Positions 1 to 64,000 of a stretch of DNA of 64,000 nucleotides are shown here, one piece after another (positions within the stretch are counted from its first letter, which is position 1; each line of letters opens with the position of its first letter). The stretch spans positions 70,287-134,286 of the IMG/VR virus record IMGVR_UViG_3300042286_000208. One strand, given 5' to 3'. Made by a program: the position numbers and the translations under genes. The stretch is from a virus. Taxonomy: Duplodnaviria > Heunggongvirae > Uroviricota > Caudoviricetes. The notes under the pieces are model-generated. The model ran no database searches. It was not told where the DNA came from and saw only the letters and a list, made by a program, of their open reading frames with translations.

Positions 1-740
1 TTACTGAAGAAGGGGCTAATAACTTTTCACTTAACGAAGATGTTGAGATTGTATCTGTTACTAACTATGAGATCGATTATTCACCCGAGTATGAAAACGA
101 AGATGATGAAGATGGAGACTCTGTAGTAACTGAGTCAATTCACTTAACAGGATTATCTTCATCTGAAGACAAGTTCTCGGTTATAACTTATAAAACAAAG
201 GGCGAAACCAAAGAATATATACTTGATAATGATATTTATTTAGTACTCGATAGAGATATCGATATAGACTATAGTTTAGAAAACAATAAGTTTTTAGACT
301 TGTCTAATTATGAAGTTGTGGCTGCTTATTTTATTATACAAAACAATGAGTTAGCTACAGGTATGAAGAAAATTCTAGCTGTTATAGACAATAATACTTT
401 TATAAAGCAGTTGAACGATAACATGGATATGACAGAGATTGAAAAAGCTTCAGCCTTACTTGAAAAATTTAACAGTTTGCTAATTTATTATAAACTAGAT
501 TTCATTAGAAGCTGGAATGTAGAAATGATATTATCAAACCTATTCTTTGACATAAACAAAGAGAATTTTGATTTCAGCGATACAACTAAAGCTATGGAAA
601 TCTACCCAGTGCCTAAAGCATTGAGAGAACACAGAAGTTTAGCCGTAAGCTTGAGTTACGAAAGACTTAAGGATCAGTTTTCAGATCCATATACTTTTAC
701 TAAAAACAGAAAGAGCAATATCGACAATTGGTTCAAATAA
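1..740 (+). CDS. hypothetical protein, 5'-truncated at window edge
   Basis: Open frame runs from position 3 with no stop into listed ORF 300-740; acidic N-terminal region. Confidence 0.5.
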   Translation, partial: TEEGANNFSLNEDVEIVSVTNYEIDYSPEYENEDDEDGDSVVTESIHLTGLSSSEDKFSVITYKTKGETKEYILDNDIYLVLDRDIDIDYSLENNKFLDLSNYEVVAAYFIIQNNELATGMKKILAVIDNNTFIKQLNDNMDMTEIEKASALLEKFNSLLIYYKLDFIRSWNVEMILSNLFFDINKENFDFSDTTKAMEIYPVPKALREHRSLAVSLSYERLKDQFSDPYTFTKNRKSNIDNWFK

Positions 741-810
741 TATTATATATTATAACGATGTTAAAAGAAGATATTATAATAAATTAAACGAAAGGAAGAA
801 TATTAATATT

Positions 811-1428
811 ATGAAAATTCAACAAAAAACTTATGACAGAATTTTAGTTAATCTACATGCTGTCGAAACTATGTTCAACAGAGACAAAACTGAATACGAT
901 AAAGAAGATTTCAAAGAAGTATCTCGAGAAATGGGTATCAGTGTTTCCAGAATCAAGAGAGCTTATGAAAACTTATCTGAATTTGGTTTTGTAAACCTCA
1001 GTCTAGGAGAACTATCTAATGCAGAGATTGTTCCAAACAAACCTACAGTACAAAGAAGAGTTACTAGAAGAAATGTAACCAATACTTACATCAAGCGTAA
1101 AGATGAAGGATATGTAGAAGCAGCTAAACATATTATTCACGACAGAATCTTTACTAATATGACAGTACAAGAAATCGCAAACAGATGGAATTGTTCTAAA
1201 GGTAGAGTTAATAGTTTGGTATCTGAAGTTGCAAGATATGGAGCTATCAAGCTACCTAAGTTCAGAAAACATATACTAATTGATATTAGTAAATATAGAG
1301 ATGTAAATGTAAGAGATACAATTAATGCAATTAAGCATGATATCGAATACAATCATTCTCTAGAGAAAAAACTGAGACACAAGTTGTTAACGAAGGTTCT
1401 TAGAGAGGCTTTATCATTTAATGCCTAA
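811..1428 (+). CDS. hypothetical protein with two HTH-like segments; possible transcription regulator
   Basis: Segments [13 protein letters not shown] and [18 protein letters not shown] resemble helix-turn-helix. Confidence 0.4.
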
Positions 1429-1654
1429 GGATACTAGTCTAACATTTGAAGGAGTAGTTACCGGAATCCAGAAAACGTTCTATCTAATAGAAATTCAGGA
1501 TGTTCCAGCCCTTGAAGGAAAGCCTATCAGGGGCACTCTCTCCGGAAAAATGAGAATGAATAAAATAAGAGTTATCGTTGGCGACAAGGTTTCTGTTGAA
1601 TTAGACCCTTATGATTTATCTAAGGGAAGAATTGTTTATAGATCAAAAAATTAA
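1421..1654 (+). CDS. infA: translation initiation factor IF-1
   Basis: [36 protein letters not shown] aligns nearly residue for residue with bacterial IF-1 ([36 protein letters not shown]). Confidence 0.85.
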
Positions 1655-1681
1655 AAAATAAAATTAGAAAAGAGGACAGTT

Positions 1682-2056
1682 ATGTTAAACAATGTATCAC
1701 TAGTCGGTAGACTGACAAAAGACCCAGATATTAGAGTATTGCAACAAAGTGGAAAAGTCGTGGCTTCTTTCACACTAGCAGTTCAGAGAACAAAAGATGA
1801 TGTTGATTTCATTCCTTGTGAAGCATGGAACAAAACAGCAGAGTCAGTGAGAGATTACGTAACCAAGGGATCCCTAATTGGCGTAGAAGGTTCAATTAAA
1901 GTTGATAGCTATGACACTGAAGAAGGTAGACGTACGTTTACTAAAGTCGTAGCAAATAAAGTTCATTTTATTGTTCTTAAATCTGCAACTGAGGGTGACA
2001 CTGATGGTGACGGACCTGAAAGATTTATGACAGACGAAGAACTAGCACAAAGATAA
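1682..2056 (+). CDS. ssb: single-stranded DNA-binding protein (OB fold)
   Basis: N-terminal MLNNVSLVGRLTKDPDIR...ASFTLAV...CEAWNKTAE typical SSB OB fold; acidic C-terminal tail DGDGPERFMTDEEL. Confidence 0.8.
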   Translation: MLNNVSLVGRLTKDPDIRVLQQSGKVVASFTLAVQRTKDDVDFIPCEAWNKTAESVRDYVTKGSLIGVEGSIKVDSYDTEEGRRTFTKVVANKVHFIVLKSATEGDTDGDGPERFMTDEELAQR

Positions 2057-2095
2057 ACATGAAATAATTGGGTGATGATTACGGGTGATATAGAG

Positions 2096-2114
2096 CAGCT
2101 GTCAAAAACAGCTG
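2096..2114 (+). terminator. hairpin cagctg-tcaaaaa-cagctg after ssb; weak terminator candidate
   Basis: Palindromic 6-bp stem directly downstream of the stop codon. Confidence 0.3.
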
Positions 2115-2245
2115 TCGCTATATTTCATAAAGTTAGTTGTTAAGATAGCTAACAAAATGAAAACCCAGCATCATTAATGTGAAGACAATTCTAACAGCCC
2201 ATTTGTTTTTTTAAAAAAAAAGAAAATATAATATATAAGGAGACG

Positions 2246-3079
2246 ATGATAAATATGAGACAAATAACTAGAGATCTTTACACTTCAGGACGAGTTTGGT
2301 TATCCTTATCACATAGTTTTTCACAAAACACAGGAGACGGAAATTCATTTGATTTAGTTAAAGTTAACGGGGATTTTGTGACATTTAATGCAGGAGCATT
2401 ATTTGTTTTAAGTCTTTGGGGAGCAGGAAAAAAGACTCCCGATAAGTTTTATATACCAGAGTATAAAATTGAAGAATTTAGAATGATATTATCCGCTTTA
2501 AATGAACTTAAGGAAGATGAAAGATATGTCAGAGACGGCGAGCTAACTGAAGCCGGGAAACCGTCTAATCTGTATTATAGATTGGCATTAAATAATAAAA
2601 AATATATCGATTTATACTTTGTAGAAAATGACTATAACGGTGATAAATCAATAAACATCGCTATCGAAATGGCTTCGGATTCAGGTAACACTGTATACGC
2701 TATGTATGATTCAAATGTAGTCGATTTGATTGATGTAATACCAAGACCAGCTGAAATTGTCAGATATAAACAATCTGCTGCCGAATTGTTTTATTTAGAA
2801 AACTTTGTAATGGGTGGCTCACAACCTCAACAAACCACAAGTAAATCAGGTAGCGGTAAATATACATCTAAGAAAACAGCTCCCAGAACAGTTAATAAAG
2901 TTGATAGAACTAGTATGAGCAAAGAGACTGTATCTTATGTAGTTGATACTCCTAGTGAAGAAAAAACACTGGAGCCGATAAATAATGAAACAGTTCAAGA
3001 AGATAGTATACAAAAAGAAGAGACAAGTAATACAAATCAAAGTGGATATGATTATAGTAACTTACTAGAAGATGAATAA
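2246..3079 (+). CDS. hypothetical protein
   Basis: 277-aa ORF, RBS aaggaga upstream; S/T/E-rich C-terminal tail. Confidence 0.5.
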   Translation: MINMRQITRDLYTSGRVWLSLSHSFSQNTGDGNSFDLVKVNGDFVTFNAGALFVLSLWGAGKKTPDKFYIPEYKIEEFRMILSALNELKEDERYVRDGELTEAGKPSNLYYRLALNNKKYIDLYFVENDYNGDKSINIAIEMASDSGNTVYAMYDSNVVDLIDVIPRPAEIVRYKQSAAELFYLENFVMGGSQPQQTTSKSGSGKYTSKKTAPRTVNKVDRTSMSKETVSYVVDTPSEEKTLEPINNETVQEDSIQKEETSNTNQSGYDYSNLLEDE

Positions 3080-3092
3080 TGAGAACTAAAAT

Positions 3093-3323
3093 ATGATTGA
3101 ATTTTATTTAAGTCTCTCATTATTTGCACAAATATATTTCGGTTTGTTTATATTTTTAATTGTATCTATATTTATCCTGATGTATATAGATGATGTATAC
3201 GGGATAGAAAACAATACAATAATGACCATACTTGGATTTATGCAATTGATTCTTTTAATTGCATATTTCCCTGTATCGGCATTTGTATTTGCTGTTCTAC
3301 TAAGCATATTTGGAGAACAATAA
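3093..3323 (+). CDS. small membrane protein (two predicted TM helices)
   Basis: Highly hydrophobic 76-aa ORF. Confidence 0.4.
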   Translation: MIEFYLSLSLFAQIYFGLFIFLIVSIFILMYIDDVYGIENNTIMTILGFMQLILLIAYFPVSAFVFAVLLSIFGEQ

Positions 3324-3344
3324 AACAGAAAGAAGGTGACTATT

Positions 3345-4067
3345 ATGTTAGAAGACAAAGATAAAGTAATATCAAATGATCTTTCTGATACTGAAGATGA
3401 TTGGAATGATGATGACTATGGTATGGAGTATGAGGATCTGAGTGCTGAAGAAGCAAACATGTTATCAGAAAAAATGCTAGAGGAATCAATAAAAATTAGA
3501 GAATCAATAGTATATAATGAGACTTCGGAAGAAGACACGGTTAATTATATTGAGCTTAGATCTCCAGCAGACGAAGATGAATCTCCTTTAAAGAGAAAAG
3601 TCAAAGAGCTGGTCAATAAGGGAAAATATGAAAGAAAGACATTTATTGATTATTTAGATGGTGACAGTGAGCAAGCTAGAAAAATGATCAACACATATCC
3701 GAAGAAAAAAGACTTCAAGATGGAAGAGTTCATCATGTGGATAAACTTTCTTGATTATGATATTAAAGTAATTAAAGACAGAAATAGATATGAACTCGGT
3801 GAATTAAGACAGACAGACGGTGATGATAAAATAGTTTCTTTCGAAAATAATGAAAGTTTTGTTCCGATAAAACAACTACTAGTAGAACTAATCAATTCGT
3901 CTAACCTAAAGATTTCGAATATCAAATTCTTTTATAGTGAGAAGCCATCAAATGCTTACAATATTATTGAGCGTTTTAAGAAAAACAATACAATGACAAC
4001 AGATACTTTCGCATTGTGGTTGACACTAATCGGATATACAATAAAATTAGTTAAGAGGGAATCTTAA
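3345..4067 (+). CDS. hypothetical acidic protein
   Basis: ORF with RBS agaaggtga 8 nt before ATG at 3345. Confidence 0.5.
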   Translation: MLEDKDKVISNDLSDTEDDWNDDDYGMEYEDLSAEEANMLSEKMLEESIKIRESIVYNETSEEDTVNYIELRSPADEDESPLKRKVKELVNKGKYERKTFIDYLDGDSEQARKMINTYPKKKDFKMEEFIMWINFLDYDIKVIKDRNRYELGELRQTDGDDKIVSFENNESFVPIKQLLVELINSSNLKISNIKFFYSEKPSNAYNIIERFKKNNTMTTDTFALWLTLIGYTIKLVKRES

Positions 4068-4744
4068 TGGTAACCTTAACTAAAAAAGAAAGAAGTACAG
4101 AACTAAATGAACTAAAGAGAGTTCTTATAGATTTTAAGTCGCTGGTCGAAGAAGATAGTTTTATCATCTACAAAAACAGCGGCTTAATATTCTATATATT
4201 TGATCAAAACGGATTTACTAAAATCATAAAAACTTCAAATTTTCTAAAGATTGAAGACTTTCTTGATAATGATGAATACGTTGATGTAAAATACAGTTTG
4301 TTAAAACAAACAGCGGATCTAAAAAAAGCAGAAGTAACTGAAATTTTCTATGATAGTGACACTTATTCAGTCCAAACAAATATAGATGAAGTCGTTGATC
4401 TTTTACTTATTAAAAAAAAGAAAGATTCTGATAATTTGTTGAAAAATATTATATACAGTACATCTCAAGAAAAATTATTAGAGAATTTTATAGAAGCTAA
4501 TTATAGAGAAAAGGAACAAATCCTGGTATCTACCATCGACAATAAAGTATATCCATATAAAATAACATTTTCAGACGATATCAATTTCAAATTAAAGATT
4601 GAAAACCCTGAGAGTAAATACTATATGAGAACCTTAAATGATGGAGCTTTTATACAAGTAATTACAATAAGTAAATACAAAGAAATATATCACGCCCAAA
4701 CAATTTTGTTTGTTTTTAACTACTTAAACAAAAAAGAGGTGTAG
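4067..4744 (+). CDS. hypothetical protein
   Basis: 225-aa ORF; start overlaps upstream stop (taATGg). Confidence 0.5.
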   Translation: MVTLTKKERSTELNELKRVLIDFKSLVEEDSFIIYKNSGLIFYIFDQNGFTKIIKTSNFLKIEDFLDNDEYVDVKYSLLKQTADLKKAEVTEIFYDSDTYSVQTNIDEVVDLLLIKKKKDSDNLLKNIIYSTSQEKLLENFIEANYREKEQILVSTIDNKVYPYKITFSDDINFKLKIENPESKYYMRTLNDGAFIQVITISKYKEIYHAQTILFVFNYLNKKEV

Positions 4745-4745
4745 T

Positions 4746-5279
4746 ATGAAATTAGTAATGGATACACAAGTTCGATTAACAGAATTCAAGACACCCTTAA
4801 AAAAGAAAATCTTTATCGAATCACTAAAGACAAAAAACAATTATATAGAACTAAATGATAAAACACTATTTATATGGGATTATTTAGGGGTATTGGATAA
4901 CGAAAGGGTGTTTGATTCATTCTGTCAAATAGACAACATTACTATATTATTGGACACCGAGACACAAATATTTGAAGCATATAGAGATGGTGTAAAAATT
5001 GACCACGTTATATTTAATGATATCATGAAGTGGATAAAAATAAAACATGATAATGATAAAAGAAGACTACTGAGAAAAATGAAAAAATTCAGAGAGGATT
5101 TTCTTGATCATAAATTAAAATATACGTATTATAGAGGTATATTCAGTGATAGATTTTCAGTATTCATGAAGGGCAAGGAGCTTCTTTTACCTGCTTGAAA
5201 TAAAGATGATGATATAACTCTTCTTGGAATGGAAGAGAATTTCAGTTTCTTTTTAAAATTATGTAAACTTGTTTTATAA
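4746..5279 (+). CDS. hypothetical protein (contains one in-frame TGA at 5196)
   Basis: Listed ORF 4746-5198 continues in frame through TGA to TAA at 5277-5279. Confidence 0.45.
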
Positions 5280-5292
5280 ATTTTATTATATT

Positions 5293-5322
5293 AAGAACAT
5301 ATATTTACTATGTTCTTTTTTT
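5293..5322 (+). terminator. rho-independent terminator
   Basis: Stem aagaacat/atgttctt with 9-nt loop followed by T6. Confidence 0.6.
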
Positions 5323-5335
5323 CCTTCATGTCCTT

Positions 5336-5351
5336 TGAATAATTAATTATA
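5336..5351 (+). promoter_or_regulatory. conserved motif TGAATAATTAATTATA (promoter class 1), copy 1
   Basis: Exact 16-mer present 6 times in the window, always intergenic and upstream of a gene; here 22 nt before ATG 5374. Confidence 0.6.
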
Positions 5352-5373
5352 TTAATGTGAGGAGGTAACAGCC

Positions 5374-6120
5374 ATGCCAACTATACACAAATGCCCTCTT
5401 TGTAGTTATTCATTCAAAGAAAAGACTAAGCTTTATGACCATATAAATTTTGAACATGGTGACGAATTACAAGGTTTATCTCCAGCACACCTATATTTCA
5501 ATTATAGAAATAGAGCAAGATATTCATTGTATAATATGTTTGGTAAATCTGTTGTTTCCAATAAACCCACTTTATTTGATGAGGTTACAGAAACATATCA
5601 AAGATTTGCTGATCAAGCAGATAAAGACCTAAATACAAAGATATTTGAAGCAAGAATGATGAAAGTTTATGGCAAGAAAAGATTAACAGACGATATTGAG
5701 AAACAAAGAGAAATGTTACACAATAGGTCAATCGCAGGAAAGTATATGTTTACAGATGGTGGTGAAGTTCCTTATATAGGATCATATGAAAGAAGATTTT
5801 TGGAACATCTTGATTTAGACTTACATATAAGTAGTAACGATGTGTTAGCAGACCCATTACAAATGGTCGTCAACTATGACGATAAAGGTGTTAAAAGACA
5901 ACATTTACCTGACTTTTACATCATACCTATGGAATGTATAATAAATATAAAAAACGACTCTAAGCCAAGAAGAGACCTAATTGAAAGAGAGTTCGCACAA
6001 GATAAAGCTATAGTAAACACCTTATTAAAAGGTAAAGGAAAAAATAGAAAGTATTTAAAAATAGTAGAAAATAATTTTAAAGAATTTGATAAGCTATTTT
6101 ATAAGATGAAGTCTGAATAG
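5374..6120 (+). CDS. C2H2 zinc-finger protein with possible PD-(D/E)XK nuclease-like C-terminal region
   Basis: N-terminal CPLCSYSF...HINFEH zinc finger; C-terminal LPDFYIIPMECIINIKND resembles restriction-endonuclease-fold motif. Confidence 0.4.
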   Translation: MPTIHKCPLCSYSFKEKTKLYDHINFEHGDELQGLSPAHLYFNYRNRARYSLYNMFGKSVVSNKPTLFDEVTETYQRFADQADKDLNTKIFEARMMKVYGKKRLTDDIEKQREMLHNRSIAGKYMFTDGGEVPYIGSYERRFLEHLDLDLHISSNDVLADPLQMVVNYDDKGVKRQHLPDFYIIPMECIINIKNDSKPRRDLIEREFAQDKAIVNTLLKGKGKNRKYLKIVENNFKEFDKLFYKMKSE

Positions 6121-6130
6121 GATTAAACAC

Positions 6131-6165
6131 GATGAAGTTTTAAAGCTTCATCTTTCTATCTTATT
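6131..6165 (+). terminator. terminator-like hairpin gatgaag...cttcatc followed by T-rich tract
   Basis: Inverted repeat immediately after stop of 5374-6120. Confidence 0.4.
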
Positions 6166-6225
6166 TTATATATTATATTAGTGTAAATGCAAACAAATCT
6201 ATATAAATAATAAGGAGAGTAAATT

Positions 6226-6501
6226 ATGGCACAAACTAAATTTGAACCAATAACCAAAGAAATTTCATTTGAACATAAATGTTCTAGATGTAATTTCACT
6301 AATCATACCACATATAATTGGCCAGTTAAAGTATATGAGAGACAGGGATATAAGTTTGATACTTTTTGTGTCGAGTGTGGTAGTCCTTATACATATACTT
6401 ACATTGATAAGATTGACGTAGAAGTAAAAGTAGATGAAGACATTCCTGAAGAACAAAAGGAAGATGAACTAAATGAAAAAGAAAATGAGGAGGATCAGTA
6501 A
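6226..6501 (+). CDS. hypothetical zinc-ribbon protein
   Basis: CSRCNF...CVECGSP cysteine pairs; acidic tail. Confidence 0.45.
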   Translation: MAQTKFEPITKEISFEHKCSRCNFTNHTTYNWPVKVYERQGYKFDTFCVECGSPYTYTYIDKIDVEVKVDEDIPEEQKEDELNEKENEEDQ

Positions 6502-6502
6502 T

Positions 6503-6721
6503 ATGACAAATGAAAGAATGAAAAGACTTAATGAAATGAGCTTAGATGAACTCAGAAAAGAATCAGATGAAGTTTACAGCGCGATACAGAATGAAAAAAT
6601 ATGGATGTTTGGATCAGCTGGAGACTCTGATACAGAGATAATGCATTCAAACAATGTCGATAAACTAAGAGAAGAGTCAAGATATATTTTTGATCTAATC
6701 GAAAAAAGAAAAGGAGAATAG
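6503..6721 (+). CDS. hypothetical small protein
   Basis: ATG 6503 preceded by RBS gaggagg; listed ORF 6473 overlaps the upstream gene. Confidence 0.45.
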   Translation: MTNERMKRLNEMSLDELRKESDEVYSAIQNEKIWMFGSAGDSDTEIMHSNNVDKLREESRYIFDLIEKRKGE

Positions 6722-6730
6722 TGAACTTAT

Positions 6731-9382
6731 ATGAAAATAACAAAACTTTATTTAAAGAATTTCAGTAGAGTTAAATCAGCTTTGGGTGTTGATGAAGTGA
6801 CTATAGATTTGACATCGGCTCAAAGCTTATTTCTATTCCTTAAAGGAGGAAATGGCTCGGGTAAGTCAACTCTTTTAAATCAAATGCATCCTTGGAGAGA
6901 CTCTTATGATGGGAACGGATCACAAACTTATGATGAAGCCGTAAAAGAAGTAACAATTCATCACGAAAATGGTGAATATTTAATCAGACATCAATATGGT
7001 AAAGTATCTAAAACATTTGTTTATAAAAATGGAGATCTTTTAAATTCTAATGGTAATACTAGAGCAGCAGAGGATCTTATAAATAACGAATTAGGATATA
7101 CGCCAGAATTCTTAGAACTATCAAGAATATCATCAAGTATGTCAGGATTTCTAGACAAAAAATCAACAGAGAGAAAAAAATTTATTACATCTTTAATGCC
7201 TTCTATTGATTTCTATATAAATGCTTTCGATAAAGTAAAAGCAAGAATTCTTGAAGAAAATAAAAAACTAAGATCTATTGAGGCAGAGATTGCAAAATTA
7301 GATTCATTTAGTGAAGAAGACTTAACGTTACAAAAAGAAAATGTTACTAAAACAAACAAATCAATAGAGGAACTGTCTAATAAAATAGCAGTGGCTAATG
7401 CGAAGCTAGACGAAATGCAAAAAAACCTAAAAGAATTAGTATTTGTATCCGACTTGGATATAAATAAACAAAGTGAAAAAATAAATTCTTTCGGTGAAAG
7501 TCTAGTTAAATTTATTGATGTTTATGGCAAGAAATCCATAGCATTAGCAAAAGAAGAACTTGATTTAGTTAAAGAAACTCTAATTAAAACAAGAGTAAAT
7601 ATCACAAACCTAGAATCCAAATTAAAATCAACAAACGAAAAAATAGGGTCCATTAATAACTCTATTGCTGAAGATGAAACATTCTTATCTAAGTTAAGTT
7701 CAGTTGATATAAAATCTATAGAAGACAGTATTAGTAAATATGAAAACATTATAAATTCTATAGATGTAGAGGATACGTATTATAAATATGTATTAAATAA
7801 AGAAGTTACAACAACAGAGTTAATGGGGTTGGAAAACTTTATACAATACACTGTAAATACTAAGAGTATATTAGGTAAACTGTATAAGGAGATATCTTCA
7901 ATTGGTATTATCAATATTCAAAACAAAGAGACAGAGCTTAAAAACAAACTTATTCCTCTTGGAACAGAGATAAAAGCACTTGAGAAAAGCATAAACGAAG
8001 ACTCCCTACATTATAATGAGTTTATGAAATCACAACACGGAAACAAAAAACATTGTGATGATCCAAACTGTCCTTATGAAAAAGAAGTCCAAGAATATGA
8101 AAAGTTAGGGTCTGTTATTGAACAAAATAATTTAAAATTAAGAGATCTCAACAAACAATTAGAGGATTTAAAAGATGAGATATCTGATGTCTCTTTAACT
8201 AAATCAAAAGCTGAAGAGTGGCTAACACTAAAAAGAAAATATTCAACAAATACTTTTGAAATATTTACAAAACACTATGATTTTTACGAGAGTGATGACT
8301 TAATTTCCGATTATAAGAAATTTTACTCAGATATAACAAATGCTATTGAAGATTCATCCCTTCTAATAACATCAACCAAGAGCTTAGCTGATGCTAAAAA
8401 AAGCTTAGACGAATCCAAAGATAGAATATCCTTGGTAGATAATATAAATACAAAGATAGCAAATCAAAAGGAAGAATTAGAGACTTTAAAAGGCGATGTT
8501 ATAACATTAAAATTTGATATTGAACAAGATAAAACAAAAGAAACAGAAACAGAAAAAGCTGTTCAGATGTATAATGATTTTATTGCAGCTAAAGAAGGTT
8601 TAAAGTTAGCCATTGAAGAAAAAACTAAAATGGAAGAAGATCAAAAGAAATGGAACGATATTTCAGAGGAAATCAAAAGAATGGGTGACGAAATTTCAGA
8701 AATGAGAACTAGAAAATCTAAAGAAGAGTCTGATTTATCGACATATTCAAACAATGTTAAACAACTAGAAAGACTTAAAATTAATAAAGAAATTTTAGAC
8801 GGAAACCTAGAGACAATTAGAAATAACTTGAATACATATTCACCAATAAATAACGCTTTGGATCCAAAGAAAGGTATTCCTGTTGTATTTCAAAGAGTTT
8901 ATTTAAAACAAACGGCGTTTCTTGTAAACAAACTTCTTAGAGTTGCTTACGGTGAAAAATTTGAAATTAGTTTTGAATTAACTGATAATGATTTTTTCAT
9001 TAGAGTTGTTGATAGTGAAGGAAATGTTCGTGATGATGCAAGATCTCTATCGGATGGTGAAAAATCAGTTGTTGGTTTAAGCTTAAGTCTTGCTTTAATT
9101 GAACAAACAGGAAATCGAGACAAGATACTTTATCTTGATGAAGCAGATGGTGTATTAGACAGCAAGAACAGAAGATCTTTCATTAATATTCTTGAAAATC
9201 AATTAGTTCTTCTTGGTATTGAACAGTGTATTATTATTTCTCATAATGATTCATTTAAAGATACTGAGGCTGATGTAATTTTATTAAAAGACGAAGATGC
9301 CGATGAAAGTCATATTGAACAAACAAAAGCATTTTTAGAAAACAAAAAAGTGATTTTTGATTACAAGAAATTGCTAGAATAA
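6731..9382 (+). CDS. sbcC: SbcC/Rad50-family ATPase (T4 gp46-like)
   Basis: Walker A GGNGSGKST, long coiled-coil middle with zinc-hook-like CDDPNCP, signature LSDGEKS, Walker B ILYLDEAD, H-loop IIISHND. Confidence 0.8.
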   Translation: MKITKLYLKNFSRVKSALGVDEVTIDLTSAQSLFLFLKGGNGSGKSTLLNQMHPWRDSYDGNGSQTYDEAVKEVTIHHENGEYLIRHQYGKVSKTFVYKNGDLLNSNGNTRAAEDLINNELGYTPEFLELSRISSSMSGFLDKKSTERKKFITSLMPSIDFYINAFDKVKARILEENKKLRSIEAEIAKLDSFSEEDLTLQKENVTKTNKSIEELSNKIAVANAKLDEMQKNLKELVFVSDLDINKQSEKINSFGESLVKFIDVYGKKSIALAKEELDLVKETLIKTRVNITNLESKLKSTNEKIGSINNSIAEDETFLSKLSSVDIKSIEDSISKYENIINSIDVEDTYYKYVLNKEVTTTELMGLENFIQYTVNTKSILGKLYKEISSIGIINIQNKETELKNKLIPLGTEIKALEKSINEDSLHYNEFMKSQHGNKKHCDDPNCPYEKEVQEYEKLGSVIEQNNLKLRDLNKQLEDLKDEISDVSLTKSKAEEWLTLKRKYSTNTFEIFTKHYDFYESDDLISDYKKFYSDITNAIEDSSLLITSTKSLADAKKSLDESKDRISLVDNINTKIANQKEELETLKGDVITLKFDIEQDKTKETETEKAVQMYNDFIAAKEGLKLAIEEKTKMEEDQKKWNDISEEIKRMGDEISEMRTRKSKEESDLSTYSNNVKQLERLKINKEILDGNLETIRNNLNTYSPINNALDPKKGIPVVFQRVYLKQTAFLVNKLLRVAYGEKFEISFELTDNDFFIRVVDSEGNVRDDARSLSDGEKSVVGLSLSLALIEQTGNRDKILYLDEADGVLDSKNRRSFINILENQLVLLGIEQCIIISHNDSFKDTEADVILLKDEDADESHIEQTKAFLENKKVIFDYKKLLE

Positions 9383-9393
9383 AAAGGTATTAT

Positions 9394-9430
9394 AAAGACA
9401 GGCTTTAAATAAAGCCCGTCTTTATACTTA
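9394..9430 (+). terminator. rho-independent terminator
   Basis: 13 of 14 bp stem aaagacaggcttta/taaagcccgtcttt followed by T-rich tract. Confidence 0.55.
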
Positions 9431-9450
9431 TCAGAAGGAGAAATAAAAAT

Positions 9451-10260
9451 ATGTTTATTACAAAAGAAAATGTAAATAAAGTAATAGAGAAGCTAAAATT
9501 AGATGATTTTATTGTCTATGTAGATATGAAATTCTTTTTAAAAGATATATGTAATCCGTACCATACATCTCCTCTAAGATATATGGAAAAGATTGATCTA
9601 CATAAATATTTTATTGACCTACATAGTATAATGTCTAACTTTTTTAAGAAGCCAGTTTATTTTGTATATTCAACGAAAAAAATAAATATCGAGGGCATGC
9701 CGTCATATAAAGAAGTTTATTACAGTAAATATTTTGATGATGATGAAAGAGCTGAGATTTTAGAAAATATAAAAGATGTTTTTGAGACTCTAAAGAATTC
9801 CTCGATAACATCTGGAGATGAAAAATTCATAGATAGTTCTGATACTTCTATAAGCTTAAAAGACGAATTTGGCTTTATAAAGGGAAATCATGGTGATAGA
9901 ACTGCTGTGGTTATTACCAGAGATAAAATATTCAATGCTTATTCAGATATTGTGACAATTGATCCATATGATTTAACAATAGGAGAATTAAAACCAAAGA
10001 GCATTCCTGATTACTATAAGATTGTTTTATCCATAGCAGGTTACCCAGAATATTCAATTCCTGGAATCCCTGGGATTAAAGAAAAAACAATTTCAAAAAT
10101 ATTGTCAAAGATCGTTGACAAAGGAGAATATATATATTATAATACTACCAGTAGAAGTCAACCTGTGTTCCCTATAACTTACGAGTTATTATCTGAAGTC
10201 TCTGATATATCAAGAGAAGAATACAACATGATTTTAATAAACTGGAAGTTTTTAAACTAA
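9451..10260 (+). CDS. 5'-3' exonuclease / flap endonuclease (RNase H-like, H3TH)
   Basis: SIPGIPGIKEKTISKILSKI helix-hairpin-helix typical of FEN/Pol I 5' exonuclease; VVITRDKI resembles the vS.DkDl block. Confidence 0.5.
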   Translation: MFITKENVNKVIEKLKLDDFIVYVDMKFFLKDICNPYHTSPLRYMEKIDLHKYFIDLHSIMSNFFKKPVYFVYSTKKINIEGMPSYKEVYYSKYFDDDERAEILENIKDVFETLKNSSITSGDEKFIDSSDTSISLKDEFGFIKGNHGDRTAVVITRDKIFNAYSDIVTIDPYDLTIGELKPKSIPDYYKIVLSIAGYPEYSIPGIPGIKEKTISKILSKIVDKGEYIYYNTTSRSQPVFPITYELLSEVSDISREEYNMILINWKFLN

Positions 10261-10269
10261 GGAGAATTT

Positions 10270-10890
10270 ATGATAAATAAAGATAAGAATTGTAAAAGTT
10301 GTGCCCACCTAGACGGAGCACATTGTAAAAAATGAGACATTGATATTCCGAACATCCATTCTTTTTCATGCTCCAATTACAGTTTTAAAAAGGAGTTTGA
10401 GAACAAAGGTAAGGTCATATTTGACAGACCAACCCAAGAATTAAGATATGAATACGACTCTTTTAGAGTAGCAGATATGGAGTATCCAAACTATATTACA
10501 ATGGAGTTATATACAGAGGGATCTGATTGGTTTAGATTTAATTACTACTATGTTTTAAAAGATACAGGTCTTAGAGATGGTCATGTCTTTAATGTCATTG
10601 GTAATTTATCTGTGGGAAGAATGATTCGAAATAAAAAAATTGGATCGGGTACATATGTCGATAAACCATATTGGTCTTGGAAATTTGATGATGAGAATAT
10701 AAAAATATCAGACGGATATCTTAAATCAAGAGGTGATGAAGACAATGAGTTCTCTATTAAGATTGAAAAATTGAAAACCATCATAGAGTTGGTTGAAAGA
10801 GTAGAAAAAAGCGGAAATCCGTTGAATGTACCAGACAACGTTAAAGTTCAGTTTATTAGAAGTGAAACATATAACGATCTAGTAAAATAA
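10270..10890 (+). CDS. hypothetical protein (in-frame TGA at 10333)
   Basis: ATG 10270 after RBS ggaga; frame continues through TGA into listed ORF 10477-10890; N-terminal CKSC...HC cysteines. Confidence 0.45.
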
Positions 10891-10904
10891 AAAGGAGAAC
10901 GACC

Positions 10905-11273
10905 ATGAATAAAGAAAAGTTTCTAAAAGAGTTAAAAGATCAATTGATGCAAGGCGATCAATCTGGTATCTATCTAACAGATAAAGCAAAAGAGCTAATC
11001 GAATATGCAGATAATTGTCTATTGTCGGCAAAAGAGCTTAAAAACTTCGATAGATTTATTGAAGAAAATTCAAATTTGACTTTGGGTCAACTGAGACAAA
11101 AAGAAATTGAATTATACATTAAGAATTTTAAAAATATTAGCAGTTCAGAGGAAATAGATCTTGATGAAGACGAAACCGTTGATGTGGTATTTGATTTTCC
11201 AGGACAGTTTGAGACTTATACTATAACCCCTACTGTTGCTGCAATTCTTATAGATATCATTAATAAAGAATAA
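10905..11273 (+). CDS. hypothetical protein
   Basis: 122-aa ORF with RBS aaggaga. Confidence 0.45.
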   Translation: MNKEKFLKELKDQLMQGDQSGIYLTDKAKELIEYADNCLLSAKELKNFDRFIEENSNLTLGQLRQKEIELYIKNFKNISSSEEIDLDEDETVDVVFDFPGQFETYTITPTVAAILIDIINKE

Positions 11274-11610
11274 ATGGGAGAAGATATTATGAATGAAGAA
11301 AGATTGAAGGTATTGTTATACAATGCTCTGGTGTGTTTAGAAGAAAACGGATATGATATAGAACAACTAAAAGAATCCATTGGAATTAAATCTGATGAAT
11401 ATGAAGAGATTATGGATATTTAACTATGAAATATTATTATGGAAATAGTTATAAAGACGCACTCAGAAACGGTCCTGTTGAAATTAAAACCACAGATGCA
11501 CTGAGATCTTATGAAGAAAATTACAGTGTGGTAATACCTGCAGATGAGATTGATCTCGATGAAGATGATGAATCAGAAGAAATTGATTAAAAATAAAAGG
11601 AGGTCTAATT

Positions 11611-13146
11611 TTGAAATTAGTTTATTACAATAAAGACAAAAGTGAATTTCACAAAAAGAACGGTGAGTTCCAAGGAAACGAAATAACAAAAGAAAAAGTA
11701 TTCGGTAGAGTTGATAATGATTTAGCCTCGCTAGAGTTTACTGATATTAAAAGAAAATCTTTTCAAAAGGGTTCGATATTAGATCCTAACATTTTTGGAA
11801 ACTTCATGATGACCTCCAACTATAGTTGTAAATGCGGTATGACAACTGGATGGGTCAATGAAGGATTAAGCTGCAACCACTGCAACACAACAGTATTACC
11901 AGTGGGTACGAATTTAGAACAATGGGGGTTTATAGATTTAGATCCTTTTCATATTATATCTTATCCCAAATACTTTATATTAGAAAAGATAATTGGAATA
12001 AATGTTCTAAAAAGTATAATTAGAAAAAGTGATTTAATTAACTTAGATGGACAGGCAGTTGAACAAGATGACGATGGAACTTTTAAGAGGTTAAATGACG
12101 CATACCTTCAAACAAAGTTAAAAAATCATAATTATAAAAATCTAGGGTTGAAGAATTTCTATATTTACTATGAAGATATCATTAACTTTTATGCTAGAAA
12201 ATATATATCGAAACAATTTAACGTTGAGCTACCTGATGAATGGTGTTTGTATGATTTCCTATCCGATCCTAAAAATGAAGGAAAAGACATGAATATGTTT
12301 AAATCAGTGGCAACAAAAGAAGACGTATTCATTGATAAAATAATCGTAGCACCAATATCATTAAGACCTATACATAGAACAAAAGATGGTATACAACAGG
12401 ATGAGATGGGAAACCTATATACAAAGATCGTTGCTGAAAAAGTAATTCTTGACGGACACGACCATGTTTTAGATTCTTATATTGAAGAAGCTTTACTGAC
12501 TATCCAATTAAAATATTTTGAATTAGCAAACTATATTGTTAAAGACAAATTGGCTGGAAAAGAAGGTTACATCAGAGATAAGATTAATGGTACTAAACTT
12601 AACTATACAGCTCGTTTAATCTTGTCACCCTCAGATGTATCCAAATATAATGTCGGGGACTGTATACTGCCTTATTTTGTTGCTGTAAACTTTTTAAAAT
12701 ATGAGATCATCAGTATATTATCTTCAATTAAGAACATCAACTACCAAAAAGCATTAGATTATTATACTTTACATCAATATGATTTCAATCAAGAAATATA
12801 TTTGATTATGAAGAAGATTATATCTGATAATGAGGTTGGTGTATTATTAAACCGTGCTCCAACATTGAACTACGGTTCAGTAGTTTATTTAAAATTTGCT
12901 GATATAAAAGACATTTATGAAGATCAAACCTTAGCTGTACATCCATTGACATTCTCATTATATAACGGTGATGTTGATGGAGACGTTGTTACTATCGTTT
13001 TACTTCATGATAAAGAGTTGATCGAAAAAATGAAAAATTCTTTAGGTGTAGAACAAATGTTAACAGATCCCAATAATGGTAAATTGTCTAAAAAACTAAA
13101 TATTAGCAAAGACATTTTATATGGTCTGTGGAAACTTATAGGGTAG
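11611..13146 (+). CDS. multisubunit RNAP beta-prime subunit, N-terminal fragment
   Basis: Zinc-finger CKCG...CNHC; LLNRAPTL matches beta-prime NRAPTLH; YNGDVDGDVV is the catalytic NADFDGD motif; ends at equivalent of beta-prime LGLYY; TTG start with RBS aaaggagg. Confidence 0.8.
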   Translation: MKLVYYNKDKSEFHKKNGEFQGNEITKEKVFGRVDNDLASLEFTDIKRKSFQKGSILDPNIFGNFMMTSNYSCKCGMTTGWVNEGLSCNHCNTTVLPVGTNLEQWGFIDLDPFHIISYPKYFILEKIIGINVLKSIIRKSDLINLDGQAVEQDDDGTFKRLNDAYLQTKLKNHNYKNLGLKNFYIYYEDIINFYARKYISKQFNVELPDEWCLYDFLSDPKNEGKDMNMFKSVATKEDVFIDKIIVAPISLRPIHRTKDGIQQDEMGNLYTKIVAEKVILDGHDHVLDSYIEEALLTIQLKYFELANYIVKDKLAGKEGYIRDKINGTKLNYTARLILSPSDVSKYNVGDCILPYFVAVNFLKYEIISILSSIKNINYQKALDYYTLHQYDFNQEIYLIMKKIISDNEVGVLLNRAPTLNYGSVVYLKFADIKDIYEDQTLAVHPLTFSLYNGDVDGDVVTIVLLHDKELIEKMKNSLGVEQMLTDPNNGKLSKKLNISKDILYGLWKLIG

Positions 13147-13155
13147 GTGAATAGA

Positions 13156-13836
13156 ATGAATCAAACACGAGAAGAATTTATTAAAAATATTAAGCTTGGG
13201 GTCCCTGGAGACAAAGATGGAACTCCTTTAGATTTTAATGTATTACAAAAATCAGTCGCAAATAGCTTTGATAAAAGGGAGAGTATTTTGGTACTCTCTC
13301 CAAGACAATCAGGAAGAACTTTGTCTATAGTATTGAATATCTTGTATGATGTATTTGTTGATGACTGCATTGATACTATAATTGTATCCGATACAATTTG
13401 GCAAACGAATTCGATACTCGATAGAGTATTTAGTTACTTAATCGGACTTAATTCGTTCATGACTGATAAATTAGTTAAATCATTTAGAAAAAAAGTTAAG
13501 GTAAAATCAGCGAACTATGTCGCTAAATTAGACAAAGTAGTTAGATCTAATAAACGATTAGTGATCATGGAAGCTGCACATATCACAGAGAGATATAGAC
13601 TGGATAAATTGGTCGATGGATGGGATTGTTTAATTGTAGAGACCACCGCAACATCTATGACAAAATCCTTTAACAGTTTATTTTTCAAAACCAGGCTAAT
13701 GGATTTAAATGTAATGAACCTTAATATTATAAGATATAAATGGGACGAACTATTCGATGAAAAGTGGTTTAATTTACAAAAAAAACTAGTACCTGAGTCC
13801 ATATTTAAAAGAGAAATATTGCTTGAGTGGGACTAA
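13156..13836 (+). CDS. hypothetical P-loop-like protein
   Basis: Walker A-like SPRQSGRT and Walker B-like LVIMEAAH; same frame as upstream gene but separated by TAG. Confidence 0.3.
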   Translation: MNQTREEFIKNIKLGVPGDKDGTPLDFNVLQKSVANSFDKRESILVLSPRQSGRTLSIVLNILYDVFVDDCIDTIIVSDTIWQTNSILDRVFSYLIGLNSFMTDKLVKSFRKKVKVKSANYVAKLDKVVRSNKRLVIMEAAHITERYRLDKLVDGWDCLIVETTATSMTKSFNSLFFKTRLMDLNVMNLNIIRYKWDELFDEKWFNLQKKLVPESIFKREILLEWD

Positions 13837-13850
13837 GAGGTGATAAGATT

Positions 13851-14228
13851 ATGCAAATAAAAGATATAAAAACTAACACCGTTATTGTTAACGAAGACAT
13901 GGAAGTGAAAGGTAATCTTGAAGTTGTAGGCGATTTAAAAGTTGGTGGTGATATCATCGTAAGTGGTACATTAACAACTGTACATCACGAAACTATAGTC
14001 AAAGAAGATATTAAACAGAAAAAAGTATTAATTTGTACAAAGTGTGGTGGAAATAAATTCACTCCGACTGGACGAGGCATACAACTTACAGTATATATAG
14101 AGAATGGCTCAGCAGGAGGATCTAATGAATATAGATGTTCCAAGTGTGGCAATACTGAATGGGTGTCTTATCCGCCTACATATAATAAAGTCGAACCACG
14201 AGAAATAGAATTACCAGAAGATAAATAG
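13851..14228 (+). CDS. zinc-ribbon protein with N-terminal short beta-repeats
   Basis: Two CxxC pairs (CTKCGG, CSKCGN); repeats VKGNLEVVGDLKVGGDIIV; sits between RNAP subunit genes. Confidence 0.4.
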   Translation: MQIKDIKTNTVIVNEDMEVKGNLEVVGDLKVGGDIIVSGTLTTVHHETIVKEDIKQKKVLICTKCGGNKFTPTGRGIQLTVYIENGSAGGSNEYRCSKCGNTEWVSYPPTYNKVEPREIELPEDK

Positions 14229-14241
14229 GAGGAAGATCTAA

Positions 14242-16299
14242 TTGAAGAAAAGTAAAAACAGAATACTGGGAGAAGAATTATTAGTACCGAGTGGAGCAAC
14301 CAGAGTCGATCCTTATCGACTAATAATGTGGGCTGCTAATACAAGTCAAATAGTTCCACTAAAAGAAACTGATATACCCCGTATATTTACAGGTTTTGAA
14401 AATCAAATTGGTGAGAGATCAAAAGGTATAGCTTATATTACAGCGCCACAATCTGGTAAAGTAATTAAGAGAATAGATAAATATCCTAATTCAGGATACT
14501 ATGATTTAATCATTGAGCTTGATGAAACAGTTAAAAAACCATTCACGAAGGATGGTAAGACAACACCAATGAACAAAAAGGCTTATACAGTTATTTCTGT
14601 AAGGCCAGTGAATAAATTAACAGAAAACTATGGTTATAAAATGAACACAATCAACAGTAAAGATGTCGGTGACGTGATCAAAAAAGACGAATTAATAGTC
14701 TCTTCTGCAGAATATGACGAGCAATTAAACATGAAATTTGGAAGAAACGCCATGGTTGCTTATAGTCCTTTTAATAATGGAACATTTGAGGATGCTATTG
14801 TTGTAAGTAAATCGTTTTCAGAAAAAATGACTTCTTATAAAGTTGAAAAGACGGTAGCTCTAGTTCCAGCAAATGCTATTTTGATTAATCACGAATCAAC
14901 ACAAAGAGCATTATGGAAAATAGGGGAACAAATTGACGATAACTTGATTTTAATATCAAGACCTTTAAACGACAATCTATTAGTGTCACTATCCAATAAT
15001 AATGCCATCAATGAGACCAGATATTCAGATAGAAAAACTTATACAAATGGTGGGAAAGTCGTAGATATAGAAATTTTCGCAAAAAGAGACCAAATCGAAG
15101 GATTCAAATCCAAAGGCGGATTCTATAAAGAAATATTGGATATTTACGAAATGAATAAAAAATACTACTTATCTATTATAAACACAATTGAAGAGTTAGA
15201 CCTATACCCAAGAGAATTGGATGAAAAAGGTAACCCAAATGGTAGATTTATCGATAAGGATAAACTTAAATTCTATACACATGTTGAATTGGATTTCTTA
15301 TATAAAGAAGCAAAGGAGTGGCTAAATGAAGATAGCGTATGGTTGACTGCGAAGAGTGAACCAATTAATACTATAGCATTAAGATATACTATTCTTAAAG
15401 AGGCTTCTTTGGAAACCGGTGGTAAACTTGTTGGTAGATATGGTGACAAGGGTGTTACGTCGATGATTATAAAAGAAGATGAAGAAATGCCTTACTTCTA
15501 TAATCATTTAGGTGAGAAAAGAAATATAGACGTATTCTTAAACGTGTTTGGTATATTCAACCGTGAAAATCCAAGTCAGTTATTTGAGCAACACCTGAGC
15601 TTCATATTAAATAACCTAGCTGATAAATGTAGAACTATGCAAGACATTACAGAAAGACAAAGTTATTTCTTCAGTGTTCTACAAACTTTAGATCGCGATT
15701 ATGGCAAATTTATGTTCGAAGAATACAAAACTCTATCTCAAAAAGATAGAGAGTTATTTTGGAAAGATGTATATGACTATAAATTTCCATTTGTCATGGA
15801 TCCGTTTGAATCAAGTATTAAATGGGATGATATTGTAGAAGTTCAGAAAGAATTCCCTGAGCTTTCAGAATTATATAAGATGGAAGACGGAAGAGAGATC
15901 GTTGCTGGAGATCGCTATATTGTTAGATTAAAACATGACTCTCAAAATAAATCTAGTGTTAGATCTACTGGTAAAAATGATATCGCTGGAAACTTGCCTA
16001 CCGATGGTAAGAAAGAAAGAAAAATTAAACAAGCATTGTTATCAGACAAATCAGCTAAATTCGGTGTAATGGAAAAACTAAACTTAGAGATATTGAATGA
16101 TCCTGATATTATCAGAAAATTCTATGCTATAAATAGCTTATCTCCAGAATCCAGAGTAGAGTTAGTGAAGGAAATCCTTGAAAGAGGGGAAGTATTTAGC
16201 ACCACTCTTGAAATTGATGAATTCCTAAAAGATAGTTCTAATAATAGAAAAGTATTAGATGCTTATTTAGATGTATTAAATCTAAAAATAGAAGATTAA
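14242..16299 (+). CDS. multisubunit RNAP beta subunit, C-terminal fragment
   Basis: RVDPYRLIMWAANTSQIVPL ~ beta NDANRALMGSNMQRQAVP; NNGTFEDAIVVS ~ NGYNFEDAI; GGKLVGRYGDKGVTS ~ GDKxAGRHGNKGV; NIDVFLNVFGIFNRENPSQLFEQHL ~ [22 protein letters not shown]. Confidence 0.8.
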   Translation: MKKSKNRILGEELLVPSGATRVDPYRLIMWAANTSQIVPLKETDIPRIFTGFENQIGERSKGIAYITAPQSGKVIKRIDKYPNSGYYDLIIELDETVKKPFTKDGKTTPMNKKAYTVISVRPVNKLTENYGYKMNTINSKDVGDVIKKDELIVSSAEYDEQLNMKFGRNAMVAYSPFNNGTFEDAIVVSKSFSEKMTSYKVEKTVALVPANAILINHESTQRALWKIGEQIDDNLILISRPLNDNLLVSLSNNNAINETRYSDRKTYTNGGKVVDIEIFAKRDQIEGFKSKGGFYKEILDIYEMNKKYYLSIINTIEELDLYPRELDEKGNPNGRFIDKDKLKFYTHVELDFLYKEAKEWLNEDSVWLTAKSEPINTIALRYTILKEASLETGGKLVGRYGDKGVTSMIIKEDEEMPYFYNHLGEKRNIDVFLNVFGIFNRENPSQLFEQHLSFILNNLADKCRTMQDITERQSYFFSVLQTLDRDYGKFMFEEYKTLSQKDRELFWKDVYDYKFPFVMDPFESSIKWDDIVEVQKEFPELSELYKMEDGREIVAGDRYIVRLKHDSQNKSSVRSTGKNDIAGNLPTDGKKERKIKQALLSDKSAKFGVMEKLNLEILNDPDIIRKFYAINSLSPESRVELVKEILERGEVFSTTLEIDEFLKDSSNNRKVLDAYLDVLNLKIED

Positions 16300-16305
16300 A
16301 TTTAA

Positions 16306-16345
16306 TAAATAATGGGTAGTGATCAAACATTACCCATTATTAAAA
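16306..16345 (+). terminator. hairpin aataatgggtaa/ttacccattatt after RNAP beta-C gene
   Basis: 12-bp perfect inverted repeat with 11-nt loop directly after stop. Confidence 0.45.
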
Positions 16346-16397
16346 TATTAATTAAGTAAGAAAATATTCGAAATTAAAACAACGGAGGTATGACAGT

Positions 16398-16709
16398 ATG
16401 GAAAAAATAAGTGTTCATGTAATGTTTGACGGTGAGGCTGTATTCACTACAAATAGCGCAGTAGAAGCATTTTTCTACACCCAAATGAGAAGCTTTAACG
16501 AGCTAACTCATGAAGATGCCTTAAAGGCAAAATCAGTGGCAATGGAGATGTACCTAAAAGATTCGAACAATACACCGATGGGCCATCTTTCTGACTATGT
16601 TGGAAAACATTTTGAAAGACTTGAAAAAATGAATAGTCGTTGGGAAATGTTAGATGATTTCTACTCAAATTATGAGAGTGAAAATTACGAGACCGTAAAT
16701 CAGTATTAA
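16398..16709 (+). CDS. hypothetical protein
   Basis: 103-aa ORF with RBS aacggaggt. Confidence 0.45.
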   Translation: MEKISVHVMFDGEAVFTTNSAVEAFFYTQMRSFNELTHEDALKAKSVAMEMYLKDSNNTPMGHLSDYVGKHFERLEKMNSRWEMLDDFYSNYESENYETVNQY

Positions 16710-16738
16710 CAGTAATCTTTTTCACAAAAATTATTCCA

Positions 16739-16754
16739 ATGAATAATTAATTAT
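16739..16754 (+). promoter_or_regulatory. motif TGAATAATTAATTATA, copy 2
   Basis: Exact 16-mer; followed by hairpin gcttccacc/ggtggaagc, then gene 16822. Confidence 0.55.
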
Positions 16755-16821
16755 ATCAGATAGCTTCCACCTTAATGATGGTGGAAGCATTTCTGGTTTA
16801 TTTAAAAAGGAGACAAACATA

Positions 16822-17175
16822 GTGTTTAAATTTAAAAGATTAAATATAAATCGTATAAAAGAAGATTTAGAAAAGATAGAGATATTGAACAATAAAGAAG
16901 ATAAAACGGAAGAGGATTTACTTGAGGGTCATAGAATATTTAGAGTTTTTTCTAATTTTATTAAATTAAATTATGGAAAGTTTAAAAGATTTAAAAAAGA
17001 AGATAGAAACATGTATGTTAATATTTATGACTGAACAGAAAGACAGAAAAGCGTAGTATCTTCAATAAGAAAAATTGGTTTTAGAGAAGTGATCGATGGC
17101 GATGAAGAAGAATCCGATTGGATCATTTACGAAGCCTGGCTTCTTGGTTATTTAATTGTAAAATATAAAAAATAA
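16822..17175 (+). CDS. hypothetical basic protein (in-frame TGA at 17032)
   Basis: Listed ORF 16822-17034 continues through TGA to TAA 17173-17175. Confidence 0.4.
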
Positions 17176-17187
17176 GGAGATCATACA

Positions 17188-17682
17188 GTGAGAATAAATT
17201 GTATTCCTGTAGAATATTTAACAGATCAACATTTAAGAGCGGAATGGGTGGAAATGCTCATGCTCCCAGCTTTCATGAAGAGAACACTAAAAGCAAAAGG
17301 TTATATTGATATTGACGAAAGTATCGTCTATAAATTAAACACGGGACACGCCAAATTTTTTTACAATAAATTAAAGTATGTCGAGAATAGATATAAACAA
17401 ATTCAAACAGAGATGAGAAGCAGGGGTTTTGAAGCCAATCCATCTTTAGATCTTAGTATGTTTCCTAAAGAGCTATTTAATAGCTGGAAACCTAGTAAGG
17501 AAGATATGAAAGTCAATGCGAACAGGATTTTGACCAGAATTAGTGAAAAACCGCTGTGGTATACTTTTTTTCAACTAGAAGAAAAGAATACAGGTTATCA
17601 ATTTGAAAAATGAGTGGAATTTTACGAAGAGTGGTTAGATTTTAAATACGAATTAAAAGAATCAGATTTAAAAAGAATTTAG
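17188..17682 (+). CDS. denV: pyrimidine-dimer DNA glycosylase (T4 endonuclease V, DenV-like); in-frame TGA at 17611
   Basis: RINCIPVEYLTDQHLRAEWVEMLMLP matches T4 endoV [27 protein letters not shown]; C-terminal EKPLWYTFF ~ QRPTWYKYY. Confidence 0.75.
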
Positions 17683-17693
17683 GAGAATATAAT

Positions 17694-17903
17694 ATGGAAT
17701 ATATCGAATTATCGGATGGTAGAGTTGGATACATTGAAAATCCAAATCATCCTAAATTTATAGAAGATTTAAAAAGAAATGGTCTAAGTTACAAAACAAC
17801 GACAGAAAATCATTATGCAAATTATATGATAATGACTAAATTATCACCTGAACAAATATATCGTCAAGTTGGCGGAAAAAAGAGTTTCGGAAATTGTTAT
17901 TAA
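17694..17903 (+). CDS. hypothetical small protein
   Basis: 69-aa ORF with RBS aggaga. Confidence 0.4.
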   Translation: MEYIELSDGRVGYIENPNHPKFIEDLKRNGLSYKTTTENHYANYMIMTKLSPEQIYRQVGGKKSFGNCY

Positions 17904-17918
17904 ATAAAGGAGAAAAAC

Positions 17919-18173
17919 ATGAAAATATTATTTAATTATTGCACTCAGTCTAGAAGATATGCTGATAGTTATGGAGAATGTTTAGTTCTCCTTGAAGAAG
18001 GCGACGATAAAGAAGAGATCAAAAGAGAATTCCATAAAGAGAGAGCTTGGTATGAACAAAGTTATTCTTTTGATAGAGAATGTAAGGAATATGTCGAGAA
18101 AAAATATAGTGGTGATGTTGTTCATACCGGCAATATGTTACTATTTAAAACTCGTAGAGCATATTTGGATTAA
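17919..18173 (+). CDS. hypothetical small protein
   Basis: 84-aa ORF with RBS aaggagaaaaacATG. Confidence 0.4.
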   Translation: MKILFNYCTQSRRYADSYGECLVLLEEGDDKEEIKREFHKERAWYEQSYSFDRECKEYVEKKYSGDVVHTGNMLLFKTRRAYLD

Positions 18174-18191
18174 ATGAAGGAAACCAAATAA

Positions 18192-18632
18192 ATGAAATTT
18201 TTACTATTGAGAACAGATCAAGTAAATCTAAACGGTAGAGTTTATCCAAAAGATTTAGTTACTGAAGTAATAAATGATGAAAATTTTCAAAAAAGATTAA
18301 GAAACAGAGAGTTATTGGGATACATTGGTCAGTCATCAAATGAGATGGAGAGAGACATCAGTAAAGCTTCTCACGTTTTAACCAATGTATATTTCGAAGG
18401 AAATGATTTAATTGGTGACGTAGACATTTTAGAAACACCCGAGGGAATGGCTTTACTAAGCTCTTTACGGGATGGAAGTATAGATTTTGGAATGGCATTA
18501 AGAGGATATGGGGATGTTGAGTGAAATGATAACAAAGAACAAGTAATAACAACTCTAAGTATATCTTCTTTTGATTATGTGTATAGACCATCCCATCTAG
18601 ATAAAAAAAATAAAAATTTAGAAAGAGAATAG
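18192..18632 (+). CDS. possible prohead protease (HK97/S78-like); in-frame TGA at 18522
   Basis: Weak resemblance to prohead protease core (ASHVL..., GMALLSSLRDGSIDFGMAL ~ LVKRGDLNGVSFGF). Confidence 0.3.
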
Positions 18633-18642
18633 GTAAAACAGA

Positions 18643-19746
18643 ATGAAAAAATTATTCACATTGATGCTAGTTTTACTACTAGCTATTGCATTAACTGGTT
18701 GTGTTCTTGATGAAACTGACCCAGACAACACAGATCCTATAATCAACACACCAATATATACCGTAGCTTTTGACTCAGACGGTGGTAGCGTTGTAGAACC
18801 GTTAACCGTGGAGGAAGGAGATATGATAAGCAGGCCACAAATTCCAATGAAAAAAGGATATATGTTTGTTTATTGATATTCAACAAATCCAGAAACAGAA
18901 TATGATTTTACAACAATAATAACAAACAGCATTACCCTTACAGCTTTATGAGAAGAGATTGATTATTCTTATGATATCAACGATATTCCAGAAGAAATAC
19001 AATACTATTTAGGCGAATCTAGCTTCAATCATATAAGCGATTGGATTATAAGCGATGATAATTTAGATGGAGAAATATCTGAAGAAGAAATACTGTCTGG
19101 TTATGAACTAGTGGATGAGATGTTTGGTGGATATGATCATAATGTAGTTTTAAATTCGGAAGATTTATCTGATATGCAATGGTGTATTGACGGAAGCATG
19201 GATCAAGAATATATTGATGCTGCGATTTATGCCATTTCTTATTTTAATGGTATTGAATGGGTTAACGCATCTTATATTATTGAAGATGATTTTGAAAACA
19301 ATTGCTCTTCTTATAAATTTACATTTACTTGAATAACAGTAGAAGACTTATATGATGAGTTGTATGATTCATATATTTATGAAGGTTATGATGAGGATTT
19401 AGCTCATCAAATGGCTATGGACTTTTCAATGGGAGCTATTGCATTTAATAGTTTGGGATTAGATTATGAAAACGAAGACTATTATCATTACGGAAGTACT
19501 GGTATATATTTTATATTTGAGGCGATGGAAGAGTTAACTCAAACAGAAAAGAACTTTGTTGCTCTACATGAAATGGGGCATAGTTTTGGTCTAGATGATA
19601 TTTATGACATTGAATTTGCTGGATATACTTTAATGTTTGGATCAGCAGAAGGACAAGATGAATTACTTCCTATTTTGAGACCATTTGATTTATGGAATTT
19701 AAACTATATTTATAATAATACCGAAGAGGAAGAAGTAGTAGAATAG
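18643..19746 (+). CDS. lipoprotein with Listeria-Bacteroides (Flg_new) repeat and HExxH zinc-metallopeptidase motif; 4 in-frame TGA
   Basis: Signal peptide plus lipobox LTGC; PIYTVAFDSDGG...GYMFVY(W)YSTNPETEYDFTT...ITLTAL(W) fits the Flg_new repeat with TGA at both invariant Trp positions; HEMGHSFGLDD; listed ORFs 18643, 19111 and 19360 share one frame with no TAA/TAG between. Confidence 0.65.
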
Positions 19747-19770
19747 AAGATAAAATAAGGAGATGGAATA

Positions 19771-20181
19771 ATGAAAATATCAGAATTTATTGAAGCAGAA
19801 AAAGTCACTAAAGATGATATAATTATCTTTAAAGTAGATATAGATATGTTTAAGGATAATGACTTATATTCAGGTATGATGTCTGTAATAAATGAAACTA
19901 AAGAATTTTTACAAAAACATGAAATTCAAGCATTATATATTCCATATAAAAATGGTATAGAGGTTGAAATTTCAAATGATATAACAGAAGAGGGATTAAA
20001 AAAAATATACAACGAAAAACAAAGCACAGAAGGATTCAGAGATGGTTTTATAAAGGCATTATCTGATAGTGATGAAAAATTAGAATATGATGATTCACAT
20101 CCCACAAAGAGCGAAATTTATAGTGAAAATTATAAATTAGCATATAAAATGGCATGGGAACATAGAAATGAGGAGAATTAG
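19771..20181 (+). CDS. hypothetical protein
   Basis: 136-aa ORF with RBS aaggagatgg. Confidence 0.45.
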   Translation: MKISEFIEAEKVTKDDIIIFKVDIDMFKDNDLYSGMMSVINETKEFLQKHEIQALYIPYKNGIEVEISNDITEEGLKKIYNEKQSTEGFRDGFIKALSDSDEKLEYDDSHPTKSEIYSENYKLAYKMAWEHRNEEN

Positions 20182-20182
20182 A

Positions 20183-21226
20183 ATGAGAAAACAGTTGACA
20201 GTAGTAATACCTCAATACTCAGAAACACCTGATATGATTGAGTCTACACTAATGAGCATCAAACATCAAGTTGGATATGACTTAAATAAGATCGAGTTAA
20301 TTATCGTAAATGATTGTGGTCCTTCTGAATTAACACCAGAGAATCTCGCTCATATGCGATTATCATTCGATGTTAAGTTTGAAAAAACGCCTGTTAACTC
20401 AGGCCCCGGAGTCTCACGTCAGCATGGGATAGATTTAGCAGAAGGCGAATGGGTGGTTTGTATCGATGCAGATGATATATTTGCACCAGATGCATTTGCT
20501 AGCTTCCAATTTTCCTTAGATCAAAACCCAAACTTGAAATGGATTAATTTCAGCGGAAAAGTTGTTGGATTAGAGAACCAAAGAGCAGTTATTCAAGATC
20601 ATAGATCAGAATTAGTTTGGTCTTTTGGTCATTTTATTAATACAGACTGGCTAAGAAGAAAGAAAGTCAAATATCACCCAGAAATCAGATCAAACGAGGA
20701 ACAAGTGTTCTTTCAAGCATTATGGGCAAGAACTAAACCTCAATTAGAATTCGCACATGTTGAATATCCTGTTTATTACTGGGATCAAAAATCAACCAAC
20801 ACCATCACTAGATATAATGGTGGAGAATATAGTAGAACTTGTGTTCCAGAATTCTTTAAAGGAAGAAATATTGTATTAGATGATCTAGATTCTCTAGGGA
20901 AGAAAGATGAGCTAATTCAATTAGCATACGGATCAGTAGTACATGGTTACTACACAGTTCACCAAACTATTTTTGATGATTATCCAGAGTGGAAAAAGAA
21001 TTCAGAAGAGTGGATTGGATGGATACTCGGGAAATATGGTGATTTGATCAATATGTTGGATGAAAGATATCGCTTACAAGTTTTATTACAAGGAGCAGTA
21101 TCTTGTGATAGACAAGTTCCCATTACATTTGATAAGTGGACACAAAAGGTAACAAGAACAGAAGAACCTAAAAAATGCCTACTTCCTAAGGAAGATATGG
21201 ATAAGTCCAAAAATAGGCCAGAATAA
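20183..21226 (+). CDS. family 2 glycosyltransferase (GT-A fold)
   Basis: LTVVIPQYSE...DCG...CIDADD (DxD) motifs; ATG 20183 after RBS aggaga. Confidence 0.65.
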   Translation: MRKQLTVVIPQYSETPDMIESTLMSIKHQVGYDLNKIELIIVNDCGPSELTPENLAHMRLSFDVKFEKTPVNSGPGVSRQHGIDLAEGEWVVCIDADDIFAPDAFASFQFSLDQNPNLKWINFSGKVVGLENQRAVIQDHRSELVWSFGHFINTDWLRRKKVKYHPEIRSNEEQVFFQALWARTKPQLEFAHVEYPVYYWDQKSTNTITRYNGGEYSRTCVPEFFKGRNIVLDDLDSLGKKDELIQLAYGSVVHGYYTVHQTIFDDYPEWKKNSEEWIGWILGKYGDLINMLDERYRLQVLLQGAVSCDRQVPITFDKWTQKVTRTEEPKKCLLPKEDMDKSKNRPE

Positions 21227-21280
21227 GTAGGGAGGATAAACTTCCTCCCTCAATCATTATACCAAGGAAGGAGGGATTAT

Positions 21281-22669
21281 ATGTTTTCAAAATCAGAATA
21301 CGGAAAATACCTCGAAGGTTTAACAGACGGTCAAAATGTTGCATTTCATATGATAACAGAGTGACTTTTTAACTTTTATTCTCTAGATATAGAAAAAAGA
21401 AGAGATAAACAAGTCTTTGTGTTATCAGGATATGCTGGAACAGGTAAATCTTACCTCATGGGCATAATAGACAAGTTTTTAAGAGAATATTACAGAAACG
21501 ACATGGCTGTTCAAGCATGTGCATATACAGGTAAGGCAAGCACAGTCTTGGCTGAAAAGAATATGAATTCTACGACACTACACCATTTATTATACATACC
21601 AATGGTAAAAGAGACTAACGGTATCAAAAAGGTTATTTGGAAAAGACGTGGTAATTTAGATGATAGAGTTAAACTAATCGTAGTTGATGAATCTTCTATG
21701 ATGCCTTCAAAACTATTCGAAGATTTAAAACTATTGAAACTTCCTATATTAGTTGTTGGTGATGGATTTCAACTACCATCAATAGATGTTGGAACCAATC
21801 TTCTAGATAATCCCGATTATACCTTAACAGAGATCACTAGACAAGCATTAGATAATTCAATTATTAGATTATCAATGTTAGTTAGAGATGGTGGAGAAAT
21901 ACCATATGGTGATTATGGCGATAACGTTCAAGTAATCTCAAAAAGAGGACTTTATGCCGGAGATTATATAGAAATAATGAATAACTATGATCAACTCCTA
22001 GTTGGAACAAACAGGAGTAGGCTATATTACAATACTCTATATAGACAACATTTACTAGGTGAACATTACGATAATAACCCACTTCCGTGTGTAGGAGAAA
22101 AAGTAATTATAACCCAAAATAATTGAGATTTTGAAATTGATGAGGCAGGGGAATACAATCTATTTAATGGACTTGTAGGTATAGTCGAGGATGCCGAGTC
22201 GACAAATATGGAAGAAATTGATAGAATAAAAATAAAAATTAATTTCGGCAAAAAAGAGTATATAACTGATTGATTTATATATGATACCGGTATTTTCAGA
22301 GAGGCACTAGATAATTCTATAAGGAGACCTTATTTTGAAAATGATGTATTGGCTTTAGTAGATGAAAATGGTAAATATTTAATTAAAAAAGAGATCAGTG
22401 AATATAAAAAAATGAGTCGTGAAGAAAAAATGGAATATATTGATATAATGTATAATTCCACTTTTGATTTCATGAATCAAGGGATAAAAATTAATCAATT
22501 AGATTTCGGATATGCAATATCTGTACATAAGTTTCAAGGAAGTGAGGCAGACAATGTTTGTGTTATAGATGAAAGTTATGTGTTTGATAGGGACGAGACC
22601 GAGAACAAAAATAGATGGCTATATACGGCCATAACAAGAGCAAAAAAATTCTTGTTACTAATTAAATAG
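21281..22669 (+). CDS. dda: Dda/RecD-like SF1 DNA helicase; 3 in-frame TGA (21362, 22124, 22271)
   Basis: N-terminal LTDGQNVAFHMITEWL ~ T4 Dda LTEGQKNAFNIVMKAI; Walker A GYAGTGKS; DEAD-like VVDESSM; C-terminal VHKFQGSEADNVCVIDES and TAITRAKK motifs; three listed ORFs stitched in one frame. Confidence 0.8.
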
Positions 22670-22682
22670 ATAAGGCGGTATT

Positions 22683-23141
22683 ATGAAAATTATAAACGGA
22701 GATTTATTAAACGTAAAAGAAGGAATAATTTGTCATCAAGTGAATACATATGGAATAATGGGAGCCGGATTGGCACTCAGTTTAAAAAATAAATTTCCAA
22801 ATGTGTATAAACAATATAACGAACATTGTCGTATAAACAAATGTGATGAACGAACTTTACATGGAAGTGTATTATATGTATATGCCACTAATAAACTTAT
22901 AGTTGCAAATGTATTTAGTCAATTATCCTTTGAAACAGACTTATCAAGAAGAACTGATCTGTCTCTAATATGAATGGCTTTTGAAGACATTTTTAAAATA
23001 GCAGATCAAGAGAATCTAAATATATACATACCTTATAAATATGGTTGTGGCCTAGCGGGTGGTGACTGAAATAAAGTGAGTCAAGTATTTTTAGATTTGG
23101 AGAAAAAATTTGGAAAAGAAATTATAGCATTAAAGATATAG
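22683..23141 (+). CDS. macro-domain protein (ADP-ribose binding/processing); in-frame TGA at 22971 and 23067
   Basis: MKIINGDLLNVKEGIICHQVNTYGIMGAGLALSL matches macro-domain N-terminal motifs; GCGLAGGD(W) phosphate-binding loop. Confidence 0.65.
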
Positions 23142-23150
23142 GAGGGCTAT

Positions 23151-23453
23151 GTGTTAAATCAAGTAATTTTAGTCGGTAGAATATCCGATATAATCAAAAA
23201 AAATGGTTGTATTATTTCTATGAGAGTAAATGTGACCAGAAGAAATGATGATAAAACAATAGATAGACCGAAGGTTGCCTTACCAGAGGCAATGGGTAGA
23301 AGTTTATTTGAAAAAATAAAAGATAAAGATGGCGTGATGATTGGTGTTAAGGGAAGAGTAGAAACAGAATTAAAAGGTAGATATGGAACCATATCTAATA
23401 TAGTTGCAGAAAAAATCACATTACTAGAAGATGACACCCAATCAAATGAATAA
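23151..23453 (+). CDS. OB-fold SSB-like protein
   Basis: MLNQVILVGRISDI...GVKGRVETE pattern of short SSB-like OB fold. Confidence 0.45.
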   Translation: MLNQVILVGRISDIIKKNGCIISMRVNVTRRNDDKTIDRPKVALPEAMGRSLFEKIKDKDGVMIGVKGRVETELKGRYGTISNIVAEKITLLEDDTQSNE

Positions 23454-23462
23454 TTAATTATA
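23447..23462 (+). promoter_or_regulatory. motif TGAATAATTAATTATA, copy 3
   Basis: Exact 16-mer overlapping stop of 23151-23453; 24 nt before ATG 23487. Confidence 0.55.
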
Positions 23463-23486
23463 AAATATACCGAGGAGGTGTTGATT

Positions 23487-25100
23487 ATGCAAGTAGAAGC
23501 TAATAAAGAATTTGTGTTCCTAAACCAACATGTTGGAACTTTCTATACTGGTATAAGTTCCATATTAGGACAGGTGAAGGAATATATACTAAATCAATTT
23601 CCTCAGGAGTTTTTTAAGAGAGTTACAGTAGAAACTGCAGCACCATCTTCACTTACAAATCAGAATATGCAAGATGGTTTAGTAAAAATGTATTATCCTT
23701 TTTTAAATATTGGGGTAAACATTCCTCATGAATATGAAGAAAAAACAACAAGACCTTTATTAGAACGTTCTGAATTATTTATACAGCCTCTTATAAGACA
23801 AAATTACCCAAGAGTCTTGATTGACCCAGATGATAATTTTACTGTAGGTTTTACATATGAATGAGTAAAATCTTCTTATGATTTCAGAATAACGACAAAT
23901 ACCTTTATGAACTCCATAGATGTGATGAACTGAATAAGAACTAAACTTCCACTAAATTTCATAGGATATTTAAATGATTCTCCTTTGGAGTTTGAATTAC
24001 CTCAGAGTATTGTTAAAACAATAGCAGAGCTTCAGGGATATGATTTAATGACAAAGGAAGGTGTTAAAAATCTTGATAGATATTTAATGTCTGTAGGTAG
24101 GATGTTTTCCTTAATTAAAAGAAAAACAAGTGCTACATCAGGTCAAGAGTCCTATTTCATGTCTATAAATTCAGACATTCAAGTATATATAGACAATCTA
24201 GATGCTCCGACTTCAGTTGTTAGAAGTGGTCACACCGAGGGCGAGTATGTTGTAAGTTTTACTGTTACAACAGGAGCATATTTTCCTGTTAGCTATTTAA
24301 TGAAAATAAGAAAAGATTATTTAGTTGCTAGAGTAGAACAAAAAGACTTTCTGGATATCTATGATACACCTAATCAACCACTTGTTGATGGACTGATTTC
24401 AATAGGTGTGGATATTCCTTTAGCGAACAAGAAAGATATTATAAACTACACTACATCGGATGGGAAAAAAGCAATAGGCCACTTGGTTGATGAATGAAGA
24501 TTCGTATACGGGTCCGAACAAACAGAACCACCTATTGTTTCAATCTTCAGCTTAATCGATGATCCAGAATTAAAAAGAGTTCATGCTTATGCAGTAGAAC
24601 ATAGTATTAATCTAGAAAATCTTTTTCATTTTGAAGGATATAAGGTGGCATACACCCAAGATGATATCAATTTTGTCATGAACTATGAAGATTTTGAAAT
24701 CAATATAGAAAACGCTGAATTTAGTGAGGTTTTGATAAGGTTCTATGTAAATAGAGCAACCTATGATGCACTTCAGTTTGCTATGGAGACAGATACTTAT
24801 TACTTTAATAAGAACGTACTGTGTTTCACAGATGTTATTTTATGGGACAGTAAGACAAACATGAATGTCACTAAGAAAGTACAAGTTAATTTCTTTAAAG
24901 ACTCGATTGAAATGTACGATGAAAACCCATTGAAAGCTCTTAAGATCGTAACAAAATATGGTTATGGATATCTCAATATCAAGCCATATGTTGAAGATCC
25001 AGACAGAGAAGATGATGTGATGTTAGTGGTTCTTGGTTATGAGAGCAAGTTGATAGATGGGAAACCTGTTCCAATACTTTATGAAATAATTTTCTCATAA
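23487..25100 (+). CDS. hypothetical 537-aa protein; 3 in-frame TGA (23862, 23931, 24495); possibly virion structural
   Basis: Listed ORFs 23478, 23985 and 24645 share one frame; intervening sequence re-translated with no TAA/TAG. Confidence 0.45.
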
Positions 25101-25134
25101 AATTATATATTATTTAAAATGTATTCTAATAAAA

Positions 25135-25165
25135 ATAGACTAGTCGTTATAATACGGCTAGTCTA
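25135..25165 (+). terminator. hairpin tagactagtcg/cggctagtcta
   Basis: 10 of 11 bp inverted repeat downstream of stop. Confidence 0.4.
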
Positions 25166-25204
25166 TAAAACTTAAAAATAAAAAACGAGAGGAGCTACAC
25201 AATT

Positions 25205-25732
25205 TTGGATTTATTAAAAAATGAACAAATACCTAGTGGGTTATACACGCTTATTGACATTGACAGAACGAATTTAGGTGTCAAACCAATAGCAAAGATC
25301 AGAGAGATTTGCGAGGAAAACGAATATGATTGTGTTTTAGTCAATTCTAATGTTAGACCTGGTATTGTTAAACTCGAAGAGCGTATGGATGAAAGTAAAA
25401 GAAAATATCAAGAAGCCAAAAACGCGAAAAAGAATAAACAAAAAGAAATAAAATCTAAATCATATACAGTGGATAAACCATTAACCATCCAAGAAAATGA
25501 TTTAAACAGAAAAATGAACGAAGTAATAAATGCAGTTAGAAAGAATTATTCAGTAACTTTTACATTTAAAGCCATGGGAAGATATGCAGATCAACATCAC
25601 TGGAAAGATGTAGTGAAAAGATTTGATACATGTTATGATTATATTATGAGTCATGAAAACATAACTTCTCAAACAAGAAAAGAAAATGAAAATACTATTT
25701 ATGCTGTCTTTAGATATACAACAAAAAAATAA
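25205..25732 (+). CDS. infC: translation initiation factor IF-3
   Basis: N-domain IDIDRTNLGVKPIAKIREICEENEYDCVLVNSNVRPGIVKL ~ IF-3 [42 protein letters not shown]; C-domain KEIKSKS...TFTFKAMGRYADQHHW ~ KEIKFRP...TLRFRGREMAHQQ. Confidence 0.7.
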   Translation: MDLLKNEQIPSGLYTLIDIDRTNLGVKPIAKIREICEENEYDCVLVNSNVRPGIVKLEERMDESKRKYQEAKNAKKNKQKEIKSKSYTVDKPLTIQENDLNRKMNEVINAVRKNYSVTFTFKAMGRYADQHHWKDVVKRFDTCYDYIMSHENITSQTRKENENTIYAVFRYTTKK

Positions 25733-25748
25733 AGGGGATTTATAAATT

Positions 25749-26474
25749 ATGGATGAATCAAATAAAAAGGGAACGTATTCATTTGGTATTGAAGTAAACG
25801 GAGACGAAAGAGTTCAATATCTAGAACCGAGTGAGGGACAAGATAAATTTAGAAACAGAATTTACATTAGTAAAGCAAAAACGATGGAAGATATTCTAAA
25901 AGAAGTAGATTCATTTTGTACAAAGTACTATAAGGCAAGTGAACATGGAGTTAGTGCAGATATGATAGATGTCTTCAAAGATTTCAATAAAGTGTATCAC
26001 GCATTAAGAAACCTAACGAAATCCGATGGAAGGAAAATAAGAGGTTTTGAAAAGATAGAAAAATATGGGGATGTTAATATTCCTAAAAGAGGGACCAACA
26101 AAAGTGCCGGTTACGATATCGAATCTATAGAAGATGTTGATATAGAACCAGGAACAACTAAAGTGGTTTTAACTGGATTAAAAGCATATATGATGGATGA
26201 TGAAGTTCTAAAATTATATATAAGATCATCTTTAGCAATAAAAAAAGGCTTGACTTTAGCAAACAACGTAGGTATAATAGATGCAGACTACTATAATAAT
26301 CTGTCTAATGAAGGACATATTATGGTGGCACTAACAAACCTCTCAGATTCAACAGTAACCATCAAAAAAGGTGATAGAGTAGCCCAGGGTATATTTGTTA
26401 AGTATCTAACAGCAGACGATGATCAAACTCTTTCAAGCGAGAGAATTGGTGGAATTGGTAGTACAAATATTTAA
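25749..26474 (+). CDS. dut: dUTP pyrophosphatase
   Basis: dUTPase motifs GYDIESIED, TGLKAYMM, IIDADYYN, C-terminal GGIGSTN; about 90-aa N-terminal extension. Confidence 0.7.
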   Translation: MDESNKKGTYSFGIEVNGDERVQYLEPSEGQDKFRNRIYISKAKTMEDILKEVDSFCTKYYKASEHGVSADMIDVFKDFNKVYHALRNLTKSDGRKIRGFEKIEKYGDVNIPKRGTNKSAGYDIESIEDVDIEPGTTKVVLTGLKAYMMDDEVLKLYIRSSLAIKKGLTLANNVGIIDADYYNNLSNEGHIMVALTNLSDSTVTIKKGDRVAQGIFVKYLTADDDQTLSSERIGGIGSTNI

Positions 26475-26487
26475 AAGGAGAAATGAA

Positions 26488-26760
26488 ATGAAAAAAGATG
26501 TTTGGAATATAGTGATGTTTTTTCTTATAGATTTAATTATTTTCGTTGTTGTATGGATGGCAGTATTCGAGGTACTTGAATATGCAAAAGATGCAATAGT
26601 GGATCAAAGGGATAAAGTAATTATGGTAGTTTCTGCTATGATTACATTTCTAGTTGTGTTTATTGGTCTTGAATCAATATCTAGATATATTAGTAGTAAA
26701 TTTAGAGTAAAAGAAAAAGTTTCAACGATTAGAAACAAGAGGGGTAACAAAAATGATTAA
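26488..26760 (+). CDS. small membrane protein
   Basis: Two hydrophobic helices, basic C-terminal tail; RBS aaaggagaaatgaaATG. Confidence 0.4.
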   Translation: MKKDVWNIVMFFLIDLIIFVVVWMAVFEVLEYAKDAIVDQRDKVIMVVSAMITFLVVFIGLESISRYISSKFRVKEKVSTIRNKRGNKND

Positions 26761-26991
26761 AAATTGAAAAGCTTTTTCCTTAGAATTATTAGCTTTTGTT
26801 TTAGTAATTCTATCTGCAAACGTAACTTATAATGTAGTAAGATTTGCATTTCCTGTTATGACAGAAGAAATTGGGAAAGCAACAACTATTTTAGTAATTA
26901 TATTACTATGTGTCTTTGAAGCAGTGGGTGCAGCATTTATCTATAGTTATATAACGACTAAAAATAAAACCCCTCAAACTAAAGAGGACTA
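26752..26991 (+). CDS. small membrane protein (in-frame TGA at 26764)
   Basis: 79-aa hydrophobic ORF overlapping the previous stop; not in the standard-code track. Confidence 0.3.
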
Positions 26992-26993
26992 AT

Positions 26994-27404
26994 ATGGAAA
27001 AAGTAAAAACATTAACAGTGGATTTATATGAGCCATCTGATAACGAAAAAATTTTATATGTTATTGAGAAATCAAGACCAAATAACGGTATAATGACTTA
27101 TTTCTATAGTACAAGTTCTAAATATAAAGTTTATCTTAACTTATTTAATAGACTAGAATCTGGTATAGAATATTTTAATAGCGATTCCACCTATAGCACA
27201 AAAACAATATTTATAAAAGATGGGAAAATGGAATTGGAAGATACTATCTATTACTGCACCTTCGATATAATTGACGCAGAAGAAAAGTTGTTAGAGTATA
27301 AAAAAATAGCTCTTGAAAAGAGGAAGAAATCTTCTGAAGAACATTATCAAGCTATGTATGAAGAAATAAAAGAAAAGTATTCGGATAAGGACTGGTTTAA
27401 ATAA
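26994..27404 (+). CDS. hypothetical protein
   Basis: 136-aa ORF. Confidence 0.45.
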   Translation: MEKVKTLTVDLYEPSDNEKILYVIEKSRPNNGIMTYFYSTSSKYKVYLNLFNRLESGIEYFNSDSTYSTKTIFIKDGKMELEDTIYYCTFDIIDAEEKLLEYKKIALEKRKKSSEEHYQAMYEEIKEKYSDKDWFK

Positions 27405-27587
27405 TCATGAAAGCAATTACAGTAACAGTAGAGACAGATGATAGTGAAATGACGCTTGAATTTAATACATATTCTGAATTAGGCATTTGATTCTTAACAA
27501 ATAAAGAACTTGTGTCTGATGATGAATTTAAGGTATCTTTAAAAAAGTTAAACGATATAGATATAAAATAAAAAGGAGGAATCATAC

Positions 27588-29546
27588 GTGATTGAAGTTT
27601 TGTACAATAAATATCAAAAAACGAAGGCAGTAAAAGAGCCCTTCAATAAAGAACTATTGTATATTAGAGATGACTATCAGATTTATACGCTGTTAGACTC
27701 TATATTTAAACAGTACGAAAATGATCCTAGAGTAATAGAAGTAAGAACCTACTGGGAAGACGATGAGCCAATGAAGCAATATCGTACTAGAAGCAGACGT
27801 GTTGAAAAAACAAACATTAATGTTTTTAGATATGAGATTGATATTTGGATTGTCAAAGAAGATACTACTGAAGATATAAAAAATAAAGCTTTAGCTAAAT
27901 CTCGCAGACGTAAAAAATCTGAGAAAAATAAAGAATATGTTTTCAGAAAAGTATTTGATAGACATAGTAATATTAAAATAAAATATGATGAGTCAAAGTA
28001 TAAAAAGTATACCGTATATGGCAAACTATTCATGCCTAAACTTGTAAATAATCTGTTCTATTTGATTGAAGGAAGTAGATATTTCACAAGAATGCAGATT
28101 GTGGATAAAATTGTTTATCCTGTTGACCAAAATCATAATAAGAAAATTAAAGCTGTAAATTACAAAAACGAAAGATCTGGTGAAAGAAGCCTATCTTTAA
28201 CAACTCGGTTGCCAAAAATGCAACTAAGTATGTCAAATAGTTTAATTTATGAATTTACGGATATGGATACTGATGAGGCATACTTCGCACCATACTTCAA
28301 CTTATTATTATTTAATAAGAATCAAAATATAATTCAAATATTATTAACTATGTACGCATTCAATATGATAGTTGAAGAGTTTGGGTTAAATGAACCAACT
28401 AGCAATATTTCTATAACCGACGTATACGATGATGAGAATAGACTCATATCAAGAGGACATAGAAACTTAAGAGATACATATGACTCAATGCTACAGGAAT
28501 TAAATACATTCCTTGGAACAAACGTGGTTGTTACAGATGAGGATTATAGTGTAGAGGGTTATCTAAATCTCAGACTGCAATATAAAGAATTTCTTGGACC
28601 TTATGTTAAAGTAGAGAAAGAAGAATTTGAGAACAATGTATTAACTAAAACATTGATATCAGGTCTTCAAAAAATGTTTGAGTCTTATTGTGAGATATTA
28701 ACTTTCAGAGAAACAGACAACTTAAACAAAATGGATAAGAGAAGTCTTGAAGAATTAGGTGGTTCAAAAATTACTGTCAAGGAATTAGAAAACAGTAGAA
28801 TTGATGAGGTTGGTTTTAAATATCATACAATAGACGAGCAAAAAGTCGTTCTAAATGAAGACATCTTTAGAAATCCAGCCTTATTAGTCCATATGTTTGG
28901 TGGAATTATTTTCAAGAAGAATGACTATGTTGAAAGATTGAATAGAACCTTCTTGATGTTCTTATCTATGGAAAGATTAAATGATGAGAACTTGCTAGAC
29001 GAATATGTTATTGACAAGGATGAAGATCCTAATTTAATGACATTTCTTAAATTCTTAATTGTGAACTTTAATGAAATTAAAAAGAGCAATACAAGCAATC
29101 TTTATAATAAGAGAATCAGGGTTTCTGAGAATGTCATCGCACCTATTCGTGTTTTAACATCTCAGGTCTTATTCGCTTTAGTTAAAGAAAATTATTTAGA
29201 TTATGACAGAGTTAGACAGATATTTAATCCTGTTGTAAGTAATAAGAACATGCTAATTAAAGATATTCTTAAAAATGACTTGATTCTATACGACAACAGT
29301 ACTAATGACTCTATAACAAACCATTTTACTTCATTGAAATATACTTTAGCTGGTAACGGTGGGTTGAATTCTAAGAGAATTCCATTCAAATATCGAAGAA
29401 TTGATCCTTCTTATCTGGGCAACTTGTCGCTGGTTAGTTCTAGTGCAACAAATCCAGGTATCACTGGAACAATCATTCCTTTTGCTAAAATAATACTCAA
29501 TGAAAAAACAAGCTCGTTTGAATTTCATCGTTCAAACAATAACTAA
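27588..29546 (+). CDS. multisubunit RNAP beta subunit, N-terminal fragment
   Basis: MPKLVNNLFYLIEGSRYFTRMQIV ~ beta [25 protein letters not shown]; C-terminal YLGNLSLVSSSATNPGITGTIIPFAKI ~ HYGRVCPIETPEGPNIGLI; true TAA stop. Confidence 0.7.
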   Translation: MIEVLYNKYQKTKAVKEPFNKELLYIRDDYQIYTLLDSIFKQYENDPRVIEVRTYWEDDEPMKQYRTRSRRVEKTNINVFRYEIDIWIVKEDTTEDIKNKALAKSRRRKKSEKNKEYVFRKVFDRHSNIKIKYDESKYKKYTVYGKLFMPKLVNNLFYLIEGSRYFTRMQIVDKIVYPVDQNHNKKIKAVNYKNERSGERSLSLTTRLPKMQLSMSNSLIYEFTDMDTDEAYFAPYFNLLLFNKNQNIIQILLTMYAFNMIVEEFGLNEPTSNISITDVYDDENRLISRGHRNLRDTYDSMLQELNTFLGTNVVVTDEDYSVEGYLNLRLQYKEFLGPYVKVEKEEFENNVLTKTLISGLQKMFESYCEILTFRETDNLNKMDKRSLEELGGSKITVKELENSRIDEVGFKYHTIDEQKVVLNEDIFRNPALLVHMFGGIIFKKNDYVERLNRTFLMFLSMERLNDENLLDEYVIDKDEDPNLMTFLKFLIVNFNEIKKSNTSNLYNKRIRVSENVIAPIRVLTSQVLFALVKENYLDYDRVRQIFNPVVSNKNMLIKDILKNDLILYDNSTNDSITNHFTSLKYTLAGNGGLNSKRIPFKYRRIDPSYLGNLSLVSSSATNPGITGTIIPFAKIILNEKTSSFEFHRSNNN

Positions 29547-29610
29547 TGCTTTAAAAAAATTATATATTATAAAACAGTAGTAATAGTCAATTATAATCTG
29601 ATGTATTACT

Positions 29611-29638
29611 TGAAAGAGCCGCTTTTTCTCTGGCTCTT
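29611..29638 (+). other. hairpin aaagagcc-(11 nt)-ggctcttt immediately upstream of the tRNA
   Basis: 8-bp inverted repeat between RNAP beta-N stop and tRNA. Confidence 0.35.
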
Positions 29639-29645
29639 TACTGTT

Positions 29646-29722
29646 GGACCCTTAGCTCAGTTGGTCAGAGCTCCCGGCTCATAACCGGGTGGTCGAAGGT
29701 TCGAGCCCTTCAGGGTCCACCA
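29646..29722 (+). tRNA. tRNA with anticodon CAT (Met, fMet or Ile2), CCA encoded
   Basis: Acceptor stem ggaccct/agggtcc, D-arm agctcagttggtcagagc, anticodon stem cccgg/ccggg with loop ctCATaa, T-arm gaagg-ttcgagc-ccttc, discriminator a, CCA. Confidence 0.85.
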
Positions 29723-30175
29723 TGAATAATATCAATAATCCTGTAGCCGTACACTACAGAGGACACGTTGCCTGACTAGCGTCCACAGGTTAGCAAGTAT
29801 AAGAGGATGTAGGGCTGGAGCGCATAAGTAGGCCACTTTGTTAGTCGCTCAAAACGGAAGATATCGGGTTTTACCCTAGAGCTCTTCGAGTATAAGAAAC
29901 GTAGATTGTTGGTATTATTGATGGTATTATTAATCATCAAGGTTTTAATCCTGGTCTATCAGGTTAAAATAAGGCGAATAGCCTTCATAGCGTGCACCTC
30001 CTCTAAATATAGCCGCCACAATAAATAGAATGAGTGGTGGCTAACTTATTAAAATCAAATATGTTAAATAGAACCGTTACTTACTTCATTCTTACAGTAA
30101 AAGGATCAGGTGTTGCTGGGAAACCAGTAACCTGAAATATTAGTACGGTCAATATAATAAAAAGACTAGTTAATA
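29723..30175 (-). ncRNA. GC-richer structured non-coding region (3' part of the intron-like element, or an independent RNA)
   Basis: No ORF over 57 aa on either strand even allowing TGA; about 42% GC versus about 28% in neighbours; many short stems. Confidence 0.35.
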
Positions 30176-31099
30176 CTAGTCTTTTTTTATTTCTTTTTTT
30201 AGAATGTTTTCTATGTTTTTAAATTCTGTATATGGTATTCTGATAAGTTTTATATTATTATCTTTACAATATTTTGTTTTTATAGAGTCTTTTATTTTTT
30301 GTTTTTTTAGTTTATTAATTGCTTTTTTTTCATCATTAAACACCCATGGTTTATAATGTTGCATTCCATCATATTCTATACATGTGTTACTTTTAGGTAA
30401 ATAAAAATCAAATCTTAAAAGCTCTTTATTCTTACATTCATCAAATGTATATTCTTCTATATAAGATATATGTTTACTTTCTAAATATGATTTTACTTTT
30501 AACTCACCTTTAGAATTCCTACAAGAGGGACATCCCCCACCACGTAAATGATTGTCTGGAGTTGTATTTCAGGGACCGTGTTTACTACATATTATTTTAA
30601 CTTTTGTCCGAGCGTTTATATAATCAACTTTTGAATAGTCATATTTATTTCCATGAATTTTAATAGCTTTTTCTACAAATTCATCAGTAGATGGTTTTTT
30701 AACATTAGAACATTCAGGACAACCATGTCCTCCTAAGTGTGAATTTGGAGATTGAAGAAAATCACCATGCTCATTACATGTAATTATTACTTTTTCTACT
30801 GCTTTTTTGTATATTGTTTTAGAGTAATCATATTTATTATTATGTATAATATTAGATTTTTCTATAAAATCATTTGTGTTTAATGTTCTTTTTTTAGATC
30901 TAGATTTTAAACTACATTTAGGACAGCCATGACCCTTTAAATGAACTGATGCTCTTTGATAAAACTCTCCATGTTCTGGGCAAATAATCAATATTTCTTT
31001 ATGATATGTTGTTATTTCAGATTTAGAATAGTCATACTTATCATTGTGTATTTCTTTAAATTTGTTGATATAAAAAGAGGTATCATGTTTTTTTGGCAT
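30176..31099 (-). CDS. homing-endonuclease-like protein: three tandem Cys-His zinc-ribbon repeats plus C-terminal Vsr/DUF559-like PD-(D/E)XK nuclease; in-frame TGA at 30569
   Basis: Repeat NKYDYSK-x-Y...IIC.EHG.F...HL.GHGCP.CS occurs three times; C-terminal LRFDFYLPKSNTCIEYDGMQHY fits DUF559/Vsr core; RBS aaaggagg; listed ORFs 30569-31099 and 30176-30364 join across TGA. Confidence 0.55.
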
Positions 31100-31269
31100 A
31101 TAATACCTCCTTTCATCTAGCTGTTATCTTTGTTATCTCTTATTTCTCCTATTTTTCGACCTAATTCAATTAGTAATTTGTTTGTGAACATTAAATAAAA
31201 TATATCCCGATATTATTGAACAGGTTCTCACACCCGTCTGATTTATACTAAAGATAAACCATTTCTTAT

Positions 31270-31499
31270 ACTTTCATATAAGCGTAGACTATATCATCAT
31301 CTCTTTCGAGAGCAGCTTACTTCGGGAAATGAGATTTCTTTCCCTACTCCCTTACGGGATAGTCGTTGGGGCTGGAACTTAGAAAGATCCCTGCCTGCTG
31401 ATTGCCCAATCTCTCAACTTTTCAAACCATGGCTTCGACTCACGTCTCGCAGTGGTATGAGAGCTCTAAGGGGTTTCCAGCATATCAAGCTGTTTTAAC
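31270..31499 (-). ncRNA. group I intron-like catalytic core (P4/P7 elements) on the minus strand
   Basis: Minus-strand CAACGACUAU (plus 31359-31368) matches R element GUUCAACGACUA; GAUAUAGUC (plus 31287-31295) matches S element AAGAUAUAGUCC; the GACUA/UAGUC halves pair as P7; CAAUCAGCAGG (plus 31390-31404) resembles Q element AAUCCGCAGC. Confidence 0.5.
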
Positions 31500-34400
31500 C
31501 TATAATCTCACAATTATAGGGCACTGTTTTAATCGTCAATGCGTCATTCTGGAAAACACACCGGTAGGTGTTAACACAGATTCAATTTCTTCATTAGGTC
31601 TATATTCAGAGTATGGGGCTTCTTTATCATCTAAAACATTAGATATTACACCCTTTAAAGCAGTATCATAACTTAATTTATCACCGATACCAAGAGGAAC
31701 GTTTGATTGAATATAATATTTAATCATTACGCCTTCATAACCTTCGCCATCTTCTTTTGCAGTTAAGCTCTGTTTCTCAGGTCGTTTTTGTTTTAGAAGG
31801 TATGAATTATTTTCCCCAACAAATTTCAATTTCTTTTCATATTTTCCACCGAAATCATTTATTAATTTTACAAGTGAAGGGTTTAAGTCTTCCTTATCAA
31901 CATTATAGAACACTTCTATTTCTTTAATTACCCCGTGGTAGTTAGGATATTTTGTAGATGATGGAAGAATATCTTCAACATCACCATATTTATCTGTGAA
32001 GCTATTTGTTAAGAATCCTTCAATACTGTTATCACCGAAATCGTCATATTCTATAACAGGAGTCGTTTCGTCAACATGATCGCCTATTTTGCTCATACTC
32101 TTAATCTTAGTTGTAGGTGTTAATCTTACCATTTCTGCAATTACAACTCTACTCATGCTCTTCTTACTTAGATTTTTGGTTATTATGGTACTATCTTCGA
32201 AAGAGTTATCTATAGGCGCAATTGCCATTTTAGCTAAGGTACCAACAAGCAACTCAACTTTTCCGTCATCAAATGCCTTAAAGAATACATCATTATAGGC
32301 GATGATATCGTCTTTTTTAAACATGTCTTTTTCTCTTAGTCTCATAATCAGCTTATTAGGTGTGTAGAACGCATTGGCGGAGTTTCTTATAAATGTAGTT
32401 GATAGATCGATGAAATCTTTGGTTCCATCTAAATACTCTAATTCAACTATGTTTGTATCCCTGTTAAAGGTTTTTACAACACCATCTTTTTTTGCTTTAA
32501 ATATGAAATCACTACTTAGAAGGCCTGGAACCACTTGTTCAGCTCCTGTGCTCCATAGTCTAACAGAACCTTTATTAAGAGGCATGTTATGTTTAAATTG
32601 TCCAATTGTCATGGATTGTCTTGATGCATCAGCATGTCTTGATAAGAATGGAGAAAGTAATTCGGAAGCAGATAACATTCTAGTATCTGGTGTATTTTCA
32701 ATGTCTTCTATCTCAGAAATATAACCTCTGATACCTTTAATATGTGGTTGATATGTAAGAGATCTGGTAATACCTGATGATCCACCAAAAGCAGTAGCAC
32801 CAGCAGAATATACAGAAAGTTTATTATTATTAAACTCACGCGTAGCTTGTGAGAATGATGCAGCTTTTTCAAGACCCATGAACCCTTTTTGAGAGGTTCT
32901 GGAATATGTCTCAAGTTCCAACACAGGACTTAATGCAGAATAAGTATTTACAGAAGATATCTTAAGAAGATTGAATATAACAGCATTTTCATTTACATCA
33001 AATGTGTTTCTAGTATTCCCTCTAAGATATCCATTCAGATAATCAATATAGGATTTTATTAGTATTTGATTTAGCATACCTGCTATTTGTTCATAGTTTC
33101 GTAATCTGTAGTTTAATACATTACCAAGCTGTCTATAGCTATTATCTGCTAAAAGAGTATTACAATATAATAGTAAATCTAGAATATTACTTGGTATTTT
33201 TTGTTCGTGTAGTATTTCTTGAGTTATCGGATCGACTAAAACGTTTAGTGTTATCTTCATTGTGTTCTTAAAGTGGGTTTTAGTAGATGTAGATATTTTT
33301 TTAATTAAACCTATTCATTCATCATAAGGTTCTGATGTATTGAAGGAACTTAGGTTAAAGTCATGAGGCTTAGCAAAATATAAACCATTCATAAGAACTT
33401 GATTTTCTATAGTTTCTTTGTAATATAGGTATACGTCTTTGAACTTAATTTCAACATATCCTGGTCTAGGATCTCTATCTTTTGATATTGTGTATGCTAT
33501 TTTATATCTATTCATTGTATTTTTCAAACCATATATCATACCAAGAATAAGAATTAGCGGATAATGAGACCCAGCTATTTTAACTTTACTATATCCCATC
33601 TTATTACCAGTATCAGGAAGATCCTCGAATCTTGTATCATAGATATCCCTATACAAGAATTCAGATAAAGTTTCACTGATAAGTGTGTCCGTCTTATAGT
33701 CTGTCGAGTATACTTTATGTTTGTAAATGAATAAAAGTCTATTGGATCCATCAATAAGTTTGTATCCTATTGGTATAAGATCTTCAGGATATTTCCAATA
33801 TTTTGTAGGAACATCGTTTAATTTTAATTCAGTTGAAATATCATCATAGTTAAAGTTTAATGAGTATCCATTTTTTTCTATAGAGTATATGTTTTTACAA
33901 ACTTCACTATATTCTATATTCTTGATGTTGTTTTCTGAATATGATATTAGATTATCCCCATATTTAACCTTTACTTTTGGATCATTCTTTTTGTTATCTA
34001 TTAGTTTTAATACTTGACTTATAGTTTTAGACAAATAACCCTTTTCTCTATCAATAAATAGAATAGAGTAGTTTGTTGTTATTTTGACTGAATCTGGTGC
34101 AGTTTTGGTCACTGGCAAGAAAGCTAATTGATTGTCTACTGTTCATCTGTTACCATTCAAATAAAGGAAATGATTGTCGATTATTTTTGGAATATTAACG
34201 CTGAATCTTATATCTTTATTAGTACCATTGATATTTACTGTGTAAGCCAAATTTAATTTATAGAGTTGATTGTTTGCATTTGAGGTATCCTCAAAATCAA
34301 TCTTCTTCATAGTTAAAGGTAGAATAGAGTTGTTAGATAAACTAGATGTTATATTAATTATATCATCTTTAAATTGTTTATCTATATATTCTTTTGAAAG

Positions 34401-35651
34401 TATTGCGATTGGGGTGTGTGATAATTCTTTTAGTCTTATATCATTAGCAGCTCTTTGATCTATTTGTTCTTCTATAGATGAGTATTTTTCTACATCTACT
34501 TCTGGTAATTTTTTGAATTCATTATATAGAATTTCCATTTCTTCAGCTACATTTTCTTCTGCCTTTAATATGTTTTGTGACTCTTTTTTCTTAAGACCAG
34601 CATATCTTGTAAGATTGGCCTTTATGGTTGGATCCTCTATCAGTTTATCAACTTCAATTTGACCACTGTCTTCTCTTCTCTTTATGTTCTCTACGATGGA
34701 TAAATATATATTGTCTTGTGGATCAGTATTCGGTTCCACTTCAACGTTTTTAATTTTATTCACTTCATAGAATTTTTTAACTACCTCTTCGAATTTAGTT
34801 TCTACAACAATATCTTTAGAATCAAGGGTTTTATCATTGATTGCATCTTCTTCGCTATACACTTCATCTTGTGAAAGAGGCTCTTGTCCTTTACCGCCAA
34901 GCTTGTATAACTTAAAAAGTCTTTGCATATGTTTGCTTTTTAGTTCATTTATGTCAATGTTATCTAGATCAAATTTAATCATAGAGTGAACTTTAGTGTT
35001 ATAAAAAACAACATATTTTATACCTCTGAAGAAGGCTTCTCTTGTTCCTTCGTCATAATTTCAAAAAGCTTTTGTTATTATTGTCGCAGGATCTACTAAG
35101 AATTCTGTATCACCAACAAAACTTCTTTTTCTTACAAGAATGTGGAAATTGTCTACAGACCCATCATAAGGAACAACCAATATATTGTTTAAATACCCTG
35201 CGTTTTCTATAGATTCTTTTAGCATAGTGAAAAGATATTGAGAGATATACTGTGTTGATCTTGGATTTTCTCCTCTTAATTTCTCTACTAATTCTATAGT
35301 CTGTCTTCACTCATTATTAAAATCATATATAAGGTTTTTATTGCTATATGCCAATATATTTTTACGACCTAAATTTATTTTCTTATTTGTTTTTGAGAAT
35401 ATGTCGTTATAATATTCTTTTAGAGGAATAACAACACGTCTTCTTTTCATAGGAGTAATTCTGAATGGTGTATAAATAGATTTGATATTAGCTCCTCTTA
35501 AAAGTTTAGAATTGATAACATCAATCATAGTTTGCTCTTTTAAGCTAGGTATTAAAATCAAATTGTCCTTATTTTTGTTTTGTGTTTCGAAAAATATAGT
35601 CGGATTCTTATAAACAAGACCATTTCTCGCTTTTGAAAGTTTTAAAATCAT
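31500..35651 (-). CDS. multisubunit RNAP beta subunit (second copy, N-terminal plus middle regions, about 1383 aa); 5 in-frame TGA
   Basis: Listed ORFs 35307, 34143, 33315 and 31536 are one frame joined by TGA at 35307, 35061, 34143, 33315 and 31536; motifs IPKIIDNHFLYLNGNR(W)TVDNQ ~ NGTERVIVSQL; DASRQSMTIGQFKHNMPL ~ NDANRALMGSNMQRQAVPL; APIDNSFEDSTII ~ NGYNFEDAI; IGDKLSYDTALKGVISNVL...VLTPTGVFSRMTH ~ GDKMAGRHGNKGVISKI...VLNPLGVPSRM; ends 12 codons later at TAG 31500 with no C-terminal 250 aa. Confidence 0.7.
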
Positions 35652-35672
35652 AGCCGTCACCTACCTATCTCT

Positions 35673-35688
35673 TATAATTAATTATTCA
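35673..35688 (-). promoter_or_regulatory. motif TGAATAATTAATTATA, copy 4 (minus strand), upstream of RNAP beta gene
   Basis: Reverse complement of plus-strand tataattaattattca; 22 nt before ATG 35651. Confidence 0.55.
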
Positions 35689-35719
35689 AAGGCAAAATTA
35701 CCAAAAGAAAGTATATTTA

Positions 35720-35731
35720 TATATATTATAA
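35720..35731 (+). promoter_or_regulatory. class-2 motif TATATATTATAA upstream of 35783
   Basis: One of about 10 intergenic copies of TTATATATTAT(A/T)A, each 45-90 nt before a start codon. Confidence 0.4.
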
Positions 35732-35782
35732 TACTGTAATGAATGATAAGCAATCAAAAAATATGAAGAGGAGAATTAAAAA

Positions 35783-36268
35783 ATGTCAAAAATCATGCTT
35801 AAAAAAGTGTTTATTAATCCGAAAGAAAACTACAGTTTAGTTGATGAATCAAATCCTAACCTTTTCAGAGATGATGAAGGAAATGGATATCTCAATCTAA
35901 ATAATGGAAGTATCAACTTTCAAAAACTTGTTTCCACTTTCATGGTGGATGATCCAAAAGCTGTAAGTCCTATTTGGTACAAAAAGCTCAAGGAATTGGG
36001 CATTAATATCCCTCAGGACGCTGTTGAATTAGAAGTTGAATCTATTGATGAAGAAGAGTATTCTTACAGAGTGAAAGATGGATCTTTTGTAAAAGTTCCT
36101 GCTGAAAAAGTTTTCACTAGTAATGATGGTTTTGTTGCTCTAATTGATGGTATTATCAAGAAACTAAACAAGAGAACTATCAAGAAATACAGTATTTCTG
36201 GTGTCAATGTAGGTAGCGAATACTTCTACAACAAATTACTCGGATTAGAACAAAAAACAAAGAAATAG
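35783..36268 (+). CDS. hypothetical protein
   Basis: 161-aa ORF with RBS gaggagaa. Confidence 0.45.
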   Translation: MSKIMLKKVFINPKENYSLVDESNPNLFRDDEGNGYLNLNNGSINFQKLVSTFMVDDPKAVSPIWYKKLKELGINIPQDAVELEVESIDEEEYSYRVKDGSFVKVPAEKVFTSNDGFVALIDGIIKKLNKRTIKKYSISGVNVGSEYFYNKLLGLEQKTKK

Positions 36269-36274
36269 AAATTG

Positions 36275-36300
36275 GATGGTTATATACCATTCTTTTTTTG
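36275..36300 (+). terminator. terminator hairpin plus T7 tract
   Basis: ggatggtt-atat-accattc followed by tttttttg. Confidence 0.5.
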
Positions 36301-36312
36301 TCTGTTTTTCAT

Positions 36313-36328
36313 TGAATAATTAATTATA
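36313..36328 (+). promoter_or_regulatory. motif TGAATAATTAATTATA, copy 5
   Basis: Exact 16-mer 31 nt before ATG 36360. Confidence 0.55.
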
Positions 36329-36359
36329 ACGGAAATTGCTGAAAGAGGGGTGACTTATC

Positions 36360-39314
36360 ATGAAATATAGATTACCTGGTATTTATCTTGGAAATATATC
36401 TATGGATTTATTCATGGAATATATGTCTAATGAAGAATTGAGCAATCAGACAATCACTAATGATTATTATCAAACAAATAATAGAACTCAAAATGTTAAA
36501 GTATTTAAAGTAGAATTCACTTATAATTCAGTGGATTATAATTTTTATACTTATAATATTCTTGATACAGTAAATATTAGAGAAATAATAAGAACTTATT
36601 TTAGAGATATAATTAGTGACACGCCAGACTATGATCAAAATGTAGATGCTATAACTTTTACAGTTCAGACTGCTGATTTTATAGAGAATCCTGTTTTGTT
36701 CGACACACTGGGACAACCATCTATTTATAGTACTTATATGATAAACGACATCGGTGAATATAAATATATGATATCTGTTGAAGGTGAGTTGAATGAAGAC
36801 CTTAACAATTACACCGATCTAAAACAATATGTTGACTCTTCAGAACTAGAATTAGTTCCTGTAAATATATATGATCTCAGATACGCAACAAAAGATTTAA
36901 TAACAACACTTTACGTTGATAAAGATGTTTTTAACGAATCATCTGTTAATTTAATGGAGTTCGTGCTAGATGTTAACGAAGAAATTCAAGAGGTAAAGGA
37001 AAACGTTCTTTATTTTGGTCGAAAAAGTCTACTTAACTACATAGGGGCTGACGGCCTATTTTATTTTAAAGATAAGTTGGGAGGACTTACGAAGTCTCCT
37101 TATAAAAATGTGATGATGTGGGATATCGAAAATAATAGGAATCTACTAGATCAATCAATACAAATAAAGATGCTCTCTCCTGAAAATTCTAGAAATTTCA
37201 GTGGCATCACTGGTGTTGTAAGAACACAGACGGAAAATAACGATAAAGTAGAATTAAACTTTACTAAATATGATAAGTATAGTATAACTAAACAATTTAA
37301 AGAGGTATCTAGCATACCTGGTGGCGAAGAGGATATTAGATTTGAAGATATTGAGCCAAAAATAATAAATACTATAGAGAATGCAGTAAACCAAACACAT
37401 GTTTTTAATGAAAAAAGCATGATAGTATATACTGATTTAGTAAATACATCAACCCTACCCAAATTTAAAGCTATATATAATTGAAATGTTAATGGTGATA
37501 AGAAATACTATATTTTTGATACAATAAGAGGTAGAGTTCCAGAGTTTAGAAATACCGAATTGGATTCTGATAGTCCCACTTTATGTTTATTAGATGTGTA
37601 CCCAAATCCAAAAATTAAAGTAGAATCAATTGGTTCTAGTAAAAATCATAGATTGATTTATGATGTGCACTATGATTCAGAAAGATATGAACATTTTGTT
37701 TTTAGAACTGTCGTTTTTGATAATAAAACATATTACATAAAACTAGCTGATAGTGAAAATGAATTGACTGGTTATATAATAATGACATCCAACACACCAA
37801 ATGCGACTTATACAACATCAGAAGATTTAATTAATGATTTTTCTTTTTCGGAAATGGGTTTAAATGTTGGTTTGAATGACGTTTATCCCCTTTCTTATGA
37901 CAAGATAAATGGTATTGATACCGTTGTAAAATGAGGGCTGGATATTCAGATAACTCCCGAAGAAAAATTCTCAACAGAACTTAAAAAAATAGAAAACGGT
38001 TCAAATGAGATGTTCTATACATTTATGGATCAAAGCACTCTGGATGGAAAGTTATATTTTAAATTCCCTGTAAAACTAGATATTAATAGTACAGAAAAAA
38101 TAGATAACGTCATGGTTACTATGAGAGCAAAAAAGGTAATATCAGCCAATGATTATGAGTTTGAATCATCTGGCTATTGAACAACAACTTTTACAAGTGA
38201 CTATCTTATAACAATACCCGTGTTCTCAGAGTATAACACAGAAGATACGAAACCATACAATAATATATCTCAACATCTAACTCTGAATAATTTTGAGTGA
38301 GTCGTCTCTGATGAAAATTATTCCAAAAAGTACTATGTTATAAACAAATATGACCAAAGCAAAATATATGAGGTTACTGAAATATTAAGTCATGAAAATT
38401 CTCCTCTGAACCCTTATCCTTACAACAACACATTTTCCAAAATAAACAGCAAACTGAGCACAGGCATAAACGAAAACAACACAAATGAATTTGTTGCGAG
38501 ATTAGGTACTAGCATAACAGTAGATGATCGCGGTGAATTGGTTAACTCTGATATAATGGGAACTGACTTAATAGAAGCACTAACGGATGACTTCAAGAGG
38601 GGCTTCAATAATATATTTTACGGAATAGGAAATTATACCTATAACTACACCCTAGATGAACTAGATGATAAACAAAAGACAAGTTTCCTAAGAGATTCTT
38701 TGGTAAATTTTGATAGTTTGAATAAAATGTTAACAGCTTTCCTGAGATATAATTTCATATCTACAAACGATTATCTATATACAATAGATAAAGACTTTAG
38801 AATGGGATTCTTTACTAAAAAAGAAGACAGAGGAATAAGCTCAAACAATATATTCACAAATTGATTAGCTGCAGTTCCTTTGGGGGAAGTTGACGCTGAT
38901 AACTTCAATACATTACAAAAGATTAAAGAGTACGAAAAATTAACATCAGATGAAGATATATCTAAAAGAGAGAGAATTAACTGAATCAAAAATCACCTAC
39001 TTTACAGCAGAGATAAAAATACAACAACAGGATATGCTTTACAAAGAACAAAAACAACAAATCTAAAAGATATTAACAATAAAGACACGGTTGAACAAGC
39101 ATTTTCAATGTTGATGGATCAGAGATATAATGTGACTAAAGTTATTGGATCTTTTTCGAACACAAACATAAGCAATCTTGTTATAATGGATACAAAAGAG
39201 AAGGATCTTTTTTCAGGATCTCATGAACAAGTAAGATTTATTAACTCAAACCAGAAAATAGACGTCATGGTAAACACTTATTTGGATGGTTTTGTTAAAA
39301 AGGTAGGTGAGTAA
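36360..39314 (+). CDS. large hypothetical protein (984 aa, 6 in-frame TGA); candidate virion structural protein
   Basis: Listed ORFs 36360, 37560, 38538 and 39108 share frame 0; junctions re-translated with TGA at 37482, 37932, 38178, 38298, 38862 and 38982 and no TAA/TAG. Confidence 0.5.
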
Positions 39315-39591
39315 TATGATCAATGATGCACAAACAAACAATACACAAACTGTTGATATCAGTAGTATGATAAGTAATATTGAAACAAAATTATCTGAAA
39401 ATAAAGATATATATCAAATATTAAGATCATCTGAGATAAAGACAAACATTTCTTATATTTTAAACGTAATAAATCAGGGAGCATATTCTTATGTCCTTGA
39501 TATCAACGACTTCATTAGAAATAATATAAGGGATGCTTCATTTCTTAAAAAGACACTAATAGAGAAAATTCAGTCGAATATGGGTGATTAA
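39307..39591 (+). CDS. hypothetical protein
   Basis: 94-aa ORF overlapping upstream stop. Confidence 0.4.
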   Translation: MSNMINDAQTNNTQTVDISSMISNIETKLSENKDIYQILRSSEIKTNISYILNVINQGAYSYVLDINDFIRNNIRDASFLKKTLIEKIQSNMGD

Positions 39592-40243
39592 AATGTTATT
39601 GACAATTTTAGTACAGACGATCAATTCTGTAATAAACGATATAGAGCCGGCAGATGTTAGGGTAACAACAGGATGTTTGCTATATTCATATCTAAACAAC
39701 CAACCAAACAAAGTCGACCTAAGAAACAAAGCATTATCTTTTAAAGACTACTATTATTCTCAGTGTATTGATAAAAAAATAAATAACAGAACAATAGGTT
39801 TTATTAGCATAGAGAACCTAATCAGAAACAAAAAAATAAACAGTCTGAACGACTTATCTATTTCAGATTATGAATCCATATTAAAATCATACAATAACAC
39901 TGATCTAGAGTTAAAGTTTGATCCAAAAAATATGGATCCGAAAACATATGGCAAAATATCATTTAGTAGTAATTTAGAAAGATCTAAGTTTTCTGTTCTT
40001 CATAATGAGTACCTAAAACCGATATCTTTATATTACAATAATAAATACTCTATACCATATAGCAATCTAAGAATAGTGAGTATATCAGAAACAGTAGTAC
40101 CTGCTAGAGAAATAACTTTCTTTATATCTGATTATCCTTCGGATAGAATAGTTCAAGATATAAAGCAAGGATTAATATTATTTAAGAAAAATCCTAGTGT
40201 AATTAGACTAACACCAGACTCTTTTGTGTATATGATAATTTAA
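39584..40243 (+). CDS. hypothetical protein
   Basis: 219-aa ORF. Confidence 0.45.
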   Translation: MIKMLLTILVQTINSVINDIEPADVRVTTGCLLYSYLNNQPNKVDLRNKALSFKDYYYSQCIDKKINNRTIGFISIENLIRNKKINSLNDLSISDYESILKSYNNTDLELKFDPKNMDPKTYGKISFSSNLERSKFSVLHNEYLKPISLYYNNKYSIPYSNLRIVSISETVVPAREITFFISDYPSDRIVQDIKQGLILFKKNPSVIRLTPDSFVYMII

Positions 40244-40402
40244 ATATATTTATATATTATTAAGTCGAACGGAATAGAATTTTTTTCGTATTAAAAGACT
40301 GAGGCATATTAATGTCTTCGTCTTTTTATGCACAAAAACTAGGAGGATGTGAATAATGAGATTAGATTTAGATAAAAAGATAAAAGAATTGGAGATGATA
40401 TA

Positions 40403-42424
40403 ATGAAAGGAACTTTGATCAAAGTATACAATCACGACGATGAAACAGCTGTAATAGTATATCGTGATGAGAATTTACAGAAAAAGAAGATTGTTAAAAC
40501 AAATATGTTGGTCGATTATTTTCTTTTAAAAGAAGGTAACAGTCCAGATATATTTGTAGAACAAAAAAACACAGTTAGATTCGAAACACAATACAATAAC
40601 TTAGTGAATGATATAGTTGACAATCTAGACGTGGTTGATCCAGTGTTTAAGCAAAAAGCAGACGCCTATCTTAAACTCATTGATATAAATTATCAAGGAG
40701 ATGAGAGACTCAAGAAAAATATATTTAGGTTACCGGGGATATATGGTGCAGATGAACCTTTAGAAAACAGAGCTATTGAATGGTTCTATAATAACTTTGA
40801 AGAGGATATGAATTATAAACCGCACGAATATACAGCGTATTTCGATATAGAAAGTGATTTGATGTTCGATGGTAAAAAGAAAAGAAATGGTGCAATTGAT
40901 TTGATTAACACACCAGATCCGATAAACATCATATCACTATACTATCAAGACAACATGTATGTTTTTGCCTATAATTATGGGACTAGAAATCCATCATTTA
41001 AAGAATTCATAACAAACTTTCCAGAAATGAAGGATAAAATAATACAAAAAGTATATGAGAGAAATAACTCAACTTATGTAAGAAAAGGTAAGACCATCAA
41101 AGGTAAAGAGATAAAATTAGATGATATCAAGTTATATCTGTTCAGTACAGAAAATGAACTTATCAGAGGATTCTTCAATAAGCTTCATGAACTAGACCCC
41201 GATTTTCTTTTTGCTTGGAATGCTTCTTTCGACGTTAGAACTATATTCGGTAGAGCAGAAAAAACACAAAAAGAGATATTAAAGTTAGAGGGAGAAGAAC
41301 ACGGAAAGTATGATGTGCAGAAGTATACAAAATCCTATATATCAGATAGCAAATATTGTACTGACGAAGAAGGAAACTCCTTCCTACCAAACTATTATTA
41401 TTATATTAGTTCTGAAGGGGATTATACTGATGCCAAGAACAGAAGAGACTATTGTGAAATATGTGATGGTATAAACTGGCTAGATCAATTAATCATGCAC
41501 TCTATATTGAATAATAGCGAGGCCAACGATTCAGATGCACTTGATGCAGTAGCAAACGAAATGTTTGATATTGGTAAAATTGAATTTGAAATCGGTGAAA
41601 CAATATTCAATTTAGCTTGGTTGAATTACTTAAAGTTCTTTATATATAACATTCAGGACGTTATGTTGCTGAAAAAGATTGAACAAGAACTTCATAATGC
41701 AACAGAAGTATACGAACTATCGGCACTTTATAAGTGTCCGGCAAAAGATGCCTTCGCACAAACTAAATCAACAAAATCATTTATGTCTTATGAAGCTAAA
41801 AAAATTGGATACGTTTTAAGAAACAACGTAAATGCTTTATACAGCTCTTACAGAGATAGAACTAATGCAGCTAGAAAAGAATTTGACAATTCTTTCGGTA
41901 TGGATGTAAGAAGACAACTTCTAGAAGAAATAACTGGTTCCGATGAAAAACTTTTCAGAGTCATGTTAGATAAAGATAACTTTGGTGGTATTGTTGCCGA
42001 TAGCACTTTAAATACAAATAAAAATGGCATAGAGCTCTATGAGGGCATAAGAAGCAATAAGATATTCGGATCTTCATTCGACAAGGACTATTCATCTCTA
42101 TATCCTTCTACAAAGCATGCATTATCCATTGATGATGATGGTGCTGTGGCTAGATACGTTATATATGATGAAGAAATTCTGAAAAAACAAAGACAACGAG
42201 GTTATGAAAAAGCGTATACTTGGAAATCTAGCTCTAGCTTCAAAAAAGCTGATATTCAACCACACTGGGAATTAACAGATAGTGGTGATATCGAGGATCA
42301 AAATCTAATGATTAGATTGTGTGACTACTTGGCTTCTAAAACATTTTCTAAAATTGGGGAAGATTTTATGTCCTTACCTAATACAACAGAGTTAATAACA
42401 GAATTAATTAAAGGAGGAAAATAA
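40403..42424 (+). CDS. family B DNA polymerase, N-terminal part (3'-5' exonuclease domain through polymerase motif A)
   Basis: Exo I YFDIESD, Exo II AWNASFDVRTI, Exo III YNIQDVMLL, Pol motif A FDKDYSSLYPS; ends at TAA 42422-42424. Confidence 0.75.
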   Translation: MKGTLIKVYNHDDETAVIVYRDENLQKKKIVKTNMLVDYFLLKEGNSPDIFVEQKNTVRFETQYNNLVNDIVDNLDVVDPVFKQKADAYLKLIDINYQGDERLKKNIFRLPGIYGADEPLENRAIEWFYNNFEEDMNYKPHEYTAYFDIESDLMFDGKKKRNGAIDLINTPDPINIISLYYQDNMYVFAYNYGTRNPSFKEFITNFPEMKDKIIQKVYERNNSTYVRKGKTIKGKEIKLDDIKLYLFSTENELIRGFFNKLHELDPDFLFAWNASFDVRTIFGRAEKTQKEILKLEGEEHGKYDVQKYTKSYISDSKYCTDEEGNSFLPNYYYYISSEGDYTDAKNRRDYCEICDGINWLDQLIMHSILNNSEANDSDALDAVANEMFDIGKIEFEIGETIFNLAWLNYLKFFIYNIQDVMLLKKIEQELHNATEVYELSALYKCPAKDAFAQTKSTKSFMSYEAKKIGYVLRNNVNALYSSYRDRTNAARKEFDNSFGMDVRRQLLEEITGSDEKLFRVMLDKDNFGGIVADSTLNTNKNGIELYEGIRSNKIFGSSFDKDYSSLYPSTKHALSIDDDGAVARYVIYDEEILKKQRQRGYEKAYTWKSSSSFKKADIQPHWELTDSGDIEDQNLMIRLCDYLASKTFSKIGEDFMSLPNTTELITELIKGGK

Positions 42425-44427
42425 TGGAAGTCCAAACTTTTAAAGATAAATGAATGAGCGAACAGTTTGATAAAATAAAAGCTGTTGTTGGAAATGATTT
42501 CAGTGATGATCTGATAAGAGATCTACTTAAAAAACACTGGGATAAAAGAAAAGAACCTGCTCACACCTTTATGTTAACAAAAGACTCAGTATCGACATCC
42601 TCAGTTGAGAGCATGATTGATAGATTTCTAAACAGTAATTACATATTGTCTGCTTATGGTGTTATGTATAAACAACCCACCGAACATGTATCTATTTTTA
42701 ACGACGTTATATGGAAAGTAATTAAAGAGCGTAAAGATATTCGAAAATTTATTGCCAAACAACGTAAGGAAGTTGGCGAAGACTTTATGCTTAACCAATT
42801 TACTAGATATAACTCTAAGCAAAAAAACAGAAAGATTGTAGTTAATGCTGCATATGGTGTTATTGCATCATTTATCTCAGTATTCTTCAATAACGGTCCT
42901 CTAATGGCAAGCTCCCAGTGTTCTATTACCAAAACTGGTCAAACTCTGACCACGATCGCGATAAGCAATATCGAGAATTGGTTAGAAAACAATATAAGTT
43001 TCGATAATGTTAGTGATCTTCTAGACTATGTGGTTTGGTGTAAGAAATATTACTGGGAACATAAAGAAGTAAATGAGAAACACTTAGCCAAACTAAAAGA
43101 TGTAACTACCGAATATTTCATAGACTATTTGACATCAAAGTTAAAAGATCCAAAAAAAGTTGATATAAATTATCTGAAATTAGTTTCTCGAAGACTATCT
43201 GATATTGAGATTAAATCTATTTATTATAGAAATAATATACCAGCTATAATCGATCAAGATTATTGGTTTACTATGACTAAACTTATACTAGAATCTAGTG
43301 TAAAAGACAACATACCGGAAGAATTAGAGAACTATAATAGATATATGGCAGAGCTAGACGATTTTGTATTTCATACAACAGCGGTTGATTTCATTCATCC
43401 ACAGAGATATACAAGACAGTTTACTGAAACTAGAGATGCAGCAATCATTTCCGATACAGATTCCGTTTTCATTAGCGTACATAAATACTTAACTGACATT
43501 AAGAAATATTTTCATACAGATGTTATACCAGAAAGAGATTTAGATCTTAAGATTACTAAAATATTCATTCACATTAGTGATAGATATATTAAGTATGTTC
43601 TGGATGAATATCTTGATTTCATTCACGTTTCCGATGAAAGAAAAGGAGACATCAGCATGAAATCTGAGTTTGACTATAGCAAAATATTAGTAGACGGAAA
43701 GAAAACATATGCTGGTTGGAAGATTGGAGAACTATCTATCCCTCTTGGTGATGAGTCAGAAATTGACGTTAAAGGTCTATCAATCAAGAAGTCTACTGTC
43801 GTTAAGCAATTAAGAGAGAGTTTTAGTGATATACTTGAAAACAACGTATTAAATACAAACAGAATAGATACATTGGAAATATTATATAGGTTCGATAAGA
43901 TTGAAAATGATATCAGAACTAATTTACATGCAGGAAATACAACATATTTACAGCCAGCAAGTGTATCTGGTGATGGAGCATACGCTTTTCCAGAGAGAAT
44001 ACCTGCTTGGCGCGGAGTTCAAATATGGAACAATATACATCCTGAACAAACAATAGACTTACCGGGTCGTGTGATGCAAATTAGAATGAAACCGCTTGAT
44101 GACTATAGTTATCTAAGTGAAGAGTATCCTGAAGTCTATGAAAGAATTCAAGATATCTTGAACAACAGGGTAAATCTATTGGGTTCTAAATATGACGGAA
44201 ATTCTAAAATGAAGAGCAATAAACAAAATGTCCTTGATATTATATGTATACCTTATCAATTAGAAAAAATACCTGAGTGGATCATACCTTTAATAGATGT
44301 AGATCTAATTGTAGACAGGCTTATGAAACCAGGTCAATTTATTTTAAACGCCATTGGTGTAAGCACACCAGATGACTATGTGACCAACGTAGTTGACAGA
44401 AAAATTATAAACCAAATTTTGATTTAA
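42424..44427 (+). CDS. family B DNA polymerase, C-terminal part (motifs B and C)
   Basis: Motif B KIVVNAAYGV (KxxxNSxYG), motif C IISDTDSVFI (YGDTDS); ATG 42424 overlaps the upstream stop, RBS aggagg 8 nt upstream; different frame from part 1. Confidence 0.7.
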
Positions 44428-44433
44428 AGGCAA

Positions 44434-44465
44434 GGGAAGATATAAATCTTCCCCTCGTTTTTTTA
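44434..44465 (+). terminator. rho-independent terminator
   Basis: gggaaga-tataaa-tcttccc followed by T8. Confidence 0.6.
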
Positions 44466-44477
44466 TTAATATTCGCT

Positions 44478-44493
44478 TGAATAATTAATTATA
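44478..44493 (+). promoter_or_regulatory. motif TGAATAATTAATTATA, copy 6
   Basis: Exact 16-mer 48 nt before ATG 44542. Confidence 0.55.
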
Positions 44494-44541
44494 AGCGGGA
44501 AAATACTGCTTTAAATCTAAGATATAGAAGGAGAATTTTAC

Positions 44542-45414
44542 ATGAAATTAATAAAAGTACAAGACGGAGTTGGCATTAAGGAAATACACTGAGATTTAGA
44601 TGGTGATACACCAATCAATAATTTTGAGTTAGTTCCTATTGGAGACTCCCACATAGGTTCGCCTGTTTGCAATATAGAAGAAATCAAAAGAACAGTTAAA
44701 TATGTTCAAGAGGGTGAAGGGCGCTATGCAATCCTGCACGGAGATTTCATTGATAACGGGATTCCTAGCAGTAAAACAGATGTAATCGGTCAAACAATGA
44801 CCATGCAAGAACAGCTGAATCTCGCTGTAGAGTTATTTATGCCTATCAAGGATAAAATCTTATGTATTCTTGATGGTAATCACGAACAAAGAACTAGACG
44901 TGTAGCTGGGGTAGATATTACTTCATTCATGGCACTTAGATTAGGTGTAGAAGAAGTTTATTCAACAGGTACAGGAGCTGTTTTACTTGATCTTAAATTT
45001 GGTAAAGGAAGTAGATCTGGAGTAAAAACGGCATCTCATCACTTTACTGTAGTAGTGGCTCATGGAGCAAGAAGCGGTGTTTCCACTGGTTCAGCAGCAA
45101 CAGGGCTAGAGGGTTTACAAAAAATTATCGTCAATGCCGACCTATATGTAATAGGGCATACGCATAAAATTCTAAACTTTATCAAAGAAGTTTATTTTGT
45201 AAATTCATATGGTTATTTAGAAACAAAAGTTCAGTATTATGTAAATACAACAGCGTTTTTAAGATATGGTGATTACGGTAAGGATAAACTATATCCACCG
45301 ACTACAATTAAACCTCAGGCTATTCAAGTCAGAGCATCAGAAATTAAGAAACTTCGTATCGGTAATACTAGCAGAACAAAACAGCAATTTATTTGCGATA
45401 TCAAAAATATTTAA
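44542..45414 (+). CDS. calcineurin-like metallophosphoesterase (in-frame TGA at 44593)
   Basis: Motifs VPIGDSH, GDFIDNG, GNHE, GHTH; ORF from ATG 44542 joins listed 44797-45414 in frame. Confidence 0.6.
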
Positions 45415-45448
45415 TAAAAATTACAAAAGAAAAGAGACTGATTAAAAA

Positions 45449-45679
45449 ATGGGAAATGAAATTGCAAAAAATTGGGAAACCAAAAAAGAAGAAACACCAG
45501 AACAAAAGTTTTCAAAAATGTACGAAGAGTTTAAACTTGACGTCATAAGAAGTGGTGTATTAAAAGAATATAGAGATCATGAATATTATGTTAAACCTAG
45601 TCAAAAAAGAAGAATGAAAATAGCTGAGTCTAGAATGAAAGCTAAACAGAATCAAAAAAGAAATAAAAAGGGTAAATAA
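45449..45679 (+). CDS. hypothetical basic protein
   Basis: 76-aa lysine-rich ORF. Confidence 0.4.
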   Translation: MGNEIAKNWETKKEETPEQKFSKMYEEFKLDVIRSGVLKEYRDHEYYVKPSQKRRMKIAESRMKAKQNQKRNKKGK

Positions 45680-45682
45680 TAT

Positions 45683-46111
45683 ATGGATTCAGTAAAAGTT
45701 TTGCCAAAGGGATTATCTGTAATTAAAGAAGTAATGAACGAGCTTCATACATTAATAAGAGATTATAATATCAATATAGAAAAAAATACTATTATTAACG
45801 TTACAGAACTAATAAAAGAAGTATACACTGAAGACGTAACTAAGTTTAAGGTTATTACTTCGAGTATAGGTATCTTAATCGCATACACAAACGATAAATC
45901 CTACACAGTGCTTGTATTTTCAGACAATAGTATTGAAAAATTAGCACCTGTTAACATGACTGATACGCTAGGTTTACTAGATGTTGATATGACTAAATTC
46001 GCTTATTTATCAAAATGTACATTTCATTTTAATAAGCTTTATTTACCTAATCAACTAGATATGATCCCATCGTTTGAATATGAATATGAAATCAACGATG
46101 AATTAGAATAA
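45683..46111 (+). CDS. hypothetical protein
   Basis: 142-aa ORF. Confidence 0.45.
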   Translation: MDSVKVLPKGLSVIKEVMNELHTLIRDYNINIEKNTIINVTELIKEVYTEDVTKFKVITSSIGILIAYTNDKSYTVLVFSDNSIEKLAPVNMTDTLGLLDVDMTKFAYLSKCTFHFNKLYLPNQLDMIPSFEYEYEINDELE

Positions 46112-46225
46112 CTTAACAAATTAAAAAGAAGGACTTATATCCTTCTTTCTTAAACAGATTTTGAAATATACGGGTCTGTTTAATAAAGAAGGAAATAAAA
46201 TATAGTTAAAAGGAGATGGTATTCC

Positions 46226-46687
46226 ATGAAATTGGAGACTTTAGAGAGATTCTTAGGTAAAGATCAAGACCTATGAAGTCGTGAAGATTTAGAAAAACTT
46301 ACCGAGAAATATGGTAAAGCTGCCATTTTCTATGATACTGACGGTATAAATAACAGACTTGTTTTGTTATTTAAGTATAGACATATGTCTGAAAATGACA
46401 GAATTATTGTAGATTTTATGTCTGGTAAGAATAGGGAATATGAGTATATTATAGAATATGTAAGTAATTATGTTGATTCAATAGAGTTCGTTTTCTGGCC
46501 GTCAGAGATAGCTCTGCATACAATATACAAGATACTCTGTGAGAGTATTATAAATGATCAAGAATTAAAAGAAGATTCAAATATATATCTTAAGTTGAAA
46601 GAACTGGCTAAAAAGATTTCTTTACTTAGATATGACTGGGTAATAAAGATGCAAAAAAATAAGGAGGTTTCAGATGAAAATAAATAG
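46226..46687 (+). CDS. hypothetical protein (in-frame TGA at 46274)
   Basis: ATG 46226 with RBS aaaggaga joins listed ORF 46364-46687 in frame. Confidence 0.4.
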
Positions 46688-47810
46688 TTTATATTTGGCA
46701 GATGTTCACTTTGGTATTGGGCAGACCCCTCATTTATATGATGAGTTGATTGCAATTATACCAAAGACTATAACAGAAAGAGAAATTAAAATAGTCTTTA
46801 TATCTGGAGACTATTTTGATAAAGAATTGGTTGGTTCACACAAGTATTATGCAACAAAATTCTTTGCTGAATTGGCTGCAATATGTAATGAAAATGGTAT
46901 AGTATTAAGAATGATAAAAGGTACAAAGAGCCATGATCAAAATCAATTAGTGGGTTTCTTTGGGAGTACCAATACCCTTCTACCAGAATTAGATTTTAAA
47001 ATTATTAATACAGTAGAAGAAGAAGAGATTCTTGGTTTAAAAATACTATACATCCCAGAAGAGGAAGTGCAGAATCAAATTGAATACTATGAAGCTTATA
47101 GAAACAAGTCATATAATATGATAATTGGTCATGGGACATGGGATTTCGTTGATAGATCGTCATTCTTACTTGGAAACAACTCGATTGAAAAAGTTGCATC
47201 ACCCGTACATTTAGTAAAAGATTGGATTAACTCTATCAGAAATGGATTTTGTGTTTTTGGTCATATTCATAATGGTCCCAAACATAAAGATAAATTCTTT
47301 TATACAGGCAGCTTCTCTAGATGGAAATATGGGGAAGAAGAACCAAAAGGATTTTTAGTATCAGAAATGGATAATGAAACATTTGAATATAAAGTGGAAT
47401 TCATCGAGAATACTTTGGCTCCAAAATATGACACAGCTTCTTTTGAAAGCGTGATAGGATCAGGTGGACTAAAAGATCAATCTCTATTGGATGTTAGAAG
47501 AAAACTAAAAGAATTAGTCGAAAAGAATTCGGGTAACAAAGTCAGAATTAATGTCACCGACCTGACGTCAGCTGAGATAGTTTTACTACAAAAGGCAGCA
47601 AGCACTTTAGATTATATTGATTTATCCATAGAGTCTAAAAAACTTGAAGAAGTTCTTTTAGAAGAACAAGAAGAAAATAACATACATGATTATGTAATCC
47701 ATCCGGAAAAATATGGATTAACAAGTGAAGATGTTATAATTAGATTTGCAAAAGAAAATAATAACGAAGATATACTAATGTCAGACTTAGTAGAAATAAT
47801 AAATAGTTAG
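46674..47810 (+). CDS. sbcD: SbcD/Mre11-family nuclease (T4 gp47-like)
   Basis: Phosphoesterase motifs LYLADVHFG, ISGDYFD, GTKSHD, IIGHGTWD, FGHIHNG. Confidence 0.75.
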   Translation: MKINSLYLADVHFGIGQTPHLYDELIAIIPKTITEREIKIVFISGDYFDKELVGSHKYYATKFFAELAAICNENGIVLRMIKGTKSHDQNQLVGFFGSTNTLLPELDFKIINTVEEEEILGLKILYIPEEEVQNQIEYYEAYRNKSYNMIIGHGTWDFVDRSSFLLGNNSIEKVASPVHLVKDWINSIRNGFCVFGHIHNGPKHKDKFFYTGSFSRWKYGEEEPKGFLVSEMDNETFEYKVEFIENTLAPKYDTASFESVIGSGGLKDQSLLDVRRKLKELVEKNSGNKVRINVTDLTSAEIVLLQKAASTLDYIDLSIESKKLEEVLLEEQEENNIHDYVIHPEKYGLTSEDVIIRFAKENNNEDILMSDLVEIINS

Positions 47811-47820
47811 GAGATATAAT

Positions 47821-48315
47821 ATGGAAAGAAAAGATTTTAGAATTATAAATTCAGTAGAAGAACTAAATAACGTAAAATATGTTAGAACTAAAGCTCTGAA
47901 AGTTTGTTTTGGTAAGGAAACTTTGATCCTAGAAAAAATGTACTTAGGAACAGAAAGTGATAATTTTGAGTATGTTGTATCAGAACTTGAAGAAGCCCTA
48001 AGAACCTTTAAATCGCTAGATGAAGCGAAATCCTTTGTTATTGATACATTGGTTAAAGATGAAACAGAAAGTGTTCTAGAAGAATCAGAACCAGAGATCA
48101 TCTTGGAAGAACAAGAAGTGCTCGTATATGAAGACGATGATATTGAAGAAGTAGAATTGACCAAAGAGGAAAGAAAAGAAGCTAAAAAAGCATTAAGAAG
48201 ATTTAAAAGAGAGATAAGAAGAGCAAAGATTAAAAGATTTTTCATAATCCTTCTGAACGTGATTGTTGCTTTAGTAATATTAGGAATTATTATAAAACTT
48301 ATAATCAATAGATAA
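47821..48315 (+). CDS. acidic protein with C-terminal transmembrane anchor
   Basis: E/D-rich body, KR-rich segment, then hydrophobic FFIILLNVIVALVILGIIIKLII. Confidence 0.4.
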   Translation: MERKDFRIINSVEELNNVKYVRTKALKVCFGKETLILEKMYLGTESDNFEYVVSELEEALRTFKSLDEAKSFVIDTLVKDETESVLEESEPEIILEEQEVLVYEDDDIEEVELTKEERKEAKKALRRFKREIRRAKIKRFFIILLNVIVALVILGIIIKLIINR

Positions 48316-48348
48316 AAAAATATACTTATAGAAATAGGCGGTGAAAAT

Positions 48349-48858
48349 ATGAAAAAGCAAGAAACACAACAATTAATTGATATGATCAATGAAAATGAAG
48401 AGGGTCATGTTTTTAACGAAGAAGACTGAATAGTTAAAACCGTAGATGATATTTTAGATGACTATATAATTGATACTATCAATATATACGGAAAAAAAGA
48501 AGCAGATTCCTTAAGAGAAGACATTTCTTCTTTAGGTACTGAAATTGTTATCGATGTGGATAATAAATTTACTTCTGCTAGAACATCTAAAATAGAGCTG
48601 TACTCTAAGACTGATAAGCAGTACTTGGACTTTGAAGTTACAAACGTAGTATCGTTTTCATATAAAGACAATCCTATTCAAATCATCAACGATGAAAAAG
48701 AAACAGATGAAGTTTTATTTGATATGGAAGAGGAAATGATCATACTAAAAACAGATTTTGTATACACCTCCGATAGAGGATTGGATACGAAAAAAATATT
48801 AGATATTTATATACCGTATAATTTAATAGAAGTTCTAGAAGAGGAGGCAGATTACTAA
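48349..48858 (+). CDS. hypothetical acidic protein (in-frame TGA at 48427)
   Basis: ATG 48349 joins listed ORF 48556-48858 in frame. Confidence 0.4.
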
Positions 48859-50450
48859 TGAAGTTTGATTTGACAAAATCATTCCTTGATAAAATCAATA
48901 GAGTAGTTATGTCTGAAAATACTCCTTTTGATGTTATTAAAAAAGCCTACGAGTTAACTGAAAGAATTGAGACTCAAGATAAATTTGGTAGAAAATACAA
49001 CATAAGAGAAGATTTGTTGGTTCGATACTCTGCTCTAAAAAGACTAGTTAAATTACAGGTAGAGGATAAAATACTAAGAGGAAGAGAAAAATTCAGTGAG
49101 TTTTTTAATGACCTCAATGAATTCGAAAAACAAATAAAGACCTATGTTGAAAAACAAGAAGTAGTATCAGCATCAGAAAATGATATAAAATATGTTGAGA
49201 AAACAATAAATATTAAATTAAAATATAATATAATCAACACACAGGCAAATAAACTAATCGACTTCCTTCAAGACTTCAAAGATGATAGCACAACTTCTGA
49301 TATCGAAGAACTGGTTGAAGAATATAGCGATTTGATAGCTAGAACAAACAATGACTTCATAAAACTCAGAAACTCATTTGATGATAAAAAGAAATCGTTT
49401 ACGATGGAAGATCCAGAGAAATTAAAAGAACTTCTATCAGATTATCTTAGATCAATTAACAATAAATCTAGATTCATTAAATCAGGTGTTAAATGGTTTA
49501 ACGATACTTTTGGTGGATGGGAAAGAGATAGATTCTATCTTCTTCTAGCCGCTTCTGGTCGTGGTAAATCAGTAGTCTTATTAAATTCAGCTATATGGGC
49601 TGTAAAATACAATACTTATGAGGAAGTTACAAAATCAGGACAGGTTCCGATAGTTTTATATTTAACTTTAGAAAATACTATTACAGAAACACTTGTCCGA
49701 CTTTTAGGTTATACTGGCGGTAAGAAAATCACAGAGGACTTCAAAAAGGGAAGAATCTCCATAGATGAAGTAACAAAAGTAATCAATAGTGAGGTTGTCA
49801 ATTCAAAAGATCCAGCTAATTCTGCTAAACTGGCTATAGAGTATAGAAATAAAGGTACTCAGTCTATGGAGGATATCGACAAAATTATAGATGATATAGA
49901 AGCAGATGGAAAACACAAAGTTGTATTTATTGCAATAGACTATATTGAAAATATTAAGTCTGACTATATAAAGAAAGACGATGTCAGAATGGGCTTGGCT
50001 CAACTTGGTACAGCTTTTTCTAATATGGCTAAAGACAGATCAATTCCAGTAGTTTCTGCAATGCAGTTAAATAGAGATGCAACAGTAAAAATTGAAAATG
50101 GTTCGGACAATATAGAGGAATACTTCAAGAGTATAAAATCTGTAGGTGCATCCAACGTCGCTGAATCATTGAAACTAATACAGTTAGTTGACTTAGCTTT
50201 ATTTATAGACAAAAGAAAATCAGAGATTCCTGGTGACCCAGACTCTCTTACTTTTAGAATAGTGAAAAACCGTGTTGATTTAAATGGACCAAATCCTACT
50301 AGAATGCACACTCATAGCTTTATAAAAGATAACGGCATGAGATTACAAGAAGATATTTATGATGCAGTGAGCAAATCAACACCTATTATGAATCAAGAAC
50401 CAGGAGTTAATAGAGGAACATCAGCACCTGCTCTAAAACCAAGAAAATAA
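48858..50450 (+). CDS. DnaB-family replicative DNA helicase
   Basis: C-terminal RecA-like domain with Walker A AASGRGKSVV and Walker B VFIAIDYI; N-terminal 200 aa unassigned. Confidence 0.65.
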   Translation: MKFDLTKSFLDKINRVVMSENTPFDVIKKAYELTERIETQDKFGRKYNIREDLLVRYSALKRLVKLQVEDKILRGREKFSEFFNDLNEFEKQIKTYVEKQEVVSASENDIKYVEKTINIKLKYNIINTQANKLIDFLQDFKDDSTTSDIEELVEEYSDLIARTNNDFIKLRNSFDDKKKSFTMEDPEKLKELLSDYLRSINNKSRFIKSGVKWFNDTFGGWERDRFYLLLAASGRGKSVVLLNSAIWAVKYNTYEEVTKSGQVPIVLYLTLENTITETLVRLLGYTGGKKITEDFKKGRISIDEVTKVINSEVVNSKDPANSAKLAIEYRNKGTQSMEDIDKIIDDIEADGKHKVVFIAIDYIENIKSDYIKKDDVRMGLAQLGTAFSNMAKDRSIPVVSAMQLNRDATVKIENGSDNIEEYFKSIKSVGASNVAESLKLIQLVDLALFIDKRKSEIPGDPDSLTFRIVKNRVDLNGPNPTRMHTHSFIKDNGMRLQEDIYDAVSKSTPIMNQEPGVNRGTSAPALKPRK

Positions 50451-50462
50451 GGGGGTATAATA

Positions 50463-51095
50463 ATGAAATATGTATTTCAGTATAACACTATTGTAAATAG
50501 AGATTATAACATATACAAAGAAATTATAATAAACCCCTTTATATTTTCTTTTCTAGGAGTATTTGACCCAACGTCAATCAAAGATATAGTCGATTATTCC
50601 AAAAATAAAGACGTTAATATATTAAAAAACATAATACTTGGTAGAAACATAAATACCGCAGTATTTGTTACTATATATAAGATATTGCTTGATTTTAAGT
50701 TTTTCGAAACAGAACCATTCAATATATATTCTAAATATATTGACAAATTGTTATCTTCTAGCAAGGTTGAAGAGGTTATTATTTTAGTAAATGATATAGA
50801 CGATAAAATCGAAGAACAAGAAATAAAAAATCTAAAAGAGAGATTCAATTCACATATCAAACTAAAAATAATCAGGACAAAATATCCTTTTGTCTCAAGT
50901 AACCTAAAAGAAATAGACTGGGACTGCGTGAGTCTAAGGGATGTTGAACAAGCTATAGAGTTAATAAATAGTGATGTTTCAATTAAAAATAAAGACATTA
51001 TATTAGATGAATCCCCTTTCAATAAAATTGATCCTGTGAACTATATAGTTCTACAGGAAAAAGAGGGAAGGGTAGATTATAGATCTATGATTTAA
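50463..51095 (+). CDS. hypothetical protein
   Basis: 210-aa ORF. Confidence 0.45.
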   Translation: MKYVFQYNTIVNRDYNIYKEIIINPFIFSFLGVFDPTSIKDIVDYSKNKDVNILKNIILGRNINTAVFVTIYKILLDFKFFETEPFNIYSKYIDKLLSSSKVEEVIILVNDIDDKIEEQEIKNLKERFNSHIKLKIIRTKYPFVSSNLKEIDWDCVSLRDVEQAIELINSDVSIKNKDIILDESPFNKIDPVNYIVLQEKEGRVDYRSMI

Positions 51096-51104
51096 GAGAA
51101 GGCT

Positions 51105-51129
51105 TGTTGCCTTCTTTTTTTGATATTTT
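51105..51129 (+). terminator. rho-independent terminator
   Basis: agaaggc-ttgtt-gccttct followed by T7. Confidence 0.6.
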
Positions 51130-51141
51130 ATTTTTATATAT

Positions 51142-51154
51142 TATAATATTAGTA
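51142..51154 (+). promoter_or_regulatory. class-2 motif TTATATATTATAA upstream of band-7 gene
   Basis: Copy of recurrent AT-rich 13-mer, 34 nt before ATG 51188. Confidence 0.4.
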
Positions 51155-51187
51155 ACAAAAAGAAAATATTATAGAAGGAGAAAAATT

Positions 51188-52306
51188 ATGTTTTTAATTA
51201 TTTTTGCAGTAATATTATTTATTGGAGCTGTAGCAGGTCTAGGTTTCAGAATGGAAAGAGTCCCTCAAATGAAAGAGGAGAGACGACTAAATGAATCAGG
51301 TACCGGATATGTTAAGGTAATGGTTGAGAGTGGTTATACTAATGATAAATTAGTATGGAAGCCCAGAAAATTACAATTACTTTCACCACTAGCCTTCATT
51401 TTTATTCTATTTGGTATGTTTACAACAGTAAACGCTAATGAAGTTGGTATTGTTTATGATCCTTTCAATGGCGGTCTTCAGCAAGAGAGTTTTGATGAAG
51501 GTCTGCATGTCAAAGCACCTTGGATTAAAGTTACAAAGATCTCAACAAAACTTAGAGAATCCAGTTTTGAAGTATATGCTCAAACTGGTCAAATCTATGA
51601 TAACAATGGAAATCCTACAGGTGGTGGGCAATGGGCAACATATGATGTTACTCTTCAATACCGTGTTGTTGTAACAGATGCATTCACTTTCTACAAGACT
51701 TTTGGATCTAATGAGATACCTGAGAGTACTTTAGAAGCTAGAATTCGTGAATCATTACAAAACACATCTACTGATTATGACGTATTCAGTATTCTTAAAG
51801 GTTCATTAAATGATGTTCGTTTAGATACTGAGGAAGATCTTCGCGAATCACTTGCTGAACTCGGTGTCTATGTAACATCTTTCATTATTAGAGATGTTGA
51901 CGCTGGTCCAGAAATTGAAGGCGTAGTAGAAGATGAAGCCACTGCAGCAAAACAAAAAGAAATTGCTATCAAAGAACAAGAAGCTGCGCTAATCAGAGAA
52001 GAAACACTTAAATTACAAGCTGAGATCCAAGCCGAAAAGCTTATCATCCAAGCAACAGCAGAAGCAGAAGCAGCAGCACTACTTAAATCAGTAACTGTTA
52101 ATGCAATCAATACTATGTATCTTGGTCAATTTGATGATGATGCTGAAAAACTTGCTTTTGAAACTAGCGGGACAGGCGGATTCTTAACAATTCAAGAAGT
52201 AGCTGATATTGTCATTGAACAACTTTTCTATGATACTTGGGATGGGATTTTACCTGAAGTTCTTGCTGGAGAAGATGGTTTAAGTATAATCTTACCATCT
52301 GAGTAA
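51188..52306 (+). CDS. SPFH/band-7 family membrane protein (stomatin/HflKC-like)
   Basis: N-terminal TM FLIIFAVILFIGAVAGL; band-7 core NANEVGIVYDPFNGGL...HVKAPWIKVTKISTK; coiled-coil A/E-rich C-terminus. Confidence 0.65.
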   Translation: MFLIIFAVILFIGAVAGLGFRMERVPQMKEERRLNESGTGYVKVMVESGYTNDKLVWKPRKLQLLSPLAFIFILFGMFTTVNANEVGIVYDPFNGGLQQESFDEGLHVKAPWIKVTKISTKLRESSFEVYAQTGQIYDNNGNPTGGGQWATYDVTLQYRVVVTDAFTFYKTFGSNEIPESTLEARIRESLQNTSTDYDVFSILKGSLNDVRLDTEEDLRESLAELGVYVTSFIIRDVDAGPEIEGVVEDEATAAKQKEIAIKEQEAALIREETLKLQAEIQAEKLIIQATAEAEAAALLKSVTVNAINTMYLGQFDDDAEKLAFETSGTGGFLTIQEVADIVIEQLFYDTWDGILPEVLAGEDGLSIILPSE

Positions 52307-52323
52307 TTAAAGTTCATTAAATA

Positions 52324-52356
52324 AAGAGGGGTTAATAGCTCCTCTTTATTTTTTAT
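52324..52356 (+). terminator. rho-independent terminator
   Basis: aaagagg...cctcttt hairpin followed by attttttatt. Confidence 0.55.
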
Positions 52357-52379
52357 TAAAAATTAAATAAGGAGTAAAT

Positions 52380-53024
52380 ATGAGTATATTACAAGAATAT
52401 GAAAGCATTAGAAAACGTCTAAAACCAGGCGAATTTGAAGCAATAGAAAGATATCTAGACATTAATACTGATATTCTTCTTTCTGATATATACTATAAAG
52501 AAGAAGAATACAAGAAATTCTTTGACTGGTGGAAAAAAGAATTATCATCAGAAGAAACCAAAGAAGTAAAAATTGACGAAAATATTCAAATATATGTTGA
52601 TGGTTCATATAATAAATCAAACAACCTGACTGGTGCCGGTGTAGTTATTATTTACGGTGACAAGGTATATAAAAAGTCTTTTATTGTTCCGACTGAAGAA
52701 GGTCATTCGTGGAATATAGATGGGGAATGTCATGCAACTCTAGAAGCTCTGAAAATATGCTCAGGGGAATCACTTATAGAGGAAACCAGAATAATAGCAA
52801 AAGATATAACAATAAATTATGATTATATGGGCATAGAGAAATGGGCAACCAGGGAATGGAAAGCCAAATCAGATATATCGAAGTTATATATAAAAGAATT
52901 TGATAAACTTATCGATAAGCATAATATTAATGTGAGTTTTAATAAGATTAAGGCTCATACGGGCGATAAATATAATGAGATCGCAGATGGCTTAGCATAT
53001 GGAGCAACACAAAAAGCTTCATAA
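52380..53024 (+). CDS. rnhA: ribonuclease H1 with N-terminal extension
   Basis: IYVDGSY, ECHATLEAL, INYDYMGIEKW, KIKAHTGDKYNEIADGLA match RNase H catalytic DEDD motifs. Confidence 0.7.
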   Translation: MSILQEYESIRKRLKPGEFEAIERYLDINTDILLSDIYYKEEEYKKFFDWWKKELSSEETKEVKIDENIQIYVDGSYNKSNNLTGAGVVIIYGDKVYKKSFIVPTEEGHSWNIDGECHATLEALKICSGESLIEETRIIAKDITINYDYMGIEKWATREWKAKSDISKLYIKEFDKLIDKHNINVSFNKIKAHTGDKYNEIADGLAYGATQKAS

Positions 53025-53056
53025 TAATAAAGGCATAATAATAAAGGAGATAGTAA

Positions 53057-53361
53057 TGGGCAAAAGAATAGATCCTATTATCGTTGAGAAAATCGTATCT
53101 CTTTTTAAGACTGATATGAATGATGGCGATATAGCAGGAGAGTTTAACGTTTCTGTTTCTTATGTAAATAAATTAAGAAATAATTACAAAAATTTTGAAG
53201 AAAACACAAAACCGTCTTTAGAAAAAGAGTTTGTTGTAGTAGAAGATACTTCGGCAATTGATGAGATTGATGTTTTAGAATTAAAAATAAACTCTTTGAA
53301 ACAAACTTTAAAATGGTATGAAGAGTTGTTAAGTATTAAAAAAGAAAAATTCAAAAAATAA
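53057..53361 (+). CDS. small HTH DNA-binding protein (sigma-70 region-4-like)
   Basis: DIAGEFNVSVSYVNKLR helix-turn-helix; RBS aaaggaga. Confidence 0.45.
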
Positions 53362-53644
53362 AATAAACTATAATAACAATCGCTGCGGTAACGCAGCACG
53401 CTTAGAGTAATTCTAAGTGTCCGTTGACAAAGATAAATCCTGTCATAAATCACGTGATAAAATATGAATCAAGTTTTATGAATTGTGTTTTATAGGCAGT
53501 AAAACCGGGTTAATGGGTATAAGGTTGGTGAGATCGATCGCCTCCTTTAGCCGACTTTAAAAATAAATAAAAACCAGGGTCTTTCCTTTTAAACCATGTT
53601 ATTATAGACATAAAAAAAATAAATATAGAAGAGGAGATATCGAT
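53362..53644 (+). other. GC-richer non-coding region with hairpins and a sigma70-like TTGACA
   Basis: gctgcg-gtaa-cgcagc perfect hairpin (53385-53400); TTGACA at 53426; gatcgcctcctttag resembling the 16S rRNA 3' end. Confidence 0.3.
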
Positions 53645-54304
53645 ATGTATTATTTAATTGTTGGTCCTACCTGCACGGGAAAGGACAAGATTGCAAACTA
53701 TATTGTAGAGAACTTTGAGAGTATAAAAACAATAACATCAACAACCTCAAGACCTATTAGACCAAAGGAAAAAGATGGTCAAGAATATTATTTTATTACA
53801 TCAGATGAATTTAGAAAAATATTAGATGAGGATGGTTTTGTTGAGTATAGAGTTTACAATACCACTGTAAAAGGTGTTCCAGATACTTGGTATTATGGGA
53901 TTGAGAAATCAAAAGTCTCTGATGAAGACAGTGATTACGTTGTAGTAATAGACTACAAGGGAGCTATGGAATTTGCTGAGTATTTCGGCAGAGAAAAATG
54001 TATTTTGATTTATGTCAAATCTTTATATTATGAAAGATATATAAGAAACATTTTAAGAGGCGATTTTGATAAATCAGAATGGTTAAGAAGAAACAAAGAA
54101 GACTCTAAATGGCTGAAACAAGCAGAGGAGTCAGCTGATATCATTATAGAAAACTATGGATACGATCATCCGCAAAATCCAAATCCTGATAGCTTAGGTA
54201 TAGACATTGTGGAATCTGATAGAGATGTTCAAAAAAATAGCTTTGAAGATACTAAAAATGAAATCATGAACATAATAGGACATCTATCAAAAAAGAATTT
54301 ATAA
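53645..54304 (+). CDS. guanylate kinase-like P-loop nucleotide kinase
   Basis: P-loop IVGPTCTGKD; TSTTSRPIRPKEKDGQEYYFITSDEFRKILDEDGFVEYRVY ~ Gmk [23 protein letters not shown]...EF(L/V)E. Confidence 0.6.
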   Translation: MYYLIVGPTCTGKDKIANYIVENFESIKTITSTTSRPIRPKEKDGQEYYFITSDEFRKILDEDGFVEYRVYNTTVKGVPDTWYYGIEKSKVSDEDSDYVVVIDYKGAMEFAEYFGREKCILIYVKSLYYERYIRNILRGDFDKSEWLRRNKEDSKWLKQAEESADIIIENYGYDHPQNPNPDSLGIDIVESDRDVQKNSFEDTKNEIMNIIGHLSKKNL

Positions 54305-54367
54305 AACTTATATATTATAGTGATGTATAAGTTCAAAATCATTATAATAGAAAAAGGAGAATAAAAC

Positions 54368-55168
54368 ATGGCAGATATATTAGAGAGAGCTTTAGATTGT
54401 GAACAAAATCTTATAGCTAGTATTTTAGAAGAAAATAGATCGTTAAAGGAAATAATAGATAATACAAAAAAACCACCAAAACCATTGACTTTAAAGGAAA
54501 AGAAAATGGTTTTATCAGAACTAAAGGAAATATACAATATAGAATTTGTTCAACAAAATGGTCAGCAACAGGTTATATTTTATTTTAATAGAATTAACTT
54601 GTATCTTGACCCAGGGACAAGAACAGGCGCTATTGAGTATAGAAAAATTCCCTTCTACTATTTATGGAAGTTGGGTTTTATTAATTTTAGAACATCAAAA
54701 TCAAAAGTGGTTATGACAATACATGATAGCGGTCTCACTAATTTTTATTCCGTTTATGAAAATGACAACCAAAAGAATTTTCATGACTGGGGTTTAAATT
54801 GTTGGGGAGGTTGGTCCACAGTGATAAATCAACTAATAACAGAAAAGAAATTTTATGATGCTGCACTACATATAGTTTCTAGAATGAAACAAGCCACAGT
54901 TAATGATGGAGTTTCTTCTTTTGAGAAAATGTGTCAGTTCCAATACGAGTCAAAACCTTATGTTCTTTTAAATGATCAAGAGGCTGAATTCTTTAAAGAC
55001 GAGATATGTTGGTTAACAGATAACAACCTTGAAAGGGAATCACCGGATATTAAAAATTTTGTAAAAGATACAGAAAATGATCTATATTATGTAGATATTC
55101 ATTTTAGGGGGAATAACTATAGACTAGCTATTTCAAATGAATCTTATGAAAGGATAGTGAGTAGATAA
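54368..55168 (+). CDS. conserved-Cys protein, paralog A of 57019-57894 (motif HDWGLNCWGGW); candidate E2-like or other thiol enzyme
   Basis: Shares H-D-x-G-[LI]-N-C-W-G-G-W-x(8)-L-x(7)-[RQ]-M-[KQ]-Q and upstream block with 57019-57894; lies in the E1/JAB cluster. Confidence 0.35.
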   Translation: MADILERALDCEQNLIASILEENRSLKEIIDNTKKPPKPLTLKEKKMVLSELKEIYNIEFVQQNGQQQVIFYFNRINLYLDPGTRTGAIEYRKIPFYYLWKLGFINFRTSKSKVVMTIHDSGLTNFYSVYENDNQKNFHDWGLNCWGGWSTVINQLITEKKFYDAALHIVSRMKQATVNDGVSSFEKMCQFQYESKPYVLLNDQEAEFFKDEICWLTDNNLERESPDIKNFVKDTENDLYYVDIHFRGNNYRLAISNESYERIVSR

Positions 55169-56323
55169 ATGTTATATGATAAAGCTTGTGCAATAGCTTT
55201 AATTAATAGAATACAATCAAACGGTCCTTTATATATTGAGGATCAGTACACAAAAAGTGATTATATATTCTATAAATTTAAGGGTTCAAATATAGCTGTA
55301 ACTAAAAAATTAAACCATCTAGATCTATCTATTCTTTCAGAAGAGGATCTAAATTATCTTTTGGATACAGTAACAAAAGAATTTATTGAGGAAAACGAAG
55401 AGGAATTTGAGAAACTATCTTTGCAATATTATTCTATAATAAAAAAATGGAATGACGAACACTCGATGATTTCAAAAATGTTTAAGTTTGTAAACAATAG
55501 CGCTTTGAATGACAGAACTCTAGTTGAGACAGAAAGAAAACTTTCGACGAATAAAGCTATTTTAGATTTATTACTAAACAATAGATTAACAATATTAAAA
55601 AACATTAGAGTTGTAGAAGAAGAAGATAATTCAATTACCTTAGATGTTAATATTGAAAAAAAATTAACAAGGGATCACAGAAATACATCGGACGCATTAA
55701 AAATAGAACTAATAGTTCAACCAACGGATTCCAACATAGAGGAATTTAGACGAGTAGTTTATCGTGAGATGGGAACTGATTTTGAAGAGAATTCTATATT
55801 TGTAAATAGAGTTAATCTATTAATTAGTATACTGATAGCTAAATATAATAGAAACACAACAAATGTACCATTTGATTTACATAAAACCAATTTATTCAGA
55901 ATCAAATCAAATAACCTAGTTAGTGACAGAGAAAATGATGAAATCTTTATGAGAAATTATAAAAATATCTTGATCGGTATTATCAACTCACCATCTAGTA
56001 GTATAATGCAAATGTTATTCGGTGGATATTATTATTACAGTATATGGGATCTAAGAAGAGGTATCGGAGATAATGTTGCTGATCTTGATATTGATTATGC
56101 TTCTATGTCGAATGAACATTTGATTATGTTCAGGGACTTAGTTACTTGGTTAATAAATAGACATGCTAGATACATCGGTGTAAACGAAAAAGATAGAGAA
56201 AGTTATTGTATGTATCTTGGTTCAAATATATTAAAAGGAAAAAAAGATACGAAGGAAGTTCTGACAAGACACTTAAATCTATCAGAAATGAATTCAGAAA
56301 TTCAAAGAAGACAAATAGGATAA
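55169..56323 (+). CDS. hypothetical protein, paralog A' of 57894-59027
   Basis: Shares EFIEENEEEFEKLS / EYIEENELLSEEDLEEKF region and similar length (384 vs 377 aa) with 57894-59027. Confidence 0.4.
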   Translation: MLYDKACAIALINRIQSNGPLYIEDQYTKSDYIFYKFKGSNIAVTKKLNHLDLSILSEEDLNYLLDTVTKEFIEENEEEFEKLSLQYYSIIKKWNDEHSMISKMFKFVNNSALNDRTLVETERKLSTNKAILDLLLNNRLTILKNIRVVEEEDNSITLDVNIEKKLTRDHRNTSDALKIELIVQPTDSNIEEFRRVVYREMGTDFEENSIFVNRVNLLISILIAKYNRNTTNVPFDLHKTNLFRIKSNNLVSDRENDEIFMRNYKNILIGIINSPSSSIMQMLFGGYYYYSIWDLRRGIGDNVADLDIDYASMSNEHLIMFRDLVTWLINRHARYIGVNEKDRESYCMYLGSNILKGKKDTKEVLTRHLNLSEMNSEIQRRQIG

Positions 56324-56335
56324 GGAGATAAAATA

Positions 56336-57007
56336 ATGGACTTAACAAAATTAGAAGCTTGGTTTAATCCAATTAAAATAACAAATACAATTACTGTGAT
56401 TGGATCTGGAGCTTTAGGCTCTTGGATGATTGAAGGTTTAGTTAGAATGGGATTTACAAATATTAACATTTATGATGATGATGTAGTAAATCCTCATAAT
56501 ATTAGCAATCAAAACTTTCTTGAGTCACAAATCGGCGAAGGAAAGATTGAGTGTATGATCGAAAGAGCTAAGGCTATCAACCCTTTTGTAAAAATCAATG
56601 GTCACGGAAGATATAACTTTGATAAAGACAACCCTAATTATTTATCTGGATATGTTTTCTTGTGTCTTGATAATATCGATACAAGACGTATGATTGTAGA
56701 AAACAACCCTTATGTTATGTTTTGGACAGATATCAGAATTGGTTTAGAAGAGGGTCAGGTATACTCTGCCTCTAGAAAAGAAAGACAAGACCTTCTAAAT
56801 ACAATGCAATGGAAACAAGATGATCCCGACAGAGTTGTTAAATTAAGTGCTTGTGGTAGAGAGTTGGGTATTCTCCCTACTGTTTGGTTGGTAATTAGTC
56901 AAGCATTAAATAATTTCGTTCTATACCTGAAACAAAACGAGGGCGAGAAAAACTTTAAAACTATTATTTCAGACTCAGTAGCTATGAAAACAGTGGCCTT
57001 CAAGTAG
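56336..57007 (+). CDS. ThiF/MoeB-type E1-like adenylyltransferase
   Basis: Rossmann ITVIGSGALGSW; YDDDVVNPHNISNQNF (E1 D.D.V..SNLNRQ); CLDNIDTR; C-terminal SACGRELGILPTVWLVISQALNNF matches MoeB cysteine-loop region. Confidence 0.7.
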   Translation: MDLTKLEAWFNPIKITNTITVIGSGALGSWMIEGLVRMGFTNINIYDDDVVNPHNISNQNFLESQIGEGKIECMIERAKAINPFVKINGHGRYNFDKDNPNYLSGYVFLCLDNIDTRRMIVENNPYVMFWTDIRIGLEEGQVYSASRKERQDLLNTMQWKQDDPDRVVKLSACGRELGILPTVWLVISQALNNFVLYLKQNEGEKNFKTIISDSVAMKTVAFK

Positions 57008-57018
57008 AGGTCACTGTC

Positions 57019-57894
57019 ATGGAAGAAAATAATAGAATAAATCTTTTTGATTCTGACATATTTTTTGATTCTATAGCTGAGAGAATGGATATTGTTGATG
57101 AATTAAAAAACAGACAACCTAAAGAAAAATTTAACGATAAAATTAGTTTTGTTGATAAATCTTTATTTAAAAGGGTTCTTAAGGATATAACCGATATAGA
57201 AGTTCAAGGAGAAACATTAAAAGTGTATTTCCTAAGGGGAGTTACAATGCATATTGATAGCGCCGGAACGAGTGTTGAAGAATATAACCAAAGAATCGTA
57301 AGAGAAGACTACAGAGTTCTTAAGATTATCGAAGAATTGGTAAATATGGGCGAAATAAGTTTGAGAACATCTCCATTTGTTGTTGAAATGAATAAGGATG
57401 ATTTGAGAGCACGTTACCATAGATCTTTAGATGAAGAAATTATGGGTTGGGATGCTATTAAAAATTTACATGATGAAGGAATTAATTGTTGGGGCGGCTG
57501 GGGTGGTCCGGTTAGATCGAACTATGACAGTCTTAATATGGAAAACAGTTTAATGTTCATGACACAAAGAATGCAACAGCTTAACATCGATGATTTTTCA
57601 GGTGATGTAAATAGAATGTCTGCTCTAATTGTCAATGTTTATAAAAATAAACCTCTCGTTATAAACCCAATTATTTTGGCTAGACTTGTTGTTGAGTATG
57701 ACTTAGATAGAAGGGTTATAGAGGACGAGGATTATGCTTACTTCAGTAAAGATTTTCGGAGTAAAAATCTAAATATCTTACTCGGCGTTAAGACTAATAT
57801 CGATTATTCTATATTTGTTGGTCTGGTTAAAAAAATTAGAGATACACATAGCGGCGAAAAAACTAAGATTAAATTGAAAAGAAGTGATACATAA
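57019..57894 (+). CDS. conserved-Cys protein, paralog B (motif HDEGINCWGGW)
   Basis: See 54368-55168. Confidence 0.35.
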   Translation: MEENNRINLFDSDIFFDSIAERMDIVDELKNRQPKEKFNDKISFVDKSLFKRVLKDITDIEVQGETLKVYFLRGVTMHIDSAGTSVEEYNQRIVREDYRVLKIIEELVNMGEISLRTSPFVVEMNKDDLRARYHRSLDEEIMGWDAIKNLHDEGINCWGGWGGPVRSNYDSLNMENSLMFMTQRMQQLNIDDFSGDVNRMSALIVNVYKNKPLVINPIILARLVVEYDLDRRVIEDEDYAYFSKDFRSKNLNILLGVKTNIDYSIFVGLVKKIRDTHSGEKTKIKLKRSDT

Positions 57895-59027
57895 TGGCAA
57901 AAGTTTTTAAAATAGACAAGACATCAAAAAAGAAAATAATAGCAGCTTATGATGTATATCATCTTGATTCAAAAATATTATATGTGGTAGACTCTTATAG
58001 AAAAGGAATTTATAATGTATATACTTTTTCAGATAATTTTCATATAGGTATAAACATTGATGGAGATACAATTAACCAAGTATTCATTAAACCAGATATA
58101 GAAAACATTGCCACAGAACGATATTCAGAATTAGAAAAAGAATATATTGAAGAAAATGAATTGCTAAGCGAAGAAGACCTAGAGGAAAAATTTAAAAATG
58201 CTAGTATGAAAATAAACCTAGCAATAGAGGAATTCATAACCAGAAAAAACTTATATAACAACTATAAGATAGCTAAAGAAAATCAAATTAAAGCTTTAAA
58301 AGGAAGACTAACAAACAGAATAAAAGAAGAGGAAGATCTTATTGAGAGAATGAGAAGCAAAAAAATGCGATTCGTATTAACTGGAACAGAACCTTCTTCA
58401 AATGTAAATGTTGATTTAAAAATATCGGCATATCTAGTAAACAACAACACTGGAAGACCGTTTTTAAGCTGGTCAATCAGTAAAAATAGAGAGAATCTAG
58501 ACAAGTTGTTAAACAATACAAATGCTATTTTCCCTAATGATGAATTAGCTAGGGCACTATATGAGTATATCGTGATAACAACATACTACATAGATAACGA
58601 ATCTTTATTTGAAAATCTTTTTAGTACAGTTGAATATGTCGCTAATGAAGAAGATGCTATAAATTCTCTTCGTCGTTTATTTGAGCGTGATCCTCGATAT
58701 CGAGGAGATATGCGTGCAATTCATAAACCTATAAGAGAAACATATAGGGTTCAAGAAGAAATAAGATCTGGTCTACGTCCTAGAATTTTAAATTATGATT
58801 TGATTGATGATATTGATCATCTCAATAGAATCTATAATTTATATTTATTATTGGTAGAGAGACATAAAAAATATATCACCACTCAGATTAAAGATATAGA
58901 ACAAGATTTCTTCGGTTTGAATGTTCCTTTAGCTGGGTCAAAATCTACGAAACAGATTTTAAATAGTGTTCTTCAAATAGAAAGATTATCTGAAAGAATT
59001 AGAATATTAGAAGAACAAAACAACTAA
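57894..59027 (+). CDS. hypothetical protein, paralog B'
   Basis: See 55169-56323; start overlaps upstream stop. Confidence 0.4.
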   Translation: MAKVFKIDKTSKKKIIAAYDVYHLDSKILYVVDSYRKGIYNVYTFSDNFHIGINIDGDTINQVFIKPDIENIATERYSELEKEYIEENELLSEEDLEEKFKNASMKINLAIEEFITRKNLYNNYKIAKENQIKALKGRLTNRIKEEEDLIERMRSKKMRFVLTGTEPSSNVNVDLKISAYLVNNNTGRPFLSWSISKNRENLDKLLNNTNAIFPNDELARALYEYIVITTYYIDNESLFENLFSTVEYVANEEDAINSLRRLFERDPRYRGDMRAIHKPIRETYRVQEEIRSGLRPRILNYDLIDDIDHLNRIYNLYLLLVERHKKYITTQIKDIEQDFFGLNVPLAGSKSTKQILNSVLQIERLSERIRILEEQNN

Positions 59028-59106
59028 AAATATACAACATCTCCTCCAGATAATGTTATAGAATACAATTATCTGGAGAAGATAAATATAAACTAATCGT
59101 TTTTAT

Positions 59107-59119
59107 TTATATATTATAA
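59107..59119 (+). promoter_or_regulatory. class-2 motif TTATATATTATAA upstream of JAB gene
   Basis: Copy of recurrent 13-mer, 51 nt before start 59170. Confidence 0.4.
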
Positions 59120-59169
59120 GTTTGAATTAAAGAAATATTTTTAACAAAAAAGAAAGAGAGGGCAAGCAA

Positions 59170-60351
59170 TTGAATCAAGAAAACGAAAAAGTGAACAAGA
59201 CAGAAGAAAAAGATCTGGCATATCTTCTTGGTATTGAGGCTTTTAAAGAAATATTAAGAGCATCTAATCAAGATAAAGATCCGTCAACAAAAAGAACTCT
59301 GTTAGATGATCCCGAAATCGTATTTGAATATTTATATTTAGAAATACCCACAAATCATCCAACAAAAGTAGGAGAAGAAGTCATTCTTATTGAAGAAGAC
59401 AGAGTTGGATTCTTAAAAGGTTGGGAAGAGGAAGAAGAAAAATATCAACTTCAAATAGATGCTGAAATTGAAGAGGCTTATAGATCTAAGGAATTATACC
59501 CTAGAGAGGGTATTTTTACCTTTGACAATGATTCCGGTAAAAAAGATGAAAAGGCTTACGACTATAGCAAATATAGATATGTGGAGCCTAAACTTATCTA
59601 TGATAGGTTCAATAAGGTTGAGACATCTACTAAAAAAATAGTTTTTCCCAAAGATTTATCTGAGTTATTTTGGAACATATTTCAAACCGCATCGGGCAAA
59701 GAAATCATGTTTTATGGAGAAATGATACAATCTGAAGAAGATAAAGATCTATACACTGTCTCAGGTATGAATTTCCCACCACAAAAAAATTATGGTGGTT
59801 ATGTAGAGACTGTTGATGGAAAATATGAAACATGGGTATTTAATGAAATTATACTTAAAGGAAAAAAGATTCCTCTGCATGTTCATACTCATCCAGATTT
59901 TAGTGCTTTCTCATCATCTGTTGACGAAAGACAAATTAAACAATATATTGAAGATAACGAAGGAAACCCTTTTGTTGTTCAACTAATAGTATCTAACCCT
60001 AGAAAAGGCAGCTATTTTATTAGATGGTTTGATTTAGAGAATGATACATGGGAAAGACCTAATGTGGAATTTACTTTTGATAAATATGATGTAGAAGCTG
60101 AATTCCCAGGAATATTCCAATTTGATGCACCACCTAGAGTCACAAGTTCTCCTTCGTCGAGACTTAGTGATTTCAACTATAAGTCTTGGTATAGTGACTT
60201 CAAAGGTAGAGGTTTCTATGAAGATGACGAAGATGAAGATCATGAAGAAGCTAAAGACTTATATCATGATGAAGATGGTGAAGACTTGTCAGATCCAAAA
60301 GAATTCGACAAATATTTTAGCAAGAATTATAAAAAATTAATTAAAAATTAA
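59170..60351 (+). CDS. JAB/MPN(+) JAMM-family metalloprotease
   Basis: Perfect JAMM motif H-T-H-PDFSAFS-S-SV-D (HxHx7Sx2D) in HVHTHPDFSAFSSSVD with upstream Glu; acidic C-terminal tail. Confidence 0.7.
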   Translation: MNQENEKVNKTEEKDLAYLLGIEAFKEILRASNQDKDPSTKRTLLDDPEIVFEYLYLEIPTNHPTKVGEEVILIEEDRVGFLKGWEEEEEKYQLQIDAEIEEAYRSKELYPREGIFTFDNDSGKKDEKAYDYSKYRYVEPKLIYDRFNKVETSTKKIVFPKDLSELFWNIFQTASGKEIMFYGEMIQSEEDKDLYTVSGMNFPPQKNYGGYVETVDGKYETWVFNEIILKGKKIPLHVHTHPDFSAFSSSVDERQIKQYIEDNEGNPFVVQLIVSNPRKGSYFIRWFDLENDTWERPNVEFTFDKYDVEAEFPGIFQFDAPPRVTSSPSSRLSDFNYKSWYSDFKGRGFYEDDEDEDHEEAKDLYHDEDGEDLSDPKEFDKYFSKNYKKLIKN

Positions 60352-60367
60352 AAGGAGAAAATAGAAT

Positions 60368-61111
60368 ATGTATACAGAACAGATTGATCTACCTGCATTA
60401 CTTAGACAGATTTTAACAAATTTCTTGATGTCTATCGCTTCTGGTAATTCAGTTGATGCTTTTATTTCTAATAGTGTGGAAGTTAGAAGATTATTAACAG
60501 AATTTGATGAATTAAGAGATCAAAATGCTACTATGAGAGAAACTATATCATCTTTAGAAGATCAACTAAATAGAGCTACTGATATCATGACAGCACAAGA
60601 AGAAAGAATGAATAGAAACACAAATCAAGAAGCAGTATCTTTACTCCTAAGAGCTGTTGAAATTTTAGGTGGAACCTCTGAACCATCAGAAGTAGTATAC
60701 CAAACAGGAGAACAAATACATGAGACCGTTCAATCAGCACAGGAAGTAGAACCAATTACAGCTTCTGATATCGATGATTTCGATGATATGTATGAATCTG
60801 ATGAAGTTGAAGATGAAAATTTAGTTTCTGAAGATAGTGTCCTTGAAGATGAGGATCTTGATAGTCTTTATAGTGATGAATTTGATTTAGAAGATGAGGA
60901 TCTAGAGGAAGAGGATGTAGTCCAACCAACACAAGAGATTGTAATAACTAAACATCCTGAAATCACAGATAACTTTGTTAATCCTAGAGATCCACATATG
61001 AACACACTTATCTTTGTTAGATATTCACACCTTCCATATCATTATATTTCTGAAGGAATCAGATATAAATTAGTATTGAATGGGAGCGAAATTGTTTCAT
61101 CAAGAGTTTAA
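60368..61111 (+). CDS. hypothetical acidic coiled-coil protein
   Basis: 247-aa ORF, E/D-rich middle. Confidence 0.45.
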   Translation: MYTEQIDLPALLRQILTNFLMSIASGNSVDAFISNSVEVRRLLTEFDELRDQNATMRETISSLEDQLNRATDIMTAQEERMNRNTNQEAVSLLLRAVEILGGTSEPSEVVYQTGEQIHETVQSAQEVEPITASDIDDFDDMYESDEVEDENLVSEDSVLEDEDLDSLYSDEFDLEDEDLEEEDVVQPTQEIVITKHPEITDNFVNPRDPHMNTLIFVRYSHLPYHYISEGIRYKLVLNGSEIVSSRV

Positions 61112-61166
61112 TTTAAATCAACAAGGGGTATAATATATGATCGAATATCATACCCCTAAAAATATT

Positions 61167-61177
61167 TTATATATTAT
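61167..61177 (+). promoter_or_regulatory. class-2 motif TTATATATTAT upstream of 61256
   Basis: Copy of recurrent motif; followed by A13 tract and strong RBS caggagga. Confidence 0.4.
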
Positions 61178-61255
61178 TAAGTTGTATTAAAAGAGGAATT
61201 ATGTTAATATAACATAATATTCTCAAAAAAAAAAAAAACAGGAGGATTCAAAATT

Positions 61256-61474
61256 ATGGTAGTTTATGTAGGTACAGCATTTAACAATTCACAAGTAGAG
61301 GTAGCTCCAACATCTGTTAGAGTTAGCGAATTAGGATTAACAGGTACAGTCACCCTTAACGGTATAGTTCTTCTTAACGTTGGGCAAACTGTACAATCAG
61401 CAATCGATTCAACTGGAGCTCAAGCTCCATATTATTTCTTATCAGTTAGCAAACAAGCTAATGGCGGGAAATAA
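61256..61474 (+). CDS. small protein ending in GGK; candidate ubiquitin-like beta-grasp (ThiS/MoaD-like) modifier
   Basis: 72 aa; C-terminus ...SKQANGGK; internal TVTLNGIVLL resembles the ThiS v.vNgeiv strand; strong RBS; codon usage GC-richer than neighbours. Confidence 0.3.
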   Translation: MVVYVGTAFNNSQVEVAPTSVRVSELGLTGTVTLNGIVLLNVGQTVQSAIDSTGAQAPYYFLSVSKQANGGK

Positions 61475-61503
61475 TTAAAAGTTAAAAAATAAATAGTATA
61501 GAA

Positions 61504-61545
61504 TAGGGAATCTTCGATCAGATTCCCTATGATACTGTTTTACTT
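61504..61545 (+). terminator. terminator hairpin tagggaatc/gattcccta plus T-rich tract
   Basis: 9-bp perfect inverted repeat followed by tgatactgttttactttaatc. Confidence 0.5.
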
Positions 61546-62345
61546 TAATCATCAAAAATATTACTAATTTAATCTTTGTTTTAATAACAGATAATAACCC
61601 TGTTTGCGGACTGCAAGCAAGGAATTAAGGTCGGGATGACCGAAGTTACACGGGTGTTGACAATTGTTAATATTAGAAAATAATTAACGCCGCGGGTGAA
61701 GCTGCATTAATATTAGTTCTAGAACTTTTACGATTCGGTTATTTTAAATTTATAAATTTTAAACCAGGAATCTCTTCAGTTTTTCTAGATTTGTTACAGG
61801 ATCCAGGACGACCGAGTGACATATTTATGGGATTGGACCTTTATAATTTTAAGAAACAGGATGGACACTGCAAAGATTCATTTGGATCCAGATACATTTG
61901 GTGGATTACAACAGATTTATCTTGACTTTTCCCCATATTTAAGTTAAAATATATGTCTGGCAGATGATTGTCTCCAAGACAAATCGCCATTGCAGGTTGC
62001 CTCCATGTAACAAGGAGGATAAATTTTTTCGAAATGAATGCCAGTATCCTCAGTTCCGAATCTATATTTTGGATATGGATGTAACAGCTGGTTTATTTTA
62101 TTTCGCTAGAACATCGATGCACAATTCATTATTTCTTGAATGAGAAGACGTAGCGTCTACAGTTTTTTGCCTGATGCGCTTAATTATTTTTAAATTTAAC
62201 CCAGGCCAGGGTAATTTTGTGCAAGCTCATCACCATGATCCAGAAGGATATTTAAATTTATTTATTGGAGCACGTACTCCGTCATCCTATTATATTACAT
62301 AAATTAGTAAAAAAAATTAGAATTTAAAAAATTCAGAAAAGAAGG
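61546..62345 (+). ncRNA. long GC-richer non-coding region upstream of RT (candidate retron-type ncRNA or other RT-associated RNA)
   Basis: No ORF of 60 aa or more on either strand; about 38% GC; 11-nt TTACTAATTTA (61561-61571) is exactly complementary to TAAATTAGTAA (62300-62310) just upstream of the RT RBS. Confidence 0.3.
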
Positions 62346-62354
62346 TTGACTTAT

Positions 62355-63533
62355 ATGTCTAAGCAAAGTTATTATTATATTAAAAGTAGACCTTATAATG
62401 AAATGTTATGGTGGAAAAGCCATGGCAAAAGTCCGTTTGTAAATTTTATCGAGTTTAAACCAATTACAAAATGGTCCAAATTTAGATTAAACAAAGACTT
62501 TGACAAAAAAATAGATGATATATATGCTATTCATCAAATCATTAAAGATCTACCAGAATACAGATTTTATAATTCTTCAACAAAAGAATATTATATTAGA
62601 AACACACCCACTAATACTTTTAGACTAAGAAAAAGAAAAGGTGGATATAGAGAAATTACTGTATTCTCTGAAGAATACAAACAGATGCACTCTATGCTTA
62701 TGGAAATATATCAGGATTTATTTCCGGCATTTCCTGAGTCAACAAGTGCTTACATCAAAGGAAAATCACAACTAGATACAGTAAAAAAACATAAGGATGC
62801 TAAAGTTCATTTGTCATTAGACTTGGCTGAATTTTATCCTTCTATTAAAACAGAAAATTTAGCTTCTGTTCTTAAAAGTTTGGCAATTGTTGTTGCAAAC
62901 ATGACTGAAATCTCTATTGATAGACTTGCTGAGATATCCACATTTGGTGGATCTTTAGCGCAGGGAAGTTCTATCAGCCCTATTCTATCAAACATATTTT
63001 CTTTACCTTTGGACTATGAGCTATACGAGTATGTTAAAAATACTAACATTACATATACAAGATATGCTGATGATATTAGTTTATCTAGTCCCAATATTAT
63101 TGCATTACCAAGAAAGAAAGAGTTGGAGCCATTCGTAAATCGTTTTCAAGAAAGACTTGATAGATTATATGGTGGGGATCTAAAAATTAATAAATCAAAA
63201 ACAAAATTACAGTTTGAAGGTCAGATCAAAGTATTGGGTATATGTATCAATCATGATGAATCCGGAGAAGCACACTTAAGTGTTGGCAAATCCAGAAAAC
63301 AAGAATACGGTAGAGAACTATTTCAATTACTTTGTGAAATAGCTGACGATCAAGTAGATGACAAACTAATTGACTATCAAACAGTAAGAGGTAAGATTGA
63401 ATATTTAAAACAGTTTGAGCCAATTTGGTTTGAAAAGCAACAAAGTAAATTAAGAGTAACTTTTAATTTTACAGGGGATGTTTGGAGATATATATTAAGC
63501 AGAATAACAATCCCAGAAACAGAAAATGAATAA
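62355..63533 (+). CDS. reverse transcriptase, retron/Abi/DRT-like, RT domain only
   Basis: RT motifs RKRKGGYREITVFS (1), HLSLDLAEFYPSIK (A, F/YPSI typical of retron-type RTs), AQGSSISPILSNIF (B', QGxxxSP), YTRYADDISLSS (C), IKVLGICIN (VTG-like). Confidence 0.75.
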   Translation: MSKQSYYYIKSRPYNEMLWWKSHGKSPFVNFIEFKPITKWSKFRLNKDFDKKIDDIYAIHQIIKDLPEYRFYNSSTKEYYIRNTPTNTFRLRKRKGGYREITVFSEEYKQMHSMLMEIYQDLFPAFPESTSAYIKGKSQLDTVKKHKDAKVHLSLDLAEFYPSIKTENLASVLKSLAIVVANMTEISIDRLAEISTFGGSLAQGSSISPILSNIFSLPLDYELYEYVKNTNITYTRYADDISLSSPNIIALPRKKELEPFVNRFQERLDRLYGGDLKINKSKTKLQFEGQIKVLGICINHDESGEAHLSVGKSRKQEYGRELFQLLCEIADDQVDDKLIDYQTVRGKIEYLKQFEPIWFEKQQSKLRVTFNFTGDVWRYILSRITIPETENE

Positions 63534-64000
63534 AGAATAGCATCGTTTCAAAATAACAAAAAATAACGATCTTTTGTTTAATACAAAAACGAGCACAATA
63601 CATCTTATGTAAATAAGATGAAAATAAAGTTGGGATGACGTACAACGTCATCGATATCTAGATGACCAATCTCTTCGAAGTTTGTTGATTAATTACCAGG
63701 AGCTGGCGCGTAAATTTTTTTATTTCGACACGGCGACTTTAAAGTATACAGCTTCCCAGGTTTTCGAGAAAGAGATCTACTCAACTAGGGATACTTTGCC
63801 AGTAATAAGGGGCACCTCGATAAGGTCATGTATTCCCACACGAATACCTTAACCAAGTTGGGCATACAATAATAAAAAAAAAAAATTACCGGGGTCCCTT
63901 CAGAGTTTTCTTCAGTTTTCGCGAACGCCAATCAGGGTGAAAGGGTGCTAAGAATCTTAAGCCTCTAACAACGTTGGCCGAAGTCAACTTTATGAAACTC
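63534..64000 (+). other. GC-richer non-coding region downstream of RT, continuing past window end
   Basis: No ORF; hairpins catctta/taagatg and gatgacgt-aca-acgtcatc; CCWGG-like motifs. Confidence 0.3.

Follow-up and report, generated by a model that had tools for sequence, protein, structure and literature searches.

Two open reading frames (ORFs) on the 64-kb stretch of phage DNA analysed here, hereafter the window, raise the question whether this phage carries genuine copies of the initiation factors IF-1 and IF-3 and, if so, what they do to the ribosomes of its host. Both had been assigned to these factors in a preliminary description of the sequence, and profile scores, AlphaFold/Foldseek matches and coordinates bear out this assignment; profile searches place the ORFs in the IF-1 and IF-3 families and not in unrelated OB-fold or other families.

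The phage and its relatives

Phage hallmark genes are found throughout the window by Pfam and PHROG scans, namely split RNA polymerase (RNAP) beta and beta' genes, a split divergent PolB, a divergent DnaB, SbcC and a prohead protease. Both IF genes belong to a lineage of uncultured jumbo phages that resemble AR9 and whose multisubunit RNA polymerases are split. The lineage shares the split beta/beta' genes with AR9 and phiKZ-type jumbo phages, in which multisubunit RNA polymerases of a virion and a non-virion type are combined with early promoters rich in AT, but RNAP beta is only about 32% identical, and the window phage has a dUTPase, the IF genes and, in some genes, TGA as a sense codon. 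By RNAP beta, the nearest cultured relatives are the Staphylococcus phages SA1/S6, Listeria LPJP1 and Yersinia phiR1-37 (~32% identity). Megablast of 8 kb against 50,697 phage records retrieved no near-identical known phage. Pfam and PHROG scans of about 50 ORFs revealed no further translation genes in the window, and an Rfam scan of the window returned one tRNA and nothing else.

IF-1 lies in a string of three genes:

743-760, + strand: AR9-type early-promoter-like motif TTATATATTAT (exact), followed by 6 nt and G, 5' of the string
811-1428, + strand: HTH protein of 205 aa with two sigma-70 region-4-like HTH units (Pfam Sigma70_r4, E 4.6e-9)
1421-1654, + strand: IF-1 homologue (infA-like) of 77 aa with ATG start and TAA stop, by profile, structure and alignment
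1682-2056, + strand: SSB gene directly 3' of IF-1 (Pfam SSB, E 8e-27)

The stop of the HTH gene overlaps the IF-1 start by 8 nt, and the order HTH, IF-1, SSB is kept in all related loci L004-L009 and L018-L025; L004 is identical to window positions 1-11654.

IF-1: identity and fold

The IF-1 ORF reaches 69.8 bits with the NCBIfam infA equivalog TIGR00008 (cut-off 61.15) and 54.2 with Pfam PF01176 (cut-off 30.2), and its residues 1-76 match solved IF-1 chains with an E of 2e-14. Its AlphaFold model exhibits five strands (7-16, 21-25, 35-40, 56-61 and 68-75) and a short helix (42-46), which is the OB fold described for bacterial IF-1 in PMC4611024, a five-stranded barrel of about 71 residues that includes a short 3-10 helix. 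In a Foldseek search of the PDB, the best 12 matches are all bacterial IF-1, with TM values of 0.85-0.89 among the best and an rmsd of 1.4-1.7. Since the score exceeds the curated infA cut-off and the OB-fold model matches solved IF-1 structures, the ORF is regarded as a true IF-1.

Compared to bacterial IF-1 (E. coli 1AH9; T. thermophilus 30S-IF1 1HR0), the phage protein belongs to the same length class and possesses the OB fold with the 3-10 helix. It retains the G-K-M-R motif and, equally to its bacterial counterparts, ends in K-G-R-I-x-[YF]-R including the essential 30S-binding Arg. In an alignment of 28 sequences, R70 and R74 never vary; R74 is the equivalent of E. coli Arg69, an essential residue in 30S binding, for which the Arg64/65 region is needed too (PMC4611024). 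The C-terminal half (residues 41-75) had been described as nearly identical to the bacterial factor; it is highly similar, at about 77% identity to E. coli IF-1, such that the wording was too strong.

Two features are found in the phage clade alone, whereas bacterial IF-1 lacks them, as it lacks the position between an HTH and an SSB gene. An insertion of 4-5 residues (5 in the window protein) lengthens the beta2-beta3 loop and forms a short turn. The loop 'LPNTMFR', equivalent to E. coli L17-R23, is altered to IQKTFYL throughout the clade; in the 30S-IF1 crystal structure, this loop touches h44.

IF-3: identity and fold

The IF-3 gene and its surroundings comprise the following features:

25103-25121, + strand: AR9-type early-promoter-like motif TTATATATTAT (exact), 5' of IF-3
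25136-25165, + strand: conserved hairpin with an 11-bp stem and an 8-nt loop, 3' of the promoter motif and 5' of the IF-3 ribosome-binding site
25187-25194, + strand: Shine-Dalgarno (SD) site GAGAGGAG, 10 nt 5' of the IF-3 UUG start
25205-25732, + strand: IF-3 homologue (infC-like) of 175 aa with TTG start and TAA stop, by profile, model and alignment
25749-26474, + strand: dUTPase with an N-terminal extension, directly 3' of IF-3 (Pfam dUTPase, E 2e-20)

Concerning the profiles, the IF-3 ORF scores 37.6 bits with Pfam IF3_N (PF05198; GA 26.9) and 51.2 bits with TIGR00168 infC, the latter under the cut-off of 60 and over profile positions 7-157 of 170; Pfam IF3_C (PF00707) finds no sequence match in it. 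The architecture is that of an N-terminal domain (NTD, about 1-60), a helical Lys-rich linker (about 61-83) and a C-terminal domain (CTD, about 84-172). An AlphaFold model (pLDDT 83) predicts the NTD, the linker with a helix at 63-76 followed by an extended stretch, and a CTD of beta-alpha-beta-alpha-beta-beta topology. The top 25 Foldseek matches in the PDB are all IF3, with TM values of 0.82 (rmsd 1.9) for the CTD against 1tig, 0.80 against 6vrj, and 0.75 for the NTD against 1tif. As modelled, the ORF is a divergent but complete IF-3, whose C-domain is recognised by its fold.

The two domains, the Lys-rich helical linker and the folds are common to the phage protein and bacterial IF-3 (G. 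stearothermophilus 1TIF/1TIG, T. thermophilus 5LMN, E. coli 8JSG), yet the phage protein is only about 17-29% identical to solved IF3s and has three residues inserted where the NTD ends. An infC-rpmI-rplT operon and an autoregulatory AUU start are typical, though not universal, for infC. The phage gene, in contrast, has no rpmI-rplT neighbours and is flanked by phage genes; its neighbourhood with the dUTPase recurs in the distant phage contig L026, which carries an IF-3 of a deeper branch (P0139, E 5e-33).

Selection, origin and occurrence

Both genes are under strong purifying selection, with dN/dS of about 0.03-0.15 (0.13-0.15 in IF-1 and 0.03-0.12 in IF-3, close to the neighbouring SSB and HTH genes), and both hold their position across the lineage. 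The clades comprise 18 IF-3 and about 17 IF-1 proteins of 60-100% identity, with identical neighbours throughout. A recent derivation from the host, considered in the preliminary description, does not agree with the cellular homologues: the best cellular IF-1 has 51% identity, and cellular IF-3s are reached by profile search only, at E about 1e-9 or weaker. The nearest named ones belong to the AT-rich Phytoplasma and Hepatincolaceae (E about 1e-9), which probably reflects composition. With no cellular IF-1 above 51% and weak IF-3 matches, no donor lineage can be named for either gene.

Scans for IF-3 relatives returned none in IMG/VR, two loci only in metagenomes, and in genomes a single phage-like contig, binned in a Spirochaetaceae MAG. 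The binning hints only weakly at the host and is probably a case of mis-binning; a host search by the exact tRNA pattern among 185,579 genomes gave no match. The binned contig might also raise the suspicion of contamination, chimeric assembly or a recent host capture of no adaptive role, as might those phage-record IF matches that look like host contamination (short Listeria, Enterococcus or Staphylococcus 'phage' records). This explanation is effectively refuted, as the genes recur together with their phage neighbours on many independent assemblies from several projects, have no close cellular homologue, are under the purifying selection described above and are preceded by a phage-type promoter motif.

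Phage IF1 and IF3 have already been described and were proposed to intercept or support host translation (PMC7162821, PMC7824862, PMC11895373); huge phages had been reported to carry them by Al-Shayeb et al. 2020, and homologues of the same two factors are found in such huge and jumbo phages (group 2.2, e.g., 121Q, RaK2, Sharanji). Among 50,697 phage records, IF-1 was matched in 36 and IF-3 in 74, and among the matches listed, both factors occur only in LR756511, in Sinorhizobium phage Phosso and on separate contigs of one Acinetobacter 'phage' assembly. The pairing is thus uncommon, as had been claimed, but the present one adds to a kind already known, at least two deposited phage genomes carrying both. 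By tblastn (E <= 1e-3), the window IF-3 itself found no match in these records, which assigns it to a separate, more divergent clade. Its carrier belongs to the AR9-like group, whose cultured members have no IF matches among the 50,697 records.

Promoter motif, hairpin and start codon

The early consensus of AR9, which the window motif matches, was defined experimentally as AAATATATATTAT-(6N)-G(+1) (PMC5312081). On the + strand of the window, TTATATATTAT exists in nine exact copies, all intergenic, of which seven have a G 6 nt downstream, that is, at +7 according to the AT-rich consensus ...ATATATTAT-(6N)-G, a consensus known from AR9 only. Upstream of IF-3, 8 homologous loci that were aligned all have the motif unchanged, and L027 has it too, but the first G follows 8 nt downstream, leaving 7 intervening nucleotides instead of the 6 of the AR9 consensus. 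By likeness to AR9, the motif 5' of each gene suggests early transcription, for which the injected virion RNA polymerase would be responsible.

The hairpin downstream of this motif has a fold z-score of -5.05. In the alignment, 97.7% of cells are paired (16-41% in slid controls), compensatory changes are found in 6 of the 11 pairs, and the G-U pairs fit the + (mRNA) strand only. A function as intrinsic terminator is not favoured for this hairpin, which has no U-tract on the + strand and follows the promoter motif.

All 10 loci examined start IF-3 with UUG. In the window, this TTG is immediately preceded by an in-frame ATT whose distance from the SD site would be ideal; it was considered as an AUU start and rejected because it is not conserved, ACT, ACG, AAC, AAT, AAA and ACA standing before the TTG in other loci. 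The phage gene differs in this respect from E. coli infC, which starts with AUU.

IF-3 residues contacting the 30S subunit, codon and tRNA

The positions that vary least among bacterial IF-3s are kept in the phage protein, namely the equivalents of E. coli R66 (as K), Y75, D106, K110, G132 and R133; those of R99 (K) and R129 (K) are conserved as well. The equivalent of Y75, Y68, is Y or F in 17/17 clade members, and K103 occupies the position of K110, whose replacement (K110L) abolishes 30S binding (PMC7145577). The RFRGR motif, however, reads K-A-[MFL]-G-R in the phage clade, and three basic positions of other IF3s are mostly non-basic here. The equivalent of R131 is M, F or L in 17/17 clade members, whereas 101 of 134 other IF3 representatives have R/K; that of R168 is N in 17/17 (R/K in 80/134 others); and that of R25 is T in 13 of the 17 members and R/K in three, whereas it is R in 87/134 other representatives. 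Further changes relative to bacterial IF-3 are Y70 to E/D, Y107 to L, R112 to N and R116 to N.

The three positions R25, R131 and R168 are linked to the proofreading of start codon and initiator tRNA. R131 contacts the start codon, R131P relaxes the discrimination of start codon and initiator, and mycoplasma IF3s possess P, F or Y at this position (PMC11775629). Arg25 of the NTD contacts the elbow of the initiator tRNA, is invariant among the bacterial IF3s compared in PMC9723500, and its mutation raises AUU initiation. R131, within the RFRGR motif, and R168, in the beta-hairpin, are situated beside the P-site codon and the anticodon stem-loop; in T. thermophilus, Arg123 and Arg159 of IF3 adjoin the codon and the anticodon stem-loop (PMC5037330). 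With M/F/L at the equivalent of R131, N at that of R168 and, for the most part, T at that of R25, the phage IF-3 is probably less stringent than the IF-3 of the host in proofreading the codon-anticodon pair and the initiator tRNA. The loss of the Arg contacting the start codon is shared with the IF3 of Mycoplasma (R131 to P/F/Y) and of mitochondria (RFRGR to KKGK); the terminal extensions of mitochondrial IF3 are missing from the phage protein, and the setting differs, with strong SD sites and a prevalence of AUG starts in the phage mRNAs.

The same substitutions may be read in another way. Phage IF-3 and/or IF-1 might be inhibitory decoys that hold the host 30S subunit and fail in a later step, be it the 50S-joining release or the interplay with IF2 and tRNA, such that host translation is shut off or ribosomes are kept split by anti-association. 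Positions contacting tRNA or codon (R25, R131, R168) are indeed substituted while the 30S-binding K110 is kept (PMC7145577), and apparently early genes would suit a shut-off. Nevertheless, the SD-led mRNAs of the phage need the same ribosomes, nothing points to selectivity against host mRNAs, and linker length, Y75 and the G-R of RFRGR, all required for normal IF3 dynamics, are retained. We consider decoys quite improbable.

The two proteins could also act outside initiation. The small OB-fold IF-1 homologue might serve the phage RNA polymerase as a transcription antiterminator or be an RNA chaperone, and the IF-3-like protein might have some other RNA-binding role. The neighbouring genes belong to transcription and replication and none to translation, IF-1 being situated between the HTH/sigma-like gene and SSB, and both the h44-loop region of IF-1 and several IF-3 arginines are changed. 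This is very improbable, as the most conserved parts are precisely the ribosome-binding signatures (GKMR...R70...R74 in IF-1; D106, K110 and G-R in IF-3) and as the full two-domain IF-3 with its linker is retained.

TGA recoding and start codons

TGA is read as Trp in a subset of genes, which are probably late ones. All seven in-frame TGA positions examined align with W or TGA in relatives, and an RNAP beta-like ORF of 1386 aa with 5 TGA exhibits a continuous PHROG profile match over residues 27-1374. TGA use is strongly bimodal: most genes have none, whereas in a few it is commoner than TGG. Neither the IF-1 nor the IF-3 gene contains an in-frame TGA, both being compatible with the standard code. 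A PTH2-like ORF was observed to be interrupted by an in-frame TGA as well.

Since in-frame TGA is sense, ORF finding by the standard code fragments genes, with pieces starting at the first TTG, GTG or ATG. The abundance of TTG and GTG starts reported in the preliminary description is mostly an artefact of this kind. Strong AAGGAGG-type SD sites are indeed common, and genes with strong SD start with ATG in 40, GTG in 4 and TTG in 3 cases. Such usage looks ordinary for a low-GC Gram-positive-type system. The standard-code annotation is wrong for at least a dozen window genes, including the gene next to IF-3.

The same in-frame TGA codons aligning with Trp, their concentration in some genes, standard-code compatible replication and early genes, and a low GC content are found in the phages of animal guts with code 4 (TGA to Trp) reported by Borges et al. 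(bioRxiv 10.1101/2021.08.26.457843). The likeness to these phages (clades Agate, Jade and others) concerns the recoding traits and does not imply placement in a clade. A host of code 4 (Mollicutes), which would explain both TGA as Trp and the mycoplasma-like position 131 of IF-3, is disfavoured by the bimodal TGA use, since a genome of 30% GC adapted to such a host should have TGA everywhere.

The window contains only one tRNA (29646-29722, anticodon CAT). It was rejected as a phage initiator tRNA, because G1:C72 and C11:G24, as read from the sequence, are paired, contrary to tRNA-fMet; given these pairs, we take it to be an elongator Met or lysidine-type Ile tRNA. No UGA suppressor tRNA, TrpRS, RF1 or release factor was seen in the 64-kb window.

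Recoding offers a further explanation for the initiation factors, namely in recycling and rescue. If UGA is suppressed late, host mRNAs ending in UGA would be read through and ribosomes trapped, and IF-3 and IF-1, together with the PTH2-like peptidyl-tRNA hydrolase, might help in splitting ribosomes and in recycling both them and peptidyl-tRNA. Some of the genes do use TGA as a sense codon, and the same genome (L004) contains the PTH2-like ORF, 5.5 kb upstream of the window. Furthermore, ribosome rescue was suggested for IF3 and PTH2 of jumbo phages by Iyer et al. (PMC7824862), and the best phage tblastn matches of IF-1 are Lak phages, for which stop-codon recoding is reported (bioRxiv 10.1101/2021.08.26.457843). 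The link is, however, purely correlative and drawn from two lineages; the IF genes look early, whereas recoding is expected late; and neither a suppressor tRNA nor a release factor accompanies them in the 64 kb. Moreover, many IF-3-bearing jumbo phages (121Q, RaK2, Sharanji) are not known to be recoded. We regard a role in recycling and rescue as rather unlikely.

Discussion

The explanation that fits best, at a probability of roughly 0.6, is that both ORFs are intact, selected phage genes for orthologue-like IF-1 and IF-3, which would be expressed early and supplement or replace the host factors, with relaxed proofreading by IF-3. Following transcription by the virion polymerase, the phage IF-1 would occupy the A site of the 30S subunit on h44, and the C-domain of IF-3 would lie beside it at the P site. 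In bacteria, the CTD of IF3 finds anchoring points on IF1, and binding of the two factors to the 30S subunit is cooperative (PMC5037330). Supplementing or replacing their host counterparts, the phage factors might keep a pool of initiation-competent 30S subunits for phage mRNAs with strong SD sites during takeover, while codon-anticodon pair and initiator tRNA would be checked with lower stringency than by host IF-3.

Several observations stand against supplementation by such factors. IF-3 remains under the NCBIfam equivalog cut-off (51.2 vs 60), and its C-domain is unseen by Pfam; with R112, R116, R131 and R168 non-basic in this domain, the protein could deviate considerably in its affinity for the 30S subunit or in its function. 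The IF-1 loop at E. coli L17-R23 is altered to IQKTFYL. The promoters are called by their likeness to AR9 only, with the G of the IF-3 copy one position further downstream, and ordinary start-codon usage creates no obvious need for relaxed start-codon fidelity.

More tentatively, and in our view unlikely as a whole, the early IF-1 and IF-3, the latter having lost the three arginines that inspect start codon, anticodon stem and tRNA elbow, may be co-adapted to form a phage-specific, relaxed-proofreading module on the host 30S subunit that reprograms the choice of mRNA and start or sustains ribosome cycling after the switch to UGA as Trp. If true, such a module would tie the capture of initiation factors to stop-codon recoding.

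Phage initiation factors have been catalogued since 2020, and none has been characterised functionally. The present lineage constitutes an unusually tractable case, with two factors that occupy adjacent places on the 30S subunit and whose genes both appear to be early, and the natural substitutions of its IF-3 fall where data from E. coli and mycoplasma predict relaxed start-site proofreading. Should the pair alter initiation, it would show in compact form how a virus edits the accuracy with which its host initiates translation, and it would be a source of orthogonal initiation factors.

Identity of the two factors

The preliminary description had placed genes for IF-1 at 1421-1654 and for IF-3 at 25205-25732, and ORF finding returned both exactly (77 aa with an ATG start and 175 aa with a TTG start, respectively). 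Phage IF-1 exceeds the curated infA equivalog cut-off (69.8 vs 61.15 bits), also passes Pfam PF01176, and matches solved IF-1 chains along its whole length (E 2e-14). Its predicted structure is an OB barrel of five strands with a short helix, and the structures it resembles most are those of bacterial IF-1, E. coli IF-1 on the ribosome among them (TM 0.89, rmsd 1.5). In the aligned IF-1 sequences neither the G-K-M-R motif nor the C-terminal arginines vary; R74 is the equivalent of E. coli Arg69, which is essential for 30S binding (PMC4611024). Compared with bacterial IF-1, the phage clade (the metagenomic homologues) possesses 4-5 extra residues in the beta2-beta3 loop and the loop IQKTFYL where LPNTMFR stands; both features are derived and clade-wide.

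Concerning IF-3, the ORF passes Pfam IF3_N, Pfam IF3_C does not match its C-domain, and on the infC equivalog model it reaches 51.2 bits, under the cut-off of 60, with an alignment spanning both domains. An AlphaFold model built with 15 clade sequences (pLDDT 83) shows an N-domain joined through a helical, Lys-rich linker to a C-domain of beta-alpha-beta-alpha-beta-beta fold; its best 25 Foldseek matches in the PDB are all IF3 (full length, NTD alone or CTD alone), with the NTD fitting 1tif (TM 0.75) and the CTD 1tig (TM 0.82, rmsd 1.9). These profile and fold matches across both domains indicate a complete but strongly diverged IF-3. Tblastn with it matched none of the 50,697 phage records, a word-indexed search returned only its own clade, and profile searching across 1.84 billion representatives turned up a few intermediates, followed by cellular IF-3s at E ~1e-9 and weaker.

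The carrier phage

The window (GC ~30%, nearly all genes on the + strand) is DNA of a jumbo phage of the AR9/phiKZ type. Hallmark genes are those for split multisubunit RNA polymerase beta/beta', a split divergent family-B DNA polymerase and a divergent DnaB, accompanied by SbcC, SSB, dUTPase and head-maturation protease. For RNAP beta, the closest cultured phages are Staphylococcus SA1/S6, Listeria LPJP1 and Yersinia phiR1-37, at an identity of only ~32%; among the 50,697 phage genomes, megablast with 8 kb found no near-identical record.

The family-B DNA polymerase occupies two adjoining + strand ORFs, 40403-42424 (exonuclease part) and 42424/42454-44427 (divergent polymerase part), with an early-promoter motif nearby at 40250. 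RNA polymerase genes form two sets, one at 31500-35660 (-), the other at 11611-16299 (+) with separate beta'/beta-like ORFs, 0 TGA, and UUG starts with strong Shine-Dalgarno (SD) sites upstream. The replication region further contains a ThiF-family (E1-like adenylyltransferase) protein and a guanylate-kinase-like protein (56336-57007 and 53645-54304, both +). A reverse transcriptase (RVT_1, E 3e-20) lies at the window end, 62346-63533 (+), with neither a group II intron nor a retron RNA found by Rfam nearby. Another contig from this phage lineage, L027 (CAYYEN010000038.1), shares the promoter motif, the hairpin and the TTG start of IF-3; it was deposited in a MAG assigned to an uncultured Spirochaetaceae bacterium, which probably reflects mis-binning or else is a weak pointer to the host.

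Expression signals

The motif TTATATATTAT occurs in nine exact copies on the + strand, all intergenic, seven of them with a G six nt downstream. Motif and G match the early (virion RNA polymerase) promoter consensus of the Bacillus jumbo phage AR9, experimentally defined as AAATATATATTAT-(6N)-G+1 (PMC5312081). The signals considered here are:

743-753, + strand: early-promoter-like motif, preceding the HTH / IF-1 / SSB string
25103-25113, + strand: early-promoter-like motif, preceding IF-3, invariant in all homologous loci
25136-25165, + strand: 11-bp hairpin between promoter motif and SD of IF-3
29646-29722, + strand: single tRNA, anticodon CAT, with a promoter-like motif at 29560 and a hairpin at ~29616-29638 just upstream

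From the AR9-type motif before each IF gene we reasonably infer that both are transcribed early. The end of the HTH gene and the beginning of IF-1 share 8 nt, which makes translational coupling of the two probable. IF-3 starts with UUG in 10 of 10 loci, despite synonymous divergence at saturation. An AUU start is associated with autoregulation of bacterial infC; an in-frame AUU in the window is unconserved among the loci, and the infC-like parallel was dropped. The IF-3 hairpin exhibits compensatory changes in six pairs, with 97.7% of cells paired and G-U pairs that fit the mRNA strand only; candidate roles are 5' stabilisation, RNA processing and action as an operator. The CAT tRNA has the pairs G1:C72 and C11:G24, which speak against an initiator, and we take it to be an elongator Met or lysidine-type Ile tRNA.

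TGA as a sense codon

Judging from the coding sequences, TGA is read as Trp in a subset of this phage's genes. At 7/7 positions checked, relatives have Trp or TGA opposite the in-frame TGA and conservation carries on downstream, and with TAA and TAG as sole stops ORF fragments fuse to full-length genes (142 TGG vs 44 in-frame TGA). The regions concerned are:

31500-35660, - strand: RNAP beta-like ORF, 1386 aa, 5 TGA, PHROG profiles continuous over residues 27-1374
36336-39314: 992-aa ORF, 7 TGA vs 1 TGG, merged with TAA/TAG stops
21281-22669: PIF1 helicase, merged with TAA/TAG stops
23478-25100: 540-aa gene directly upstream of IF-3, merged with TAA/TAG stops
4746-5279, 16822-17682, 18192-19746, 21281-23141, 23478-25100, 30176-35660 (-), 36336-39314 and others: TGA-containing regions

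The minus-strand beta-like ORF is possibly the virion, late-expressed enzyme. TGA use is bimodal, being zero in genes behind the early-promoter motif (both IF genes, other RNAP subunits, PolB, DnaB), as fits TGA-to-Trp recoded phages of standard-code hosts (bioRxiv 10.1101/2021.08.26.457843); tRNA and Rfam searches found no suppressor tRNA in the 64-kb window. Because TGA is sense in these genes, a standard-code annotation of the window is wrong for a dozen or more of them. Recoding also accounts for most of the TTG and GTG starts previously described as many: genes with a strong SD have 40 ATG, 4 GTG and 3 TTG.

Only with TGA as Trp does a 152-aa ORF at 22683-23141 (+), with 2 in-frame TGA, reveal its match to PHROG 335 'phosphatase' (E 2e-31). 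Another translation-related gene near IF-1 is a PTH2-like (archaeo-eukaryotic type) peptidyl-tRNA hydrolase ORF on an overlapping contig of the same genome (L004:4463-4777; Pfam match 'weak' in a precomputed table), ~4 kb before the first position of the window and 5.5 kb before IF-1, with one in-frame TGA directly before a conserved Trp.

Maintenance in the lineage

The clade comprises 18 IF-3 and ~17 IF-1 proteins of 60-100% identity from independent metagenome assemblies, two loci (L004 and L001) being 100% identical to the matching parts of the window. Wherever flanks exist, gene order is constant: a 643-aa gene, a 205-aa HTH gene, IF-1 and SSB at one locus, a ~540-aa gene and then IF-3 at the other. 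Pairwise dN/dS (IF-3 0.03-0.12, IF-1 0.13-0.15) is similar to that of the adjacent SSB and HTH genes, these values being rough because synonymous sites are near saturation. Directly 3' of IF-3 lies:

25749-26474, + strand: dUTPase with an N-terminal extension of ~100 residues

A far more distant phage IF-3, P0139 (E 5e-33), also has an adjacent dUTPase, and its contig encodes a prohead protease of the T4 type; this suggests that IF-3 has long been resident in phages rather than recently captured; no donor lineage for the IF genes could be named. In this distant setting, phage contig L026 (6741-7702), the dUTPase comes directly before the IF-3 homologue, so the IF-3/dUTPase neighbourhood recurs.

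IF-3 residues and proofreading

E. coli numbering was transferred by HMMER and MAFFT alignments. Positions near-universal among 134 other IF-3 representatives are kept in the clade (basic 66, Y75, D106, K110, G132, R133); the mutant K110L does not bind 30S (PMC7145577). R131 is replaced by M/F/L in 17/17 clade IF-3s. This residue (T. thermophilus Arg123; PMC5037330) contacts the start codon, R131P weakens discrimination of start codons, initiator tRNA and leaderless mRNAs, and mycoplasma IF3 has P/F/Y there (PMC11775629). The beta-hairpin Arg (E. coli R168), whose T. thermophilus equivalent Arg159 adjoins the anticodon stem-loop (PMC5037330), is N in 17/17, and R25 is T in 13/17; R25 contacts the tRNA elbow, is invariant among the bacterial IF3s compared, and when mutated increases AUU initiation (PMC9723500). 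Since the intermediate phage IF-3s retain K/R at 131, this change evidently arose within the clade. The pattern of kept and substituted positions speaks for, though it falls short of proving, an IF-3 with normal 30S binding and less stringent proofreading.

Significance

IF1 and IF3 are among the translation genes of huge phages, for which interception of host translation was proposed (Al-Shayeb et al., PMC7162821); IF3 was noted in group 2.2 jumbo phages by Iyer et al. (PMC7824862), and that of phage Sharanji is discussed in PMC11895373. The pairing is uncommon, as had been claimed: in the phage collection, IF-1 matches occur in 36 records and IF-3 matches in 74, with both factors in LR756511 and Sinorhizobium phage Phosso. 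The kind is already known, the pairing being rare, not new; new are the carrier lineage and this highly diverged IF-3 clade. Of the preliminary description, the two genes proved real, and its interpretation held in part only. Both genes are probably expressed early, and altered proofreading by the phage IF-3 is suggested by its residues. On the 30S subunit the C-domain of IF3 finds anchoring points on IF1, and binding of the two factors is cooperative (PMC5037330), which gives a rationale for one phage carrying both factors; they most likely act on host 30S subunits.

Follow-up and report, generated by a model that had tools for sequence, protein, structure and literature searches.

A 16-nt word, TGAATAATTAATTATA, stands in front of several genes in this phage DNA, which raises the question of what it does there and, if it is a promoter for a phage-encoded RNA polymerase (RNAP) as the initial annotation proposed, which enzyme would read it. 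We addressed this question in the window (the whole 64,000-nt stretch analysed, 30.7% GC) and in the DNA that could be joined to it. Judged from its sequence, the source is an uncultivated jumbo phage, a distant relative of Bacillus phage AR9/PBS1, and it encodes RNAP beta/beta' homologs of the jumbo-phage kind. GenBank phages contained no near-identical DNA, a protein-pattern scan of IMG/VR with the non-virion RNAP (nvRNAP) beta protein gave no match, and the sole match in a genome collection, a 2.7-kb contig binned with a Spirochaetaceae MAG, is not informative on the host. The final 127 nt of the window match the end of IMGVR_UViG_3300042286_000220 (124 kb) at 100% identity, and a Logan contig (L123) covers the opening 11.4 kb of the window, also at 100% identity, and extends 9.2 kb upstream. 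Altogether, 142 kb of a genome that is incomplete could be analysed (the window, 69 kb of IMG/VR contig and 9.2 kb from L123).

Copies of the 16-mer and the genes behind them

In the window, TGAATAATTAATTATA occurs six times exactly (Table 1) against 0.01 copies expected from dinucleotide-preserving shuffles, and none of 100 shuffles reached six, in agreement with the initial view that the recurrence is not due to chance. Five of the positions given at that stage were exact and one was off by one (16739, correctly 16740). All six copies are oriented toward a downstream RBS and start codon, with the start codon 22, 66, 24, 21, 31 and 48 nt from the motif end (in coordinate order); the measured 21-66 nt thus agree with the 20-65 nt and the gene-directed orientation first described. 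The copies had also been called intergenic, which is true of all except the one at 23447, which overlaps the stop codon of an ORF (23151-23453). A terminator-like hairpin and T-run lies immediately upstream of three of the six (5336, 36313 and 44478), as had been noticed for several copies, and between the upstream terminator and the RBS the 16-mer is the sole conserved element.

The limits of the word are sharp. The flanks of the window copies share no sequence, similarity ends abruptly at 16 nt, and information content falls to background one base beyond the 16-mer, except for a T preference at the base just upstream. Invariance across the 16 nt is partly circular, the sites having been collected by exact match, and the absence of near-matches provides independent evidence for it: no sequence with one or two mismatches exists in the window, and the six matches with three mismatches bring the total to 12 against 12.07 expected, that is, chance level. 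The central 12 nt, ATAATTAATTAT, form a perfect palindrome, and the asymmetric ends (TGA at the 5' side, A at the 3' side) are as invariant as this core.

The genome-wide motif scan that had been proposed at the outset yielded 28 exact copies in 142 kb, every one facing a downstream gene. Only two copies with one mismatch were found (at motif positions 1 and 3), and essentially none with two. Of 26 copies tested, 25 have an RBS and start codon 10-129 nt downstream, three of them in front of ORFs of fewer than 90 aa, and two extra sites on L123 lie 20 and 33 nt upstream of called genes. Several copies are arranged as back-to-back divergent pairs, and there is one tandem pair. On the adjoining contig, the 16-mer precedes three virion structural protein families, the large terminase and a prohead protease. 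The single 16-mer matches that occur elsewhere in IMG/VR are mostly chance matches in AT-rich contigs.

The six window copies head genes of several kinds. Copy 1 precedes a ZnF/DUF7487 endonuclease gene whose AR9 homolog, g233, has a mapped late promoter in the portion of the AR9 data used here. The operon behind copy 2 contains denV-like, prohead-protease-like, Dda-like helicase and macro-domain genes, several of them with in-frame TGA. Copy 3 is followed by a 537-aa protein with weak similarity to the phiR1-37 structural protein g272, and copy 5 by a 984-aa protein for which no homolog was detected. Copy 4 faces the gene initially annotated as a second RNAP beta gene; this gene is real and carries 5 in-frame TGA. 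Two points tell against a late promoter: the Dda-like helicase, the denV and macro-domain proteins and the phosphoesterase are not classic late genes, and a strong hairpin and T-run, kept in four relatives, begins 8 nt past copy 2, an unusual arrangement for a promoter.

Table 1. Positions of motif copies, hairpins and RNA polymerase genes in the window. TSS, predicted transcription start site.
Feature	Position	Strand	Assignment or neighbouring gene
Class-1 copy 1	5336..5351	+	predicted TSS A 5349; ZnF/DUF7487 endonuclease gene 5374-6120
Terminator-like hairpin and T-run	5295..5322	+	directly upstream of copy 1
Class-1 copy 2	16740..16755	+	predicted TSS 16753; heads operon 16822-23141
G+C-rich hairpin, T-rich tail	16763..16788	+	begins 8 nt past copy 2; kept in L003, L128 and L127
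Class-1 copy 3	23447..23462	+	predicted TSS 23460; 537-aa gene 23487-25100, 3 in-frame TGA
Class-1 copy 4	35673..35688	-	predicted TSS 35675; virion-RNAP beta (N-terminal part) gene 31500-35651
Class-1 copy 5	36313..36328	+	predicted TSS 36326; 984-aa gene 36360-39314, 6 in-frame TGA
Terminator-like hairpin and T-run	36274..36299	+	upstream of copy 5
Class-1 copy 6	44478..44493	+	predicted TSS 44491; metallophosphoesterase gene 44542-45414
Terminator-like hairpin and T-run	44434..44464	+	upstream of copy 6
Class-2 motif TTATATATTAT-(6N)-G, example	743..753	+	candidate AR9-type early promoter
Other class-2 copies	6166, 25103, 29560, 40250, 51134, 54308, 59107, 61167	+	
Other class-2 copy	2228	-	
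ATATATATTAT variants	about 10130 and 35719		class-2 type sites
RNAP-subunit homolog	11611-13146		PHROG label beta; weak Pfam RNA_pol_Rpb1_2 match on the orthologs in L001-L003 and L129
Non-virion RNAP beta C-terminal subunit	14242-16299	+	ortholog of AR9 g089, about 29% identical; TGA-free
gp105-like RNAP subunit	27588-29546		PDB 7s00 chain c (AR9 nvRNAP beta subunit), E = 5.5e-19
Virion-RNAP beta	31500-35651	-	1383 codons; ortholog of AR9 g189

The 16-mer in the register of the AR9 late promoter

In AR9, late promoters have the form AACA-(6N)-T-A/G(+1) and are read on the template strand by the nvRNAP holoenzyme with its sigma-like gp226 subunit (PMC5312081, PMC5449584, PMC9209446); it is nvRNAP that transcribes them, not the host polymerase (PMC5449584, PMC7598289). 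The AR9 nvRNAP strictly requires template G(-9), which is held by gp226 residues Y210, F261 and Y263, as well as template U(-11) and U(-10), and a V206G change in gp226 admits thymine (PMC9209446). For the comparison, we tabulated a consensus from 84 AACA-containing mapped late promoters in the portion of AR9 Table S3 covered here; their majority bases spell AACAA(A/T)TAATTA, whose final A is +1. In this register the 16-mer spans -13 to +3, with AATA at -11 to -8, a spacer of 6 nt, T(-1) and A(+1), and it carries the majority or co-majority base of these 84 promoters throughout -11 to +1, the sole departure being T for C at -9. AATA-ATTAAT-TA is the sole register in the 16-mer that offers a six-nt spacer followed by TA, and its spacer consists of the majority bases of the tabulated AR9 promoters. 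The AR9-type AACA at -11 to -8 was not found, all 28 copies having AATA, and because AR9 needs C at -9, where the coding strand here has T, the AR9 enzyme itself would not be expected to read the 16-mer.

The comparison with AR9 and phiKZ consensuses, a check named in the initial annotation, thus gives a near-match to the AR9 late promoter, and the phiKZ late element is absent. Position, orientation, conservation and near-identity to the AR9 late consensus all argue for a promoter of a phage-encoded RNAP, as first proposed. Predicted 5' UTRs in the window measure 24-69 nt, inside the range of AR9 late UTRs in the available part of the AR9 data. The genome does not hold a family of degenerate or canonical AACA-type promoters next to the exact word: a minimal AR9-like pattern, AAYA-N6-TA, has 611 occurrences, and the 12-mer AAYAAWTAATTA has 30, of which 28 are the motif. 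Recognition thus appears to be all-or-none, since near-match copies are missing though the minimal pattern is abundant.

Relatives with 75-95% identical nvRNAP beta (L001, L002, L003, L124, L127) carry the exact 16-mer at orthologous sites between diverged flanks. Sites orthologous to copy 1 are exact in L002, L003 and L124 with different flanks; those orthologous to copy 2 are exact in L127 and show A16>C in L003 and L128. Natural variants are confined to the motif edges, namely this change of A16 to C and a change of T1 to A in L078, and the homology between the window and L001 starts precisely at the motif at 23447. At one site, in L047, the Shine-Dalgarno sequence starts 4 nt past the motif, so that the start of transcription must fall inside the motif or at most 3 nt after it, in keeping with the start at motif position 14 that the register predicts.

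More distant DNA (L120/L121, nvRNAP beta 32% identical) carries a sister motif, [CA]GAACAAT[TCG]AATTATA, that is, [CA]GAACAATNAATTATA, in 8 copies in 22 kb, all just upstream of genes and often after T-runs. It stands in the same register as the 16-mer and contains AACA-(6N)-TA, the AR9 late consensus. Position 9 of the sister motif is variable (T/C/G) and positions 5 and 14 are unpaired (C with A), so that the sister motif does not preserve the 12-nt palindrome. Our first idea, a generic late promoter unlike that of AR9, was dropped in view of the register that this sister motif and the consulted AR9 promoters share. An N4-like hairpin promoter was also rejected, the palindrome giving, as judged from the sequence, at most a 4-bp stem of A·T pairs only.

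The phage has the polymerase genes that such a promoter would call for (Table 1), and the matches of the 11611-13146 protein suggest a beta'-like subunit. The gene behind copy 4 is orthologous to the virion-RNAP beta gene of AR9, g189, which is late in AR9 and has a mapped late TSS in the part of Table S3 used here (PMC5312081). An intron after 'SRMTH' in this gene was considered and rejected by tblastx; g189 of AR9 stops at the corresponding point, with the same Hef-like endonuclease gene coming next, so the end is a natural subunit boundary. For gp226, tblastn with the AR9 protein found no homolog in the 142 kb of incomplete genome or in the relatives, nor did an HMM built from the 16 homologs longer than 400 aa (of 18) in the ORFs of the same DNA. 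PDB searches with four early proteins of unknown function returned only a gp105-like subunit and no gp226. The contig of the most distant database match to gp226 (L126, 22% GC) was set aside as belonging to another lineage. A genuine dUTPase is encoded at 25749-26474, from which the phage DNA probably contains thymine.

A second motif and the recoding of TGA

A k-mer count brought out a second word, TTATATATTAT, with 10 exact copies in the window against 0.69 expected (class 2, the 16-mer being class 1). Of the 9 plus-strand sites, 7 have G as the seventh base downstream, and the mapped early promoter of AR9, read by its virion RNAP, is AAATATATATTAT-(6N)-G(+1) (PMC5312081). By its base pattern, TTATATATTAT-(6N)-G thus matches an AR9-type early (virion RNAP) promoter; the 16-mer does not have the pattern AAATATATATTAT-(6N)-G. 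Class 2 heads the genes for nvRNAP subunits, both halves of DNA polymerase B, a DnaB-like helicase, SbcCD, RNase H, dUTPase and guanylate kinase, none of which has an in-frame TGA. Another gene of the early set, 811-1428, encodes a two-HTH protein with a Sigma70_r4 match of 36 bits, above the Pfam cut-off.

The genes behind the 16-mer differ from these in their use of TGA. The 984-aa and 537-aa genes each fall into several same-frame pieces under translation table 11 and are open with TGA as a sense codon, so that these two targets of the initial annotation stand only with their 6 and 3 TGAs read through. The same applies to its phosphoesterase target: the gene is present, but needs read-through of TGA 44590, which falls between the RBS-linked ATG and the catalytic GDSHIG motif. 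The large terminase gene has 7 in-frame TGA. Overall, 17 of the 27 first genes behind class 1 contain in-frame TGA (46 TGA and 36 TGG), against none of the 14 first genes behind class 2 (0 TGA and 44 TGG), a split of TGA and TGG that is highly significant (Fisher p = 7e-12). Class 1 departs from this pattern in genes that have few Trp codons or none, and in two long genes that lack TGA, the latter a point against the late-promoter reading.

Comparison with a close relative shows that TGA codes for tryptophan in this phage: of six TGA positions that align in the window and L001, two show an exchange with TGG (22124 and 22271) and four keep TGA amid synonymous changes. None of the curated window genes, called with TGA as sense, ends in TGA, the stops being TAA or TAG throughout (the 3'-terminal cases 4746-5279 and 17188-17682 being set aside), and a public gene caller read through these TGA codons on an identical contig. 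In contrast, the more distant L120 follows the standard code: 4 of its 25 genes stop at TGA. As L120 nevertheless has the sister motif, the recoding arose later than the promoter family.

At least 13 tRNA genes are present, including a tRNA-Trp(CCA), whose cluster lies behind two tandem class-1 sites. ARAGORN and Rfam found no UCA (UGA suppressor) tRNA in the 142 kb; in the code-4 phages studied by Borges et al., a suppressor tRNA was detected in only 35% (bioRxiv 10.1101/2021.08.26.457843). A search near the RT-like gene for the repeat of a diversity-generating retroelement was negative.

Alternative readings, proposed scheme and known systems

A perfect 12-nt palindrome is more usual for the site of a dimeric DNA-binding protein than for a promoter of this kind, and the 16-mer could be bound by a phage activator or repressor, with a weaker true promoter nearby. 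The early 811-1428 protein, whose Sigma70_r4 HTH could bind such a site, would be the candidate. We consider this unlikely: the asymmetric ends are no less invariant than the core, every copy is oriented with its gene, the palindrome is lost in the sister motif of L120, nothing else is conserved from terminator to RBS, where the spacing between motif and RBS goes down to 4 nt, and the register corresponds base for base to that of the AR9 late promoters compared here. The sister motif also bears on a reading of the 16-mer as a host RNAP promoter, an extended -10-like TG-AATAAT used with the housekeeping sigma or a phage-encoded sigma factor, as it has CG/AG in place of TG. This reading draws on TGAATAAT, which resembles TGnTATAAT, has the key A(-11) and T(-7), and would place the start near positions 14-16. 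Yet TG directly adjoins AATAAT, with the canonical spacer lacking, and the hexamer has lost its first T; there is no conserved -35 element, the only upstream preference being the T at -1 relative to the motif, and eight 3' positions are invariant that sigma-70 does not need. Generic sigma-70-like sites are moreover not enriched in the region, and the homologous AR9 promoters are read by nvRNAP rather than by the host enzyme (PMC5449584, PMC7598289), all of which makes a host promoter very unlikely.

Length, AT-richness and near-invariance are traits that the 16-mer has in common with published early promoters of other RNAP-encoding jumbo phages, which the injected virion RNAP reads and which are the sole ones found by sequence analysis so far (PMC7598289). 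That it is itself such an early promoter is nonetheless a shade less credible than a host promoter: the separate TTATATATTAT-(6N)-G motif matches the AR9 early consensus and heads nvRNAP and replication genes, the 16-mer heads virion, terminase and virion-RNAP genes, and their in-frame TGA would be unreadable on entering a standard-code host. Least probable of all is the footprint of a mobile element or homing endonuclease that has no role in transcription. One copy does move with a homing-type endonuclease gene, located at 5374 in the window and after nvRNAP beta in L001, but the similarity ends sharply at 16 nt between unrelated flanks, orientation and distance to start codons are fixed, and the downstream genes belong to many unrelated families.

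We therefore favor, with fairly high confidence, a late promoter of the non-virion RNAP with a predicted start at motif position 14. That initiation takes place at the motif is what we infer from its context and conservation, and the homology of motif and polymerase genes supports the non-virion (late) enzyme as the one that reads it, rather than the virion (early) RNAP. Very probably, the 16-mer is a longer, stricter and distinct variant of the AR9 late promoter, marked by T(-9), by 16 fixed positions and by a DNA that probably contains thymine. Early in infection, the injected virion RNAP would read TTATATATTAT-(6N)-G and produce TGA-free mRNAs, including those for nvRNAP. The nvRNAP, presumably with a gp226-like subunit, would then bind TGAATAATTAATTATA and start at the A of position 14, giving late transcripts for virion, packaging, virion-RNAP and some DNA-repair proteins together with the tRNA cluster. 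Translation of these late mRNAs would depend on reading UGA as Trp. If the DNA contains thymine, an AR9-style uracil marking of short promoters would be unavailable, and the long invariant word may supply the specificity that this mark gives in AR9.

Since in-frame TGA occurs only behind the 16-mer, late transcription and the code change appear to be tied to one and the same set of genes. Promoter class and genetic code might thus form a double lock, with the invariant promoter perhaps also taking the place of the AR9 uracil self-mark, a proposal that we put forward tentatively, at slightly less than even chances. If it is correct, genes with early promoters would be readable by the standard-code host and genes behind the 16-mer would become translatable only once the phage has changed decoding; a single polymerase switch would then bring both the late mRNAs and, through the tRNA-Trp cluster, part of the means to decode them. 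In this way, two motifs that separate TGA-free from TGA-containing genes would provide a transcriptional framework for the proposed mid-infection code switch. No paper linking phage recoding with these promoters or RNA polymerases came up in a literature search, and the recoded-phage preprint mentions neither promoters nor RNA polymerases (bioRxiv 10.1101/2021.08.26.457843).

The probable late promoter of this phage is evident from sequence alone, and each of its bases can be set against the mapped AR9 consensus. The split into TGA-free and TGA-containing genes by the two motifs also offers annotators a simple sign by which to recognise late operons and choose the right translation table. Sister lineages differ at -9, the position that AR9 gp226 reads via specific hydrogen bonds, which would amount to a natural specificity switch. 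If the DNA is indeed thymine-containing, the phage must also discriminate U from T differently from AR9.

Among known systems, the AR9/PBS1 late promoter is the closest: it has the same register and nearly the same bases, the phage motif reading AATAATTAATTA. In both phages the promoters lie upstream of virion and virion-RNAP genes, including g189 and g233 or their orthologs, the predicted 5' UTRs are short, and the polymerase gene set comprises a split beta and a gp105-like subunit. The differences are that all 16 positions (-13 to +3) are invariant here, whereas AR9 fixes about 6, that T stands at -9 where AR9 needs C, that this genome has no degenerate site family and that its DNA probably contains thymine and not uracil. 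The AR9 early promoter, AAATATATATTAT-(6N)-G, is, like the 16-mer, AT-rich, highly conserved and mismatch-intolerant, but differs in sequence. The phiKZ late promoter, T(-3)ATG(+1), is read by a homologous non-virion RNAP and its conserved element also overlaps the start site; it is, however, 4 nt long without upstream conservation, and the 16-mer contains no TATG. Promoters of single-subunit RNAPs (T7-like, about 23 nt and nearly identical) are likewise long words that recur many times and extend across the start site, but no single-subunit RNAP gene was seen here and the genome encodes multisubunit beta/beta' homologs. Finally, the code-4 phages of Borges et al., in which TGA = Trp recoding concentrates in structural and lysis genes (bioRxiv 10.1101/2021.08.26.457843), resemble this phage in their low GC, in the restriction of in-frame TGA to one gene class with replication genes free of it, and in not using TGA as a stop; the difference is that here two promoter motifs delimit the gene classes, in a jumbo phage with two RNA polymerases.

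TGA decoding and the two proposed classes of promoter

TGA is used as a Trp codon by the window phage and apparently never serves as a stop codon. In-frame TGA codons were limited to genes located behind the 16-mer, the proposed late promoter of the non-virion RNAP (nvRNAP), and these TGA-bearing genes were fragmented by table-11 gene calls. A second recurring motif of the window, TTATATATTAT-(6N)-G, is near-identical to the mapped early (virion RNAP) promoter of the Bacillus phage AR9; it heads genes for replication and for the nvRNAP, which are free of TGA. Two window genes contain a sole TGA, placed at the extreme 3' end, and in one of them, a denV-like gene, this codon lies ~10 codons beyond the presumed end of the similarity to T4 endonuclease V. 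Under the standard code, translation could end at either of these 3'-end TGAs and pass through it later on, so that two lengths of protein would result.

A search of 142 kb of the genome for a tRNA with a UCA anticodon found none. One tRNA cluster of the phage, carried by sequence L066, comprises Trp-CCA, Ile (two genes), Thr, Asp, Phe, Gln and Arg, and two tandem 16-mers lie upstream of a short ORF and this cluster. Phage-encoded proteins also contain IF1/eIF-1A-like, IF3 N-terminal-like and (weakly) PTH2-like domains, which is noteworthy in a phage that changes decoding.

Coordinates of motifs, genes and elements (L003, L127 and L128, relatives of the window phage; L123, a Logan contig matching the window start)
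Feature	Sequence	Position	Strand
TTATATATTAT motif copies	window	743, 6166, 25103, 29560, 40250, 51134, 54308, 59107, 61167	+
TTATATATTAT motif copy	window	2228	-
TTATATATTAT motif variants	window	near 10130 and 35719	
In-frame TGA codons (examples)	window	44590, 23862, 23931, 24495, 22124, 22271, 37482	
Gene with sole TGA at 5196	window	4746-5279	
denV-like gene, sole TGA at 17611	window	17188-17682	
Tandem 16-mers	L066	5557, 5473	-
Site noted with tRNA cluster	L066	5100-5173	-
Translation-domain proteins	window	1421-1654, 25205-25732	
Translation-domain protein	L123	5073-5387	
Early HTH-protein gene	window	811-1428	
DNA polymerase ORFs	window	40403-42424, 42454-44427	
Hairpin and T-rich tail	window	16763-16788	
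Hairpin counterpart	L003	about 11895	
Hairpin counterpart	L128	about 3735	
Hairpin counterpart	L127	about 3375	
Mobile-like element	window	31206-31497	
Mobile-like insertion	L002	11244-11561	
ORF-poor gap	window	61475-62345	
RT-like gene	window	62346-63533	

Early genes and a hairpin behind a proposed late motif

Among the early gene products is a 205-aa protein carrying two HTH regions, of which one matches Sigma-70 region-4 above the Pfam cut-off; it is a possible transcription factor of the phage. Two adjacent ORFs with 29 nt between them encode the family B DNA polymerase, one its exonuclease part and the other its polymerase part. After the nvRNAP beta gene, a 16-mer copy is followed, 8 nt further on, by the start of a strong hairpin with a T-rich tail. 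Four relatives keep this hairpin, with a different sequence in the loop or the stem. It may end transcription of the early operon that lies upstream, in which case the terminator would sit past the late start, or it may act as an attenuator.

Mobile-like element and reverse-transcriptase-like gene

In the window, the virion-RNAP beta gene is followed on its downstream side by an element of roughly 300 nt. This element shares 77% identity with an insertion in the relative L002 that interrupts the nvRNAP beta gene just ahead of the GDKG motif. It resembles a mobile, intron-like element; Rfam did not call it as a group I intron. L002 itself sits within a 1.26-Mb NCBI assembly contig (FZPS01000205.1, 848-870 kb), a location that may be relevant to the host or to whether the phage is carried or integrated. 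Elsewhere in the window, a reverse-transcriptase-like gene (PHROG 'polymerase'/RT) comes after about 870 nt in which no ORF is convincing, and no DGR-type repeat was found within 12 kb. An RVT_1 gene also adjoins the nvRNAP beta gene in the distant relative L120.

The 16-mer in giant-virus-labelled contigs

The 16-mer also turns up ahead of genes in contigs that are unrelated, very rich in AT and labelled as giant-virus MAGs (L007, L079, L083 and L112, the last a giant-virus MAG contig), and in these four it is not followed by an RBS. There it overlaps AAAATTGA, the mimivirus early-promoter word, and its presence looks like convergence or chance rather than homology.

Follow-up and report, generated by a model that had tools for sequence, protein, structure and literature searches.

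A probable AR9-type split non-virion RNA polymerase, with strain-variable genes between two of its subunits, in an uncultivated low-GC jumbo phage

Results

The window, that is, the whole 64,000-nucleotide stretch analysed here, comes from an uncultivated jumbo phage of low GC content (about 30%) whose transcription system, with two polymerases, is that of the AR9/phiKZ group. An earlier note on this DNA had recognized a split multisubunit RNA polymerase of the phiKZ/AR9 kind in three open reading frames (beta'N, betaC and betaN), a reading that matches in Pfam, PHROG and the PDB bear out. The N-terminal subunit of beta' of a non-virion RNA polymerase (nvRNAP) is encoded at 11611–13146 on the plus strand (511 aa, TTG start). 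The zinc finger, NRAPTL and DVDGD motifs formerly ascribed to it are all present and the catalytic motifs are intact. The finger, read from the sequence, is C73-x-C75...C88-x2-C91, the CxC-N12-CxxC pattern of C70/C72/C85/C88 in E. coli beta'; NRAPTL occupies residues 414–419 and DVDGD residues 454–458. Profile searches gave family matches far beyond chance (Pfam RNA_pol_Rpb1_2, 1.4e-6; PHROG 2987, 2e-48). The best PDB match was gp270 of Bacillus phage AR9 (7S00_d, 5e-34), 7S00 being the AR9 nvRNAP core (PMC9209446), and the alignment reached the C-terminus of gp270; the corresponding end of beta'N (...LYGLWKLIG) is the beta' split site of jumbo phages. Local tblastn against the AR9 genes gave 1e-23 for g270 and 9e-6 for g145, its paralogue in the virion RNA polymerase (vRNAP).

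The betaC gene at 14242–16299 on the plus strand encodes 685 aa, also from a TTG start, and a ribosome-binding site (AAAGGAGG/AGGAGG) stands 7–9 nt 5' of each of the two open reading frames. The protein had been proposed to begin at the equivalent of RALM, and RLIMWAAN at residues 26–33 indeed aligns with 'RALMGSNMQRQ' of bacterial beta; FEDA lies at 182–185 and GGKLVGRYGDKG at 393–404. Family matches were again far beyond chance (Pfam RNA_pol_Rpb2_6, 6e-22; PHROG 3295, 4e-62), and AR9 gp089 (7S00_C, 3e-62) was the best PDB match, over the full length. Residue 5 was aligned to residue 15 of gp089, so that the split points coincide. Local tblastn against AR9 gave 3e-64 for g089 and no match to the vRNAP beta.

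The remaining two core subunits are encoded on the same strand at greater distance. The betaN product (27588–29546, 652 aa) had no match in Pfam or PHROG searches; its assignment is confirmed by AR9 gp105, both in the PDB (7S00_c, 5.5e-19) and by tblastn (g105, 2.5e-11), and by a full-length homologue (1.5e-66) directly 3' of betaC in L018, a relative with 41% identity. The C-terminal half of beta' was reported missing from the window. This holds for the bridge helix and trigger loop, which lie just upstream, but not for the last 246 codons (residues 398–643 of 643), found on the plus strand at positions 1–740 with a weak match to PHROG 3015 'RNAP beta subunit' (1e-5). The gene starts about 1.19 kb 5' of the window, and a search beyond it recovered the complete 643-aa gene at 7999–9930 of contig L022, whose 11,428-nt overlap with the window is 100% identical. 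Full beta'C matched AR9 gp154 (7S00_D, 4e-34 over 25–639; 1e-35 by phmmer) and also bacterial beta' at about 760–1010.

Two small plus-strand genes separate beta'N from betaC. Gene X (13156–13836) encodes 226 aa from an ATG, or 229 aa from a GTG at 13147; it had no match in Pfam, PHROG or NCBIfam, and its homologues made up only four clusters in 5.8 billion proteins. Its profile search reached large terminase subunits (TerL) with Terminase_6N, and an AF2 model (pLDDT 90.9) had the TerL ATPase domains of T4 gp17, D6E and P74-26 as top Foldseek hits, a fold match that may be biased by the terminases contained in the AF2 alignment. The profile homology to the TerL ATPase domain (Terminase_6N; N-terminal domain of T4 gp17, PDB 2O0H) covers the whole 226 aa, the predicted fold is the same (TM 0.68 against 2O0H), and the PRQxG P-loop context and a C-terminal F-x-x-E-x-L motif are common to both. 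By profile search, alignment and predicted fold, X is a stand-alone TerL ATPase-like domain. Unlike TerL, it has no nuclease domain, and its presence and position vary by strain. The earlier label of P-loop protein thus stands for the domain, but the Walker motifs are degenerate: in the alignment all ten family members have arginine in place of the Walker A lysine (GRT in X), and none retains the Walker B aspartate. With both residues lost, the product is probably inactive as an ATPase.

Gene Y (13851–14228, 125 aa, within an open reading frame from 13827) consists of a short beta-rich N-terminal segment and a CxxC...CxxC zinc ribbon. Only sub-threshold zinc-ribbon matches were found in Pfam and only two clusters in 5.8 billion proteins, and Y is best described as an orphan zinc-ribbon protein. 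A 91-aa protein encoded at the corresponding site of the relative L017 has the N-terminal 39 aa of Y in common with it (51% identity, 2e-6).

The interval that these two genes fill is 1093 nt in the window, as against 51 nt in L001 and 15 nt in L002, relatives with 90–93% and 73–77% protein identity to the window. X is absent from the syntenic 17–21 kb compared in both, Y is absent from the same site in both, and L017 (89% identical) has four other small genes between beta'N and betaC. The DNA recovered around X homologues elsewhere held no RNA polymerase gene. This distribution speaks against the suggestion that the P-loop and zinc-ribbon genes may be associated with the polymerase; X and Y appear instead to be strain-variable cargo at an intergenic hot spot. 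They would be co-transcribed with the polymerase genes, and because of this, and of the Y-like N-terminal segment at the L017 site, they may be functionally tied to the polymerase in some strains.

The nearest early-promoter-like motif 5' of this gene string, TATATATTAT at 10131–10140 on the plus strand, matches exactly the final 10 nt of the annotated early promoters of AR9, AAATATATATTAT. It occurs 12 times in the window where 1.6 are expected (7-fold enriched; none of 100 shuffles reached 12), with 11 copies on the plus strand, and is kept at the same place upstream of the polymerase operon in L001 and L002. A sigma-70 scan found that the copy at 10131 doubles as a perfect TTGACA-17-TATAAT promoter (10115–10143), and the host RNA polymerase may therefore be able to transcribe the operon. 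A terminator-like hairpin at 16763–16788 (plus strand; 9-bp stem with 6 G-C pairs and a T-rich tail, by consensus match only) follows the gene after betaC and probably ends the early transcription unit. The operon driven from the motif at 10131 would extend to this hairpin and take in four small genes as well as beta'N, X, Y and betaC.

A second polymerase set, missed at first reading, is represented on the minus strand by the large beta-like vRNAP subunit (31117–35660). Exon 1 (31539–35660) is an orthologue of AR9 g189, matched by tblastn. Under the standard code it is seen as four open reading frames, all in one frame and with only TGA between them, because of in-frame TGA; its code-4 translation matches PHROG 14872 in a single stretch (4e-131). 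What had concealed the gene were its four in-frame TGA codons, which are read as Trp, and a group I intron of 332 nt (31207–31538), which contains no open reading frame and interrupts the gene after ...SRMTH. The intron matches the full Rfam model RF00028 at 60.4 bits (gathering score 50; E 5e-15), a match obtained only by scanning a short region. U is the last nucleotide of the 5' exon and G that of the intron; 102 pairs are predicted, with compensatory changes in 15, and the intron is 76.6% identical to an insertion within the nvRNAP betaC of relatives. Exon 2 (31117–31206), DIFYLMFTNKLLIELGRKIGEIRDNKDNS, matches the C-terminus of AR9 g189, VDIYNALYLNKALVHLKREIGKIYSE, and the spliced product has 1403 aa. 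Directly 3' lies a free-standing homing endonuclease gene (30176–31099, minus strand, 307 aa, one in-frame TGA), placed like AR9 g188 after g189; its code-4 translation matches PHROG 559 HNH endonuclease over the full length (4e-79), has DUF4379/DUF723 zinc fingers and also matches AR9 homing endonucleases.

Discussion

Split multisubunit RNA polymerases of phages are of a kind already known and solved for Bacillus phage AR9, and the set in the window appears, from its homology, to be a distant relative. It may be assigned more sharply than at first reading, to the non-virion set and much nearer to AR9 than to phiKZ. The nvRNAP of AR9 (gp270, gp154, gp105, gp089 and gp226; PDB 7S00/7S01/7UM0/7UM1) is the best solved match for all four core polypeptides, with like split points and catalytic motifs. 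AR9 also has a virion set, with group I introns in its beta-like gene and a homing endonuclease after that gene, and the early-promoter core TATATATTAT is common to both phages. Protein identity to AR9 is, however, only 26–30%, betaN is 150 aa longer, and the four core genes occupy about 31 kb, beta'N and betaC being near neighbours, whereas those of AR9 are scattered over 150 kb. AR9 g270 has an intron and beta'N here has none; unlike AR9, the phage reads TGA as Trp and encodes a dUTPase. The nvRNAP of phiKZ (gp55, gp74, gp71-73 and gp68; PDB 7OGP) has the same architecture and belongs to the same two-polymerase strategy, but is a much more distant relative: comparison with both phages left its subunits recognizably homologous and far weaker than those of AR9 (gp55, 3e-13; gp74 with beta'C, 2e-11; gp71 with betaC, only 9e-5), and the late promoters (TATG) and early motif of phiKZ are unlike those of AR9 (PMC7598289). 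The split of jumbo-phage beta' coincides with the cyanobacterial one (gamma/beta'; PMC7598289), in which the cut also falls after the double-psi beta-barrel with the catalytic aspartates. A cyanobacterial gamma subunit was among the PDB matches of beta'N (8gzg_D), much weaker at 3.7e-8; unlike the phage enzyme, the cyanobacterial one is cellular, has alpha, omega and sigma, and its beta is unsplit.

We consider it very probable that 11611–13146 and 14242–16299 encode beta'N and betaC of an AR9-type nvRNAP, with X and Y as cargo rather than conserved parts of the enzyme. That the two reading frames are instead fragments or pseudogenes of cellular rpoB/rpoC in a bacterial contig is scarcely credible: one relative does come from an NCBI contig of 1.26 Mb and another from a MAG labelled Spirochaetaceae, but bacterial subunits match 20–50 orders of magnitude worse than those of AR9, the frames are intact, with ribosome-binding sites and 73–95% protein identity across many contigs, and the neighbours are all phage genes. 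Membership in the virion-packaged, early polymerase is a highly improbable reading, even though both sets are homologous and split and PHROG labels fail to separate them. By tblastn each frame is far nearer to the AR9 nvRNAP subunit than to the vRNAP paralogue; the split of beta, which differs between the two sets (PMC7598289), is here at the nvRNAP site; g189 has its separate orthologue at 31117–35660; and an early-promoter motif precedes beta'N and betaC, as it does the AR9 nvRNAP genes.

The two intervening genes invite other readings. X and/or Y could be accessory subunits or factors of the nvRNAP, such as a zinc-ribbon subunit similar to archaeal RpoP or an ATPase-like factor for assembly or translocation, which would explain their position between beta'N and betaC. 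Tight packing in one transcription unit (overlaps or gaps of at most 15 nt), the automatic JGI name of Y ('RNA polymerase subunit RPC12/RpoP') and the L017 protein with a Y-type N-terminal segment directly 3' of beta'N point that way. We nevertheless regard this as quite improbable, given that L001 and L002 do without both genes at this site although their polymerase subunits are 73–93% identical, that X homologues occur apart from any polymerase gene, that X belongs to the terminase ATPase family and is devoid of the catalytic residues of that family, that Y had no above-threshold match to any RNA polymerase subunit family, and that four polypeptides alone suffice for an active AR9 nvRNAP core (PMC7598289). 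It is likewise improbable that X functions as the ATPase half of a split terminase, a packaging gene placed here by chance rather than degenerate cargo. Its Terminase_6N-type relatives over the full length, the predicted match to the T4 gp17 fold, the annotation of the AR9 terminase gene in five pieces and an X homologue near a prohead-protease-like gene in L006 are consistent with such a role; the altered Walker motifs argue against it. Exchange of the Walker A lysine for arginine is lethal in T4 gp17. X moreover has no adjacent nuclease-domain partner and is missing from the syntenic DNA of L001 and L002, and an essential packaging gene would be expected to have more than the handful of homologues found among 5.8 and 1.84 billion proteins.

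The phage also carries a split family-B DNA polymerase, SbcC/SbcD, DnaB and RNase H, which are among the core genes listed for jumbo phages that encode RNA polymerases (PMC7598289). Its dUTPase is of the dut type, which argues against a deoxyuridine genome, and the uracil-dependent promoter recognition of AR9 may thus not apply. For the AR9-type nvRNAP favoured here, beta'N, betaC, betaN and beta'C would form a four-polypeptide catalytic core like AR9 gp270/gp154/gp105/gp089. A fifth subunit of the gp226/gp68 type was not detectable in the window or the 9 kb upstream, and this promoter-specificity subunit is expected elsewhere in the genome. By analogy with AR9 we infer an order of transcription events in which the virion-packaged polymerase, with the large beta-like subunit from 31117–35660, would be injected together with the DNA and initiate at AT-rich early promoters (TATATATTAT), after which freshly made nvRNAP would transcribe the late genes.

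Results

The non-virion RNA polymerase genes

Four closely packed plus-strand ORFs, none of which (0/4) stops at TGA, were confirmed in the ORF listing where the earlier note had placed them: beta'N at 11611-13146 (511 aa), X at 13147/13156-13836, Y at 13827/13851-14228 and betaC at 14242-16299 (685 aa). Both beta'N and betaC start at TTG behind a strong ribosome-binding site. The polymerase motifs quoted in that note are real and could be located by residue number in the two proteins. Read from the sequence, beta'N carries a CxC...CxxC zinc finger at 73-91, NRAPTL at 414-419 and DVDGD at 454-458, and betaC carries RLIMWAAN at 26-33, FEDA at 182-185 and GGKLVGRYGDKG at 393-404. The CxC-N12-CxxC spacing of the zinc finger is that of E. 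coli beta'. Alignments with PDB entries, taken together with the sequence, show the catalytic and conserved motifs to be intact, namely the zinc finger, NRAPTL and the three Asp of beta' and the ED and GxKxxxRxGxKG of beta. The phage-encoded split beta'N/betaC that had been proposed, with profile searches as the check, is borne out by matches to RNAP subunits in Pfam (beta'N to RNA_pol_Rpb1_2, 1.4e-6; betaC to RNA_pol_Rpb2_6, 6e-22), in the PHROGs 'RNA polymerase beta subunit' families (2e-48 and 4e-62, respectively) and in the PDB. Judged by these profiles, the RNAP homology of both proteins is beyond chance.

The best solved match of beta'N is gp270 of Bacillus phage AR9 in PDB 7S00 (5e-34) and that of betaC, over its whole length, is gp089 in the same entry (3e-62), which represents the core of the AR9 non-virion polymerase (nvRNAP) (PMC9209446). 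The phiKZ counterparts match much more weakly (3e-13 and 9e-5), and bacterial subunits match at about 1e-10 to 1e-15. When all ORFs of the window were compared by tblastn with the annotated AR9 genome, beta'N matched g270 at 1e-23 but its virion paralogue g145 at only 9e-6, and betaC matched g089 at 3e-64, the beta subunit of the virion-packaged polymerase (vRNAP) not being matched at 1e-4. Each ORF thus matches an AR9 non-virion gene, and the ORFs are therefore the non-virion set. Within the 'phiKZ/AR9-like' kind named in the earlier note, these comparisons place the nvRNAP genes with AR9 and not with phiKZ; to any cultured phage they are only 26-30% identical.

The two large subunits are divided much as in AR9. 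The N polypeptide of beta' ends in ...LYGLWKLIG, 53 residues past DVDGD and just beyond the catalytic DxDGD double-psi beta-barrel, where its alignment reaches the C-terminus of gp270, and beta'C is a separate gene of 643 aa. In betaC, residue 5 aligns with residue 15 of gp089 and the alignment continues to the end of gp089; the split sites of beta are known to differ between nvRNAP and vRNAP (PMC7598289). The ORF at 27588-29546 (plus strand) had also been named as betaN. It found no match in Pfam or PHROG, and the assignment is upheld by a match to AR9 gp105 (5.5e-19), in which residues 456-638 align with 289-470 of the 496 aa of gp105, and by a full-length homologue directly 3' of betaC (1.5e-66) in L018, a contig with a betaC 41% identical to that of the window.

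It had further been stated that the window contains no C-terminal half of beta', with a search beyond it as the remedy. The open frame from the left edge to 740 has a weak PHROG 'RNAP beta subunit' match (1e-5). A contig recovered via a neighbouring gene's product, L022, is 100% identical over 11.4 kb and reaches 9 kb further upstream, and on it the frame is a complete gene of 643 aa, whose residues 25-639 match AR9 gp154 (beta'C) at 4e-34 and which also matches phiKZ gp74 (2e-11) and bacterial beta' around residues 760-1010. Since this gene ends at position 740, the window has the last 246 codons of beta'C; the statement was correct for the bridge helix and trigger loop, which lie just outside, but not for the end of the subunit. 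All four core nvRNAP genes fall within about 31 kb, whereas in AR9 they are spread over about 150 kb. For the fifth subunit, which confers promoter specificity (AR9 gp226, of the fast-evolving family that includes phiKZ gp68), no homologue was recognised, the best phmmer E value with gp226 being 0.29 among all ORFs read with TGA as Trp (code 4) in the window and the 9 kb upstream.

AR9 g264 (KU878088.1 220773-221978), annotated as the C-terminus of the vRNAP beta subunit, matches the beta'C described here at 2e-5 in phmmer. An rpoC model is cited in the note to g264, which is thus probably the virion beta' C fragment.

The window encodes a split family-B DNA polymerase, SbcC/SbcD, a DnaB-like helicase and RNase H, all of which are on the published list of core genes of jumbo phages with their own RNAP (PMC7598289). 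The region found no match by megablast among 50,697 phage records, nor did betaC in a peptide-pattern scan of IMG/VR; the same scan of GTDB genomes found one 2.7-kb contig, from a MAG labelled Spirochaetaceae, which says nothing about the host. The phage is a distant member of the already known AR9-type polymerase system and not of a new kind. The main interpretation, a split phage RNAP, was right and the finding is real, the set being refined to the non-virion one.

Cargo at the beta'N/betaC junction

The earlier note had suggested that the two small genes between beta'N and betaC may be RNAP-associated. Close relatives found through betaC speak against this. The distance from the beta'N stop to the betaC start is 1093 nt in the window, 51 nt in L001 (93% identical in beta'N and 90% in betaC) and 15 nt in L002 (73-77% identical), and neither X nor Y is present in the 17-21 kb of synteny with these two contigs. 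In a third relative, L017 (89% identical), four small genes different from X and Y occupy this place. With relatives that lack X and Y or carry other genes instead, the junction is a hot spot for variable cargo. Homologues of X formed only four clusters among 5.8 billion proteins; at 38-43% identity they occur in phage contexts, and no polymerase gene lies in the surrounding recovered DNA. On comparative grounds we conclude that X and Y are co-transcribed passengers and not parts of the polymerase; that they serve as nvRNAP factors in this strain in particular is very unlikely.

The description of X as a P-loop protein was right with regard to its fold. Searched against 1.84 billion representatives, the X-family profile reaches Terminase_6N-bearing terminase large subunits over the full length of X, and against the PDB it gave nothing useful. 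The AlphaFold model has a pLDDT of 90.9 with an alignment of 23 sequences, in which the terminases were included, and of 33 from the single sequence; structurally it comes closest to the ATPase domains of the T4 gp17, D6E and P74-26 terminases. Profile search and predicted fold thus agree on a Terminase_6N-type ASCE ATPase domain. In 10/10 family members Arg takes the place of the Walker A lysine (SPRQ[ST]GR), and the Walker B Asp is likewise gone in all ten, where the site reads M-E, T-D or L-Y. There is no C-terminal RNase-H-like nuclease domain, the 226 aa ending at the ATPase-nuclease linker motif. X is thus a stand-alone terminase-ATPase-like domain and, given these losses, probably inactive as an ATPase.

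For Y, two clusters of homologues were found in the 5.8 billion proteins. Pfam matches at E values up to 1 were to generic zinc ribbons only, all below the cut-offs, and there was no NCBIfam match. The automatic JGI label RpoP/RPC12 therefore finds no support in Pfam or NCBIfam. The first cargo gene of L017, directly after beta'N (4498-4779), encodes a 91-aa protein that shares the N-terminal VxGDLxVxGDIxVxG segment of Y (51% over 39 aa) and is without its zinc ribbon; different cargo sets at the hot spot share this one short N-terminal module. No terminal repeats were found around the X-Y insert, apart from a 10-nt match possibly due to chance.

A virion polymerase gene with in-frame TGA codons and an intron

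Four minus-strand ORFs (35307-35660, 34143-35060, 33315-34142 and 31536-33314) are in one frame with only TGA between them. Reading TGA as Trp yields one protein, which PHROG 14872 matches in a single stretch (4e-131) and which matches AR9 g189 by tblastn, identifying the gene at 31117-35660 as the orthologue of the large beta-like subunit of the AR9 vRNAP. It belongs to a second RNAP set in this phage, the other vRNAP subunits not being in the window. The first exon appears to stop at ...SRMTH and is followed by a 332-nt element (31538-31207). A gene truncated at SRMTH was considered and rejected, as comparison with AR9 g189 places a 29-codon exon at 31117-31206; a second exon had also been sought at 29547-30175, and none was found there. 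Removal of the element joins the 29-codon exon, which matches the C-terminus of g189, and would give a spliced product of 1403 aa.

The element (31207-31538, minus strand) is 76.6% identical to a 354-nt insertion between GRY and GDKG in the nvRNAP betaC of two relatives (L002, 11207-11560; L016, about 2356-2712). At all three sites the last base of the upstream exon is U and that of the element is G, and the three copies have 102 predicted base pairs in common, 15 of them with compensatory changes. In a 451-nt scan the Rfam group I intron model RF00028 scored 60.4 bits against a gathering threshold of 50, having been missed both in a whole-window scan at the gathering threshold and in a 2.2-kb E-value scan. 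From sequence and predicted pairing, the element is a group I intron. One intron family is found in two different polymerase genes, vRNAP beta-like in the window and nvRNAP betaC in the relatives; the betaC of the window has no intron. Clustered at 90% identity, the L002 betaC groups with forms that are interrupted (404 + 270 aa) as well as with forms that are not (687 aa), a pattern consistent with a mobile intron. The 22-nt core of the intron had no exact match in IMG/VR and one in JGI metagenomes. In the JGI contig L021 (Ga0172377_10206664), a further copy of the core (771-1009, reverse complement; 88% identical) is flanked by a zinc-finger endonuclease-like ORF on one side and a TnpB/IS605-OrfB-like ORF on the other, an arrangement reminiscent of IStrons. 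Directly after the vRNAP beta-like gene lies a free-standing homing endonuclease gene (30176-31099, minus strand) with three DUF4379/DUF723 zinc-finger repeats, a C-terminal nuclease domain and one in-frame TGA; in AR9, g188 follows g189 likewise.

The genetic code

The TGA codons of the window align with Trp in the AR9 Dda-like helicase and in homing endonucleases; helicase and endonuclease are full-length under code 4 only, and there are profile matches that run across TGA in a single stretch. In the beta'N of three relatives (L001, L002 and L017), TGA stands where the window has TGG (L001 4410 and 5684; L002 about 8699). Code 25, in which TGA encodes Gly, was rejected since each differing TGA pairs with TGG in the real genes compared. 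An apparent TGA/TGG polymorphism in L003 was dismissed as well, this contig being 100% identical to the window and only the code used by the gene caller differing. By these alignments the lineage of this phage uses TGA as a Trp codon. For real genes, a tally from the ORF listing gave about 150 TGG and about 31 in-frame TGA codons, the clearest TGA-bearing regions being 31539-35660 and 30176-31123 on the minus strand, 21227-22669, 23454-25100 and 36330-39314. As for the source of a UGA-reading tRNA, which may be a phage suppressor tRNA or a code-4 host, the sole tRNA gene in the window encodes tRNA-Met (29646-29722).

Early-promoter motif and genome context

In the AR9 GenBank record, 34 early promoters are annotated, with the consensus AAATATATATTAT. 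The window has 12 copies of the final ten bases of this consensus, TATATATTAT, where 1.6 would be expected, and 0/100 shuffles reach that count. Eleven copies are on the plus strand, mostly in gaps upstream of plus-strand genes; motif sites are at 744, 6167, 10131, 25104, 29561, 35720, 40251, 51135, 54309, 59108 and 61168. The copy at 10131 is the nearest upstream of four small genes followed by beta'N, X, Y and betaC, behind which a terminator-like hairpin is located (16763-16788, plus strand), and it is kept at the equivalent place in L001 and L002. It doubles as a perfect TTGACA-17-TATAAT, so that use by the host polymerase is possible. The nearest copy upstream of betaN is at 25104, and another precedes beta'C at L022 7463.

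Phages of the AR9 group have uracil DNA, and the AR9 enzyme needs deoxyuridine in the promoter template strand. A dut-type dUTPase (25749-26474) with a 95-aa N-terminal extension, for which TIGR00576 is just above its cut-off, argues here against a uracil genome and for thymine DNA, and promoter recognition may therefore differ from that of AR9. Upstream of the window, an NT5C-type deoxyribonucleotidase gene (L022 6963-7442) points away from thymine DNA.

Directly after beta'C, a 205-aa helix-turn-helix protein (811-1428) shows faint similarity to sigma-70 region 4. Small genes with IF1-like (PF01176; about 1421-1654), IF3_N-like (PF05198, matched on the syntenic L001 gene; 25205-25732) and weak PTH2-like domains (L022 5073-5387) suggest phage interference with translation, the matches being precomputed and partly weak or faint. 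A retron-type reverse transcriptase at 62346-63533 matches NF038233 at 3e-46, below the cut-off, and an RVT_1 gene adjoins betaC in a 32%-identical relative (L019 10794-12158). Among the relatives, the syntenic L002 lies inside a 1.26-Mb contig (GCA_900198705.1, FZPS01000205.1, 848-870 kb), and the L016 fragment was binned into a MAG labelled Spirochaetaceae.

Discussion

By analogy with AR9 and phiKZ (PMC7598289), the injected virion polymerase would read the TATATATTAT promoters, and the nvRNAP made from these early promoters would then transcribe the late genes; the use of TATATATTAT by the vRNAP is what we infer from that analogy. The distribution of TGA follows this division to some extent. 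The units behind a TATATATTAT motif, comprising the nvRNAP subunits, the DNA polymerase and other motif-to-terminator units, are free of TGA. These codons cluster instead at 16.8-25.1 kb, at 36.3-39.3 kb (a 995-codon gene) and, on the minus strand, at 30.2-35.7 kb, in segments that have no early motif upstream or that a hairpin (16763-16788 or 36274-36292) separates from one. A similar pattern, with recoding of late genes, has been described in other phages (bioRxiv 10.1101/2021.08.26.457843). Late products, including the polymerase to be packaged, could then be completed only once a decoder of UGA appears, and the genetic code would be part of the temporal programme in an AR9-type two-polymerase phage lineage. 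However, TGA is also found in the nvRNAP beta'N of the relatives and in the helicase, and we regard such a role of the code as rather unlikely, if worth bearing in mind.

None of these results overturns current understanding. What they add to the earlier note is that the set is the non-virion one, that its four core genes lie at or in the window, that X and Y are cargo, and that recoding and an intron conceal a further polymerase gene. With the standard code, gene callers break up both the virion polymerase gene of the window and the beta'N of the relatives, and surveys of phage polymerases will consequently under-count these genes. As the beta'N/betaC junction is a hot spot for cargo, a gene's position next to polymerase genes should not be taken as evidence of its function. 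The AR9-type split polymerase, known from few cultured uracil-DNA phages, is extended to an uncultivated low-GC lineage, probably with thymine DNA, at about 26-30% identity, and such natural variation can help to identify the essential features of the four-polypeptide core and to trace changes in the recognition of promoters.

Follow-up and report, generated by a model that had tools for sequence, protein, structure and literature searches.

In the 64,000-nucleotide stretch of DNA analysed here (the window), TGA is a sense codon that no gene needs as a stop, and its use is strongly partitioned, falling mostly outside the predicted early transcription units. The pattern is likely to reflect stop-codon recoding by the phage itself, in which TGA is reassigned to tryptophan inside a standard-code host by a phage-made decoder and the early genes are kept neutral to the change. 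The host would read the standard code, and early genes would be written for correct translation ahead of the code change. Ribosomes would then be made to read TGA as Trp by a decoder of the phage, and the TGA-bearing genes would be fully translated only after the switch.

Judged from its gene content, the source is a large (jumbo) phage with two multisubunit RNA polymerases (RNAPs), distantly related to AR9 and PBS1. The contig is at least 134 kb long (134,286 bp being the longest extent known), and the window, with a GC content of 30%, represents less than half of it. Matches of window proteins in tblastn searches were to jumbo phages only (Bacillus phages AR9 and PBS1, Staphylococcus phage S6, and Yersinia phage phiR1-37). 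Separate virion and non-virion sets of split beta/beta' genes are present (matches to gp188 vs. gp088 and gp269), and PHROG, Pfam and tblastn assignments also include a T4 gp21-like prohead protease, denV, SbcCD and a split family B DNA polymerase. Translation-related genes encode IF3-like, IF1/eIF-1A-like, bS21 and Pth2-like proteins. The 64-kb window contains no terminase gene. A megablast search of 24 kb against GenBank phages gave no match, and an exact-peptide search for the DNA polymerase in IMG/VR and GTDB genomes found nothing. A region with a reverse transcriptase was considered as a diversity-generating retroelement or group II intron and rejected, as it had no template or variable repeats and no Rfam match. 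The features discussed below are listed in Table 1.

Table 1. Positions of genes, codons and motifs in the window
Feature	Position	Strand	Basis and remarks
Motif A with -(6N)-G	744..760	+	Matches AR9-type early promoter core; predicted promoter
177-aa gene	4746..5279	+	TGA codon 151, sense or stop ambiguous
Motif B, exact	5336..5351	+	Motif search
Motif A with -(6N)-G	6167..6183	+	Motif search
206-aa Cys-rich protein	10270..10890	+	Single TGA, codon 22; strong Shine-Dalgarno at first ATG
Non-virion RNAP beta' N-terminal subunit	11611..13146	+	Best AR9 match gp269, annotated non-virion RNAP subunit; 0 TGA, 4 TGG; early-class comparator
Non-virion RNAP beta C-terminal subunit	14242..16299	+	Best AR9 match gp088, annotated non-virion RNAP subunit; 0 TGA, 6 TGG; early-class comparator
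Motif B, exact	16740..16755	+	Heads TGA-bearing block 16822-23453
117-aa gene	16822..17175	+	TGA codon 71; first gene after motif B at 16740
Pyrimidine-dimer glycosylase, denV-like	17188..17682	+	Pfam Pyr_excise; TGA codon 142/164, sense or stop ambiguous
T4 gp21-like prohead protease	18192..18632	+	TGA codon 111, within Pfam S77 match
Lipoprotein, Flg_new and HEMGH zincin-like domain	18643..19746	+	Pfam, orthologue alignment; 367 codons
Lipoprotein TGA codon 78	18874..18876	+	Conserved Trp of GY.F.GW, Flg_new
Lipoprotein TGA codon 103	18949..18951	+	Terminal conserved Trp of Flg_new
Lipoprotein TGA codon 230	19330..19332	+	TGG in orthologue L101
PIF1/RecD-like helicase	21281..22669	+	Pfam; TGA codons 28, 282, 331
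Macro-domain-like protein	22683..23141	+	TGA codons 97, 129; no TGG
Motif B, exact	23447..23462	+	Upstream of 540-aa gene
540-aa protein, phrog_21946	23478..25100	+	TGA codons 129, 152, 340; directly after motif B at 23447
79-aa membrane protein	26753..26992	+	TGA codon 5
Motif A with -(6N)-G	29561..29577	+	Upstream of tRNA-Met
tRNA-Met(CAT)	29646..29722	+	Only tRNA in window
Treble-clef/DUF723-type repeat protein	30176..31099	-	Pfam DUF4379; DUF723 in L007 orthologues; TGA codon 177
Virion RNAP beta, predicted exon 2	31120..31206	-	tblastn; DIFYLMFTNKLLIELGRKIGEIRDNKDNS followed by stop
Predicted group I intron, 332 nt, without ORF	31207..31538	-	Rfam RF00028, 60.4 bits (gathering score 50), E=7e-15
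Virion RNAP beta, predicted exon 1	31539..35651	-	phrog_14872, E=1e-130; TGA codons 115, 197, 503, 779
Motif B, exact	35673..35688	-	Upstream of virion RNAP beta; same position in L007, L008, L009
Motif A with -(6N)-G	35720..35736	+	Motif search
Motif B, exact	36313..36328	+	Upstream of 984-aa gene; same position in L008
984-aa protein, function unassigned	36360..39314	+	6 TGA, 1 TGG; directly after motif B at 36313
Motif A with -(6N)-G	40251..40267	+	Upstream of split DNA polymerase genes
Family B DNA polymerase, C-terminal half	42424..44427	+	Single TGA, codon 10; Shine-Dalgarno serves first ATG
Motif B, exact	44478..44493	+	Upstream of metallophosphatase gene
Metallophosphatase	44542..45414	+	Pfam Metallophos; TGA codon 17
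153-aa gene	46226..46687	+	TGA codon 17
169-aa gene	48349..48858	+	TGA codon 27
Motif A with -(6N)-G	54309..54325	+	Motif search
Motif A with -(6N)-G	59108..59124	+	Motif search
Motif A with -(6N)-G	61168..61184	+	Motif search

The 69 curated genes of the window contain 32 in-frame TGA codons, spread over 17 genes; with the 140 TGG codons, this gives TGA a 19% share of the Trp codons. Treating TGA as sense raised the coding density from 85.7% (code 11) to 93.7% and the median ORF length from 157 to 206 aa. Treating TAG as sense served as a control and gave 85.8%, i.e., no gain, and when TGA was treated as sense in the standard-code AR9, density rose from 88.6 to 90.5%, a gain of only 1.9 points. 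TAA or TAG terminates each of the 69 curated genes, an outcome with a probability of 7e-5 if TGA made up 13% of stops as it does in AR9. At most two C-terminal TGAs are ambiguous (5196-5198 and 17611-17613) and either could be a genuine stop; two or fewer TGA stops have a probability of 0.004 at the AR9 rate. The density gain and the gene ends uphold the proposal of the first-pass annotation, made from the sequence and its open reading frames, that TGA is sense and that TAA and TAG are the sole stops. Annotation of the window should, as proposed there, use table 4 throughout. The number of in-frame TGAs given there (more than 35) was too high because one TGA is intronic, one precedes the true start of the 984-aa protein, and some lie in spurious ORFs.

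Codon-level comparison with relatives that are 54-89% identical (L007, L008, and L009) showed the encoded residue to be tryptophan. A window TGA stood opposite TGG in 10 orthologue codon pairs, a window TGG stood opposite TGA in four, and TGA was found in both members of another 10; the other residues opposite TGA were Tyr, Phe or Leu. By these alignments, TGA is synonymous with TGG: there were 14 TGA/TGG swaps in total, plus extra swaps in the lipoprotein gene, and a Gly codon (GGN) was found at no TGA column of the orthologue alignments. The initial choice of Trp over Gly (table 25) was thus well founded. The bare presence of in-frame TGA would also be compatible with glycine (table 25), selenocysteine, or sequencing errors and pseudogene lesions, and we regard the probability of all these as negligible. 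The codon-level alignments with their 14 swaps refute them, and the TGAs are conserved in relatives. The same TGAs also occur, at 100% identity, in L001 and L002, which were assembled independently from different samples.

The lipoprotein gene is a single gene once TGA is read through. Its product has a signal peptide with a lipobox Cys, a Flg_new domain (aa 39-101; Pfam E=8.6e-11) and a HEMGH zincin-like C-terminal region, and three of its Trp codons are TGA and four are TGG. Two of the TGAs do lie on both invariant Trp positions of Flg_new, as had been noticed at first reading. Trp is found opposite codon 78 in the unrelated bacterial Flg_new proteins P0027 and P0028 and in the solved InlB B-repeat (2y5p), and opposite codon 103 in P0027 and P0028, with TGG at the latter position in orthologue L100. 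Opposite the third TGA (codon 230), two orthologues other than L101 have Leu or Ile. In the reverse direction, TGG codons 134 and 206 of the window gene are TGA in orthologues.

The distribution of TGA followed two promoter-like motifs. Motif A (TATATATTAT) was present in 12 copies in the window where 1.6 were expected, and eight copies (0.3 expected) were followed by -(6N)-G; these are intergenic and co-oriented with genes. The experimentally mapped early promoter of AR9 is AAATATATATTAT-(6N)-G (PMC5312081), and TATATATTAT-(6N)-G matches the core of this AR9-type early promoter and is therefore a predicted promoter. Motif B is a 16-mer (TGAATAATTAATTATA) with six exact copies, each pointing to a downstream gene, and it is found exactly in relatives ahead of the same genes. 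Given its 12-bp palindrome, motif B could act as an operator instead of a promoter. When genes were assigned to units by the nearest upstream motif, with classes that were defined after seeing the data, motif-A units contained four TGA and 99 TGG codons (4% TGA) and motif-B units contained 28 TGA and 39 TGG codons (42% TGA; Fisher p=7e-10). The same unevenness was evident in three blocks of the window, where the TGA fraction of Trp codons was 0.05, 0.42, and 0.07 (Fisher p=3e-8; permutation p<5e-5), whereas other A/G codon pairs were constant at 0.79-0.80 A-ending. The description of the whole window as using TGA was accordingly too broad, given these motif classes and the 52 of 69 curated genes that have no TGA at all.

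The nearly TGA-free motif-A units hold the non-virion RNAP subunits, the N-terminal half of the family B DNA polymerase, SbcC, and RNase H, and the motif-B units hold the virion RNAP beta subunit, the prohead protease, the lipoprotein, the helicase, and large unknown proteins. The contrast is seen within the polymerases: none of the 10 Trp codons of the non-virion RNAP subunits is TGA, compared to four of six in virion RNAP beta. There were exceptions on both sides, as some genes in motif-B units are TGA-free (e.g., a glycosyltransferase gene with 10 TGG) and four genes in motif-A units have one TGA each. The 9 kb that precede the window (L010) provided an out-of-sample comparison, in which the rule relating motif to TGA held only partly: a TGA-rich cluster (L010:5073-6952) follows a terminator and has neither motif upstream, and one copy of motif A lies inside a gene. 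The idea that recoding times late-gene translation has so far rested mainly on functional gene categories. Since the early units here can be recognised by the promoter core shared with AR9, it can be checked directly whether early units are neutral to the code and later ones recoded, as predicted, and this largely holds.

The uneven use of TGA bears on the code of the host. The first-pass annotation held that the host itself probably uses table 4, as a mollicute-like bacterium without release factor 2 (RF2) would, in which case the phage shares the host's code and needs no decoder. The GC content of 30%, the dispensability of TGA as a stop throughout the window, predicted early genes included, and the absence of a tRNA(UCA) from about 74 kb of phage sequence agree with such a host. 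We nonetheless consider it improbable. TGA accounts for only 19% of Trp codons in the window, dropping to about 4-7% in the units with early and replication genes, when 79% of other A/G codon pairs are A-ending. In phages whose hosts truly read code 4, TGA supplies 77-95% of the Trp codons, in every gene including those for replication: Mycoplasma phage P1 has 39 TGA and two TGG (95%), and Mycoplasma phage MAV1 has 50 TGA and 15 TGG (77%). Strong AGGAGG-type ribosome-binding sites are present, and the nearest relatives in culture, judged by tblastn, are phages of Staphylococcus, Bacillus and Yersinia. Staphylococcus and Bacillus are standard-code Firmicutes. The search for a tRNA(UCA) covered less than half of the contig, and a suppressor tRNA is undetected in 65% of known code-4 phages (bioRxiv 10.1101/2021.08.26.457843). 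Recoding therefore probably happens in a standard-code host.

The search for the decoder covered the window, 9 kb upstream, and 1 kb downstream, about 74 kb in all, and the contigs of the relatives. As reported earlier, the window contains no tRNA(UCA), and this held with relaxed ARAGORN settings and the Rfam tRNA model; its sole tRNA is a tRNA-Met(CAT). The non-coding stretch after tRNA-Met was tried as a hidden suppressor tRNA and rejected, as it had no tRNA-like match at relaxed thresholds either. In the sequences searched, no tRNA(UCA), RF1 or tryptophanyl-tRNA synthetase (TrpRS) was found, so the proposed check of the rest of the genome for a tRNA-Trp(UCA) was negative for the two flanks. 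A metagenome scan with a chimeric query from two flanking proteins recovered only topoisomerase loci of other large phages (34-43% identical), none with a tRNA(UCA). The decoder is thus assumed. The likeliest candidate would be a tRNA-Trp(UCA) encoded in another part of the genome, perhaps assisted by interference with RF2. A decoder mechanism of this type is the one proposed for known TGA-recoded phages, and only 35% of their genomes yielded a suppressor tRNA (bioRxiv 10.1101/2021.08.26.457843).

A phage of this type might also manage with no dedicated suppressor tRNA, if host RF2 were disabled or out-competed and the host tRNA-Trp(CCA) read UGA as a near-cognate codon, perhaps with help from phage translation factors. 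In favour of this, Bacillus subtilis reportedly decodes UGA as Trp, at low efficiency. We think the reading unlikely, though it has further points on its side: even relaxed searches revealed no tRNA(UCA), the phage encodes several translation-related proteins, and most known code-4 phages have no detectable suppressor tRNA (bioRxiv 10.1101/2021.08.26.457843). Against it, decoding would have to be efficient in genes with four to six TGAs, such as those for virion RNAP beta and the 984-aa protein, and no candidate inhibitor of RF2 was identified. The decoder search also covered less than half of the genome. A more elaborate possibility, which we give similarly little weight, is that the TGA-to-Trp switch acts as a second, translational lock over a two-polymerase transcription program. 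The TGAATAATTAATTATA units would then be both late and untranslatable until the switch, and the switch may lack a tRNA(UCA), e.g., by inactivation of RF2.

Phage TGA-to-Trp recoding of this kind is already known. The code 4 phages of the Agate and Jade clades (bioRxiv 10.1101/2021.08.26.457843) resemble the phage studied here in that TGA aligns with Trp and is rarely or never a stop, recoding lies outside replication and early genes in several modules along a large genome, and the suppressor tRNA is often undetectable. This likeness concerns recoding features and does not imply clade membership. The predicted hosts of those phages use the standard code, as the host here probably does. The text of the Agate/Jade paper makes no mention of RNA polymerases, whereas our phage belongs to the lineage with two multisubunit RNAPs; here, in addition, recoded and unrecoded units are tied to two promoter-like motifs, and no RF1, TrpRS, or tRNA(UCA) was seen in the examined part. 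The lineage would lend itself well to tests of the timing model and to the search for the decoder. In TAG-to-Gln phages (crAss-like and Lak), stop reassignment also occurs mainly in late genes and a translational timer was proposed (bioRxiv 10.1101/2021.08.26.457843), but codon and amino acid are different and TAG is a normal stop in the window. Mycoplasma phages P1 and MAV1 share TGA as Trp and stops that are TAA and TAG only; unlike the window, their TGA use is uniform and follows AT bias.

Likeness to AR9/PBS1 (Takahashivirus), S6, and phiR1-37 is in genome organisation. Split non-virion RNAP subunits, a large virion RNAP beta gene, group I intron(s) in a virion RNAP gene with homing-endonuclease genes nearby, a split family B DNA polymerase, a GC content of about 27-30%, and the early promoter core are shared with AR9-type phages. 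Protein identity is only 21-32%, however, and AR9 is annotated with TGA as a stop and has a late promoter, AACA-(6N)-TA/G, that differs from the 16-mer.

Virion RNAP beta, which matches AR9 gp188 (annotated as a virion RNAP subunit), had TGA/TGG swaps relative to L007, L008, and L009. The gene was earlier delimited as 31500-35651, but its 3' end was misplaced, as the last TGA read through is the first triplet of the 332-nt intron. By covariance-model match, a group I intron splits the gene. Orthologues run uninterrupted across the intron position, the predicted spliced product aligns with phage homologues to residue 1393, and exon 2 restores the C-terminus found in L007, L008, and cultured phages. 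The repeat protein encoded next to the intron is likely a homing endonuclease, as judged by its domains. The intron escaped whole-window Rfam scans at both thresholds and was picked up only when the scan was narrowed to 600 nt, so more introns could be undetected.

Annotation with table 11 fragments 17 genes, including those for the virion RNA polymerase, the prohead protease, and the largest unknown proteins, and IMG-style gene calls on sister contigs show exactly such fragmentation. The correct annotation is table 4 with one intron join. In the denV-like gene, the gap to the next gene is 11 nt if TGA is read through and 80 nt if it is a stop. The single TGAs of six genes fall within the first 27 codons, and an N-terminal gate was considered and discarded, as the bias was not significant (KS p=0.055, Mann-Whitney p=0.10). 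For the helicase gene, L007 has TGG at codons 282 and 331 and, conversely, TGA at codon 120, which is TGG in the window; codons 525 and 607 of the 984-aa protein are TGG in L008. In the metallophosphatase gene, the TGA must be read through because the catalytic motifs GDSH and GDFIDNG, which would otherwise be lost, fall between it and the next ATG.

Family searches of the window, which has a GC content of 30% and carries nearly all of its genes on the plus strand, detected split multisubunit RNA polymerase (RNAP) genes, SbcC and SbcD, a family B DNA polymerase, a DnaB helicase, a T4 gp21-like prohead protease and a denV-like glycosylase, and these matches identified it as phage DNA. The only tblastn matches among GenBank phages were to jumbo phages, with 21-32% identity (Staphylococcus phage S6, Bacillus phages AR9 and PBS1, and Yersinia phage phiR1-37). 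The DNA polymerase is divided between an exonuclease gene (40403-42424) and a polymerase gene (42424-44427, with a TGA at codon 10), which overlap by one base (TAATG); AR9 likewise has two separate DNA polymerase genes. The window proteins were also present on a 134,286-bp JGI contig, so more than half of the known contig lies outside the window. Identical sequence was found in independent assemblies (L001, L002, and L010-L015).

The phage never needed TGA as a stop codon in the window genes. The 69 curated genes ended in TAA (52) or TAG (16), the intron-split beta gene being counted by the stop of exon 2, and none ended in TGA, compared with 8 of 62 annotated genes (13%) in AR9. At the AR9 rate, the probability of finding 0 of 69 is 7e-5, or 0.004 when two ambiguous C-terminal TGA cases are allowed as stops. 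The first-pass annotation had noted that the standard code splits many genes. With TGA as sense, non-overlapping ORFs covered 93.7% instead of 85.7% of the window, and their median length was 206 instead of 157 amino acids. Coverage did not rise when TAG was read as sense in the same window, and the standard-code relative AR9 gained just 1.9 points with TGA as sense. TAA and TAG still act as stops, as had been proposed.

Codon-level alignments make it close to certain that TGA is synonymous with TGG and encodes Trp. The lipoprotein ORF at 18643-19746 is a single gene of 367 codons if the TGAs at 18874, 18949, and 19330 are read through. Codon 78, within its Flg_new domain (residues 39-101; Pfam), fell on the GY.F.GW Trp both in two unrelated bacterial Flg_new proteins and in the crystallised InlB B-repeat, and codon 103 aligned with the terminal Trp of the domain. 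Codons 103 and 230 are TGA in the window and TGG in orthologues on other contigs, and codons 134 and 206 show the reverse. When other window genes were compared with three relatives (54-89% protein identity), a window TGA was paired with TGG in 10 cases and with TGA in 10, and a window TGG was paired with TGA in four; the remaining pairs were Tyr, Phe or Leu, and none was Gly. These swaps, together with the lack of Gly codons, support synonymy with TGG and the earlier preference for Trp over Gly (table 25). Gly, selenocysteine and sequencing error were each excluded by the orthologue pairs. The glycosyltransferase at 20168-21226 (plus strand) contains 10 TGG and no TGA although it lies within a TGA-bearing block, and its orthologue in the related contig L007 has two TGAs, one at the position of a window TGG, indicating fast turnover between close relatives.

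In total, 32 in-frame TGAs were found in 17 genes, slightly fewer than the more than 35 first reported. In the metallophosphatase gene (44542-45414), the catalytic motifs GDSH and GDFIDNG are encoded between TGA codon 17 and the next possible start codon, an arrangement that provides an internal proof of readthrough. In six genes, all with good Shine-Dalgarno support for their starts, the only TGA falls among the first 27 codons; this early clustering was not statistically significant. The first-pass reading of TGA was correct and matters for annotation; its view of the host and one of its gene boundaries have to be revised. Public gene calls for this phage are at odds over the code. Logan and ENA calls (L001, L007-L009, L099, and L100) read through TGA and yield complete proteins, and JGI/IMG calls (L002 and L011) use table 11 and truncate or split genes (e.g., 657 vs. 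667 and 205 vs. 290 amino acids).

Table 4, proposed for the whole window, fits every gene, but the use of TGA was sparing and uneven. TGA accounted for 5% of Trp codons in the first part (1-16.4 kb), 42% in the middle (16.4-39.4 kb) and 7% in the last (39.4-64 kb), an unevenness supported by a Fisher test (P = 3e-8) and by permutation of gene labels (P < 5e-5). In the comparable two-fold A/G pairs for Lys, Glu, Gln, Leu, and Arg, 75-92% of codons ended in A, and the pooled value was 79-80% in each third of the window. Two intergenic motifs account for the uneven TGA use. Motif A, TATATATTAT, occurred 12 times (1.6 expected), and the motif with a G after six further bases occurred eight times (0.3 expected). 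It is the core of the AR9 early promoter, AAATATATATTAT-(6N)-G, which was mapped experimentally and is used by the injected virion RNAP (PMC5312081; AR9 annotation), and it is retained despite a protein identity to AR9 of only 21-32%. Motif B, the 16-mer TGAATAATTAATTATA, had six exact copies, each lying between genes, 15-66 nt ahead of a start codon and in the same orientation as the gene that follows. Exact copies also occur in L010, an assembly that extends 9 kb upstream of the window, and in the relatives L007, L008, L009, L099, and L100; in relatives, motif B is kept without change ahead of the orthologues of the virion RNAP beta, 984-aa and 540-aa genes. Motif B may be a late or middle promoter or, given the 12-bp palindrome that it contains, ATAATTAATTAT, an operator.

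Positions of promoter-like motifs, RNA polymerase genes and the intron in the window
Feature	Position	Strand	Remark
Motif A TATATATTAT	744, 6167, 10131, 25104, 29561, 35720, 40251, 51135, 54309, 59108, 61168	+	
Motif A TATATATTAT	2228	-	
Motif B TGAATAATTAATTATA	5336, 16740, 23447, 36313, 44478	+	
Motif B TGAATAATTAATTATA	35673	-	
Non-virion RNAP subunit	14242-16299	+	best AR9 match gp088
Non-virion RNAP subunit	11611-13146	+	best AR9 match gp269
Virion RNAP beta subunit (large gene)	join(35651..31539, 31206..31120)	-	best AR9 match gp188; exons from orthologue alignment and Rfam intron
Group I intron, ORF-less, 332 nt	31207-31538	-	near 3' end of virion RNAP beta gene

When each gene was assigned to its nearest upstream motif, a rule that ignores terminators and uses motif classes defined after the data were seen, A units contained 4 TGA and 99 TGG and B units 28 TGA and 39 TGG (odds ratio 18, P = 7e-10). 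TGA is kept out of units headed by the AR9-type early promoter motif. Among the 10 Trp codons of the non-virion RNAP subunits, whose synthesis must come first, none was TGA; in the virion RNAP beta gene, four of six were. In phiKZ, it is the non-virion enzyme that transcribes the counterparts of this gene (PMC5312081). The 9 kb upstream gave a mixed result (L010 coordinates): motif B at 2100 is followed by a gene with three TGAs, and the copies of motif A at 7463 and 9934 by genes free of TGA, but a TGA-rich cluster at 5073-6952 follows a terminator and has neither motif ahead of it. Small genes at 2136-2576 and 6048-6952, which lie 2.2-7.1 kb before the window begins, were among the most TGA-rich (TGA/TGG of 3/1, 4/3, and 3/0), and the pair at 6048-6952 has neither motif directly upstream.

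Recoding of TGA to Trp in phages, large ones included, is established (bioRxiv 10.1101/2021.08.26.457843). What goes beyond the routine is that the recoded phage has multisubunit RNAPs of both the virion and the non-virion type, and that an AR9-like early promoter core lets early units be called from sequence, which turns the idea of recoding as a timer into a countable prediction; this prediction largely holds in the window. We consider it fairly probable that a phage reading TGA as Trp keeps its early units code-neutral, infects a standard-code host and induces a switch. Early genes would be translated under the standard code by the unmodified host apparatus, an early phage product would then make TGA readable as Trp, and TGA-bearing genes would yield full-length protein only after that switch. 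The product would most likely be a tRNA-Trp(UCA) encoded elsewhere, possibly aided by RF2 interference.

As the first-pass annotation had stated, no tRNA(UCA) was found in the window, here with relaxed, intron-tolerant and mitochondrial-type ARAGORN settings and the Rfam tRNA model, nor was one found in the window flanks or the relatives' contigs. A mechanism with no dedicated decoder, in which RF2 is inactivated and host tRNA-Trp reads TGA, appears unlikely. The same absence was the basis for proposing a native code-4 host, which we also regard as unlikely. In Mycoplasma phages P1 and MAV1, whose hosts use code 4, TGA makes up 95 and 77% of Trp codons, respectively, and occurs in every gene, polymerase and replication genes included, tracking AT bias, whereas its share in the window is 19%. 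The absence is also weak evidence because less than half of the contig is in view and because a TGA suppressor tRNA is detectable in just 35% of TGA-recoded genomes, a low percentage of recoded genes being itself read there as pointing to a standard-code host (bioRxiv 10.1101/2021.08.26.457843). The hosts of the closest cultured relatives (Staphylococcus, Bacillus, Listeria, and Yersinia) and the strong AGGAGG-type ribosome-binding sites of the window genes likewise weaken the case for a code-4 host. An early-type motif lies directly upstream (29561) of the sole tRNA gene of the window, suggesting that phage tRNA genes may be transcribed early. Translation-related proteins in the window included eIF-1A/IF1-like, IF3-like and ribosomal protein bS21 (1421-1654, 25205-25732, and 45449-45679), and a Pth2-like peptidyl-tRNA hydrolase is encoded just upstream (L010:5073-5387). 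Directly after tRNA-Met is about 450 nt of non-coding, structured sequence (29723-30175) with no Rfam or tRNA-like match, of which nt 203-365 are 73% conserved beside tRNA-Met in L007.

The boundary first given for the virion RNAP beta gene (31500-35651) was wrong, and one of its read-through TGAs is intronic. Orthologues run on as ...SRMTH|DIFYLMFTNKLLIELGR..., and the window sequence departs from them after SRMTH, starting with TGA; the absent peptide was found 332 nt further on, at 31206-31129. The intervening sequence matched a group I intron in Rfam (60.4 bits, E = 7e-15, above the gathering score), a match missed by whole-window scans and detected solely in a 600-nt scan. The displaced peptide and this match define the two exons, and the spliced protein of 1399 amino acids aligned with cultured-phage homologues up to the last residues. 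Relatives L007 and L008 lack this intron; virion RNAP genes of AR9 are also interrupted by group I introns. Adjoining the intron is a 307-aa protein (30176-31099, minus strand) with three treble-clef/DUF723-type repeats and an internal 189-nt DNA repeat in its gene (30629-30873). It is probably a free-standing homing endonuclease, and its paralogues flank other genes in L007 and L100.

Two further non-coding stretches, both GC-richer, were detected. One, of 283 nt between two genes (53362-53644), has a predicted stable fold of -71 kcal/mol. The other, of 870 nt (61475-62345), lies upstream of a retron-type reverse transcriptase (62346-63533, plus strand; PADLOC RT_II-A, E = 2.5e-42; Pfam RVT_1) and could encode its ncRNA; the region had no Rfam match and no DGR-type repeats. 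A-rich imperfect direct repeats occur at 61213-61242 and 63863-63892, and there is a break near 61.2 kb in one Logan assembly.
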